Source of the DNA: Anthoceros angustus | Lineage: Eukaryota > Plantae > Anthocerotophyta | Assembly (NCBI GenBank): GCA_010909165.1 | Contig: MU008218.1 | Span: 124,001 to 188,000 of the forward strand | Direction of reading: 5' to 3' | DNA: 64,000 nt | Part shown: positions 1-64,000 of the stretch, piece after piece | Numbering within the stretch: the first letter of the stretch is position 1 | Layout: the number at the start of each line of letters is the position of its first letter | Program-made: the position numbers and the translations under genes | Notes under the pieces: generated by a model | What the model saw: the letters and a program-made list of their open reading frames with translations, nothing else | The model's database searches: none | Told to the model about the DNA's origin: nothing

Positions 1-390
1 AACCCAGCCATACTTGGGACTCTAGCGGGCTCCATTTTGGTTCGGAAAGCAGCGCAAGAAGCATTTTCAAAACACAGGCGAGGGATGCTAACCACCGATT
101 TGATAGAGTTTCTCGCTCTCAGGTACGATTCCCTACCAGCCTTGTTCGTTGGGCACTAGACTATTTGTAGGGGACTGAGGGCAAGCCTGCGAAGGTGTTT
201 AAATGCAATCCGCTTACGACGCTGTTTCCTTATTGCTGTAGTATGGATGAACTGTTCCCTGCTACACGCTGAAGCTGCCGACCCCAGCAGAAGGTGTTGT
301 CGAGCACATCGTTGTAGCTCCGTGTTATAACGGCATTGTCAAATTGTTTCTCTGGCAAACTGTTCAAGAGGCCGTCTGTAAGACAGAAAT

Positions 391-2897
391 TCATGCTCTA
401 TCTCCAACGGGTGCATACTCGAAACCTGTTCTCCAGAATCCACCGAAACCGCTTTGTCTAGCTGCTCTGTCGAGCCACAGTTGCTCAACTTCTTGGAAGG
501 ACAGGCCCTTTGTTTCTGGAACAGCAACTAGAACAAACCAGATTGCCAACACTGCCAACATTAGGAAAACGACGAAAGTGGTGGATGTCCCCAGGAGTTC
601 CACCAACGATAAGAAAGTCTGTGCGACCAGAAGGTTTGCCAACCAGTTGGCTGTAGCTGCAATACCGCTGCAGACGCCCCGGAGATGTGCGGGATAAATT
701 TCTGAATTCACAGCCCATGGTACTGGCCCCATGCCCGGGGCAAAAGCTGCTATGTAGAGAGCAAGCCCAGCCAAAGCCAACCACCCATAGCGGCCGGGGC
801 AACCCTGAGTGAACCAAGACCCAGATGCCACTGTCGTGCAAACGTCACCAACTGTGATGTTCTGAACTACACAACTTCCAAGAGTCCCCTGTGTCAAAAC
901 AACAGAGGACACAATCAAACTCACTGAATGCTGACAGGTGACAGCAAATAAAGATAATCTCAGAGGTGTGTACCTGGCTGGTTGAAGGCAAGCAGAATCC
1001 ACAACCTGCTTGAAGACAGGTATAGCATGTAGAAGCAACATCGTGTGACACTGGGCAGAAGTCGGAAGGTTTGAATACTTCAGTGTCCCAGCTGACTAGA
1101 GGAGAGTCCCTTGCTGTTAGGTGGAAAGACAGAGATAATACGGCTAGAGCTATAATCACCCCTGTCAAACTCATAATCGCAAGGTTCCTCCGTCCTTTCC
1201 TGTCTATCAAGATAATGCCTACGATGGTTCCAACAGCATTCAAGCCAGCCACAGCTGAAGATAACAGCACTGCAGTTTGATGTGAGGCGATCCCAGCAAG
1301 TTCCACAATCGAGGGGCTGTAGTACATCACCGTATTTATCCCAACCAGCTGCTGAAAGATCTGAAGACATGAATTAAACCCGTGGTTAGTGGTACAAACG
1401 AAGATTGTAACTGCACGTGATGAATGGACAAAATGAAGTACTGATGAATCTGTTTCTACGTTTGCTGAGTGGTTTGTGAAAGTTTTCTTAACGAGTTAGC
1501 TCGGTACCTGCATGCCAATACCTGCTATAAGCGCCAACCTTAGTTCCTTCTTTTGGAAAAGATCTGTTCTGGTGAAAGGTTTCTGATGAAGATCTTCCTC
1601 TGCTTCAGCGAGAATTACCTCAAGCTCATGTTTTAGCTTGTCTGGGGGGTGGATCTTCCTAACAGTGATGATTGCCTCATCAAACCGTTTCTGCAAGCAA
1701 AAACCACGCTGCCAATCTTAGTGAACAATTACAGACCTAAGTAGCATCTGGTGGATTGCTAGTTGGACACACCTGAGTGAGTAGCCATCGTGGAGATTCT
1801 GGCAGGAAAACAAAAGTAATAGCTTGTAAAACGGCGGGTAATCCTGCTACTCCCAACATCCAGCGCCAGGTGCCTGGAACCTTCACCAATGACGGCTTGA
1901 TATTAGAAAAACTCGTTGGTATAAGTCAAGCATAATGGCCTAGTCATAGGCAGAAGAGTTTTCCAACCCTGGGAAGCGGGGATGCATGATAGAAGCGAGC
2001 ATGCATGATATGTAGAAAGAGCTGAGAGAAGCTCCATACATGAGTGAAGCCATAATTCCCAATGTAGGAAACAAACTGTCCAGTCGTGATCATCAGGACG
2101 TTAACAGTCACTAACGCGCCACGCTGATCCGTGGGTGATGCTTCAGCGATGTACAGAGGAGCCGACATTGATGCTGCACCTATTCCTAATCCCACTATGA
2201 ACCTGCCTAGAAGTAAAATGTAGGAGTTGAAAGCAGCAGCCATAATTGCTGCACCAAGTGCAAAAACAAAATCCGACATAAGAATGGTTGGCTTGCGCCC
2301 GAAATAATCGTTCATACGACCACCCACAAAAGCACCAACTACAGCTCCAGCTATAGCCATGCTCACAATGGTTTCCTGCAGATCACAACGTTTCTTTCAT
2401 CATGATGTAAAACCTGAAGGATCAAACAACCCGACCTCGCCAGACAACTGGCTCACTCCTTGCCTGAAATAGATGCAGCACACCTGTAGGAATGTACTCT
2501 GCCCCACTTCAATGAATTCGTCTTTGATATACAAAAGTGCACCGGAGATGACTCCTGCGTTGTCCAGGAACCAGAAAAGGAGCCATCAAGGACTAATGCA
2601 GACATAACTGGTAACGAACTCCAATCCAATAGGCGGAGGGGAGAGATCGTTGAAGTTGTGTGCGATCCCACCTGTGTCGTAGCCAAACAAGAATCCTCCA
2701 ATTCCAGCTGCAAAAGTAAGCATCAGCACATAGGCCTCGGCACTACGACCAGTTCCGGCCGCACCTTGACTCAGAGCTTCAGCTGCGTCTCTCCATGCAT
2801 TTAGTTCCTCTTCCTCTGTGACACCTGAATTCGAGTCGCCAGCAACCGGTACTGCTCCTTGGGCTTCCGCCAGAAAAATCTCCTTCCCTCTCGCCAT
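391..2897 (-). CDS. INT: Inositol/polyol transporter (MFS sugar porter, INT family), 7 exons
   Basis: Exons joined at GT-AG sites: 2897-2672, 2554-2484, 2375-2040, 1880-1773, 1690-1508, 1360-974, 888-391. Motifs: [70 protein letters not shown]. It also has the Cys-rich loop ([13 protein letters not shown]) characteristic of INT transporters. Confidence 0.88.
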
Positions 2898-3269
2898 GGC
2901 CAGCGTCCGTCCTCACGGTCGGAGTCACATCACCCGGATCCTTCCTTACGTTCGCAGCGACAAACGCCGGATACCCACCAACAGACCTGTGCTCCCGCGC
3001 TGGCGAGGGGCTGGGTTTCGACCCGCGAAATTGGTCAGGATAGCAACCCGTGGAATTTGCTGACCTACTGACGTGGTCTCGGCTGCAATTGTGCAACGCA
3101 GCGAGTGTGAGAAGACAGCAGAGCTGTGAAATAGAACTGTGCCCAGTAAAAGGACGCGTATATAAAAATGTTCCGGACCGCCGAAGAAAAGCCGAGAAGG
3201 AGCTCAATCGAGGCTGCATCGGCAAGGGATGTAAGTACATTCGGTTGAGGTGAAGAGGGTAAGGTGACA

Positions 3270-4452
3270 TCACACAGAGGGACCGGCGCTCTGTGCTGTT
3301 TGCTCAACTCTCTTCAGAGGAGAAGGCAGACGTCCAGTAGCGTCGACTTTGGGTACAATCTTCAAAGGGGGACGCGCAGGCTGTGGAAGCAGCCTGCCTT
3401 TCTTCTCGAACCAGGTGGGGTCTAGGAGAGCCTTCAGACCGAGATCATTGTAATGCACTCTGGTGACGGTACCTCCTGCTGCTTCCACTGCAGCCTTAGC
3501 TCGCTCAGAAACTCGGCTGACCTGAGATTTTTCACCTGGTTAGAGTGAAAATCCACCTTCGCCAACGGGGCATCAGTGTAGGGAATTCGCAACCATGAGC
3601 ATACCTCAAAATTGATGGGAAAGTTAAAATGCTGTGATCCCTTCCCGAGTAACTTCACACCATCCTTGATCTTCTTTCCTAGAGCACCAGCTTCCTGTGG
3701 AGAGTACGGTCAGTGAATACAAAGCTAAGACAGCAGCAAAGATGCATTTCAAGGACGAGTAACCGTCTTCAGCACCTTCAACGTTTTCATGGTCACCAGC
3801 TCCGAGGGATTGAGGCGACCTTTCTTCACAAGGTCTGTAATGGTCTCCAAGTTCACTGGCTGTGCTGCACCAGAGCACCATAACCACACTTGTTCTCAGA
3901 TCAAAAGCGCAACCCTAATCCTCCTCAACTAGCCCATTGCTACACAGCAGCTGCTCCGACCAAAAACAGCACAAACAAGATGCCCATGCCAAGCCGAGGC
4001 ATGCCATGCCATTCCATGCAAGCTCTCTTCCACCCTAACCCTAACCGGAGAGCTGTGCATGCCTTGAAGGACTGCCCGAAATGGTTGTTGAATCCACGCT
4101 TGGGAATGCGAAGACGGAGAGGCGTCTGGCCACCCTCGAACCCTATCCTGGGGTTCCGCCCGCTGCGTGCCTTCTGCCCCTTGTGCCCCCTCCCCGCAGT
4201 TTTCCCTTTCCCAGACCCGATACCACGCCCCAGCCGCGTCTTGGGCTGCCTGGCCCCCTCATTGTCCCGCAGCGCATTGAGCGGCAGCAAGCCCTCGGCA
4301 GGAATGGTTTGCCCCTCCTTCAGCTTCACCAGCCTGTAAGCCCGACACCCCGCGCCGCTCCGTCCAGCAAACGCCGCTGCCGGATCTCCCACCACCGCAT
4401 TCCGCGCAATCAAGCCCTGCACAAGCAGCCTCCCGATCCCCCGCCTCCTCAT
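3270..4452 (-). CDS. RPL15: Organellar (probably mitochondrial) ribosomal protein uL15, 4 exons
   Basis: [24 protein letters not shown] and GFEGGQTPL motifs; C-terminus [16 protein letters not shown]; Arg-rich N-terminal presequence. Exons 4452-4063, 3859-3776, 3694-3605, 3521-3270. The first intron is GC-AG. Confidence 0.9.
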
Positions 4453-4994
4453 TCTTCCCCGCACTTCAAGCTCAAGCAATAGCCCACAACAACCTCATCC
4501 TCCTCGGCCTCCACACGCCGATCACGCATCCATCCACGGACTGCTCGGCTGGAAGCATAGGCAGTCCCCGCCGCTGCTGTGAAACGAAACAAGATCCCGC
4601 CCACAAAATGCCCGTTTCACACAAGCACCACATGCAAGCAATGCATACGTGTATATATATGTACTCCCAAAGAGAGATGGGAAGTCCCATCTCCACACCG
4701 GGCGCTGGGAACAACCCTCTAGAGACCATCATACATAAATTACAATATACGAAATAGTTTTTATTAAGGAAAGAGGAGATGGGTCTATTAAAGGATATTG
4801 AAGGGAGATCTCAAGGGTCACAACTAAGTTTTTTTAATCTAAAGTCACCTATATTATCTATATAACTCAAAAGATTGAATGGTCTATATATTATTCAACA
4901 TGCATATATATGTATATATACATATGCACACTATACACCTCCTTTATGCAGGTCATGCCATTCATAGACATAGTGTGTTGCATGTTCGAAATAC

Positions 4995-5535
4995 AAGTCT
5001 TACTACCTACTTTAGAAAGATCACTCCTACATGCCATGACAATTCCCAGAACAAAGTCTTACTAGCTACTTCAGCATACTTCCGACAACGGGTTTCAATT
5101 GCACTTCAACGGGCGCTCTCAACGGCGATCCTCCACAAGGCGGCGACAATAGGTGACGCATCTTTCTTTAACCTCCGTGGTTTGCAGGCCATTTATTCTT
5201 CCTGCATATGACATTGTGGGTGCAATAGGTGACTTTAGGTAGGGAGCTTAGTTGCTCTTCTCCACCTCGACCCCCCCTGGTCCCCTTTGGTTGTCCCTAG
5301 GTAGGGAGCTTAGTTGCTCCTCTTCACCTTAACCCCCTGGTCCCCTTTGGTTGTCCCCTCTTAGATGGGCTTTTCCCATCGGTTTTTCACCTCAATAAAA
5401 ACCTTTTTTTTTTTCTTCAGAAATATCACTCCTACATGCCATGACAATTCCCAGAACAAGAGCAGAGACAATTACTACCTACTTCAAAAATATCACTCCT
5501 ACATGTCATGATATGCCCTTCCCAGAACAAGACAC
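4995..5535. repeat. Degenerate ~60 bp tandem repeat interrupted by a retroelement fragment
   Basis: ATCACTCCTACATG(C/T)CATGA..TTCCCAGAACAA recurs at ~5020, ~5424 and ~5491. Confidence 0.7.
5075..5414 (+). mobile_element. 5'-truncated CRE-like (RLE-type) non-LTR retrotransposon, 3' end
   Basis: Encodes FRQRVSIALQRALSTAIL, homologous to 20690-20760. The 3' UTR is shared with 20860-20952, contains AATAAA, and has a 62 bp internal tandem duplication at 5236-5358. CTTCAG lies on both sides (5069-5074, 5415-5420). Confidence 0.6.
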
Positions 5536-6390
5536 ACCCTTCCTAGAACAAGAGCGGAGACGAGCTCTTGTGTTCCTTGAAATAGAAGGATCCAAAAGGA
5601 TGGACCGAAAGCCTGGTCGAGTTATTTGTCAAGCAAGGATGCCTACAACTCCTGAAACCATCGTTGAGGAAGGTCATGATAATAAGAGTGCTGCCTTGCT
5701 TTCGTTGATAACATGTCTCTAGGTTGTCTCAGGGACACTTGAAGAGGAACCCTAGTACAAAGTCCTCCAAAAAGAGTTCATCGTGAAGCAAGAAACGTGA
5801 GGCTAGAACAAAGCTCAGCTGCCCAAAAACACCGCTGGTGAGGATTCCTCCATGGAAACCAAACCTGTCCCGCCATAAGCTATTGGCAAGGATGTTTACC
5901 GACATGCAACATTGTCTGCTGGACACTCAAAAGCCCCTGGGTCTAGAATGTGACACCCATGATCTTCTTGTCAAACTCCTTTAGATGCGAGAGAAGAATT
6001 GTAGGTCCTCCAGCAAAGGAAGGTTTTTGATGTGGGAAAGGTTATCTGCCAAGGCCCGGTCTAGGTCTAAAAAGCTCTGGACAAAGTAGAGATCACCAAA
6101 AGGGATACCAAAAATCTCTAACCCTGGAGGAGAAGTAATAGACTCAGCACTTGGAGAGCTTGCCCTAAAAATCTTAGCATCACAGATTATGTAAGAAGAA
6201 CTTAAAGGCCTCCTCTTGACCTTGTCCCTTGGCCCTGTGATGCCAAAATAGTGTGGCAATGAAGAAAAGACATAATCACGTATCGAGGAGGAGTCCTTGA
6301 TAGAGCGGGCCCGATAGTGAGCAAGGGGAGCACCTCTTAAAGGCTCACCTTGCCTCGTTCCGTGGCCGATTCCAAAACTTTAAACACCAC
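5520..6390 (-). mobile_element. CRE-like non-LTR retrotransposon RT/thumb fragment
   Basis: Degenerate RT pieces: GTRQGEPL, EIFGIPFGDLYFVQSFL...LPLLEDLQ, and RARLRSCSRKG, which matches RIRSRSRKKVGSWL at ~20070-20110. Confidence 0.55.
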
Positions 6391-6915
6391 GTCCCGAGGG
6401 TACCATCCATACATAGATTAACGTAAAGATTTTCGCCAATGCATGAATGTATGGATGTCTAGTGTCTACCTACGCAGCGGCGGTTGGATGGAAATCCATA
6501 TGTTTGGTGTCTCCAATTTTAAAGCGAACGACGAACGTTGACCGAGCCTCAAGGGGCCTGGGGACTCGGAGCTTGCCGGGAAGGGCAGAGCGGTCCCGTG
6601 TGCTCGTCCTTCTGGCTCTACCGCTCTCGATCGGTGCAGTCCGGGCGAGACGATTCAAGGAATCAGAATGTGAGACTCTGGGTTTTGGAATCACAAGTGG
6701 TTTCCTGCTATGCTGGCTGGAGGAAATCGCGAGCTAGCATTGCAGCATTTTCTGAGGCCAGAGATCTGAGGCGAGAGCGGCTGCTGACGGCAGGCGCAAG
6801 GAGATTTCTTGCGGTTTCGGACTTCACAGCTGCGGTTTGTTGCAGCAGGCCCGATCCGACCTGCCGTGGTTGTGTTTTGTGGAATTCTGGTTTTGGAGCT
6901 TGGGAAGGAGGCAGG

Positions 6916-7815
6916 ATGAGGACGGGGAACCGGAGGCACGGCGGGTGGGGGGCACGCTCTCCGTGGACGCTGGTGCTGGTTTTGTTGATGATTTTGTCCT
7001 CGTTTTTGCTCGTGTTGCTAGCGCTGGGGATTGTAGGAGTTCCGTCAGGGTTGGATGGGACCTCGGAAGTTGCCAAGGGGGCAGAGGTGGCTCTGCATCT
7101 GCCTGACGTGGTGAATGCGGTAGCGCATGGGCAGAAGGGTGTGCAGCATGAGGAGCAGGGGCCGAGGAAGAGGTGGACCGAGGTTTTGTCGTGGGAGCCC
7201 AGGGCTTTCCTGTACCACAATTTTCTGACGAAGAAGGAGTGCGAGCATCTGATCGGCTTGGCGGAGCCTAGCATGGTGAAGTCCACAGTGGTGGACAGTT
7301 CCACGGGTCGGAGCAAGGATAGCCGGGTTAGGACCAGCTCGGGGACGTTTTTGAACCGGGGTGAGGATGCTGTGGTTGCAGAGATCGAGCGCAGGATTGC
7401 GGAGTTCACTTTTGTGCCGGTTGAGCACGGGGAAGGGTTGCAGGTGCTGCACTATGAAGTGGGGCAGAAATATGAGGCTCATTTCGACTACTTTCATGAC
7501 ACCGTCAACACCAAGAATGGTGGCCAGAGGATTGCCACGCTGCTCATGTATTTGAGTGATGTGGAGGCTGGAGGGGAGACGGTCTTCCCTGCAGCCAAGA
7601 CGAATAATACCCTAGAAGGGTATGAGATGTCGGAGTGTGGACATTCGGGGCTCGCTGTGCGGCCTGTCATGGGTGATGCACTTCTCTTTTGGAGCATGAC
7701 GCCTGAAGCTCAGCTAGATCCTACCAGCTTACATGGGGGATGTCCAGTTATCAGAGGCAACAAATGGTCGGCGACAAAGTGGATGCATCTTCATCACTAT
7801 GCTGTGCATAATTAA
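6916..7815 (+). CDS. P4H: Prolyl 4-hydroxylase (2OG-Fe dioxygenase), intronless, N-terminal TM anchor
   Basis: Uninterrupted ORF with LSWEPRAFLYHNFL, SRVRTSSGTF, HYEVGQKYEAHFDYF (HxD), RIATLLMYLSDVEAGGETVFP and SLHGGCPVIRGNKWSATKW. Probable ATG at 6916, just before the hydrophobic anchor. Confidence 0.92.
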   Translation: MRTGNRRHGGWGARSPWTLVLVLLMILSSFLLVLLALGIVGVPSGLDGTSEVAKGAEVALHLPDVVNAVAHGQKGVQHEEQGPRKRWTEVLSWEPRAFLYHNFLTKKECEHLIGLAEPSMVKSTVVDSSTGRSKDSRVRTSSGTFLNRGEDAVVAEIERRIAEFTFVPVEHGEGLQVLHYEVGQKYEAHFDYFHDTVNTKNGGQRIATLLMYLSDVEAGGETVFPAAKTNNTLEGYEMSECGHSGLAVRPVMGDALLFWSMTPEAQLDPTSLHGGCPVIRGNKWSATKWMHLHHYAVHN

Positions 7816-8160
7816 GTTTATGGTTGTATCTCTTAGCCGTGGCATTCATAACGGGGCACAACAGTATTTATGTGTCGGAGACCCAGGCCGGATACAACTT
7901 GTAGTTGCTCCGGAAGATAAAGGAGGTTGGAGAGGAGCGGTTGAAGGATGCTAGCACGAGAGATGCTGGCGGGAATTAGGAGCTAGTGAGGAATCTCTCT
8001 GGATGTCAGCTGTGTGCGATGCGAATTTCAAGGGATCGGAAGCACATTCTTCCAAGCAATCCCATGTCAGAAACCCCTGGTCACCCTGTTCCCAATAGCT
8101 TTGACTCTGAATTCTTATTGCTTGGGTATGGTGTGAACTCACACTTTGAATAGCTGCTAG

Positions 8161-11100
8161 CTACAAAAACTGCAGTAACCAGCTATTATCCTTGGCATCC
8201 TCATCCAAAGCCGCCTTCAGTTTTGCTACCTCTTGCACTGCCTTCTCGGGATCCATTTTGTCGAGAGGTAAAGCAGTGAAGTCTTGTAAAAATTTTCTGG
8301 CCCTTTGGGAGCCTAGTGCAATTTCATCAGGACTGCAGATACGCTTGCGCTTTGACCCAGCCTGTTAACAAGTTGAACAGACGTGATTCGTCAGTACGTT
8401 GCACTTTTGTCCACCCTTCATGAAAGCTGGATGTCGTCTTACCCCAACTACCATCTCATCATCCTTAGCTTGTGCAGGATGATCTCGGGAAAAATTTTCA
8501 AGCTCAGCAGCTTTTGCTCTAGCAACAGCCAGCACTGACTCTGGAAAATGAGCGTACTCAGCAACATGTATACCAAAACTTCGGTCGCAAGCCCCTTCCT
8601 CCACCTGCCCACGAGAGACAACCAACATGTAACTACCAGGCAGTCCTTGCACACGTTTGAATTTGTCTGCCAAAATCAAACAGATATTACCTTATACAAC
8701 ATGACTAACTTCCCAGATTTTTCGTCTATCTCAGCTGTGACATGGTAGTTAGCCACACCTGAAGGTTGACTTAGAAATTGTTCTTCTGGATCGGCCATCG
8801 CAGTCAGTTCATGGAAATGAGTTGCGAACAAAGTGGGTGCTCGAGTCACCTCCACTATGTATTCACAAATAGCCCTCGCTAACCCTGTGGGTACACTCAT
8901 CCATTAAATTAGTGGAACAGAAACTTGAGCCAGGAAAAAATTCGCTGAACGCATTCAAATAAAATCAGTCAACCTGATCAAGGACTTACCATATCCATCG
9001 TACGTGGAAGTACCCCGACCAAGCTCATCAATAATGATTAAGGATCTGTCAGTAGCTGTTTTCAAAATTGCAGCTGTCTCCAGCATTTCTGCCATGAAGG
9101 TCGAAACTCCCCTCAGCTGCATCATCGACAGGAGCATATATAAGGAACTCCTGCACTTCGGCAGAAGCCACTAAATCACGGAGAAGAAGATATTGCAGCA
9201 CTCCTTAATCAAGGACAGACATTCGAATCTAGGATCATGGGTGCACCTGACAGTCCCCTGCTCCAACTCGAGCAAAGACACAATCACGGATGCTAATATC
9301 CGCACTTTCACAGGGCACAAAGCAGCCAACCTGAGCCAGTAAAACATTTACTCCTACCTGAAACACAAGACCAACTGTCGGGTCAGAAGATTGACCGCTT
9401 TACACAACGTGACATTGCTGTTACAATCAGAACCCAGTAATCTCACCTGACGAATGAATGTGGATTTACCGCCCATATTAGGACCTGTAATAATCTGAAA
9501 CCAGCTCTTGCCCCTGACCTGTAGAATGGGTGCTAACAAACATAAATACCAGCACAAATGATGGAGCTAGAACCGATTACCATACAGGAATTGGAGAGAA
9601 AGGAATGTACCAAACAACAATCATTGGGAATGAAGTTCACAGTTTCCTGTGCTTCAACACAGGGATGGCGGCTACCTCTCAAAACAATATCTCCTTCAGT
9701 CTGCAACATTCCGGAAAGGGTTAGCAGATGCTTCACAGAGAATGAGCAAAATTACAATGTGCAGTTTCACAATTACCCCCAAAGTCATGGATGGTCGAGT
9801 ATATGGAGTCGGACTGGAAACGGCAAGGTCAGCAAAGCTCAAGAGGACATCCATGTCGGCTAAAAGCGATGCTACACCCTCAAATACCTGCACGCTTGAG
9901 TGTGTTAATGGAAGTGGCTATACTAAAAAACAATTCCATCACCTCGATCTACCCACAGCTCTCGGTCGAAGTGAGCAAGGAAAAACAAAAACTGGTATGG
10001 ACATATTATCAAATGCACCATAGGATGTTATACCCTAAGCAAACTGACCACAACTCTTAAGCATTTGAAACAGCCAACACGCTTGCCTTGCCATCCATCA
10101 CAGTAGGAATGCACTCAGTACACTCACTTCCACAAAAGTAGCTGCCACTTCGACCACCTTGTTTACAAGCTCTCGCTGGCGACTTGCATACTCCTCAGTC
10201 ATTTGCGTGAACTGCTCACTTAGCCGTCTCAACTTTGAGCTTGTGAACTTTATACCATCCTTTCGTGTTTCCAGGGTAATATACTGAGAGCTAAGCTTTT
10301 TGCGCACTTTCACCTCCTCCTTCTTGGTTATTCTGAAGACATAACCCCACTGAGAAGTTTTGTCCAATTTCAGAGTCTTTTCTGCTGAAAGATCCAGATC
10401 ATCGGCTGCTTGTTTGTGCACTGCCTGGATCTGACTTTCCACCTTGTCTCTGGCTGCCTTCAAGTCCTGCAAACTGCTGTCATATCCTGGAGCTATCATG
10501 TATTCACCCATTTCAAGTTGCTCCAAGTCAACAGCTGCCTCAACAAGGCCATCATACTTCCCAAGATGGTCAGGAGCAGTCCACACTTCCAGGGCTTCTG
10601 TGTAGCGCTTCTGCAAGTGTGACTGAAATTCACCTTCGTAGTGGCTGAGGACGTCCTTGATGAATGGCAACCTCATGCTTGCCTGTCCAAATGAAACACA
10701 GAGATGACCCTTTGTGGGGACAACATAAAACACCAATCCCTTTTGAACAAACCTGGCACAAAACTCTGCAAAACAGATGCATCGCAATCCAACAGGAAAA
10801 GCACAACCAGATAGCAGATTCACCTGGTAGAGCTTCACAACATCTTGCAGACTAGCTTTTCGTCTCTCAATTTTCCGTATTAGCCGTTCAATGTCAGGAA
10901 TCCGTTTCAGGTGCTGTCGCAGGTCCTGTCTCAGATCATTAGCCTCCACAAAGGCCTGCACTGTATCCAATCTCGAGAGAATGTCTTCAAGGTTCACTAG
11001 GGGTTGCTTTAACCAGTTCCTCAAGAGGCGCTTCCCCATTCCCAAAGTGCACGTTCGGTTCATCAAACCAAATAAGCTGAAATACTTGTTCACATCTGTC

Positions 11101-12471
11101 TTGCTCTCAAACACATTCAGTGCTCGCAAAGCAGCAGCATCTAGACGCATGTAAGTGTTGAGGCTGTATTGCTGGAAGACATACTTTCCATGATTGCTGT
11201 CATCAGAAAGTAGCTCCATGTATGCAATCAGCGCAGCAAGCGCTGTGCGTGCACCCACAGAACTATCCGCAATGTCTTTCCGCTGCTCCACAGGACCTTT
11301 TACTAGGCGGGTGAGATCCTGCTCCAAATCTTTGGCCTTGAACTGATTTCGCTTCCTTTCTGTCAGCAGTACGTTGCAACGTACTACAAGATCCTCCAGC
11401 TTCTTGCCTGCTAAATAATTATTATTATCCTGGAGGGCTACACATTCTCTGCAGCCTAATCCCACCATGGCTGACTCTAGGTTTGTGAATTGATCATCGT
11501 CAATGAACTCAGTCATACCTAGAGTCCTTTTCGTGGTGTCAACATATGCTATACCAATTGAACGCTCATTGTCCAGGATGGTTGCACATACAGCCATGAC
11601 AACAGGCGAATCTTGCATTTCATTGGTTGCAAAGAGAATATCCTCAAAGCTTCCCAGCTTTCCTGGGGTTCCTGATTTGACTAGTTTCCAATTTGATCCG
11701 CTTCCTTCATAGAGCTCTACAGTGTGGTCAATCCTCTCCAACAGCAAATCACGGACAATAGTCTCAAGCATGGTTCTGCTGATGCTTATGCATTGTAGAC
11801 TGTCTGAGCCACTTCCGAGCCGACGAAGAGCTGACATAGTCTTATAGTATTCATTCGCAATGAAAACAGCTTCGTCCCCATGAGCTGTATAGTAATCCTA
11901 GAAAACGTCCAACAGGCGTGCAAAATGATGAGGAAGCAGGTGTCTGGTGTAGTACCAGCAGACACATGAAAAGCTAAAGGAAAGGCAACAGACGAACTGA
12001 ACAAAAGCTAAGGGAAAGAACAGCTTATCGCTGCTCGAGCATTTGCCAGTTTAGGGGCCAAATGCAGTACCATACCTTGCGATCGAAGAATCGAATGACT
12101 AGAGAATCCTGGAACAACGAATGCAATAACATGCTCCCATAAGTGGCAGTCATAACTGCCTAGCAAAGGAAGGAAGTTTTCCGAAGCCAGAAATTCAAGG
12201 CTTACCTCTGGAAGCTTTCGGAAAAACCCTATGAATCCTTGAGCTTGCTTGGCATCTGAGCACGCGTCAAAGGTAGCTATTAACAAACACAAAATCCAAA
12301 TAGACTGCAGGAACCTTTTCCCCACAGGACCAGATGTTCTGGTCAGCGTGAATTACATTCTTCTGCGAACAGGGCCAGAATCTAGCTCACAATTTCAACA
12401 GCATGCCCATACACAAAGTAGTTTTCACCTAATTTCAGTTCAGGCAACTTTGCTGGCTCATCGGATTCCAT
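8161..12471 (-). CDS. MSH2: DNA mismatch repair protein MSH2, ~13 exons
   Basis: N-terminus [35 protein letters not shown]; Walker [15 protein letters not shown]; [11 protein letters not shown]; [11 protein letters not shown]; SFGIHVAE. Exons join at GT-AG sites; stop at 8161-8163. Confidence 0.95.
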
Positions 12472-12715
12472 CTTCTGAAAGTTTATGCCAAACAGAATGC
12501 GTTTGTGCAGAGGCCAGATTCGAGTACTTGTCCTTCGTTTGCAAACTGTCCAGTTTCTCAGCGAAGGACGTTCTGCACAAGTCGGCGGATTTGTATTGGA
12601 AGTCTGCACTGGAGATAGTGTTGTCACATTGTAGCTTCCTCTAAGGAATTCGGACTTCCCAAAATTCCCAGCTCGCAACATGCAGAGTGCGTCCTCCAGC
12701 AAGGAGTGATCGAGC

Positions 12716-12727
12716 TTTGGCGCCAAA
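12716..12727. promoter_or_regulatory. Palindromic E2F/DP site in the MSH2-ALG8 divergent promoter
   Basis: TTTGGCGCCAAA matches TTTSSCGS on both strands and lies ~245 bp upstream of the MSH2 ATG. Confidence 0.6.
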
Positions 12728-12998
12728 CAAAGGCCGGCTCGTTTCTGCTCCCATCAAACCTATGACCCGGCCCGGTTTCAACTAACCGTGATGTACATAT
12801 GTACATACATACATAGGCTCTCCCCATCTCTCCTCCCATGAGCGAAATGCCGTCCTTTTAGTGGAGTAAAATAGATTCTTCTTCTTCTCCCTCAATAAAG
12901 TGGTTAGCCTTATGTATGTACATATGTATGTACCTGCTTACATACTTACTGTACTTACGCTTTGGAGGTTAGCTTGGGAAGTGGCGACGTCGATTGCG

Positions 12999-14893
12999 AT
13001 GGACAAGGTCGGGGGCAAAAGCTGGCAAGATCTGCTACGCGTGGCAGCCTTTGCAACTTGCATCAAGCTGCTGCTGGTGCCCAGCTACCGCAGCACGGAC
13101 TTTGAGGTGCACCGGCATTGGCTTGCCATCACCCACTCTCTCCCTTTGAGAAAGTGGTACAGCGATGAAAGCAGCGAGTGGACGCTGGATTACCCTCCCT
13201 TCTTTGCCTGGTTCGAGAAACTCCTGTCTGTCTTCGGGCGGCTGGTGGACTCTAAGATGGTCGACCTTTCAGAGGGTTTGAATTATGCCACTGATGAAGT
13301 GATTCTTTTTCAGAGGATCACAGTGATGGCAGCTGATGTGGTTTTGTATTACGGTGTTTGGAAATGTACTCGGTTTCTTTCCGATCGGGAGAGAGCTCTG
13401 GCCTATGTGGCAGTGGTGCTGTCCCCAGGGCTCTTGATGGTGGATCATATCCACTTTCAGTATAATGGGTTCCTGTTGGGAATCCTGCTCACCTCGGTAG
13501 GGTTCTTGACGGAGGGCAATGATCTGGCCGGGGCCATTTCATTTGCTGTACTGGTTTGCTTCAAGCATCTCTTTGCAGTGGCTGGACCAGTGTATTTTGT
13601 GTACCTTCTCAGGCACTACTGCAGGGGAAGAGATAAGGTGCCAAGGTTCTTCACTCTGGGAGCAGCGGTATTGGCTGTGGTGGGAGCTGCTTTTGGGCCT
13701 TTTGCCTATCACGGACAGGTACAGGATCCTGGCTTTCTGTTCCTTGGCTCTGACTCGAAAATCAGTTATTAGCGGCGGGTCTGTAAATTGGAGACCTGAC
13801 TTTGGCTGATTATTTGCTGAATCTGAGGCTGTAGGATTTTCCGTGTGTTTTGTGTATGCATTTGCCTCAACCCGACAGATTGCTCAAGTACTCAAAAGGC
13901 TCTTCCCTTTTGGCAGAGGACTATGTCATGCTTACTGGGCTCCTAACTTCTGGGCTCTATACAACATGACAGACAAAGTGCTGGGTATTGCATTTCGTAA
14001 ACTGGGGTTTCGTGTGCACAGTGCAACGGCAGGCTTGACAGGCGGGTTGGTCGGCGATTACTCAGCTTATGCTGTACTACCACAGGTTCTCATCATCCTT
14101 TGTTATGCATGTCAATTCTTGTCTGTAGCAACCTGCTCCGGACTGCGCAGCTCAGGTGCCAACTTTTTGTGCAGGTGACTCCAGCCATGACCTTGAGCCT
14201 GGTTCTTCTTGCAATGCTGCCTTGCTTGATCAGGATTTGGAGGCATCCTGTCGAAACAGAAGTTGTTAGGTGGATCACCTATGCGTATAGCTGTGGTTTC
14301 ATATTCGGCTGGCATGTGCATGAAAAGGCATCCCTTCACATAGTTATACCTTTCAGCCTGATGGCTGTGAGGTCCGCCAGATCTGCAGAGTCTTTCATCT
14401 TTCTATCCACAGGTACGCCCTTCTCCTTTCACTGGGAAGACTGCAATTCTTCATGAGGATAAACGAAGGTGCCGTTTCTTTTGCTGCAGTATCGTACTAC
14501 TCCCTTTTCCCTCTCCTCTTTGAAGCAAAGGAGTATCCTATCAAAATACTGCTTCTGGTTTTGCATACCTGGATCATCTGGCTTGGCTTCTCCAGCCACT
14601 TCTCAACATTTTCAAGTCCACATGGTGCCGACGTAAAAGACCGTGAAGCAGACGCTTCCAAACAACCACAGCGGAGCTTGGTTGACCCGCAAGCCAGCAA
14701 GCTTGTGGGAACTTGTCAACGTGCGTACCTTCTTGGCTTAATTGCTATTGAATGTTACAGCCAAGTGCTGCATCAGTTGCTGTTCAGAGAAAGATTGCCC
14801 TTCCTCCCTCTGATGCTCATTTCTGTGTACTGTAGCTTAGGCCTACTTTATTCTTGGGCAGAGCAGCTCTATAGTATAGTCCGATATCCGTAG
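12999..14893 (+). CDS. ALG8: ALG8 dolichyl-P-Glc alpha-1,3-glucosyltransferase, 4 exons
   Basis: YRSTDFEVHRHWLAIT, WTLDYPPFFAWFE, DHIHFQYNG, RLFPFGRGLCHAYWAPNFWALY, FGWHVHEKA. Exons 12999-13718, 13879-14085, 14175-14412, 14490-14893. Confidence 0.93.
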
Positions 14894-14973
14894 TGCAAAT
14901 GTTGATATATGTTATTTATAATACTAAGAAATGAATAGTTATTTTTTCTCGAATGGATATATTGACTACGGTA

Positions 14974-15107
14974 CTATTTTACATTGAGTTTGAACCTCCT
15001 TCCACCAAACATGCAGCTTGCCCAACAACCTCTCAAAAGGCTATTTTACATTGAGTTTGAACCTCCTTCCACCAAACATGCAGCTTGCCCAACAACCTCT
15101 CAAAAGG
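14974..15107. repeat. Perfect 67 bp tandem duplication
   Basis: 14974-15040 equals 15041-15107. Confidence 0.9.
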
Positions 15108-15582
15108 AAACGGAGGTCCGGCTCTTAAAAAAGTAGGGAGCAACCTTACTTTTAACGGACGGAGCTCCGTTTTTGTCACCGATCCGGCTTTCCCGTAAAG
15201 TCTGACATATTGCCTGTTTATGCGGGATATATCTCGGGTGCATGGAACCACCGGTCCATCTTGTTCCTAGCTTCCGTGTGTTGGACGGTATTCCTGAAGT
15301 TGTCTAATGTGTTCAACATGGATCCCTTGTCCCTTGGCATGTTATCAACGCAAGTTGCAATTATTCCAAGTATTCCATCACAACAAAGTTTTAACTTTGC
15401 CAGCCGTTCCTAAGCTTCGGATCACTTATGCTCCGACCTCCGCTTACGAGGACATCTACGTCAACCACCTTCACAATGGCATCTGGCCTCCCCGCCCCTC
15501 CCTCATTGAACTCAAGATTTCGCGGTGTTGCATTTTATAGGAATTGTTCCCACGGGTGTTTAATGTTGCACAGTCTTCGCAT

Positions 15583-15813
15583 CATACTTCTCGTGTACAT
15601 TTAGGTTCTTCACTATTCTCTACATGTTCTTCAATTTGGAGAGGGCATTTTCCATGACTACTCGTCCAGAAGAAAACCAAGAGTTAACCCTAGAAGACCA
15701 TACTTCTCGTGTACATTTAGGTTCTTCACTATTCTCTACATGTTCTTCAATTTGGAGAGGGCATTTTCCATGACTACTCGTCCAGAAGAAAACCAAGAGT
15801 TAACCCTAGAAGA
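15583..15813. repeat. Perfect ~115 bp tandem duplication
   Basis: 15583-15697 equals 15699-15813. Confidence 0.9.
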
Positions 15814-17759
15814 ATGTCAGGGGTTTTTTTGCAATTTTTCTGCTCAAATATTTATTGTATTTTTTTGGTAATTTTTACATTTTTTTGTCAATATCATAAT
15901 TACAAATTTTCCATTTCCTTCAAAATGATGTATGCCACTTACAATTCTGATGGGTATACATTCTTGCATCAAAATCCATGTAATTTTCCCATATCCTCAT
16001 TTCTTGGTTTTCGGGTAGAATCGTGTGTTGTTTGGGATGCTATAGTCTATGCTTCCTTGAACAAACATTTCATGGAAACCTAGTACTTGTCCTTTAGGCA
16101 CGTGCTAAAGAACGGAGTCAAAAAGTCATGTTTCGTTGCTAAAGAATTTTCACGGAGGTCAACGACCTTGCAACGACCCCGGTCATGGTTACATGAAAAC
16201 TGCATTCCACATATGCACCCACGTGAACACACGCAAAATCGCAAACTGCGTGCCGCGATGGTCAAATTGGAGTGAGGTAGGGGAGCGCTCGGTTACTGGT
16301 TACCGCGCATAACATGGTTTTGGGTTAAAAGCATTTATTGGGATCTTCGAGGTAGAAGTTGGAGTTCGGGGTATTTTTTTTAAAACTTTTTGGAAACATG
16401 ATATTTCAGAACCAGGCCGCCTGAATATATGCTCAAGGTTAGTAAGCTCAAAATATGGGTAAAAATAAATGTATGGATTGATATGTATCATGAAAGACTC
16501 GTTTTGAGTAGATTCGTCATTATGGACCTAAACGTTCTTTGCTCTGCAGTAACAGGAATTTTGAAGCCCTTTATGAGATCTCAATGGATATGCATAGTCA
16601 CCAATGTTACATGGTAGTATTGAAATTCCTTCGACTTCAATCACTGCCCTGCAAATATCCGTGTGGTCACACAAGCCGCAACCATAAGCTACTTCCCCCA
16701 AGAATACTCACGTCATTTGAACCTCCTGCACTATTAGAACATATATTTATAAACATCTTCTTGTTGTCAAATTCAACTTGCACTATCATGCAATGTAGAT
16801 CGTATCGTTTGCAATGCCCTGTTAGAATTAGAAATGCCTGCTTATGTTGCACTTTATGTTAAGATTTGGACCCCTAGATGTAACACTCACGTTGCAAACA
16901 CTTTTTGGGCCCCTTGTTACACTTTGGCTTGGAAACCAGACTAGCGCTTTTGTTGCAATCATGTTGCAAGGGTGTTGCAATTATGTTGAGATGAAGTGAG
17001 AGGTGCTTTTGTCCTCTCTCAAGATTGCAACAAGATTGCAACATATAAAGTGTTACAAGAAAAGTCTTGTAACACTTTTCTAGGCTTCGTACCGAACCTC
17101 CTCCCCATCTACCATTCTCTTTGTACTTTTGCCCTATGGAATACTAAGTTTTACATAGTCGTTACTACTAATACGCCTATCAATACCACTACACATAAAT
17201 GCCCATATCAATACATTCTTCGTATTATATGCATATCATTTACGGTGACATATATGATATCGTATTTTCAATAATATATGTTCATATTATATTTTGTATG
17301 TAATAAATATGTATGTCATACGAGTTATGTACGTATGCTGGTTTGTACATGTTCATTATATGGTACTTTGTATTTACCATTTGTGCAAATCTCTATCCAG
17401 TGCCTCCCAAAAAGTCACATCTTAAAATTTGGGGCATAAAGATGCGTCACCCGCTATTACGTGTCCCCCCACGGCCACGAACTGTCGACTTCCCCTGGCT
17501 CTTTTTTTAACGCACATGAATGTTCCCCCCTTAGTCCTCCTTCCCTCTCTCTCCCCCTAGACAACTGACTCATGTCCATTACGCGCCTTTTTGCCCCTAC
17601 TTCGACCATGGCTGTTGTTGGCTGCTCCACTCCTGTCCTCCCTCTGCCACCCACCTCTTCCACTCCCTTGCGTTGTTTTCACTGTCCGCACTCAACACAT
17701 GTTTGTCACTTAGAACCCTGCCCTACTAGCATCGCTTTCTCAATTGTCACATCACAGTC

Positions 17760-18420
17760 TGGTTACGCATCAAATAAAATTTTGAGGTAGGAAATCACAG
17801 CTGTACATGTACATGAGACCCCGTCATTCTTCGATCGCCTTCCCTAACTTCACCTCGTAGTGGGAAATCATAAGCAATGCTTGTAGGAGAGGGGGTGTAA
17901 TTATGAGGGTGAGGTGGTAGGCGAGAGAGCCCTTTTATATAGGTTGCCCTTTCTAGTAGGGATGATAGACGACTAGAGTGAAAGTGCTCAGCTAGTTTGG
18001 TCTCAAACATGATGGGAGATTTAGTATTGCACCCACAATGTTAGGCAATAAGATCCACTCTTCAAATATTGTTAATATGTCAACTTAATGAGCTGATGAT
18101 ATAGCCACAAATGCAGAATATAATTGAAGGGTCACTTGGGATGGAAACAATAAATTAAGTCTACTCAACAATTGTGACATTACCAACACCATATTTCGAC
18201 ACAATATGTAGTGTGCGAGAGTGTCTAGATCTCTGTCTAACCACTTTTCACATCGTATTCGTAATTTAGGTGAAGTTCGTATCAAGAAAGGTTGCAATTG
18301 TTGAACCAAGACTATGAAAGTTGAATATGACTTTCGGTATTCTATATGTCAACTCTCATATCGTCTTTCAGGACCCTCCAAGTGTCAAACTCGAATGTGC
18401 AGTTCTTCCCATAGTCTTGT
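17760..18420 (-). mobile_element. Degraded PIF/Harbinger-like transposase remnant
   Basis: Frameshifted pieces STFIVLVQQLQPFLIRTSPKLRIRCEK, KYGVGNVTI and LPNIVGAI resemble the Harbinger FRM..TF..L / FG.G.STV / P..VGAIDGTH motifs. Set in AT-rich DNA. Confidence 0.45.
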
Positions 18421-19519
18421 GGAAAATGGAGTCTACGAGAATCCAGTACTCCATCTTTTACGTTGAAGCAAAAGCACACATCCCGTCTACGCCCAAACTC
18501 AACAAGAAGTTTACCTACAGTATTCGTCGTCTTAAGTTCTATAAGCACAAACCCCATTTTCGGGCACCTCACTCTTCTCGCCATAATGAAAATATACCTC
18601 ATGTGGACTCATTTGTGGGATGCCATTTCAGTCGTTTATGTCGGTAGGTATGAAACTCTCATCATTGTTTATCGAATTAAATCCAGATATACATACAAAA
18701 GTGAAGCAAAGCAAATTAGGAATATCATATACATGGCGAAAAATGAACGGAAGCAAACTAGAAATGTCATATACCTTAAAAGATGCATTGTTTTATCCAC
18801 TCGACAGAGAAAGGGAATGTCATTTACTGATGTCATTAATAATGGTGGGGAGAACTGTCAACCTTTTTTCTTCATCCATCTTGATTACATTCAAAAACTT
18901 GAGATTTTTATGCTCCAATTATTTGGGAGTTGAATTGTCTGAATGAAAGCTTAATTCATAGGTCTTCATTCAACTTGTCTAAGTGAATTCCTCCTATCTT
19001 TACATGTAACCCGAAGCTCAAAAAAATGAACTTGGCCGACATTTATTTCATACAGCTTTGCTTTGAACAAAAAAAAACATGTATTTGTACCTTAGAAGTA
19101 ACAACCATGCACACGAATTTGAAATAGAAAACTCAAATTACCTGCTATTTGCAGTTTGAAAGACTTTGAACTTCAACGCTTCCGATAACTATCTTGATGC
19201 TTGCCACAACTCTAAGTGGCAACATGAGTGTGCTCGCTGTAGGAAGCGGATACTTTCGACTACACTTTGGACCAGGTGTATGGGTAGCTTAAAAATTGGA
19301 GGTTGCCCATGCAAATTATATGGTAGTTAATTAAACATATGACATTATATGTTTTTAGAGTTAGCTTAATAAATAAATTCGAGGTAGTTAAAAGAACCTT
19401 TTTTCAGATACATTTACTTGTCCCTGCTTGATGCAATACATCATGTCTTACCACGTTGTTGTGTGTCTCGCTTATGCATATAAAAAACTTAACCTGATAT
19501 ATCACAATCAAGATATAGC

Positions 19520-19810
19520 ACGACCAGGATTAGCACAAACATGTTCTTTTGTATTTCGCAACATTGTCGACAGTGAATAACACTTGCCTTGTTTTGCTGG
19601 AGGCTACAAAAGTTAGTCCAAATCCAAAAGGCAGCCAAGAGTATGCACCTGCAAAAAAAGTCATATTGAGAAGTACATACACAGGTAGGTATAGCACAAC
19701 CATGTTCTGGTATATTTTGCCAACATTGTCGACGGTGAATAACACTTGCCTTGTTTTGCAGGTGGCTACAAAAGTTAGCCCAAATCCAGAAGGCAGCCAA
19801 GAGTAAGCAC
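19520..19810. repeat. ~175 bp tandem repeat, resumed after the retroelement at 20969-21040
   Basis: The unit CAACATTGTCGAC.GTGAATAACACTTGCCTTGTTTTGC...GGCAGCCAAGAGTA occurs twice. Its continuation GCAC.TGC.AAAAAAAGTCATATT...CACAGGTAGGTATA reappears at ~20980. Confidence 0.75.
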
Positions 19811-20968
19811 CGCTCATTTCTTAATCCGGAATGTTCCCATCTTGGAGGCCTTCGTCTCGGGCGTTGAGGAGGGGGCCTTCCCTTTGCAGGCTTCCCTTAA
19901 GTTGGCCAAGGACTCCCTTCCCTCCGAGGCTAGGGAGGCCATGCCTCCCTTTTCTCGTTTTCCGCGGAAGAGCTACGGGGCTTTCAGGCCTCTCTCCAGG
20001 AGAAGCAATACGGGCAGGCGCAGCGGGCAATCCTTCTAGACTCTACTGTTCCCTGGCCTGTTTGTGCTCGCATCCGCTCTCGCTCGAGGAAGAAAGTAGG
20101 CTCCTGGCTTCTCGCTGGGCTTTGCATCCAGGTGTTTCGAATCGCACTAGCTTCTTTTTCTTCTGCGATGAGGTCCCGCCTGGGTTTGGTCCAGCCTCTA
20201 GCCTGTTCTCTCTCATCCTGCTGCAACTGTGGGGCCCCCCTCGACGACTCGGGGTCCCACCTGGCTGGCTGTCCCATTAGAGGGCAACGTATCGCTACGC
20301 TGACGCCGTTCGCGACGTCATGTTCTCGATGGCGAAGGAGAGCAATTATTTTCCATACAGGGAGCGCAATGAGGTGTCGCTGAAGGCGGATCTATTTCTG
20401 ATCCAGGGGAACTAAATCTCTGTTGCGGTTGTCGTCGTAACGGACCCTACCCGGAACTCCATTTATGAGCATGTAATTATCAACCCTCCGAGCTGGGCGG
20501 CGGAGGGATGCGCGACTGCCAAGGTATACAAGTACACATGCAGAACAGCCACGCCTTCATTCCCCTTGCCATTGAGACTCACGTGGGCTATGGGCAAGGA
20601 TTTTTCCTGGCTCATTAAGGATTGTGCTAAAGCCTACCATAGTCTTCGGAACAGGGTGGGTCTCCCTCTTTCCTCGGTGGTGGCTTTCTTTCGACAGCGG
20701 GTATCCATCGCTGTGTAGAGCGCGCTGACCAACGCCATTTATAGAACGACAACGAGCGCAGGAGACGTGGCGTCATCGGCACTAGTTGTAGGTAGGCCTT
20801 TCCTCATCTCGGACCACGACATAATCGGGGCAGTAGATAGCTTTGGGGTTGGCATTCGAGGGGACTAGCCCCCCTGGCTCTTAGCCCTTTAGTGAATTGT
20901 CCCCCCTCGGTTCGGGGTAGATGGGTTTTCCCATTCTCTTCTTTCTAATAAAGTCTCCATTGTCTTCT
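19811..20968 (+). mobile_element. 5'-truncated CRE-like non-LTR retrotransposon with zinc knuckle and restriction-like endonuclease remnant
   Basis: FRIAL...RSRLGL..CCNCGAPLDDSGSHLAGC...QRIAT (CCHC), KADLFL, VVVTDP, FFRQRVSIAV, AATAAA at 20947. Flanked by GCCAAGAG(T/A)AAGCAC at 19796-19810 and 20969-20983. Confidence 0.65.
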
Positions 20969-21235
20969 GCCAAGAGAAAGCACATGCGAAAAAAAGTCAT
21001 ATTAGTGGTACATATATACACAGGTAGGTATAAGTGTATGTACATACATGTGCGGGTGCATACAAGCATCGGGTCGAAGGATCACCCAAGTTTGAGTCAC
21101 TTTGATTTTCTCTACTCTGGTAGTATGTCGTTGCACGTTTGCACATTTGCACGTCGAAGCTGCAAGCTACATACATATGTATGTACCTATCTATGTCAAA
21201 GCAGCCATTAAAAGGCAGACTGATTTGAGGCATTC

Positions 21236-22818
21236 ATGGCGGCCTTGTTCCGAGGTTGCTCCGCGCTGCTACTCCGCTTTCCTTCTGTTCCGTCATCAAC
21301 AACTTGGGATGCTTGCTATCCCACCGCTGGTCGGGCTCCCCGCCGAAGCTATTGTAAACTCGTGACGCCGTCAGTTTGGGAGTGGGGGGAATTGAGCAAG
21401 AGGTGGCAGGGCCATGCATTGCCTTGGAGCAGAATAGTGCAGGCGCGAAGTAGACCTAGGGGCAGGCTGATTGCCACTGCTGTGGCTGCGGAGGAAAGGA
21501 GGCGCTACCCTCAAAATGAAGACCTCGCTCCGGTGCTTCCCAAGAGGAAGAAGAAGCCGTATTTGTATGGTGATAAGCCGCAGAGGCGCAAGAATAAAGG
21601 CAGGATGATGGCGATGCTGAAGAAAATGGCTCCAAACAACGGTCTTCTGGTGAAGAATCTCATCCCCGTTGCACACGATGTGATGATGGCTAGAGCTACT
21701 GTCGTGGAAGGTGTCACCAGGCTTCTCACGGTTCATTCTGTCAAGGCTTGCAGGTATTTAGAGTGGAAAGTGGAGCAGTTGTTCTGTGAAGGACTGGTTG
21801 TGAAGGATTCCGATTTGGCAGTATCTTAGAAAGCGTCTAACCTGGTCTCTTCAGGTTCTGTCCAGAGGTTCATGTTGGACCAATTGGACATCTGATCAAA
21901 GACTGTCAAGGCATCAAAGCCAGCCGCAGAAGCGGGCAGCATGAGTGGTGTGCGGGGGAGGTTTCGGATGTCATTGCTCCTGTGGAGTCCTATCACATGT
22001 TGGACAGGTTAGGTCGGCCGGTGTCGCATGACGAAAGGTTCGATGTGGAAAGGATTCCTGCAGTTGTGGAACTTTGCATCCAAGCTGGAGTTGAGCTGCC
22101 AGGGTATCCGACCGTCAGGAGGACGCAACCTGTCCGCAGCACCGAGAGGTACCGGATGTTCGCACCTCCTCCACCCGAGTGGACCGACGAGGTTATCGGA
22201 CAGTCACCTTTACGGGTATCAGAAAGCTCCTCACCATCGGGGGATGACGATGCGCATTGGGAGGAGGATGATTCTGGAAGCGACAATTCAGACGAAGAGG
22301 ACCCCGAAGGCATGCGAGATCAAGTGGCAGAAGACCATGCTGAAGACACCCATTCCAGCTTTCTCTCTTGGACTGAAGCAGACTACATTGCCGACGAGGA
22401 CGACCTCCGCACAATAGCAAACAAGACTCTCAGAGCTTGGGAGAAGATGAGGACAGGATGCCAGAGACTGATGTCCAGGTACCGTGTGCGAGCATGTGGG
22501 TACTGCCCCGAAGTCCAGGTCGGACCACGGGGCCACAAAGCAAGAAACTGCGGTGCCTTCAAGCATCAGTGGAGAAACGGGCAGCATGGATGGCAAGCAG
22601 CTAGCCTGGACGAGCTCATCCCCCCTAAGTATGTGTGGCATGTAGTGGACATGAAAAATCCACTCCTCACCAATCACTACCGCAAGTTCTATGGACAGAC
22701 TCCAGCTGTGGTGGAACTCTGTGCACAAGCTGGAGCAGAGATTCCCGACGAGTACAAGCCCAAGCTCCGGCTTGATGTCGTGATTCCTGACTTGGAGGAG
22801 ATGGACCTGGTGGTTTAA
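21236..22818 (+). CDS. APO: APO-domain (accumulation of photosystem one) RNA-binding/splicing protein, 2 exons
   Basis: Two APO zinc motifs: ACR/FCPEVHVGPIGH and ACGYCPEVQVGPRGHKARNC. Also WQAASLDELIPP and FYGQTPAVVELCAQAG. Intron 21754-21854. Confidence 0.88.
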
Positions 22819-23508
22819 GGGGAGGTAGTATGCAGTTTTTAGTTTCGAGTAAATGGACTTAACAATGTTAGATATCGGACGCCAAGGAAAATGTCGTAGG
22901 AATCATCGGTGACGTCGGGATTTAGGTGCAGTATTCCTGGTTGTATGCCGGAACTTAACGGAAGAGCTTTGAGGCCTGAAATTGTTAATTCAAAAGATAA
23001 CATCGGGCAACTGTCGGTTTCCATTTGGACTGCATGCCAAGCGATCACCTCTACGCAGCAGGTGAGGGTTGAAGTGGGAACTGGTGATAGCAGGTGGTTT
23101 GTATCCGTCCAGGCTCGAGTGGCGGGCCCACGGACCCACGGACGACACGAAGCTGGCTAACGGGCTCACTCTTTCGCTTTGCGCGTTGCATCTCGCAACG
23201 GGTTTCGGGTTTTCCCGTCTCTTTCCCCTTGAGCTCGGCAGCCTGCCTGTTGGGGAAGGCGGGAAGAAGGAGCACGCGGGAGCGTTGCCATCGCTGGCGG
23301 CAAATCCAGAGGTGCGGGGGCAGAGACATTACGTGCATGCGAGGGAGGAGGCCGAGGCGGGGCGAGCAGTGGAGTGGAGCGTGCTGTGCTAGGGGGCGGT
23401 TTTAGTGGGGACTTTGAATCGGAGGCGGTAGTATTTTGAGATCTGCGTCGCAGCTGGATCCAGGTCGGGAGGGTTTGTGTCAGGTTGATCTGGTGCTGAG
23501 GTGCAGCC

Positions 23509-25915
23509 ATGGGGAGTCGATACGACAGCAATCCCTTCGACGAAGATGAAGTGAACCCGTTTTCTGTGAGTGATGAGCTTAGGGCATTTCGTTTGGGACA
23601 CGGGAGTGCGTGGAGTGTGTTGAGTGACGGTGAGGATATGTTTATTGGCAGGATCCGGTTGTGCGAGCACAGGCTGCGGGGAAGAGCAACCCGCCCGCAT
23701 ATGGCGGACCTTTTTTCGAGGTCAGCTGGTCTCAGCTGATCGTCATGGAGTAGGAGGGAGTGGTATTTTCGTGGTTGGCCTGTGAGTTAAGGGATTCCCT
23801 GTGACAGGCGGTTCTTTCTGTGACAGCAATCCAGGCTCGCGCCTCTGCCGCCAGAACCAGCGTCTGTGAAGGATGTCAACATCGATATACCTCTGGGAGG
23901 AAAAGTAAGCAATTTCGACGAGGTGTGGTTTTTCTTGCCTTAGCTGGAGAAGTCCGTTCTGAATGCCGGGTTTTCTTTTTGTTTTGAAGGGACAGGATAT
24001 TAGACAGAAAGAACGAGAGCTGAAGGTCTGGGAGGACCAATTGAAAAAAAGGGAACAGGTTGGTGACTGCCCTGAACCAGTATGCTCGTACAAGCATTTA
24101 GTGTTTGGTCGCAAATTTGTTTGTTGATCAGCAGCTTGTTGTCTTAGCGGATACTCTTGCGTTCATGCATTGGCTTTCGTTAAGAGGCGTAGGGTGAAGG
24201 CGGGTAGATTGGTGGATCAGTTTCTGAAAAGTGAACTGCGACGAGTCGAGTGACGTATGAGTGGCATCTTTATGCATGTACTAGCTATGGATTAACTTTG
24301 TGCAGGGGTGTGGGAATTGGGATTGATTCGATTCTGTTTGTTTTGTTATCCAGGACATCAAGCGCAGAGAGGATGCGGCTGCAAAAGGTAATTTGCAGCG
24401 GCTTGGTAGTGGTCTGTTCTGTGCGGCGTTCTGATGCCCGTTTGGGTCCATATTGACTTTCCTTTTGTGCAGCTGGTATCCTTCTCGAGGCGAAGAACTG
24501 GCCTCCAGTCGTGTCAATCATCCATCATGACATTGCTGCAGATATACCTGTTCATCTGCAAGGAGTTATGAAGGTGGCGTTTGCCAGCTGGCTTGGTGAG
24601 TATTACTTTTTAGCTCAAGACGCTCTATGTAAGTTGGGTAACCCGATTGACAAGTTGACTGCCTTGCTTGCAGTTCCTTTTTAGGTCCAACGTTGTGGGC
24701 TTGCTCTGGTAACCAGAACTCAGGTTTCTGAACGGATGGTTATGGGCCGGTATCATGCTTATGTCATGGAAATCTTGGATCTGTTTCAGGAATTATGTTG
24801 GCGCTTTTCTGGAATTTTATAGCCCTGTCGGCAGCATGGATTGATAAAGGAGTCTGTAAGCATGGCCCAACTTACTCCAGTTGTTCTCTGGATGTTTTCT
24901 GACGGATGGTAGAATGTTTTGGCTACTGACTTGCCCTATTTTTGGCAGCTGTGGGAGCCTGGTTTCTGGCGCTGATCTACCTCTTGTCGGGCCTGCCGGG
25001 CTCATACATTTTGTGGTACCGGCCTCTATACCGTGCTATGAGGTTAGTGATCTGTGATGTCTGAGTGACTCAGTATTAGAAGAATCCCACTTGGAGGGAA
25101 TCCTTGGATATCATCTGACTGAAGTACTTTTGTTGGCAGAACCGAGAGTGCTCTGAGGTTTGGTTGGTTCTTCTTGTTCTATCTGGTGAGTGGAGCAATC
25201 ATCTTGTGGCAGTGGACCTCCCTCCCTTTGCGCTAGTACTCATAGGTCGCCAGCTTGTTTTCCATGGAGGAGCTGTAAAAACTGCTGACATTCCTTTCTG
25301 TCTCAGATCCACATCTTATTCTGCATGTATGCCGCTGTTGCTCCTCCACTTATATTCAAAGGAAAATCGCTAACGTAAGTGCACATCTTTCTAAGTCCTG
25401 CCTTCTGCAAACGCTTGTGTGATTTCTTTGTCGCTTCTGGAGATGTGTCAAGCGTAAACAGAAGAGAAATGTTGTTCTTGCAGGGGTGTGTTCCCAGCTA
25501 TTGACCTCCTCAGTAAAAAGCATCACACCGTTGTTGGGGTAAGTGCGATGTATACTTGCTGTAGATGCAATATGTAGGACCTCAAGGGTGAGGCTCAGGG
25601 GTGAAATGGTGATCCGCTTTGCTCAAGACTTCATATCGTGTTTGTCTGTGTGTCCATCCAGATATTCTACGCAGTAGGAATTATTCTCTTCAGTCTGGAG
25701 TGCATCGTCAGCCTTTATGTCCTCAAGGTAAGTTCCTCTTGCATCCTCAATCTCGGCTCTTTTCTGTCCTTCAGCATAAGAAAACTGAGACGTGGGGTGC
25801 TCTTCAATCCTTGCAGCAAGTTTACAACTACTTCAGGGGCTCAGGAAAGGCGGCGGAGCTGAAGCGACAAGCCGCGCAGGGTGCTGCGCAGAATGCCATC
25901 AGGGCAGCTATCTGA
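23509..25915 (+). CDS. SCAMP: Secretory carrier membrane protein (SCAMP), multi-exon
   Basis: N-terminal NPF repeats ([15 protein letters not shown]), [19 protein letters not shown], and C-terminus [21 protein letters not shown]. Confidence 0.88.
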
Positions 25916-26401
25916 TCTACTCCTTCCCCCAATTTCCGTCCATTTTCTTGGTGGGAAGTTCGCAAGTCGTAGCGGGGGGGGGGGCAAGGGCTGTTTTGAG
26001 CGGAATTTTCCACTTGTAGAATGTTCCGTGTTTTACACTTTTGTATCTACGTCCCTAGGTATTACTAAACGAGGTGACCGCCTGCCGCCGGTTGCTTGAT
26101 TCTGTTATTACAAGTCCATCTTTTAGATGTCAATTGACTGATTGCTCCACTGGTGTTGAACCCTAAACCAGCTTGAGGGCACGTCGTCTCCGACGGCATG
26201 ACAAATTTACTAATGTCCCTTGCCAAAAGCTGTGGGGCATATGCACGTACTTAGACTAAAAAGAAATTTTGCTAAGACGAGGATAAACGCGACGCGCTTG
26301 ACGCGGAATCTGTGAGGCAAAGTGCTGGTTTTGGAAGGAGCAGATCTGGCATGTTACAATTGCGGAGGTCGCTGCTGGCGATGACGTCGCCGAGTGATAG
26401 G

Positions 26402-27295
26402 CTAGCAGAAGCCAAAAGAGGATCCCAGACAGTGCATATAAGTAAGAGCTTGTTGTAGTCGTGTGAACGGGCGAAGCTTGGCCTCAACGCAATCGGCGCA
26501 GCTTGAGATGGACCGCTGACTGCTGTCCGCTGTGCTATCCTCCGATTCCGGTAGCTTCGCCGCAGATTCTTCACCCAAACTGCAATTCTTTTCCCACCGG
26601 GGCCTGATGGCTCCAGCCTGCTCCTGAGGCGGCGACATGAGAAGCCCGCGTGCGGGAGGCAGGAAGCGCGGAGTGCTCATCTGGTGGGGATCCTGGTCCG
26701 CTTCTGGTTCCGCTCCCGCCTCCTGGTCTGCCCGCTCCTTCGCTCGCACTGTGCAATCTGCGCCCGCGGCGACAGTGTGGCCGATTCCTTTGGAAGAGGA
26801 GGCGTTGGCTCCCACTGCGTCGGCGTCGGAGGTACTGGAGCTGTCTGCTTTGGCTGCTTTGGGAGGTTCGATTGTGGGGGGGATGGAATCTGATGATGGA
26901 TTACGTGCGTGCTGTGGCAGGCGAGTCCGCCCCAGCGGAGCAGGAAATTGCGCAGAAGGCGCCGCATCCGTAAAAGGCGCACAGCTGGGGCGGGGGAGTC
27001 GGGCCGGGTTGTGGGCACTGGACCGGAGGTGCGATATCTGTGCCTGTTCCTGTTTGGAGTGTGGTGTGTGACAGTAGCGGGCTGGATTTGACATGAATCT
27101 GGCATTTGTAGCAGGTTCTCGATTCAATTTGCTCCTCAGCTGCCGGTTTGTCGGTGGAATCCCGCCCAGCTCGATCTGTTGGGCCGACCGGGGGGTGCCC
27201 GGAGCGAGCGATTGGGTCGCGGGGGAAGAAGCCGATTTTCGTGGTCTACAGCCTGCTGAACAGGCACACGTGCGAGGTTGTCCCGAATTCGACAC
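26402..27295 (-). CDS. Possible low-complexity protein of unknown function divergent from urease
   Basis: 297-codon Ala/Ser/Pro-rich ORF in GC-rich DNA with no recognisable domain. It could be a chance ORF. Confidence 0.25.
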   Translation of the reverse strand: MSNSGQPRTCACSAGCRPRKSASSPATQSLAPGTPRSAQQIELGGIPPTNRQLRSKLNREPATNARFMSNPARYCHTPHSKQEQAQISHLRSSAHNPARLPRPSCAPFTDAAPSAQFPAPLGRTRLPQHARNPSSDSIPPTIEPPKAAKADSSSTSDADAVGANASSSKGIGHTVAAGADCTVRAKERADQEAGAEPEADQDPHQMSTPRFLPPARGLLMSPPQEQAGAIRPRWEKNCSLGEESAAKLPESEDSTADSSQRSISSCADCVEAKLRPFTRLQQALTYMHCLGSSFGFC

Positions 27296-27550
27296 TGTTT
27301 CGGCATCGTCCTTCGTACGCAGAAGTGATAGCCTCTTCGCCCACCGGTTTCGTGGGGAGGAGATTGTCTCGCCTGCTCTCGAGGTTAAGGTGCATGCCTT
27401 TCTGTATCACACGGTTTACAAGGAAAGAAAGATTCGGAGGATTTGGGTGGGGGAGTGAGAGATTGGCATTGCACGAGCTTCTTTTCGTCCAGGAGAAGCT
27501 TGTTGCTGACTTGTCGCTTGCATTGATCAGGCCCCTCATTCGCTGTCACC

Positions 27551-30500
27551 ATGAGACTCTCACCAAGAGAGCTGGACAAGCTCTCGTTGCACCAGGCAGG
27601 CTTCCTCGCCCAGAAAAGGCTGGCTCGTGGGTTACAGCTTAACCACCCAGAAGCTGTTGCCCTCATTGCCACACAGGTGAGCGTACGCTGGTCAGGTAGC
27701 CAATTGGAACGGCATGTTGCCGATTGGAATGGACTCTTTGCTACATTGACTCGCTTACTGCTGATATCGATGTGCCCCGTGGTCGTAGATCCTGGAGTTC
27801 ATTCGGGATGGCAAAACTGTCGCAGAGCTCATGGACACAGGACGGCAATTATTGGGAAGGTATGTGCCCTATCTCAATTGGGAAGTGCTTCTTACTGCTG
27901 CTGTCTGCTCTGAAGCTGATGGTACTCTGAATTTCAGGAGGCAAGTTTTGCCTGGGGTTAGGCATCTTCTAGAAACAGTGCAGGTATGCACAAGAAGTAC
28001 AACCAGCTTGGATTTGCGACTTCTTGTCAGAGCGTGACTGTGCCGTGGTTATGGTTTTTAATACTACTCCCGTTTCAGGTGGAGGGAACATTTCCAGATG
28101 GGACCAAGCTGGTCACCATCCACAATCCTATTGCAAGGGAAGGTGGAGATCTCGGGCTTGCTTTGCATGGATCCTTTCTACCAGGTCAGTAACAGACTCA
28201 TTTTTCTTGTTGTATCTGATTCCGCTCCAAGTTCCTCTACTGAACTCTATTGTCCTGATTTTGGTTTCAGTTCCATCTCAGGACATTTTTCCTCTGTCAG
28301 AGGATACGCTGGAACCTGGTCGGGTAGTTCCAAAGCCTGGACGTATTCTGATCAATGAACATAGAGAATGCGTAATTATTAAGGTTATCAATACAGCTGA
28401 CCGCCCAATACAGGTCATTTTTCCATCCTTCACTACTGTGGGATCTCCTTAGTGGATCATGTGCACCACGTTCCCAGAAGCTTGACTTCTTGTTCCCTTG
28501 CTTTCAGGTGGGCAGTCATTACCATTTCGTCGAGAGCAACCCTTACCTTATTTTCGACCGGGAAAGGGCTTATGGAAAGCGTTTGAACGTTCTGGCTGGT
28601 ACTGCAGTCCGGTTTGAGGTATATTCCTTTTTTGCATGGTTTCCTTATGTTCCGGAGAGGAAGCAGGTGTTTGTAGGAAGTCCTTTCTACGATGAATGAC
28701 CTGAGGCCTGATTGGGGCCTGTTGCATTGCTCCAGCCAGGTGACGAAAAATCAGTAGTTCTTGTCAGCATCGGTGGCAAGAAAGTAATCCAGGGTGGTAA
28801 TGGGTTAGCAAAAGGTCCCGTGGACGAATCTCATCTTCCTTCAATAATGCAGAGGGTAACCTCCAGAAACTTTGGCCACAGGAAGCAACCCGAGGCCTGG
28901 TATGTGCAAACCTGCCGGCTGTCTAGTCTCATGCATTGTTTCAGAATGCAGTCTGTCCTCCATTTCTGCTTCTACTTTGTATGTGTAAGGTGAAAAATGT
29001 TAATACTAGTGTGTCTGCAGGGTTGGTATTTCTGGAAAAGATGAAAAAGTGACTTGCTGGGTGTCTCGGGAACAGTACTCCCATCTGTTTGGTCCAACAA
29101 CTGGTGACAAAGTGAGGCTGGGAGACACAGACCTTTATGCAGAGGTGGAGAAGGATTTTGCTGTCTACGGGGATGAATGCAAGTTTGGTGGAGGTAAGGT
29201 CCTTAGGGATGGCATGGGGCAGGCCTGTGGATATACTGCAGCTATGACGCTAGATGTTGCAATCATCAATGCCCTAGTTATAGATTACACTGGAATATAC
29301 AAGGCAGACATTGGTATCAAAGGAGGGAATATAGTTGGAATAGGGAAAGCAGGGAATCCGGATGTGATGGATGGCGTCTCTGAGAACATGATTGTTGGTG
29401 TAAGTTGTGATCCTCAACGTCTTTTTTTCAGTTTTAAGTTTGAGTGGTCACTGGGTCTGGAGTAAATATGGTGGCTACGTTTTGACATTGTACTTTTGCC
29501 TCATGAAGGTTAACACTGAAGTGATAGCAGCAGAAGGATCAATTCTTACTGCTGGAGGTATCGATACTCATGTGCACTTCATATGCCCACAGCTTGGACG
29601 CAGCAATCTCCATGAGGTGAGGTTAGAAGAAACTCAGATGTGTTCTCCAGACTGTGGCTTTCCTCAAACTCACTCCCGCAGTGGAGTCTACGGCAGGAGG
29701 CCGTTGAATACGGTGGATTTGGGTTGATGTCTTTAAGAAACAATATCTGTACCCTTCAACGGTTTAATTCTGCATTTGTGCAGGCTTAACAACATTGCTT
29801 GGTGGAGGAACAGGGCCAGCTCATGGAACAGCTGCAACGACTTGCACACCTGCTCCAGAACAAATGCGTTTAATGCTTCGCGCAACAGATGACATCCCCT
29901 GAACTTTGGGTTTACAGGAAAGGTGGATGAATGGCTGGAAGTATAGTCGTGTTTTGGTGTGTAGACTCGCTTTCTTTGAAACACTGACAGCAATGACATT
30001 TCAGGGTAACTCTGCAAAACCAGACGGTCTTGCTGATATTATCAGAGCTGGTGCCGTTGGTCTCAAGCTGCATGAAGATTGGGGCACAACACCAGCTGCT
30101 ATCCAGAATTGTTTGTCAGTTGCAGATGAATTCGACGTGCAGGTAGGTTATGACCTCTTGGGGCACGATATTTTCATTCGTGATCCTTACGGGCTACTCT
30201 TGTTGACTTCGTTATGATCTCTGTGTACTGATATTGAAGGTAACTATCCATACCGACACTCTTAATGAGTCGGGATGCGTGGAGCAGTCAGTCGCAGCTT
30301 TTGGAGGTCGAACCATTCACACGTACCACAGGTGAGTCTCTGATCGATTTCGTGTGGGAAAGGTGTTGGAGCTTGAAGTGCTACACCTGCTTCTGAGTTG
30401 GGCGAGCACATATGCTTTGAAAGCTGACGATGTGATTGTGCTTGCATCAGTGAGGGAGCGGTGGAGGACATGCACCAGACATCATGATGGTTTGCGGTTT

Positions 30501-31822
30501 GCCGAATGTTCTTCCATCCTCAACCAATCCAACCAGGCCGTACACAGTCAATACCATTGATGAACATATCGACATGCTTGTAAGTATGTTTGATGTGCAT
30601 ACTATGTTTCGCCGACCTGGTCCTGTGGTTTATCGTTCTTGACTTTGGAGACAAGCAGAGAATGTCATTCCGGTTCATGGACGTCTGCGGTTTGTGTATG
30701 TGCAGATGGTCTGTCATCACCTCAACAAGAGCATAGCAGAAGACGTTGCTTTCGCAGAGTCCAGGATCCGTGGTGAGACCATAGCTGCAGAGGATATCCT
30801 TCATGACATGGGCGCCATCAGCATGATGTCATCTGATTCTCAAGCCATGGGTCGCATAGGAGAGGTTGCACAGGATCACTAAACCGTGTGTACAGCTAGC
30901 TTGAGGAAAACTCGTTATGTGGAGGTGTGCTCATCAGTTTGACATTGTTTCAGGTTATAACGCGCACGTGGCAGACAGCTCATAAAATGAAGCAGCAACG
31001 GGGACAGCTGCCCGACGCATCAGCTGATGACAATGATAATCTAAGGATCAAGCGTTACATAGCAAAATATACTATTAATCCTGCTATTGCCCATGGTTTT
31101 CCAGGCTTGTTGGATCTGTTGAGGTGTGTACCACTTGTTGAGCTTGATTTAGGATATGTCTCTGGATGTCTCATAAATAGGAATGAACATCTGTGTCCTG
31201 AGTGCAGGTCGGGAAGCTTGCTGATTTAGTCTTATGGAAACCTGCCTTTTCGGACTAAACCGGAAATGGTTATAAAGGAGGAGTTATTGCCTGGGCTCAA
31301 ATGGGTGATGCCAATGCAAGCATTCCAACTCCGGAACCTGTATGTGTCATTGTGCTTCGGCCTGTTGAAAATTACGTGTCTTGATTCTCGTCTCGGCTGT
31401 ACTGCAAGCGCTGATCATTTTGTTGTTGAGAGATATTGCAACAGGTTTTGATGAGGCCGATGTTTGGAGCTTTGGGGAAGGCTGGGAGCTCACATTCAAT
31501 CGCTTTTGTTAGCAAGGTATGGCTTTAGTCTTGAACATTTGGGTCTGGCTGCAGTCTATTTAGCGTAGGAATGCTGAAGAGAATCTTGGGCATTCTCCAG
31601 GCTGCCAAGTTGGCTGACGTTAAAGCGGAATATGGACTTCAGAAGCGTGTGGAGGAAATACAGAATGTTAGAAATCTAACCAAAAGGGACATGAAACTGA
31701 ATGACTTAACGCCCGACATTGTCATCGACCATGAACATTACACTGTATCCGCCGATGGAGTGATGCTTACTTGCCAGCCTGCTGCCACCCTGCCACTGAC
31801 ACAAAACTATTTCCTGTTCTAG
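27551..31822 (+). CDS. URE: Urease (fused gamma-beta-alpha eukaryotic type), 18 exons
   Basis: [101 protein letters not shown], terminal YFLF*. A few 1-2 nt indels (e.g. ~29596, ~31100, ~31250) lie mostly in homopolymers. Confidence 0.95.
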
Positions 31823-31929
31823 TTTAATTCTTCTGTTGCGATGAGGACTGATCCTGACGATTGTGCAGCTCTGGACAAAACGCCTGGTCCAGGGGCCAAG
31901 AACCAGTCACTGAGGTACCTGATCCTTTA

Positions 31930-32648
31930 ATGGGTACCTCGGCTCGAGCAAGCCATGAAAGTGATGTCAAACATCTTCCATTGGAGTGGAGTGTGTGGCA
32001 GCTGCTTGATTCCCTACTGCCAACAGGTGGATTTGCTCATTCCTACGGTCTGGAGGTTGCTGCGCAAACTCATCTGGTAGCGGATGCTACCTCACTTGAA
32101 GACTTTATCACATCATCTCTGGAGGGAGTAGGTGCCTGATGCTGCCGTTTATTTATTGTGCTCACAAGCAGCCAAGGACAGACTCTTGATTCAGTTAGAC
32201 CAACTGTTTCATGCAACGCTGACGAACCAAGTTGGAAGAAAGGCATCGTTGGCTCAAGGAGCTGCCCTTCTGCGAGTGGCTGCCACGGTGTTTGTAGATA
32301 TTGCAGAGTTGCCGACCATGCGTGCTACTGCCAGGAAGCCCGGCACAGTGCATGTCCATTACGCACCCATGTATGGAGTTTTATGTGGCCTTCTTGGATG
32401 GGATTCCATGACTGCCCAACGATCTTTCCTGTTCTTAACACTTAGGGATATTCTGTCAGCTGGGACGCGGTTGAATGTGGTAGGTCCTTTGAAGCAGCGT
32501 TCCTGCAGCACCGGCTTTCTAAAGTTGCAGAAGCCGTCCTGAAGAAGTATGCAAATCGGCCAGCTGAAGATGCACATCAAACATCGCCTCTACTGGATAC
32601 AGTTCAAGGCTGTCATTCTCATCTATTTTCACGGCTCTTTGCTCTTAG
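31930..32648 (+). CDS. UREF: Urease accessory protein F, intronless
   Basis: WSVWQLLDSLLPTGGFAHSYGLE, ASLAQGAALLRVA, HYAPMYGVLCGLLG, LRDILSAGTRLNVVGPL, DTVQGCHSHLFSRLF. Three to four single-base deletions are needed to restore the frame. Confidence 0.9.
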
Positions 32649-33863
32649 GTGACGGTTCTAGGGGTTTGAGAGGAGAGTTTGTGCAAACTGGGTTGTTTCT
32701 ACCTTTGGTTCCTGTGCGTCAACTTCTGCCAGGACTGTGACAGGAAGCTGCGGCTTTGCCTGCCTGCGCGAGATATTCAGGTGGTGCGGTGACAGACTGC
32801 CGGAGTAGCTACAGGATATTTTGCGTTTGTGTCAGGTTTCAATTGGTTTTCTCTCTCTCGACGCTTGCATGCTGTATCCGCTTGTGTCTCTTATGGCGTC
32901 CACAATGCCATTGTACCCGTTTTCGGTCGATCTAAAACTTCGCGGCCATACCGGGATACCAAAGAATCCTCTTGTCTCAAGAAATGAAAGGTGTTTGAAA
33001 TGCAATTCGTTGGATGTTGGTGCTTTTTCACGTTCCGTTGCCTCCTTCCTGTGTAGGTAAGAATGCACCACAGATCGGGTTCTTTGGTCTCATTTTTGTT
33101 TGTGTGGATTGCGACCCAGTTCAGCACCACTCTCAGCTGAACAGATCTGTCGAACTGTGACGAACATACTTGAAATCTGGTGAAGGGACCTGCCTTTCAT
33201 AAGCACTCCGAGGCTCTCACGAAGCTTAATTCCCAACCGGAGATGATTTGGACTTGTTTTTCACCTTCCTTGGCGTTGTGTATGCTGCAACCATAAATTC
33301 TCAGCAATATGCAGTTTTCCAATGCGCCAGCCAACCACAACGTAGTGGACTGGGTGGATGAGCGTGTGGCATCGGCCTCGCGACGTCTGACATTTTTGTT
33401 GAGTGGTTCCACCACATTCGAAAGATGCAGCCTGGGTGACATTTTCACGGAAGCACTTGTTGGTTCTCAATGGTATTCCGCAGCAAAAGTGTTGTAGCAA
33501 AATTGCAAATCCGTGAAGAGGCAAATCCCAGCCAGGCCATAGGGTTAGATTAGCGTGTCATGTTGGCACACACAAGCAATGTATGGCGACGGTTGGATGG
33601 ATAGTTATCATGTAGGACAAAGAAGAAACCTTGAGCTTTGAAAAGGTATGCCAACCTTCTACAAAAATTAGTGCAATATCATCACCCTAGTGCTCATCCA
33701 CCGAGGCTCAACGGACATTTGTGGTTCCATTCAGTTTTGTCCAAAGGGGTTCAGCCCGTGGACTGCCTCCCGAATAAAGAAATCGGATCGTTGAACCAAA
33801 CTCAACCACATACTTTTCATTCTATGATTCAAAGCGATGGATGCGGTTGGATGTGGTTGTCTC

Positions 33864-34271
33864 GGTGTAATAACCTTTGGTTGCGGCTTGAAATATAATT
33901 CGTTGAATTTTGGTGCTTTATCATATTCTTTTCTGTATAGGCCAAGAATTCACCACAAATAGGCTTCTTTGATCTCATTTTCGTTTGTGTGGATGGCGAC
34001 CTAGCTCACTCCATTCTCAGTTGAACATATCAGAGGTGTAATAACCGTTGGCTGCGGCTTGAAATATAATTCGTTGAATTTTGGTGCTTTATCATATTCT
34101 TTTCTGATAGGCCAAGAATTCACCACAAATAGGCTTCTTTGATCTCATTTTCGTTTGTGTGGATGGCGACCTAGCTCACTCCATTCTCAGTTGAACATAT
34201 CTGTAGGTGTAATAACCTTTGGTTGCGGCTTGAGATATAATTCGTTGAATTTTTGCTTTATCGTATTCTTT
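33864..34271. repeat. 171 bp tandem repeat (2.4 units), target of the copia insertion
   Basis: GGTGTAATAACC starts at 33864, 34035 and 34206. The unit resumes at 41377 after the element. Confidence 0.85.
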
Positions 34272-37200
34272 TGTGAATAAAAAGCTGTAATCACAATAAT
34301 GAGAATTAAAATATTATGAATATACATGAGGGCTTATATAGCAAAAGCTCTAAGGTTGTGTCGCTCAAGTTAACCTAATTATTTATTAGATAACTAATAT
34401 CTAATAGGCAACCGTTTATAAGGAGAACCGAACGGATTCTCCTTCCAACACGCCCGTAACGGAGCACGCTTGTTAGTGGAGTGTGGCGGCGAACGATGCC
34501 AAGCTCCATAGCTCAATGCCTCGCACTCGCTCCTTCGTGATTGCCACTTATCTCTTGTACCAAGACCGGCGCGATGAGCAAAGAAAGAGCGACGTGGGAG
34601 GATGCGGAGAGTGAGGCAGTCCGGTCGTCACCCCGCATAGCCATTTACGATAAAATGGCGATGGCAAATTGCTGGGAGTGGCGGTGCAACTCGGGTCGAG
34701 AAGAAGCTTGACGCCATCCCAAAGACCGCATCTCGAAGAGGAGTTACGCGCAATTCAATGCCTTGCCCGCCGCCTCAAGATGACTAAGTACTCTAGTAGC
34801 TGCGATGCGATTGGGTTTGAGCTTGTTGCTTCATCCACCATAATCTGCGGTGGTCAAAAGTCCATAGAGATTAGGTCCGAGTCGGCACAGCCATAGCCTC
34901 CATGTGTTGATAATGCTTGCTAGCGTGCGATACTTCATCGTAATGTCGGCGGTGTTTAGTCGCCGACACATGCCGGATTCTCACATGGCGCTGCTCCAGA
35001 GTCGGATAAAATGATGATGCACTTCAATGTGCTTTGTACGCGCGCATGAAACCGAGGGTTTGCGATAATGGTAGACATGTTGTCACGTAAATAGGAGTAG
35101 GCTGTGATCGTGAATACCAAGGCTCGGCCAGAAAAATCTGCTCCTGACATTTTAGCCTCCGCCGCTTTGTATTGACCGGTGGAGGACAAAGCCATCAAGA
35201 TTGCTTCTTCGAGCTCCGTGAATACTGTGGAATTCAAAGTGAAGCAATATGCCGAGATGCTTCGTCGGCATCCGGGTCGGTGGCCTAGCCCAGTCGGGGC
35301 CAGAACCACACAAGGTAGGTGCTTGCCTCGCCCAAGGCGAGGCCATATTCGAGTGCCTTTTAGGTATCGGAGGACCCTCTTAACCGCACTCCAAAGGTGT
35401 GGCTGGGATTGTCGGCGGGAGACAGAGCTCACAAGATAATCAATGTCCGGCCTTGTCCAAAGAATCGATGTAATTGAGGCAGCCCACGGCATGGCGATAA
35501 GGAACTCGAGCCATGGCTGGCGCTCCTCATCTGTCTGTGGACACTGATCATGAGACAACTTCAGCCGGCAACACGGTGGACATAGGTTTGGCGTGTCGGA
35601 TGAAAACGGTGCGAGTTTCTGATATATTTGGCTTGATGAAGCATAAGGGAACCGATCCAAGTCACGAACAAGTTGGACACCGAGGACAAAGGTAAGAGCT
35701 CCAATGTCTTTCATGTCAAACTTCTGATGGAGCATGTCTTTGACCCAAGATAACAAGCCGGGATCGTTGGATGCAAGAATGGCATCGTCGACATACAAAG
35801 CGAGAACCACGAAAGTACCATCCTTGTTGTAAAAATACACGTTGGCATCACCAGGGTTTTGAATGAAGCCGATGGATTTAAGGTACTTGTCAATTGTTTT
35901 GTACCATTCTCGTGCATTGCTTTAACCCGTAGATAGTCTTCTTGGATGGCGGACCCAATCCGGTGCTTAGGGTCTATAAAACCCTCGGTTGGGACATATA
36001 TATGTCCTCCTCCAACTCACCGTATAAAAATCATGCGGGGCGTCCATCTGGAGGTCCCAAGCATTTGTGAGCAAGAATCATACGGATAGACTGGGTCTTC
36101 ACAACGGATGAAAGTCTCAGAAAGTCTATCCACAGGATGGGTGAAACCCCGCCACGAGCCTCGATTTGTAGCGAGCAATCTCACCCCGAGCATTCAACTT
36201 GTGCTTGAAGACCCACTTGCGGTGACAACTTTTCGACCTTTAGGTAAGGCACGACTCCCATGTATCGCTTTTAATCAAGGAGTCGATTCGGCCCTTGATA
36301 GATGGTATCCAATGTGCCTTGTCGGCTCCGTGGTTGCCTCTATATGACCGAGGTTCGAGCTTGAGAAAAAACGGAGTGCTCACGGGGACTTGGATTGTGG
36401 CATGGATACTCCACTCTAGGTCGTCGAAAATCAATAGAAGCATATGGAGGTTACATCCCGCTGCGAGGAGGATTCCTCGTGCGTTGAGGATACCGCGTTC
36501 GAATTCGGCCACGGGGACTTCAACAGTCATCCTCAGCGGAAGCAGTCGTAAATTTTCATTCAAACCAGATTACGTAGAGTGAGCAGAGACATCTTCCACA
36601 GCCTAACTCATACGCAACCTCGTCCTCTGCTGTTCCGGGAAATCGTGTATATCCGGAGCTGGTCCTCATGAGCCAAGTCGGGAGTGCTTCATGGGTAACT
36701 AAATCGGGAGCATGATCATCAGTGCGCAAGGTCATTGCTTTGTGGATGTGCGGACCCTCTCCGGGGTTTGGCAGTGCAGGGGCATCAATAAAAACAACAC
36801 CGGTGAATCATCTTGTGGGAATTCGGATGAAGCTTCCATATCTGTCAAGTCTACATGAGTAACACGCTCGTTATCGGACGTGATCAAAGTATGGCTTGGC
36901 AGGACATGCGAGCTCCTTGAAAGTCACACTTCTTGCAAAAACTGCGGTCAAGGTAAGTGGATCAATCAGCTTATAAGCTTTCGCTTCTTCTCCATATCCC
37001 ACGAAGACAAGTGGGCGTGCTCGGTCTTCTAATTTCAGCCGCCGCTCTTCATGGATGTAGGCATATGCTGGGGAGCCGAATACCCTCAGATGCAGGAGAC
37101 TAGGCTTCCTACGCCATATCACCTCAAATGGGGTCTGGCCATCCACAGCACTAGTCGAGCCTGTTTAAGAGATAAGTCGTGACCCTTTGGCCCCAAGATG

Positions 37201-40200
37201 CCTTGCTTAAGCCTCGCCCATTCTAACATGCTGCGGTCAAGGTAAGTGGATCAATCGACATAAGCTTTCGCTTCTTCTCCATATCCACGAAGACAAGTGG
37301 GCGTGCTCGGTCTTCTAATTTCAGCCGCTCTTCATGGATGTAGGCATATCTTTGGGGGCCGAATACCCTCGGATGCGGAGACTAGGCTTCCTACGCCATA
37401 TCACCTCAAATGGGGTCCGCCATCCACACTAGTCGAGCCTGTTTAAGAGATAAGTCGTGACCATGCCTCAGATGCCTTGCTTAAGCCTGCCCATTCTAAC
37501 ATCTGCGTGTCATGCCCAGGTCTGGTTGCACGCTCAGAACACTGCTCAACTGCGAGTATAAGGGACAATCACCGTACAACACCTCTTTCCAACAAGAATC
37601 GGTTGAAGTGGGCGTGAGTGAATTCGCCCCGTTGTCTCAGAGCATCAAGCTTGTAAACACCTGTTTGTCTCCGCCATCACCAACCATTCCTTAAATACTT
37701 GAAGGTATCGACTTCAACCTAAGTGGGTAAGTCCAGAATAGCGACTAAAGTCGGTGATGGTAAGGTAGTATAGGCGCCGCCTAGAGAGGGAATATGTATC
37801 TTGCGAGATATGCATGTACTAACTCTAATACTTGTGATGCTCGATGAGCCAGATCGAGGAAAAGGAAGTTCCTTTGCTTGGCTATGACAGGCATCACAAA
37901 GAGGTAAGTCTTTAAAACATTTCGCAAGGGCTCTCTATAGCGATTCGGGTGAGACATCTTTAACTTATCTTTATTAGCATGACCTAATCGGCATGCCATA
38001 AACTAGCTTGAGCACTGTGATAGATAAGTAGCATGCACAGACTCGGGAGGGATGCATGTGAGATCAAGGTACAAGTCATGAAAGAGATGTCCTTTAGCTA
38101 CGACTGTCCTTCCCCTCGCTTCTTAAGTGCACAACTATGAGAAGTGAAAAGAGGTCGTACTCTACGGAGGACAATAATTGAGATCGAAAGTAGATGCTTG
38201 GCCATAAGAGGTACATGTGGACGGCTCAAGATGCCTTGCTTAAGCCCATTCTAACATCTGCGTGTCATGCCCAGGTCTCAAGTGACGTCAAGAACACCGC
38301 TCGAAGGACAATCACCGCGTACAACACCTCTTTCCAACAAGAATCGGTTGAAGTGGGCGTGAGTGAATTCGCCCCGTTGTCTCAGACGAATTGTAACAAA
38401 CACCTGTTTGTCTCTCCGCCATCACCAACCATTCCTTAAATACTTGAAGGTATCGACTTCAACCTAAGTGGGTAAGTCCAGAATAGCGACTAAAGTCGTG
38501 ATGGTAAGGTAGTATAGGCGCCGCCTAGAGAGGGAATATGTATCTTGGAGATATCCGCATGTACTAACTCTAATACTTGTGATGCTCGATGAGCCAGATC
38601 GAGGAAAAGGAAGTTCCTTTGCTTGGCTATGACACGAGCATCACAAAGAGGTAAGTCTTTAAAACATTTCGCAAGGGCTCTATAGCGATTCGGGTGAGAC
38701 ATCTTTAACTTATCTTTATTAGCATGACCTAATCGGCATGCCATAAACTAGCTTGAGCACTGTGATAGATAAGTAGCATGCAGACTCGGGAGGGATGCAT
38801 GTGAGATCAAGTCTGGTACAAGTCATGAAAGAGATGTCCTTTAGCTACGACTGTCCTTCCCCTCGCTTCTTAAGTGCACAACTATGAGAAGTGAAAAGAG
38901 GTCGTACTCTACGGAGGACAATTGACTGACGAAAGTAGATGCTTGGCCATAAGAGGTACATGCAGACGTTGTCAAGATGGAGGATGGACCCATCGTTCAA
39001 CCGAAAGCGACATGTACCGGACCAGAATATGCGACCGATCTTGGTAAGTTCGTCCCAATGAACTTTATCGATGTACGAGAGGGTCTCAGAGTGAATGAGC
39101 AGAACTCCTATCATTGCGGATGTGAGAGGTTGCTCCAATCTAAATACCAATGCGGGAAGGAGGATTTGCGAAGACGAAACAAGCGATCATGACGATCGGA
39201 GGTTTGTTGGAAGTTGAGGAAGTCTTGGCGGCGTGGGCCTCGACGCTTTGGCTTCGACCTTACGAGCCATGACTTTCTTCTTAGGCCTCTCTCTCCAGTG
39301 GCCTGTATGCCACACGGTTACGAACCAGCCGCTTGAGGAAGGACGGAAGGTGAGTCACCGGTGGTGATCGACCCGCCCATCCTTTCAAACTTGTTTCCTT
39401 TGGTATAAAGAACCTCGGTTTTGTTTTCCACCATGTGGTGTGGAATAAAGCACCTTTGTTCCTCTTGCGGAGAGCACCAATTACGTCGACAAGGCGATTA
39501 GAGGTTTGGTACCGCTACCTTGTGCCGCGAATGGAAGATCCATAGCCGGAGGCAGATGTCCGTAGCGGGTGGTAGCAGTGAGGAGTTGGGCAGTCCAACT
39601 CGAGCTGAGATCCTAAGTTCGAGCTGGGCCCTTAAGCGCCGAAACTTCACGACGAAAGGTCCCACCTTCTCGCCTTCTTTAAGTCTCATTGAAAGCAGTT
39701 CTCCACGGATTGCGTAAGTATGTTCTTTGCCTCGTCGTTTGCGAGTTGTGTCCAGATTTCGTTGGAGTCTTCCGGGTAAGCCACATCGTGGAGGAGTACC
39801 TCATCAAGACCACTAATCAAGACCGCACGAGCCACATGATTCGTTATCCCACTTCGATTTCATCCTTTGGAGCGATGAATCTTTGGTTTAGGAATGGAGC
39901 CACTAACAATGCCCCACACGTGCGTACCGCAGGGCAGCCGCTGTGAACACGCCATCCATGGAACTTCGTGCCATTAAAGCGGTCTTTCTCCTTAAATTCC
40001 ATTGAGAAAGACGGAGCGGGGATAACAGACATGGGTGGAAGAGGTAAGGCGACCACTCCTCCTCCTGCGCCTCCTGTACCTCCTGCGCTGCCTCCACCTC
40101 CACTGACCCCTCCTGTAGCCATGCAGACGTATTACAGAAAAAAAATTATCGAGCGCACAAGGGTGATCAGGCCGAGAGCACAAGGCAATTCTTCTCGTAA

Positions 40201-41376
40201 TATGTCTCGCAATGCTGTGGGGCTGAAGAGTGGGCGGCGAAGGTGCGAGGCAACTGGGATGTCGCGATCGTGCACCACGGTTGAGTCGTGAGATACCGAC
40301 GTGGTGGTATATTCGACATGGCGGTTTGCATAATCGCGTCCTGTGGGTTCTTCTTTGCGGGCGAGATACGGAAGATACAAGGTGCCTCCCGCCGGAAGAC
40401 ATACAATCAAGGCCCATCAGACTTGGCCACTGCACAAGACGCTACCGCCTCGCGAAGTCTGGGCGGCGCTCGAGATCTGTTGAGGTAGAATTGCGACCAA
40501 GTCGCGCTGATTTCCTTTGCACCACAAGGTCATGCAATTTTCTAACATCCTCAATCGTTGTTATGCTTGCGCGAATGAGGTCAACCGCGTGAAAGCTCTT
40601 GATGGCGCGCAGTTTGCACCTCGCCTGCCGGAATCACGGTAAGCAAGGTTGATTCGTAGTGTTCAACCTTTCACTCAGCACGCGTAGGCTCCAATTATCT
40701 CGGCGGTGAGTAGCCCGAGATCCGAATGTATCCATAAATCGTCCTCACAAAAATCTCGAACTTCGGGATGTCGCAGACGTGCACCACGGTTGGAGTCCGG
40801 GATAAAGGCAACGTGTCTGATGTTCTTCACGGCTTGCGTGATTTTGTATGGTCCTCAAGCTGGTCACGATGCTTAGTTGTGGGTGATTGCGAGAGGCGGA
40901 CGAACGCTCACGAGAACGCCCGTCGAGTCATCTTTAATTAGAGCGACATGATCTGCCGCTAACGACATCCATCAGGAAGTCTTTGATTCTTGTCATACAT
41001 ATTCCTATCAATAATTTCTCGCTAACGTGGTAATGCGGTGTAGTGAGAAGGATTCTTCGACACATGATCCCGGAATCACAAATTCGTGATTCAAGGATTC
41101 GTGTCCTACAACCTATTCTTACTACATGCACCTACCATAGCCAAGTACATTGATGTAGATAGTAGAATCAAATCGTGTATCCGAGCTCACGATACCATGT
41201 GAATAAAAGCTGTAATCACAATAATGAGAATTAAAATATTATGAATATACATGAGGGCTTATATAGCAAAAGCTGTCTAAGGTTGTGTCGCTTCAAGTTA
41301 ACCTAATTATTTATTAGATAACTAATATCTAATAGGCAGCTTTATAAGGAGAAGTAGCAGGATTCTCCTTCCAACA
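34272..41376 (-). mobile_element. Full-length Ty1/copia LTR retrotransposon
   Basis: ~179 bp TG..CA LTRs at 34272-34450 and 41198-41376. PBS TGGTATCGTGAGC (tRNA-iMet-like) at 41197-41185. Probable TSD CTTTT. Domain order gag (DRFNGTKFHGW), GHANKDKL, integrase (TPFEVIWRRKPSLLHLRVFG), RT (LYVDDAIL), RNase H. The ORFs are heavily frameshifted. Confidence 0.92.
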
Positions 41377-41962
41377 CTTTTCTGTATAGGCCAAAAATTC
41401 ACCACAAATAGGCTTCTTTGATCTCATTTTCGTTTGTGTGGATGGCGACCATTTCGACTCCATTCTTAGCTGAACATGTGGAATTGTGATGAGTAAAGCA
41501 ACCGGCAAAGAGACCAGCTGTCATAAGCACTCCGAGGCTCTCACAGTCTAGCTCCCAAGCTGTAGATGATTTGAACATTTATTTCACTTTCCTTGGTGTT
41601 GTGTGTGTTGCAACCATAAGGTCACAAGATATAGTTTTCAATGCGCCCAAGCACAACCTCGTGGGCTGTGCGGATGAGTGTGGCTTCCGCCGACGTTTGA
41701 CATTGTTATTGAGTGGTTCCACCACATTGAAAGATTGCGCCTAGGTCACATTTTCACGGACGCACTTGTTGGTTCTCAATGGTACCGCAACCAAAGTGTT
41801 TCGCCAAAAATTGCAAATCCGTGAAGAGGCAAATCCCATCTTGGCCATAGGATTAGAGTAACGTGTCATGTTGGCACACAAGCAATGTATGGTGACGGTT
41901 GGATGTGTTGTGTATAGGTATTGCAACCATTGGTTGTATACAAAAGCTTGAGAGGAACATCC

Positions 41963-44900
41963 GGTAGGTTTCAAAGCCACGCGCTTTCCTGTGTCACTAA
42001 TTTGACCTCCGTCGTTCGCCGCCCAAGGAGCTATGGAGAGAGTGAAATTGAAGGCCCACCTATTGCAAATTCGTTGATGCGACATGAAATCAAGGTAGAA
42101 CATGGACGATCATGAGCACACCATGATGGTGCTGCAAAAGCTTTATCGCGAGCTAAGTGAAGGTCACAACTAACCCGAGGTCTAATATATAGAGCATGTC
42201 ACGCCACTCGTTGATGGTGAGGAGTATATAGCCCGACAATCCGTCTTCACTCCCGCAATGTATGGCTGCAGCCTCCAAAAATGGGCTGAGGTGGAGGCGC
42301 CGAGGTGGAGACCAAACATTTTTGGGGAATGGAGAGCCACAACGAGTGAAGAGCGGTGAAGAATGGAGAGCCAATAATATAGGTGAAAATGGAGAGCCAA
42401 CATGAGTGAACCTATCGGGCTTATACTTCACTCAAACGTAATATATTCTCTAATATTCTCGTACTCTTTATGTTCGTCTATTAAAAGATAAGTTAAATAA
42501 GGATTTGAAGTACAATATATGGTGCATATAAAATAAAGAGTTAACGCATAGGTACCTTTCATTGAAAAATTGAGGATTAAGTTAGTGAAGTATTAGTTAG
42601 CTAATTTGATCATCAATAAAAAAAACTGATTAACATAGTGATAATAAATCTTCATATGAACTTCAATAAAATAAAAATTAATTGAACCATCGATGACATA
42701 CATGGTTGTCGAGAAAAATATAAAAGCTTGTTCTATATATGTAACGCTATACCTTCTTAATCATCACAAATTTTTGATGTCAATATGGATGCCATAATTG
42801 CTAGAAAAGTTATAGATGATATTATGCCCCAGAAAAAATAAATTATTATTTCAGAGATGCACTATTTGTACATGAAACTTTCTATGAACCACAAAACAAA
42901 GAGAATACGAAGGTATATTAACATTCTTCACCTTTTTATAATATTTTATTTTATTTCTTTGTTTTCTTCCTTACGTAAGGCTATGATTGATTGCGGTACC
43001 TTAAGCGATATGAGTTTATAGGGATTTTGTGTTAAGTTTCTTGATCTCAACATTCTTCTACGAAAATTATCCGGACGTACATTCGCACGTTAAGCGATAT
43101 GCAGCGTGAATAACGGCCACTTGGCTACTATTTGTGTGAAACAAGGTATTGTTAGATACTTTGTATACATGTTTGAATCTATTGTATAAAACAAGCAACT
43201 GTTAGATACTATGTATGCATGTTTGAATCTTTTGTATGAAACAAGGCAGTTAGATACCATGTATACATACTTGAATCTATTGAATGAAATACGGTACTTT
43301 TAGATACTTTGTATACATGCTTCATCTATTGCTTCATGCCTTCATGTTTGCTATTATGACGAATGTGTAAAGGATCCTCACTTCGCTACTTTGTATGTTT
43401 AAAGGTATTCTTTGAATGCTTTCGTCATAGATTTTGGATTATGATACGATCGTGGAGGAACTTATTATTCCAGCTGAAGAAGATCATATACCATGGGGCA
43501 CAATGAAACGATGACATGTAAGTATTTTGTTATTGGTATAGTATTTCAACTTGTATCATTAGGACATATCCATATGTTCAATACGTTCTTTAGAGTGTTA
43601 ACACGAGTTTTCTATACATATTGAGCCTCGTGTGTTTGGATTTGATATTTTGTTTAATACTAATATCGACATTACACGATTTTTGCCAACTATTATGAAA
43701 GTATTCTTGGAGTTATATATGTTGATAGTAACTATAACATTCGAGGTGAAAAGAATTATCAAACCACTTTATTCACGAATAAAGAAGTTTACTCCATGGA
43801 ACTTGCCACAAAATCTGCTCAGACGCTACAAGAGATATGCCGTGAAAGGTCTCCAATGGGAGGTAGAGTGGAAAGTTTTAGAAGATGGAACCACAAAGGC
43901 TAAAGGAATAGTAGCGACAATAGAAGACAAGCCTCGACATATTGTGATGCACGCGAATCGAACCCGCCGTCGGTAAGAAAGCAGCAAGGATAAATCTAGC
44001 GAACGTATGCTACCACAACTACAGGTACTTTTATTGTACTTATTTTGAATGTACTAGATGTTTACTTATTGACCTTTCAAATATGTGCTAATTATTACAG
44101 ATAAGTGTTATGATGCGAGCTTACCCGATTTTAGAAGAAAAACTTCTAGCGTACAATGTAAATTTTTTAATCGTTTCATTTATTTAAATTATACTAATTT
44201 TTCTCTTATCTTCATACATATAAAACAAATTTCTTTTATGGATTAATGGGCTGCTGAGCTAATTTTTCAATCTAACTTTTGCGCTACTATGTGCAACAGA
44301 AGAAAGCAAGTGCAAATTGAAGCCCCTTACAATCCAATCACATGGACGAAGATGTACAGAGATCTGGAGTGCATTGAACTATCAATTTCATCATAAGTTC
44401 ATTGTAACGGATATTTATGCGCCTTCAAGTGACCAACAAATTCGGTGGATAACTTTCAAACTAATTTTATTTATTCCTATTATAAATATAGTATTACCTC
44501 TAAAAGGTTAACTTTTCTTAGATTTATGTTTTGGTTTATGAGGCACATTGATGTTTTAGACAATGCACTATGTTTTAATGATCATAATATTATTATTCAT
44601 AAAATGTTAACAAATCTAATCTTAATGGTTGTAGTACATGGAGCGCTAGCATTTTGGGTGACGCGGGCTTGGCTTCCTAGTATCCAAGCACCGATTCAAG
44701 TATATCCAAACGAAGATTCCGGAAAGTTAAGCGACTTGAGAGCAACAGAAACAATGGGCACTTGGCAAATGTATTTATGGACAAGGGCATAGCTCAATGT
44801 TTTAGCCAGAATAGAGCGACAATGATATTGTCAAAGATCTCAATGCGAAAAGGACAACAAGCATTACATGGGGTAGTCCAAGAAGGCATCAGTCAACATA

Positions 44901-46661
44901 CTTCATCATATTTGTTTAAAACTTTAAATTTTATTGTTTTGAGCTAGATAATATTGAAACAAGACATGTTTCTTGGTTCAGTTTTGATTACTTGAACTAT
45001 CATTGGCGCAATATTTTGGGATATGCGGTTTGATGAGGAGAAAGTGCATGATTTTACGTCAACTTATTGATAGTATCACAAGTTCAGTGGAAGACTGCCG
45101 ATAAAACCCAAATTGCCTTGTCCAGAGGCATGTCAAGAAAAAGGAATAAACTTTGTTACAACATATGAAAATCTAGATGGTACTCACTTGAAGATGGTGG
45201 GAGTTTTAATCGATCCAAGGAGGCCACAAGATCCCTTGTGATGATGACATCGATCCTTCATCAAGTCAAAAGACGACGTATAAATTTAGCGAGAAGATAA
45301 AACCATATTTGAGGTACCCTCTCGTGAATCTCTTGGATAGTTTTAGATGTTTGTCAACTCGACATGAAATACTAATCCCTTGTTTTGTAATGTGTTAGGG
45401 CTTACCAACTTGCAAACAAGAGAATTCAAGAATGCATCGTAATGTTCACACTTCCTCTTTCTTTTCTTGACTTTGACATTTGTTTGTGGATAAATTTCAA
45501 TATTCAAGTCAATCTAATTGAACTCCTCACAGTGACATGCAACGTCAAGAGTTGATAAGTGCGCTTCTGATTTGGAAAAATTGGAGGTATTGTGTTTTCG
45601 CATGAAATATGGAAAACCTAAAATTAAACTCTTGAGAAGAAGGTCCTCCAAATTGCAAAAAGTAAGATTTGAAGTTATTTGAAAAATAATGTTTATTTAT
45701 TAACTATGTTTTGTACTAAACAATTTTTAATTTTAACCATGCATTTACTTATATGGTGAATATTGATGTACCTCAATTTGGTACAATGGAGTGCCTTGGC
45801 GACCCAAAGCCTAAAATGTTATTAGCTCAGCACTCCATTATACAAATGCTCACAAAGTTGGAAGTATCCTCGAATGATCCGAAAAGGCCAAAAGTAACCC
45901 TTGTACAAATTTGAATTTTGTACAAGTTTGCGAAGTTATGATTGGAGATTTCGTTTGAGACTTCATTTTTAAGGAGGATTTAGTCTTTAGAATACATTTG
46001 ATATGGTAAAACGATAAAACTTCTAAAGTTACTCATAATCTAAATCTTGCGTGGATTTTCTTTGAGATGAACATGATGTCCGAAATAGACCTTACCGTTA
46101 TCGTTTGGTTATCAACCTACACTCCGCATTCATATATATGAGCAGGGGACATTTTCCCAAAGAATTCCTCCGCACACAAGGCCTCAGTTCACACAGGTTA
46201 GCGCTGCTTCCAATGTCACCTGAGGAATTGCAAAACAATTTGCAAATCCGCTCTCGTCTTCCTTGAATCGCGGCGCACCGGTTCCGTGTGACTGAATTCT
46301 AGGCAACCCAACCAAATAGTAGCGAGTCCGAGCGAGGTGGATCGTCGCTCGATTTTCTAACTCTTTGTGTTATGATGAGAGGTGACAGATTGATGTTAGC
46401 CAACCGTGTCCTCGCTTTGACAGTGGAGTTAGGCAAGCACGTTCACCGCATGAGCAGGCATTCCGTTATTTTCACGATCGACTAGGCGTACAACGCAACA
46501 ACCAATAGCAAATCGATGCACACGGTACCCATCCGTCACAACAATGTCTCTCCATTCAAGCCTTGACATGATCTCTATGGAACTGCGGCAATCATTGCAC
46601 ATGCATAGATTCTTGGTTACTTGAGCTATCCTCTGGGAGTGTTCAAGAGGCCAAAAGCTAG
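41963..46661. repeat. 4.7 kb AT-rich block X, copy 1 (TE-like, ends inside the DYW coding region)
   Basis: Near-identical to 49885-54651. Contains ATGGAGAGCCA repeats, a ~48 bp minisatellite and degenerate coding pieces. Confidence 0.85.
43130..43320. repeat. ~48 bp minisatellite, four units (second copy ~51090-51280)
   Basis: Recurrent TGAAACAAG..TGTTAGATAC..TGTAT.CATGTTTGAATCT. Confidence 0.8.
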
Positions 46662-47560
46662 AGCTAGCTTCTCGGCATGCCCACAAGCACATCTTTCTTT
46701 CCTTCTCAAGTACACGGGCTTCAATACCAAATTTGTGTGAGGTACGTGGCCTCCTTCACGCTTTAGGTGGGCATTTGTGCTCTCTTCACGAAGCACAATG
46801 TCCTCTCTTCTTCTCCAACCAAATCCATGTACTTGCTTAATCACGTCCATGCTTGCAACAGCTAGGTTTCTTATTAGCTACTACTACCCTTCTTTGTGTT
46901 TCAATCATGTTACGTCGGTCTATCTACATACACTGATAGGCATTGGCCGTGAGCACATCTGTGCCGCTTCCTAGGGTCCGGCTTAACAATGCTTTCAAAA
47001 CCCCACATCGCCTCTCTATATCTCCATGACTTTTGCGGGCATTCAACAAAACATCAAGCCCATAGCATTACTTATTAAATTGGTTGGCCTCCGTTGATAA
47101 TAGCATCTTCTCTACCTCTAAATTGCCAAGACGCCCAAGAAGATCAATCATGTAGGCGTAATGGTCAATAGGAGGTTTAATGCCATCTTCACCATGGAAT
47201 CGAAGTGCTTGCGACCCTCATGGGCAGTCCCATATGCATGACCGCATGCTCCTAAAAGGCAAGTGAACGAAGCACCATCAAGTCAATGCCGATGGCAACT
47301 AACATCTCCTCAAAACAAGCTAGTGCATTGTGGCCACCATCACAAGCACCATACCCGGATATCGTGGTGGTCCATCATATGTCACCACATCCTTTGCGGC
47401 CATCTTTGTCAAAAGCGTGGTGTGCATCGTCGAGTTCACCACATTTTGCATATGTCCACCGTGCAAGTGCCCAACACTACATTATCCAGCCCTCTTTCAA
47501 CACGATAATTTTGAAGCGGCTCAATATCTGAAGCCGCTTCCTACAAAATGGAAGCCGCTT
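46480..47560 (-). pseudogene. PLS-class PPR protein 3' part with a DYW:KP-type deaminase domain (frameshifted, 5' end missing)
   Basis: PPR motifs AKCGELDDAHHAFDK and GIKPPIDHYAYMIDLLGRLG. KKP.AVASMDV at ~46872-46845, GHAEKLALAFGLLNTP at 46682-46635, KNLCMCNDC, and DGYRVHRF. Confidence 0.8.
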
Positions 47561-47660
47561 AGGAAAAACACGACAAAACTAAAGCAGTTCCTACATTTGT
47601 AGTGAATTCGCATGGTTTCTAGGTTTAGGGTTTTATAAAAGAGCGATTTACAACATCGAG

Positions 47661-47699
47661 CTAGATAGTCGTGGTCGTGGGCGGCATGCGCCCACGACC
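47661..47699 (-). mobile_element. Helitron-like 3' terminus
   Basis: Perfect 11 bp GC-rich hairpin GGTCGTGGGCG-N5-CGCCCACGACC (47673-47699), followed 8 nt later on the minus strand by CTAG (47664-47661). The next base is C, not the canonical T. Confidence 0.45.
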
Positions 47700-47912
47700 G
47701 CTTTTGCAACAATCCAAAAATATGGCGACATAGATTACCCAAAAATAGCGTTTGGCATACATGCTAAGGTAAAAGCAATTGGGCGGCGGCATGCGCGCCC
47801 ACCCTGACATGTTTGATAAATGTAATCGGCCTAAAACAATTTGATCCTGCTCTAAGTAGAAAGGTCTTCCATTCCGGTTTGAGTCTCGGGAGGCATTTTC
47901 CAAACACGCTAT

Positions 47913-49220
47913 TCATGACCACTTCGATCCTTTTAGTCGAGCATGCTCCGTATTTTCAAAGTTATCATTTTCTTCCATAGCATTATCTTCGTCGATATGG
48001 TCTTCTTCCCCGCCATTGTTGGAGTCGTTTTGGGTCCAAAGCGGCATCTAAGTCTGCTGCCCATCGTCCGAGGATGTCACCGATATTCTCCTTCCTTCAT
48101 TGGTATCAAACAAAACAATGTGCGACGAGACTCATCCTTTTCGGACAAACTCACCTCTTTTGCCCGAACTAGGTCGGGCCCCGACGATGTGGTTCATGAT
48201 TCAACTCTTCTTCTACGTCCGAAAGACTTCGTAGCCATGGATCCTCCGAGAATAAACTTTTGTGCACCTCTTGTCTTGCTCGATTGCAATGCAGCTATGT
48301 CGCATAGCAAAGTCGCCAAAGTTGTTGACCCACTCAAAGACAAGCATCTAGAATCCAATCCCCCTCCTTCGAGAAGCTTTTGATGAGCCTCATCGCCAAA
48401 AGCCAAAGGCCTTTGATAAGCACGGACCACCAGCTTGTCCAATGATGTGTACAACAACGTCTTCACCACCGTAGGATGCCCATGACCGCCCGCCATTGTT
48501 GAAAGACCCATGGATGTTAGTGGGGATCATGGAAACTTTGGTCTTCTTGCTATCCGATGTTTAACCCCACCCTATGGACGTACTCCATAATGTCGTATCC
48601 ACCCAAGTCGCAGTATATTTGTTTTGACAAACGCGTCCATAGTCGCTCCGGAAGATTCAACTCGTCCTCCGCCATTCGATCTTCCTCTCTGCTCAAATGC
48701 CTCATTAGTCAATGCCCTAAAATATCTAGGACCGCCCATCCTCTTCATCCAAGGCCCAAACTCATTGTCTTCTTCATCTTCTACAAATGCCGCTCTCCTT
48801 GTGCGAAAGCTTCAAGACCTTGTCGAGTACTCCAAAGATGAGATTTCTACTTTGTGAGTTTTGATGGATTGTGTTATCGCACAAGGCCACATACAGCCTC
48901 CCAGCGTGAACATCAAAATTCCAGCATCAACATTCCTTAGTACAAGACATGAATGTTTCCGACTTACGCTCGAAAGCACAAGCAAAGATATCACAGTTAC
49001 CGCAAATAACACTTACACTCTATGCACGCAACGCCTCATGAAATTTCAGAGATACATCTCTGGGCTCGCACTTCCGGGCATTGAAGTTAGACATACTCAG
49101 GGCAAATACACTGTACTCGTCTGTTGTCACAGGAAGAGTATCAAATTCATAGGGTCTTCCTATGCAGAGCACTTGGAACTCTGGTAACCTCGTGCTCCAA
49201 GGCAAGTGTTGCCCACACAA
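47913..49220 (-). pseudogene. Frameshifted beta-class (N4-cytosine/N6-adenine) DNA methyltransferase-like sequence
   Basis: Across three frameshifts, 48418-48260 reads YQRPLAF / MRLIKSFSKEGDWILDAC / SGSTTLATL / RHSCIAIEQDKRC, matching the QKP..L..LI...S..GD.VLDPF.GSGTT.....R..IG.E.D motif X-I-II block. An acidic tail ends at ~47913. LCIGRPYEF at 49149-49160 is a possible degenerate motif IV. Confidence 0.5.
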
Positions 49221-49884
49221 CCCAACCAGCCCTCACTCTTTGGTTCAGCAGAGCTCCCGCGTGTCCATACATCCACAACTTCAGCATTGGAGTCCACATA
49301 ACGTTCTCTGCGTCTGGCTCCCTAGCCTGAGTGAAAAACCATTCGGGGCCTAAAACTTAAAGACGGGGCCAAACGGTTGGCCCCGTTCCTCGTCTTCACC
49401 GACGCGCGAGAGGTCGCGTCCACCATGACTTCAACCAAAACGACTATGGTGGATGCGAGCTCCACCACGTGTGCTTGACGCATGGCTCGCCTTCGGCACC
49501 GAGCCAGGGCTGATGCGGATGCTCCGAGGCGGTGCATCCACAATTTCGCGCGGCAGAGGGCGACATGCGTGGCCGATTCGCGGTGTGTGTGCGCCTGCTG
49601 CCACGGGAGTGCAAGACTCCCATCAGGCTGAAATTGCTGCAAAATTTCAGCCCAACGGAGGCCGAAGAAGGAAGAAAAGGGGTAGGCGTGCCCGGTGCCT
49701 GCCCGTAAGCATGTTGATGGAGCCGATCAGGTCGCCCTCTCATGCGGTAATGATGAAGACGCCCCGGTGCTAGATCTTGTGCCTGCAAGTTTTGATGGGA
49801 AGGGAGCGGCGTCTTGGAAAACCGCTGGAATGTGAGTTGGGAGCATGCGCCCCAAGCACTTGTTCACAATGGTCGATTTCACCA

Positions 49885-52800
49885 GGTAGGTTTCAAAGCC
49901 ACAGCGCTTTCCCTGTGTCACTAATTTGACCTCCGTACGTTCGCCTTCGCCCAAGGAGCTATGGAGAGTGAAATTGAAGGCCCAGCCTATTGCAAATTCG
50001 TTGATGCAGCATGAAATCAAGGTAGAATATGGGTACGATCATGAGCACACCATGATGGTGCTGCAAAAGCTTTATGCGAGCTAAGCTGAAGGTCACAACT
50101 AACCTGAGGTCTAATATATAGAGCATGTCACGCCACTCGTTGATGGTGAGGAGTATATAGCCCAGCCAGCAATCCGTCTTCACTCCCCTGCAATGTATGG
50201 CTGCAGCCTCCAAAAATGGGCTGAGGTGGAGGAGACAGCCTGCCGAGGTGGAGACCAAACATTTTTTTTGGGGGGGCAGAATGGAGAGCCACAACGAGTG
50301 AAGAGCGGCTGGTGAAGAATGGAGAGCCAATAATATAGGTGAAAATGGAGAGCCAACATGAGTGAACCTATCAGCTTATACTTCACTCGACGTAATATAT
50401 TCTCTAATATTCTCGTACTCTTTATGTTCGCCTATTAAAAGACAAGTTAAATAAGGATTTGAAGTACAATATATGGTGCATATAAAATAAAGAGTTAACG
50501 CATGGGTACCTTTCATTGAAAATTGAGGATTAAGTTAGTGAAGTATTAGTTAGCTAATTTGATCATCAATAAAAAAAACTGATTAACATAGTGATAATAA
50601 ATCTTCATATGAACTTCAATAAAAATAAAAATTAATTGAACCATCGATGACATACATGGTTGTCGAGAAAAATATAAAAGCTTGTTCTATATATGTAACG
50701 CTATACCTTCGTTAATCATCACAAATTTTTGATGTCAATATGGATGCCATAATTGCTAGAAAAGTTATAGATGATATTATGCCCCCGCAGAAAAAATAAA
50801 TTATTATTTCAGAGATGCACTATTTGTACATGAAACTTTCTATGAACCACAAAACAAAGAATACGAAGGTATATTAACATTCTTCACCTTTTTATAATAT
50901 TTTATTTTATTTCTTTGTTTTTCTTCCTTACGTAAGGCTATGATTGATTGCGACTTAAGCGATATGAGTTTATAGGGATTTTGTGTTAAGTTTCTTGATC
51001 TCAACATTCTTCTACGAAAATTATCCGGACGTACATTCGCACGTTAATCGATATGCGGGCAGCGTGAATAACGGCCACTTGGCTACTATTTGTGTGAAAC
51101 AAGGTATTGTTAGATACTTTGTATACATGTTTGAATCTATTGTATAAAACAAGCATGTTAGATACTATGTATGCATGTTTGAATCTTTGTATGAAACAAG
51201 GTATTGTTAGATACCATGTATACATACTTGAATCTATTGAATGAAATACGGTACTTTTAGATACTTTGTATACATGCTTCATCTATTGCTTCATGCCTTC
51301 ATGTTTGCTATTATGACAATGTGTAAAGGATCCTCACTTCGCTACTTTGTATGTTTAAAGGTATTGAATGCTTTCGTCATAGATTTTCGGATTATGATAA
51401 TGATCGTGGAGGAACTTATTATTCCAGCTGAAGAAGATCATATACCATGGGGCACAATGAAACGATGACATGTAAGTATTTTGTTATTGGTATAGTATTT
51501 CAACTTGTATCATTAGGACATATCCATATGTTCAATACGTTCTTTAGAGTGTTAACACGAGTTTTCTATACATATTGAGCCTCGTGTGTTTGGATTTGAT
51601 ATTTTGTTTAATACTAATATCGTATTACTACACGATTTTTGCCAACTATTATGAAAGTATTCTTGAGTTATATATGTTGATAGTAACTATAACATTCGAG
51701 GTGAAAAGAATTATCAAACCACTTTATTCACGAATAAAGAAGTTTACTCCATGGAACTTGCCACAAAATCCTGTACGCTACAAGAGATATGCAGAAGGTC
51801 TCCAATGGGAGGTAGAGTGGAAAGTTTTAGAAGATGGAACCACAAAGGCTAAAGGAATAGTAGCGATAATAGAAGACAAGCCTCGACATATTGTGATGCA
51901 CGGCGAATCGAACCCGCACGTCGGTAAGAAAGCGAAGGATAAATCTAGCGAGCGTATGCTACCACAACTAAGGTACTTTTATTGTACTTATTTTGAATGT
52001 ACTAGATGTTTACTTATTGACCTTTCAAATATGTGCTAATTATTACGAGATAAGTGTTATGATGCGAGCTTACCCGATTTTAGAAGAAAACTTCTAGCGC
52101 ATAATGTAAATTTTTTAATCGTTTCATTTATTTAAATTATACTAAATTTTTCTCTTATCTTCATACATATAAAACAAATTTCTTTTATGGATTAATGGGC
52201 TGCTTGAGCTAATTTTTCAATCTAACTTTTGCTACTATGCAATGAAAGAAGCAAGTGCAAATTGAAGCCCCTTACAATCCAATCACATGGACGAAGATGT
52301 ATGAGATCGGAGGCATTGAACTATCAATTTCATCATAAGTTCATTGTACGGGATATTTATGCGCCTTCAAGTGACCAACAAATTCAGTGGATAACTTTCA
52401 AACTAATTTTATTTATTCCTATTATAAATATAGTATTACCTCTAAAGGTTAACTTTTCTTAGATTTATGTTTTGGTTTATGAGGCACATTGATGTTTTAG
52501 ACAATGCACTATGTTTTAATGATCATAATATTATTATTCATAAAATGTTAACAAATCTAATCTTAATGGTTGTAGTACATGGAGCGCCTAGCATTTTTGG
52601 GTGATGTGCTTGGCTTCCTAGTATCCAAGCACCGATTCAAGTATATCCAAACGAAGATTACGGAAAGTTAATCGACTTGAGAGCAACAGCAGAAACAATG
52701 GGCACTTGGCAAATGTATTTATGGACAAGGGCATAGCTCAATGTTTTACCATGTAATAGAGCGACAATGATATTGTCAAAGATCTCAATGCGAAAAGGAC

Positions 52801-54651
52801 AACAAGCATTACATGGGGTAGTCCAAGAAGGCATCGTCAACATACTTCATCATATTTGTTTCAAACTTTAATTTTATTGTTTTGAGCTAGATAATATTGA
52901 AACAAGACATGTTTCTTGGTTCAGTTTTTGCAGATTACTTGGAAACTATCATTGGCGTAATATTTTGGGATATGCGCTTGATGAGGAGAAAGTGCGATGA
53001 TTTTACGTCAACTTATTGATAGTATCACAAGTTCCAGAGTGGAAGACCTGCCGATAAACCCAAATTGGCCTTGTCCGGAGGCATGTCAAGAAAAAGGAAT
53101 AAACTTTGTTACAACATATGAAAATCTAGATGGTACTCACTTGAAGATGGCTGTGAGTTTTAATCGATCCAAGGAGGCCACAAGATCCCTTGTTGACGAT
53201 GACATCGATCCTTCATCAAGTCAAAAGACAAAGACGATAAATTTAGCGGAGAAGATAAACCATATTTTGGAGGTACCCTCTCGTGAATCTCTTGGATAGT
53301 TTTAGATGTTTGTCAACTCGACATGAAATACTAATCCCTTGTTTTGTAATGTGTTAGGGCTTACCAACTTGCAAAACAAGAGAATTCAAGAATGCATCGT
53401 AATGTTCACACTTCCCTCTTTCTTTTCTTGACTTTGACATTTGTTTGTGGATAAATTTCAATATTCAAGTCAATCTAATTGAACTCCTCACAGTGACATG
53501 CAACGTCAAGAGTTGATAAGTGCGCTCGACGATTTGGAAAAATTGAGGTATTGTGTTTTCGCATGAAATATGGAAAACCTAAAATTAAACTCTTCGAGAA
53601 GAAGGTCCTCCAAATTGCAAAAAGTAAGATTTGAAGTTATTTGAAAAATAATGTTTATTTATTAACTATGTTTTTGTACTAAACAATTTTAATTTTAACC
53701 ATGCAGATTACTTATATGGTGAATATTGATGTACCTCAATTTGGTACAATGGAGTGCCTGGCGACCCAAAGCCTAAAATGTTATTAGCTCAAAGACTCCG
53801 CCATTATACAAATGCTCACAAAGTTGGAAGTATCCTCGAATGATCCGAAAAGGCCAAAAGTAACCCTTGTACAAATTTGAATTTTGTACAAGTTTGCCGA
53901 AAGTTATGATTGGAGATTTCGTTTGAGACTTCATTTTTAAGGAGGATTTAGTCTTTAGAATACATTTGATATGGTAAAACGATAAAACTTCTAAAGTTAC
54001 TCATAATCTAAATCTTGCGTGGATTTTCTTTGAGATGAACATGATGTCCATAAATAGACCTTACCGTTATCGTTTGGTTATCAACCTACACTCCGCATTC
54101 ATATATATGAGCAGGGACATTTTTCCCAAAGAATTCCTCTGCACACAAGGCCTCGGATTCACTGTGGGTTAGCATTTCTGCTTCAATGTCACAAACCGAG
54201 GAATTGCAAAACAATTTGCAAATCCGCTCTCGTCTTCCTACAAGCTGAATCGGCAAGCCGATTCCACCGGTGTGACTGAATTCTAGGCAACCCAACCAAA
54301 TAGTAAGCGAGTCCGAACGAGGTGGATGCGTCGCTCGATTTTCTAACTCTTTGTGTTATGATGAGAGGTGAGATTGATGTTAGCCAACCGTGTCCTCGGT
54401 TTGGACAGGTGGAGTTAGGCAAGCACGTTCACCGCAGTTGAGCGGGTCGCTACTGTTATTTTCACGACTAGGCGTACAACGCAACAACCAATAGCAAATC
54501 GATGCACACGGTACCCATCCGTCACAACAATGTCTCTCCATTCAAGCCTTGACATGATCTCTATGGAACTGCGGCAATCATTGCACATGCATAGATTCTT
54601 GGTTACCGCCAGAGCTATCCTACTGGGAGTGTTCAAGAGGCCAAAAGCTAG
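49885..54651. repeat. 4.7 kb block X, copy 2 (ends in a truncated DYW fragment at 54470-54651)
   Basis: Colinear with 41963-46661. It breaks at CCAAAAGCTAG just before the HAEK codons and joins the urease duplicate. Confidence 0.85.
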
Positions 54652-54655
54652 TTGT

Positions 54656-57090
54656 CATGATTGTTGGTGTAAGTTGTGATCCTCAACGTCTTTTTTTCAG
54701 TTTTAAGTTTGAGTGGTCACTGGGTCTGGAGTAAATATGGTGGCTACGTTTTGACATTGTACTTTTGCCTCATGAAGGTTAACACTGAAGTGATAGCAGC
54801 AGAAGGATCAATTCTTACTGCTGGAGGTATCGATACTCATGTGCACTTCATATGCCCACAGCTTGCGGACGCAGCAATCTCCGCAGGTGAGGTTAGAAGA
54901 AACTCAGATGTGTTCTCCAGACTGTGGCTTTCCTCAAACTCACTCCCGCAGTGGAGTCTACGGCAGGAGGCCGTTGAATACAGTGGATTTGGGTTGATGT
55001 CTTTAAGAAACAATATCTGTACCCTTCAACGGTTTAATTCTGCATTTGTGCAGGCTTAACAACATTGCTTGGTGGAGGAACAGGGCCAGCTCATGGAACA
55101 GCTGCAACGACTTGCACACCTGCTCCAGAACAAATGCGTTTAATGCTTCGCGCAACAGATGACATCCCCTGAACTTTGGGTTTACAGGAAAGGTGGATGA
55201 ATGGCTGGAAGTATAGTCGTGTTTTTGGTGTGTAGACTCGTTTCTTTGAAACACTGACAGCAATGACATTTCAGGGTAACTCTGCAAAACCAGACGGTCT
55301 TGCTGATATTATCAGAGCTGGTGCCGTTGGTCTCAAGCTGCATGAAGATTGGGGCACAACACCAGCTGCTATCCAGAATTGTTTGTCAGTTGCAGATGAA
55401 TTCGACGTGCAGGTAGGTTATGACCTCTTGGGGCACGATATTTTCATTCGTGATCCTTACGGGCTACTCTTGTTGACTTCGTTATGATCTCTGTGTACTG
55501 ATATTGAAGGTAACTATCCATACCGACACTCTTAATGAGTCGGGATGCGTGGAGCAGTCAGTCGCAGCTTTTGGAGGTCGAACCATTCACACGTACCACA
55601 GGTGAGTCTCTGATCGATTTCGTGTGGGAAAGGTGTTGGAGCTTGAAGTGCTACACCTGCTTCTGAGTTGGGCGAGCACATATGCTTTGAAAGCTGACGA
55701 TGTGATTGTGCTTGCATCAGTGAGGGAGCGGGTGGAGGACATGCACCAGACATCATGATGGTTTGCGGTTTGCCGAATGTTCTTCCATCCTCAACCAATC
55801 CAACCAGGCCGTACACAGTCAATACCATTGATGAACATATCGACATGCTTGTAAGTATGTTTGATGTGCATACTATGTTTCGCCGACCTGGTCCTGTGGT
55901 TTATCGTTCTTGACTTTGGAGACAAGCAGAGAATGTCATTCCGGTTCATGGACGTCTGCGGTTTGTGTATGTGCAGATGGTCTGTCATCACCTCAACAAG
56001 AGCATAGCAGAAGACGTTGCTTTCGCAGAGTCCAGGATCCGTGGTGAGACCATAGCTGCAGAGGATATCCTTCATGACATGGGCGCCATCAGCATGATGT
56101 CATCTGATTCTCAAGCCATGGGTCGCATAGAGAGGTTGCACAGGATCACTAAACCGTGTGTACAGCTAGCTTGAGGAAAACTCGTTATGTGGAGGTGTGC
56201 TCATCAGTTTGACATTGTTTCAGGTTATAACGCGCACGTGGCAGACAGCTCATAAAATGAAGCAGCAACGGGGACAGCTGCCCGACGCATCAGCTGATGA
56301 CAATGATAATCTAAGGATCAAGCGTTACATAGCAAAATATACTATTAATCCTGCTATTGCCCATGGTTTTCCAGGCTTGTTGGATCTGTTGAGGTGTGTA
56401 CCACTTGTTGAGCTTGATTTAGGATATGTCTCTGGATGTCTCATAAATAGGAATGAACATCTGTGTCCTGAGTGCAGGTCGGGAAGCTTGCTGATTTAGT
56501 CTTATGGAAACCTGCCTTTTCGGACTAAACCGGAAATGGTTATAAAGGAGGAGTTATTGCCTGGGCTCAAATGGGTGATGCCAATGCAAGCATTCCAACT
56601 CGGAACCTGTATGTGTCATTGTGCTTCAGCCTGTTGAAAATTACGTGTCTTGATTCTCGTCTCGGCTGTACTGCAAGCGCTGATCATTTTGTTGTTGAGA
56701 GATATTGCAACAGGTTTTGATGAGGCCGATGTTTGGAGCTTTGGGGAAGGCTGGGAGCTCACATTCAATCGCTTTTGTTAGCAAGGTATGGCTTTAGTCT
56801 TGAACATTTGGGTCTGGCTGCAGTCTATTTAGCGTAGGAATGCTGAAGAGAATCTTGGGCATTCTCCAGGCTGCCAAGTTGGCTGACGTTAAAGCGGAAT
56901 ATGGACTTCAGAAGCGTGTGGAGGAAATACAGAATGTTAGAAATCTAACCAAAAGGGACATGAAACTGAATGACTTAACGCCCGACATTGTCATCGACCA
57001 TGAACATTACACTGTATCCGCCGATGGAGTGATGCTTACTTGCCAGCCTGCTGCCACCTGCCACTGACACAAAACTATTTCCTGTTCTAG
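54656..57090 (+). pseudogene. URE: 5'-truncated duplicate of urease (exon 8 end to stop)
   Basis: Near-identical to 29387-31822 (offset ~25.3 kb). Lacks the promoter and the gamma/beta exons. Confidence 0.85.
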
Positions 57091-57197
57091 TTTAATTCTT
57101 CTGTTGCGATGAGGACTGATCCTGACGATTGTGCAGCTCTGGACAAAACGCCTGGTCCAGGGGCCAAGAACCAGTCACTGAGGTACCTGATCCTTTA

Positions 57198-57916
57198 ATG
57201 GGTACCTCGGCTCGAGCAAGCCATGAAAGTGATGTCAAACATCTTCCATTGGAGTGGAGTGTGTGGCAGCTGCTTGATTCCCTACTGCCAACAGGTGGAT
57301 TTGCTCATTCCTACGGTCTGGAGGTTGCTGCGCAAACTCATCTGGTAGCGGATGCTACCTCACTTGAAGACTTTATCACATCATCTCTGGAGGGAGTAGG
57401 TGCTCTGATGCTGCCGTTTATTTATTGTGCTCACAAGCAGCCAAGGACAGACTCTTGATTCAGTTAGACCAACTGTTTCATGCAACGCTGACGAACCAAG
57501 TTGGAAGAAAGGCATCGTTGGCTCAAGGAGCTGCCCTTCTGCGAGTGGCTGCCACGGTGTTTGTAGATATTGCAGAGTTGCCGACCATGCGTGCTACTGC
57601 CAGGAAGCCCGGCACAGTGCATGTCCATTACGCACCCATGTATGGAGTTTTATGTGGCCTTCTTGGATGGGATTCCATGACTGCCCAACGATCTTTCCTG
57701 TTCTTAACACTTAGGATATTCTGTCAGCTGGGACGCGGTTGAATGTGGTAGGTCCTTTGAAGCAGCGTTCCTGCAGCACCGGCTTTCTAAAGTTGCAGAA
57801 GCTGTCCTGAAGAAGTATGCAAATCGGCCAGCTGAAGATGCACATCAAACATCGCCTCTACTGGATACAGTTCAAGGCTGTCATTCTCATCTATTTTCAC
57901 GGCTCTTTGCTCTTAG
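57198..57916 (+). CDS. UREF: Second UreF copy
   Basis: Near-identical to 31930-32648, with the same 107 nt spacer after the urease stop. Confidence 0.75.
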
Positions 57917-59366
57917 GTGACGGTTCTAGGGGTTTGAGAGGAGAGTTTGTGCAAACTGGGTTGTTTCTACCTTTGGTTCCTGTGCGTCAACTTCTGCCAG
58001 GACTGTGACAGGAAGCTGCGGCTTTGCCTGCCTGCGCGAGATATTCAGGTGGTGCGGTGACAGACTGCCGGAGTAGCTACAGGATATTTTGCGTTTGTGT
58101 CAGGTTTCAATTGGTTTTCTCTCTCTCGACGCTTGCATGCTGTATCCGCTTGTGTCTCTTATGGCGTCCACAATGCCATTGTACCCGTTTTCGGTCGATC
58201 TAAAACTTCGCGGCCATACCGGGATACCAAAGAATCCTCTTGTCTCAAGAAATGAAAGGTGTTTGAAATGCAATTCGTTGGATGTTGGTGCTTTTTCACG
58301 TTCCGTTGCCTCCTTCCCTGTGTAGGTAAGAATGCACCACAGATCGGGTTCTTTGGTCTCATTTTTGTTTGTGTGGATTGCGACCCAGTTCAGCACCACT
58401 CTCAGCTGAACAGATCTGTCGAACTGTGACGAACATACTTGAAATCTGGTGAAGGGACCTGCCTTTCATAAGCACTGAGGCTCTCACGAAGCTTAATTCC
58501 CAACCGGAGATGATTTGGACTTGTTTTCACCTTCCTTGGCGTTGTGTATGCTGCAACCATAAATTCTCAGCAATATGCAGTTTTCAATGCGCCAGCCAAC
58601 CACAACGTAGTGGACTGGGTGGATGAGCGTGTGGCATCGGCCTCGCGACGTCTGACATTTTTGTTGAGTGGTTCCACCACATTCGAAAGATGCAGCCTGG
58701 GTGACATTTTCACGGAAGCACTTGTTGGTTCTCAATGGTATTCCGCAGCAAAAGTGTTGTAGCAAAATTGCAAATCCGTGAAGAGGCAAATCCCAGCCAG
58801 GCCATAGGGTTAGATTAGCGTGTCATGTTGGCACACACAAGCAATGTATGGCGACGGTTGGATGGATAGTTATCATGTAGGACAAAGAAGAAACCTTGAG
58901 CTTTGAAAAGGTATGCCAACCTTCTACAAAAATTAGTGCAATATCATCACCCTAGTGCTCATCCACCGAGGCTCAACGGACATTTGTGGTTCCATTCAGT
59001 TTTGTCCAAAGGGGTTCAGCCCGTGGACTGCCTCCCGAATAAAGAAATCGGATCGTTGAACCAAACTCAACCACATACTTTTCATTCTATGATTCAAGCA
59101 GTGGATGCGGTTGGATGTGGTTGTCTCTGGGTGTAATAACCGTTGGCTGCGGCTTGAAATATAATTCGTTGAATTTTGGTGCTTTATCATATTCTTTTCC
59201 TGTAGGCCAAGAATTCACCACAAATAGGCTTCTTTGATCTCATTTTCGCTTGTGTGGATGGCGACCTAGCTCACTCCATTCTCGATTGAACATATCTGTA
59301 GGTGTAATAACCTTTGGTTGCGGCTTGAGATATAATTCGCTGAATTTTTGCTTTATCGTATTCTTT

Positions 59367-62300
59367 TGTGAATAAAAGCTGTAATCACAATAATGAGAAT
59401 TAAAATATTATGAATATACATGAGGGCTTATATAGCAAAACTGTCTAAGGTTGTGTCGCTCAAGTTAACCTAATTATTTATTAGATAACTAATATCTAAT
59501 AGGCTTCGTTTATAAGGAGAACCGTAGAGATTCTCCTTCCAACACGCCCGTAACGGAACGCACGCTTGTTAGTGGAGTGTGGCGGCGTAACGATGCCAAG
59601 CTCCATAGCTCAATGCCTCGCACTCGCTCCTTCGTGATTGCCACTTATCTCTTGTACCAAAGACCGCGCGATGAGCAAAGAAAGAGCGACGTGGGAGGAT
59701 GCGGAGGCGAGAGACGATGCGGTCGTCACCCGGATACAAGCGTTACCGAACAGCGATGGCAAATTGCTGGCTGGGAGTGGCAGCTGCAACTCTGGCTGAC
59801 TGTGAAGAAGCTTGACGCCATCCCAGCACTGCATCCTGAAGAGGAGTTACGCGCGCAATTCAAGTGTGCCGCTGCAAGCCCACTGCCTCAAGACAGCTAA
59901 GTACTCTAGTAGCTGCAGTATGCGATTGGGTTTGAGCTTGTTGCTTCATCCACCATAATCTGCAATGGTCAAAAGTCCATAGAGATTGGAGTCCGTGAGG
60001 CGGGCATCGCCCTGCTCCATGTGTTGATAATGCTTGCTAGCGGTGACACTTCATCGTAATGTCGGCGTGTTTAGTGCATCGACACATGCCGGATTCTCAC
60101 ATGCGGCTCCGCAGTGTCGGATAAAGTGATGATGCACTTCGATGTGCTTTGTACGCGCATGAAACCGAGGGTTTGCGGCACGCAATGGTAGACATGTTGT
60201 CACAAGAATAGGAGTAGGGTCATGTGATGAATACCAAGGCCCGAACTGCGTTCCCAGACAGCCTCTTTAGCGCTCCTACGCTTTGTATTCACCGGTGGAG
60301 GACAAAGCCCAAGATTGCTTCTTCGAGCTCCAGGTGACAGTGGAATTCAAAGTGAAGCAATATGCCGAGATGCTTCGTCGGCATCGGGTCGTGGCCTAGT
60401 CGGCATCGTAGTAACCACACAAGGTAGGTGCTTGCCTCGCCCCAGGCAGGCCATATTGCTGAGTGCCTTTTAGGTATCGGAGGACCCTCTTAACCGCACT
60501 CCGATGCGGGGCCGATTGTCGGCGGGAGGCGAGCTCACACTCGAATATGCGGCCTTGTCCGGCCTTGTCCAAGAATCGATGTAATTGAGGCAGCCCACGG
60601 CATGGCGATAGGAACTGAGCCATGGCACAGCGCTCCTCATCTGTCTGTGGACACGATCATGAGACAACCCGAGGCCGGCAACACGGGGGTGGACATAGGT
60701 TTGGCGTGTCCGATGAAAACGGTCACGGAGTTTCGATATATTTAGCTTGATGAAGCATAAGGGAGCCAGCTTCCAGATCACGAACAAGTTGGACACCGAG
60801 GACAAAGGTAAGAGCTCCAATGTCTTTCATGTCAAATTTTTGGCGAAGCATGTCTTTAACCGAGGATAACAAGCCTTGGTCGTTGGATGCGAGGATGGCA
60901 TCACGACATACAAAGCAAGAATCACAAGGGAACCATCCTTGCTTTGTAAAATACACGTTTGCATCACTGTGGTTTTGAATGAAACCAATAGAGCGAAGGT
61001 ACTTGTCAATTGTTTTGTACCATTCTCGTGCATTGCTTTAACCCGTAGATAGTCTTCTTCGGATGGCGGACCCAATCCGGGTGCTTAGGGTCTATAAAAC
61101 CCTCGGTTGGGACATATATATGTCCTCCTCCAACTCACCGTATAAAAATGCCGGGGCGTCCATCTGTGGAGGTCCCAAGCATTTCTTTGCAGTGAGCAAG
61201 AATCATACGGATAGGCGGGTCTTCTAGCAGGGGTGAAAGTCTCGAAAGTCTATCCACAGGATGGGTGAAACCCACGGCCACGAGCCTCGATTTGTAGCGA
61301 GCAATCTCACCACGAGCATTCAACTTGTGCTTGAAGACCCACTTGCGGTGACAACTTTTCGACCTTTAGGTAAGGGGCACGACTCCCATGTATCGTTTTA
61401 ATCAAGGAGTCGTGTTAGTCCTTGATAGATGGTATCCAATGTGCCTTGTCACTCCGGTGGTTGCCTCTCTAAGGTGAGGTTCGAGCTTGAGAAAAAAGCG
61501 GAGTGCTCACGGGGACTTGGATTGTGGCATGGATACTCCAGCTCTAGGTCGTCGAAAATCAATAGAAGCATATGGAGGTTAGTCGCTGCGAGGAGGATTC
61601 CTCGTCGTTGAGGATACCGCGTTCTTGGTGACGGCCACGGGGACTTGATCAGTCATCCTCAGCGGAAGCAGAATCGGGTAAATTTTCATTCAAACCAGAT
61701 TACGTAGAGTGAGCAGACATCTTCCACAGCCTAACTCATCAACCTCGTCCTCTGCTGATCGTTCCGGAAATCGTGTATATCCGGAGCTGGTCCTCATGAG
61801 CCAAGTCGGCGGGAGTGCTTCATGGGTAACTAAATCGAGCATGATCATCCGGTGCAGCAAGGTCATTAGCCCGTGGATGTGCGGGACCTCTCGTGGTTTG
61901 GCTTGTTGCGGGGGCATCAATAAAAACAACACCGGTGAATCATCTTGTGGGAATTCGGATGAAGCTTCCATATCATCAAGTCTACATGAGTAACACGTTA
62001 TTTATCGGACGTGATCAAAGTATGGCTTGGCGGGACATGCGAGCTCCTTGAAAGTCACACTTCTTGCAAAACCGCGGTCAAGGTAAGTGGATCAATCACT
62101 TATAAGCTTTACTTCTTCTCCATATCCCACGAAGACAAGTGGTGCTCGGTCTTCTAATTTCAGCCGCCGCTCTTCATGGATGTAGGCATATCTTTGAGCC
62201 GAATACCCTCGGATGGGAGACTAGGCTTCCTACGCCATATCACCTCAAATGGGGTCCGCCATCCACAAGACTAGTCGAGCCTGCTTAAGAGATAAGTCGG

Positions 62301-64000
62301 CGTGACCCGCCTCACCCAAGTATGCCTTGCTTAAGCCCGCCCATTCTAACATCTGCGTGTCATGCCCAGGAGTAGTTGATTCGCTCAACACCGTTACCTG
62401 CTGAGTATAAGGGACAATCAGTACACCTCTTTCCAACAAGAATCGGTTGAAGTGGGCGTGAGTGAATTCGCCCAGATTGTCATCTGACGAATTTGTTGTA
62501 ACAAACACCACGTTTGTCTCTCCGCCATCACCAACCATTCCTTAAATACTTGAAGGTATCGGACTTCAACCTAAGTGGGTAAGTCCAGAATAGCGACTAA
62601 AGTCGTGGGTGATGGTAAGGTAGTATAGGGCGCCGCCTAGAGAGGAATATGTATCTTGCAGATATGCTGCATGTACTAACTCTAATACTTGTGATGCTCG
62701 ATGAGCCAGATCGAGGAAAAGGAAGTTCCTTTGTGGCTGATTACGAGCATCACAAAGAGGTAAGTCTTTAAAACATTTCGCAAGGGCTCTCTATAGCATT
62801 GTGAGACATCTTTATGACTTATCTTTATTAGCATGACCTAATCGGCATGCCATAAACTAGCTTAAGACTGTGATAGATAAGTAGCATGCCTGACTGGAGG
62901 GATGCATGTGAGATCAAGCTGGTACAAGTCATGAAAGAGATGTCCTTTAGCTACGACTGTCCTTCCCCTCGCTTCTTAAGTGCACAACTATGAGAAGTGA
63001 AAAGAGGTCGTACTCTGGAGGACAATAATTGACCCGAAAGTAGATGCTTGGCCATAAGAGGTACATGCAGGGCGTTGTCAAGATGGAGGATGGACCCATC
63101 GTTCAACCGAAAGCGACATGTACCGCACCCGACAATATCGCAGAGATCTTGGTAAGTTCCCCAATAACTTTATCCGATGTACGAGAGGGTCTCAGAGTGA
63201 ATGAGCGCACTCCTATCATTGCGGATGTGAGAGGTTGCTCAATCTAAATACCAATCGGCGGGAAGGAGGATTTGCGAAGACGTGCAAAACAGCGATCATG
63301 AATGGAGGTTTGTTGGAAGTTGAGAAGTCTTGGCGGCGTGGGCCTCGACTGCTTTGGCTTCTCGACCGAGCACTTGACTTTCTTCTTCCGAGTCTCTCTC
63401 AGGCCTTATGCCACACATTACCTGTAACCAGCCCTTGGAGGAAGGACCGGAAGGTGAGTCACCGGTCGATCGACCCTTCCGTCCTTTCTCAAACTTGTTT
63501 CCTTTGGTATAAAGAACCTCGTCGGTTTTGTTTTCCACCATGTGGTGTGGAATAAAGCCCACTTTGTTCCTCTTGCGGAGAGCACCAATTACGCCGACAA
63601 GATCGATTAGAGGTGCCGTGCTGACCTTATGCCTTGTGAATGGAAGATCCATAGCCGGGCAGATATGCGTAGCCGGGTGGTAGCAGTGAGGAGTTGGGCA
63701 ACGGCGTCAACTCGAGCGAGATCCTAAGTTCAGAGCTGGGCCCTTAAGCGCCGAAACTTCACGACGAAAGGTCCCACCTTCTCGCCTTCTTTAAGTCTCA
63801 TTAGCTTGAGTTCTCCACGGATTGCACATGCGTAAGTATGTTCTTTGCCTCGTCGTTTGCGATAGTTGTGTCCGGTTCGTTGGAGTCTTCCGGGTAAGCC
63901 ACATCGAGGGAGTACCTCATCAAGACCACTAATCAAGACCGTGACGAGCCACATGATTCAGTTATCCCACTTCGATTTCATCCACCGGAGCGATGAATCT
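59367..64000 (-). mobile_element. Second copy of the copia element, truncated by the window end
   Basis: 3' LTR at 59367-59544 at the same insertion point. RT, integrase and gag pieces are colinear with 34272-39900 but lack its internal duplications. Confidence 0.88.

Follow-up and report, generated by a model that had tools for sequence, protein, structure and literature searches.

A urease gene and a predicted UreF nickel-insertion factor gene stand 107 nt apart, with transcription across the spacer, in the hornwort Anthoceros angustus

Results

Organization of the urease-UreF locus

The window analyzed here is a 64,000-nt stretch of the Anthoceros angustus genome (GenBank assembly GCA_010909165.1, contig MU008218.1, positions 124,001 to 188,000 of the forward strand), and all coordinates below count from its first letter. 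It carries a urease gene that is followed, on the same strand, by a gene for the accessory protein UreF. Contigs of four public runs were compared with positions 27400-33040: X1 (DNA-like) and X2 (RNA-like) come from the window organism, hereafter organism A, and X3 (DNA) and X19 (RNA-like) come from a related organism, hereafter organism B. The features of the locus are as follows.

27358..31822, + strand: urease gene, placed by Pfam matches on its exons and by the spliced X2 contig
31599..31822, + strand: last urease exon, AAKLADVK...NYFLF and stop, with the joint 31514→31599 present in X2 and X19
31823..31929, + strand: spacer, 107 nt in the window, transcribed
31930..32648, + strand: UreF coding region, intronless, 240 aa with four missing letters counted, stop TAG at 32646-32648
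32649..33032, + strand: 3' UTR of the UreF-carrying transcript or transcripts, bounded by the X2 contig end
29387..34107, + strand: first copy of a duplicated segment (self-BLAST), with the urease 3' half, UreF and downstream sequence
54656..59371, + strand: second copy, with a urease truncated on its 5' side (beginning at the end of the exon stopping at 29399) and UreF at 57198-57916

The urease gene has a 5' UTR exon ending at 27387, an ATG at 27551, and then about 18-19 exons leading to the stop codon TAG at 31820-31822. Urease_gamma (4.7e-16), Urease_alpha (1.1e-53), and Amidohydro_1 (2.3e-07) profiles match three separate exons that are joined on one spliced contig, the make-up of a single-chain eukaryotic urease. 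One exon is 88% identical to the urease of Klebsormidium, and in tblastn the last exon matches the urease C-termini of Klebsormidium and of two algal contigs, L007 and L011. Urease was read exon by exon, and neither the exon-joined urease model nor the frame-corrected UreF has a reference sequence.

UreF, together with UreD and UreG, builds the nickel center of urease. The coding region downstream of urease matches the UreF family PF01730 at 32162-32485 (E=2.4e-17; 64 bits against a cut-off of 23.3) and is 63% identical to the best representative in an exhaustive protein search, and we regard it, as judged from its sequence, as a predicted UreF nickel-insertion factor for urease. A word search with the longest stop-free UreF piece (136 aa) gave no match, since UreFs of full length, 240 aa and more, lie outside its length window. 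Two more word searches, one with P0001 and one with a profile of P0001 plus the window pieces, returned seed plants, a lycophyte, and other entries, with no hornwort-like UreF found among them. In the UreF tree the window protein falls inside the land-plant clade (support 93/95), a placement that makes it vertically inherited and no bacterial insert. A bacterial origin or contamination was rejected on three counts, as the urease has introns, the UreF phylogeny is that of a land plant, and the neighboring genes are plant genes (APO_RNA-bind). A retrocopy origin of the intronless UreF was likewise rejected: in a survey of 11 plants every UreF ORF lacked introns (PMC3130180), and since plant UreF ORFs are always so, this state is normal and no mark of a retrocopy. 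A tblastn search with parts of UreD gave no match in the 64-kb window, and the sequence 3' of UreF holds repeats and a copia-type RT fragment.

Direct reading places the urease TAG at 31820-31822 and the UreF ATG at 31930, both on the + strand with 107 nt between them, exactly as the original prediction had given coordinates, strand, and gap. The prediction had also described the spacer as free of AATAAA and of a TATA box, in agreement with our motif search of 31823-31929, in which AATAAA, ATTAAA, TATA, and TATAAA are all absent. A T-rich stretch begins immediately after the urease stop codon. The true spacer is probably 108 nt long, as the RNA-like contig of organism A shows one G to be missing after 31891; the run contigs of organism B do not show this extra G. 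A single ATG occurs in the spacer, at 31841, only 18 nt past the urease stop and with a purine at -3. In the reading with the extra G it shares the frame of UreF and offers an in-frame alternative UreF start, and a single frame then leads from urease through one TAG and 36 sense codons into UreF. The spacer frame is uncertain because the X2 piece over 31599-33032 has six extra letters; five of them have listed positions, and the remaining one may fall in the spacer.

A second copy with an identical layout had been predicted as well, and we find it with the stop TAG at 57088-57090 and the UreF ATG at 57198, an offset of 25268. The two copies are 99.07% identical with 20 gap openings in self-BLAST, and gaps account for 25 of the 44 columns that differ, a pattern unlike that of real divergence. 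Beyond the first copy, similarity goes on at about 89% to 39882. The DNA-like contigs of organism A support the junction, with a loose end at 29387 that equals 54626-54655 and a depth that rises there from 14 to 26.6. Copy 2 starts 4 nt past a 4.7-kb direct repeat (41963-46661 and 49885-54651, 94.8% identical), a position that suggests duplication by a transposon-associated rearrangement. A search for exact matches to the 86-aa N-terminal ORF in copy 2 returned no record. If the UreF promoter lies inside the duplicated part, copy 2 could stay active; the RNA contigs do not distinguish the copies.

Single-letter gaps in the assembly

As assembled, the UreF frame is broken four times by 1-nt gaps, at about 32135, 32187, 32490, and 32637. 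The X2 contigs carry one extra letter at each of ten sites (29895, 31096, 31246, 31251, 31276, 31891, 32135, 32187, 32490, and 32637), most of which recur in X3 and X19, and at nine of the ten the insertion lengthens a homopolymer. Apart from these letters, the X2 contig does not differ from the window by a single substitution in 1434 nt, spacer and UTR included. The X1 contigs carry three of the ten insertions and agree with the window at the other seven; X1 may consist of the noisy long reads from which the assembly was built, which would explain the insertions that it lacks. The frame breaks in UreF and in the urease exons are thus 1-nt assembly under-calls, mostly in homopolymers. UreF is not a pseudogene, because the run contigs restore each missing letter and a clean 240-aa frame results, one that ends in LFSRLFCS and aligns end to end with P0001 and plant UreFs. 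An assembly that drops single homopolymer letters makes intact genes resemble pseudogenes, and annotation of this genome needs RNA support.

Transcription across the pair

In the 3562-nt X2 contig the urease introns are removed, with GT..AG at 13 of the 15 listed exon-exon joints and the two remaining joints in indel-rich places. The contig is unbroken over 31599-33032, where it covers the last urease exon, the spacer, the whole of UreF, and about 385 nt past the UreF stop. It is one unbranched record with a mean depth of 88.9, and it does not branch at the last exon. A second X2 contig extends upstream to the 5' UTR exon, where its 5' loose end matches 27358-27387. The assembled transcript has no UreF leader intron. 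Its downstream end, at 33032, is T-rich with AATGAA-type motifs 30-50 nt upstream, and lies 8 nt before the end of the compared stretch. Organism B shows the same arrangement, in a 1108-nt X19 contig on 31599-32698 that comprises the last exon, spacer, and UreF, and in a DNA contig over 31419-31910.

Because the spliced contig runs from the urease exons through the spacer and UreF into the 3' UTR, the spacer is transcribed continuously, and our firm conclusion is that the transcription units of urease and UreF overlap or are one. The original prediction had held 107 nt to be too short for two independent, non-overlapping units, and the passage of the spliced contig across the spacer into UreF bears this out. 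Its two proposed solutions, a dicistronic mRNA and a UreF promoter within the last urease exons, are both still live, and the contigs do not separate them: contigs merge overlapping transcripts across as little as a thin 31-mer overlap, and starts, ends, and single molecules are not visible in them. In organism B, the X19 assembly breaks exactly where the last exon begins, with a depth of 71 downstream against 36 for the urease-exon contig. Contig depth is a poor measure, and we read the break and the depth step together as only faintly suggesting a second transcript class.

Urease-UreF linkage in other lineages

Urease stands upstream of UreF on the same strand in the window, in the related organism B, in Klebsormidium, and in the algal contigs L007 and L011. 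In Klebsormidium nitens (L008) the urease ends at 8934 and is followed by UreF at 10001-13253 and UreD at 13459-16927, all on the + strand. L007 has a urease ending in TYFLF, then 265 nt, UreF, 7 nt, and a UreD with an intron; L011 has a urease ending in DYFLF, then 166 nt, UreF, 20 nt, and a UreD-like ORF. The UreFs of both contigs fall outside land plants in the UreF tree. In the window, UreD does not directly follow UreF.

Within ±10 kb of UreF, urease is absent in Marchantia paleacea, M. polymorpha, and Diphasiastrum complanatum. The 88-kb UreF locus of Chara braunii also contains no urease, a result that says little because the introns there are so long. In a conifer-like plant and in Marchantia, the RNA contigs that carry UreF are monocistronic. 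Adjacency that was absent in related genomes had been named beforehand as grounds for treating the pair as local or artifactual, and the contigs of organism B contain it. Chance does not account for an adjacency that is found again in this relative and in three lineages of algae. On the simplest reading, the pair would be a relic of an ancestral green-lineage URE-UreF-UreD neighborhood that was kept, minus UreD, in hornworts and broken up in other land plants.

Discussion

We propose, with a modest preference over the alternatives taken together, that the locus holds a real, intact, and expressed nuclear gene pair, an ancestral relic, in which UreF is made from its own mRNA starting in the urease 3' end. 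The start of this mRNA would lie in the last urease intron, the last exon, or the spacer, and urease transcripts would extend into UreF or pass through it, which would make the two units overlap and give them a common 3' end region. For this mechanism we consider the chances about even. Coupling of enzyme and activator would then arise through shared chromatin and read-through transcription, and not through translation of a common message. Upstream ATGs restrict where such a start could be placed. A leader beginning in the last intron or exon would contain seven to eight of them, which is unfavorable unless the start is late in the exon or in the spacer; since a leader made of the whole last exon carries seven ATGs plus the in-frame one at 31841, a separate UreF start must be late.

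A true dicistronic nuclear mRNA, that is, one capped, spliced, and polyadenylated transcript from which UreF is translated by reinitiation or internal entry, possibly at ATG 31841, appears unlikely, though several observations speak for it. One unbranched spliced contig covers urease exons, spacer, UreF, and 3' UTR in organism A, the spacer has no hexamer resembling a poly(A) signal, and its sole ATG lies in the UreF frame with a purine at -3. In the algal clusters, UreF and UreD are separated by just 7 and 20 nt, and the existence of nuclear polycistrons in green algae is well documented (PMC7896298). However, a contig over two genes is not a single molecule, and the break and depth step at the last exon in X19 hint at a second transcript class. 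A further difficulty is translational. The first ORF of such a message, urease, is about 2.5 kb long, and the listed exons of urease, together with the spacer, contain 62 ATG triplets ahead of UreF, seven of them within the last exon. Leaky scanning, the documented algal route, cannot work under these conditions and is ruled out, and the "operon-like" description of the pair is not supported insofar as it meant translation of UreF from the urease mRNA. With leaky scanning closed, a dicistronic message would need internal entry or reinitiation after a long ORF, and the latter is inefficient in eukaryotes. We are doubtful of the fuller proposal of a hornwort "operon" of enzyme and maturation factor derived from green algae, with one spliced mRNA on which UreF translation would begin, by internal entry or reinitiation, 18-108 nt past a 2.5-kb ORF, and regard it as improbable.

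Equally improbable, in our assessment, are two separate abutting units, with urease polyadenylated in the spacer, UreF starting tens of nucleotides further on, and the bridging contigs derived solely from nascent RNA or occasional read-through. The looseness of plant poly(A) signals, the T-rich stretch right after the urease stop, and the thin 31-mer overlap that suffices for contig assembly would permit this arrangement. Against it, the bridge in organism A is one record that does not branch and has one mean depth (88.9), a single contig of organism B holds last exon, spacer, and UreF together, and a core promoter and a cleavage site within 107 nt would be an extremely tight fit.

We consider highly improbable both an artifact, in which adjacency and duplication were mis-assembled, and a pair of truly frameshifted UreF pseudogenes with the RNA coming from another locus. 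The window assembly is rich in errors, and X1 sides with it at seven of the ten indel sites. However, the RNA-like contig has no substitution in its 1434 nt, DNA and RNA contigs of a second organism show extra letters and the same adjacency, X1 itself contains the duplication junction and a two-fold depth step, and nine of the ten sites are homopolymer under-calls. Scarcely credible, finally, is stop-codon read-through into a urease-UreF fusion protein, for although the corrected reading is in frame and the spacer has no further stop, chance yields such an arrangement in about 6% of cases, the sixth, unlisted X2 letter could sit in the spacer, TAG-T is to our knowledge no leaky stop context, organism B lacks the extra G at 31891, and urease and UreF are out of frame in L007 and L011, on which ground we rejected a conserved fusion.

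The ancient linkage, if confirmed, would mean that a functional neighborhood of an enzyme and its assembly factor has persisted from streptophyte algae to one lineage of land plants. Being compact and tractable, the locus provides a test case for how tightly packed tandem genes of plants are transcribed, whether by an internal promoter, by read-through, or as a dicistronic mRNA of a type for which leaky scanning offers no explanation; Anthoceros is transformable (PMC10952725). The algal contigs with UreF-UreD gaps of 7-20 nt are good candidates for the polycistronic expression of a nickel-enzyme maturation pathway.

Comparison with known systems

Linkage of urease to its accessory genes has precedents. 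A conserved "urease assembly" neighborhood was described in green algae including K. nitens (Foflonker & Blaby-Haas 2020, PMC7826186), the supplement of that paper lists urease-UreD neighbors in O. tauri, Bathycoccus, and K. nitens, and a red-algal case (Qiu et al. 2013) enters here as cited there. The hornwort locus resembles the algal neighborhood in its URE→UreF order on one strand. It differs in belonging to a land plant and in having only UreF beside urease, with no UreD in the 64-kb window. The 107-nt spacer in the window contrasts with about 1.07 kb in Klebsormidium and is closer to the 166 and 265 nt of L011 and L007. The novelty implied by the original prediction therefore does not extend to the linkage itself, which is published for green algae including Klebsormidium; its land-plant side stands, as we found no description of urease-UreF linkage in hornworts or other land plants in the literature searched. 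The land-plant case has an unusually short spacer, with RNA support across it.

Nuclear polycistrons of green algae combine a short first ORF (median 444-600 nt) with a weak Kozak context at that ORF and few ATGs before the second (Gallaher et al. 2021, PMC7896298; Dueñas et al. 2024, PMC11291117). The hornwort pair shares with them co-oriented ORFs that lie close together, an RNA assembly over both, and one 3' end. The algal cases have single-molecule evidence, whereas the evidence here consists of contigs only, and the first ORF of about 2.5 kb and the 62 ATGs set this locus further apart.

Bacterial ureABC-ureEFGD operons likewise place a structural gene before accessory genes in one direction, and the role of UreF and its PF01730 fold family are the same. 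The hornwort urease, in contrast, is one fused chain with about 18 spliceosomal introns, its UreF groups with land plants, and independent initiation at a ribosome-binding site is impossible in the plant cytosol. The pair is vertically inherited in a eukaryote and is no transferred operon or contamination.

In Arabidopsis, URE (At1g67550) and UREF (At1g21840) are unlinked. The UreF genes of soybean lie on chromosomes 2 and 14 (PMC3130180). The hornwort locus encodes the same proteins as other land plants, and the UreF ORF is intronless here as it is there. In those plants, however, the two genes are unlinked and the UreF leader has a 5' intron, whereas in this hornwort UreF directly abuts the urease gene.

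Sequence corrections and the urease-UreF reading frame

Comparison with contigs from public runs identified single letters that are absent from the assembly at window positions 29895, 31096, 31246, 31251, 31276, 31891, 32135, 32187, 32490, and 32637, nine of these ten sites being homopolymer under-calls. The missing letters break the frames of both urease and UreF and thereby give intact genes the look of pseudogenes. In the corrected reading of window 31820-31930, urease and UreF share one common frame, with only one TAG and 36 sense codons lying between them; this frame hinges on one inserted letter that is not among the sites listed. Under the same proviso, an ATG that lies 18 nt past the urease stop, at 31841, is in frame with UreF; it has a G at -3. 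This ATG would provide an alternative UreF start, with a product of about 270 aa.

Genomic setting of the gene pair

The pair lies among the following features of the window:

21841-22815, + strand: exon of an APO RNA-binding gene, upstream of urease (PF05634, E=3.3e-69)
29387-39882 and 54656-64000: the two copies of a segmental duplication that spans 10.5 kb or more
34959-35840, - strand: copia-type reverse-transcriptase fragment (RVT_2, E=2.7e-09), downstream of UreF and within the duplicated segment
41963-46661 and 49885-54651: 4.7-kb direct repeats, 94.8% identical

The duplication copies are 99% identical over their first 4.7 kb and about 89% identical further on. Between them lies an AT-rich element flanked by the direct repeats, and the second copy starts 4 nt past the end of the second repeat. 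Both the duplication junction and a two-fold depth step are seen in DNA-like contigs from the same organism (X1).

UreF and its 3' region in a related organism

In a DNA run from a related organism (X3), summed contig depth over UreF (window 31936-32700) is 2-6 times the depth over urease (113-377 versus about 55-70). The contigs over UreF have several loose ends, at 32133, 32200, 32207, and 32303, and carry a CAAT insertion at 32316. This pattern could reflect extra UreF-derived fragments or variant contigs. Past 32772, the DNA and RNA contigs of this organism no longer follow the window and instead carry letters resembling those near 33125. The organism therefore seems to lack some 350 nt from the 3' region of UreF (window 32773-33120) that are present in the Anthoceros angustus window. 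Another contig, from its RNA-like run (X19), has only 32594-32772 in common with the window, between unrelated flanks.

Linkage and fusion of urease accessory genes in other genomes

Urease, UreF, and UreD all lie on one strand in two algal contigs (SRR24581282, SRR9302961). The positions concerned in these contigs are:

L007, 182-1219
L011, 1036-2047

UreF and UreD are only 7 and 20 nt apart in L007 and L011. The two contigs are candidates for expressing these urease maturation genes polycistronically. Among the UreF representatives, P0053 (632 aa, from a JGI/ENA contig) is a natural UreD(UreH)-UreF fusion protein, which shows fusion to be another way of coupling urease accessory genes.
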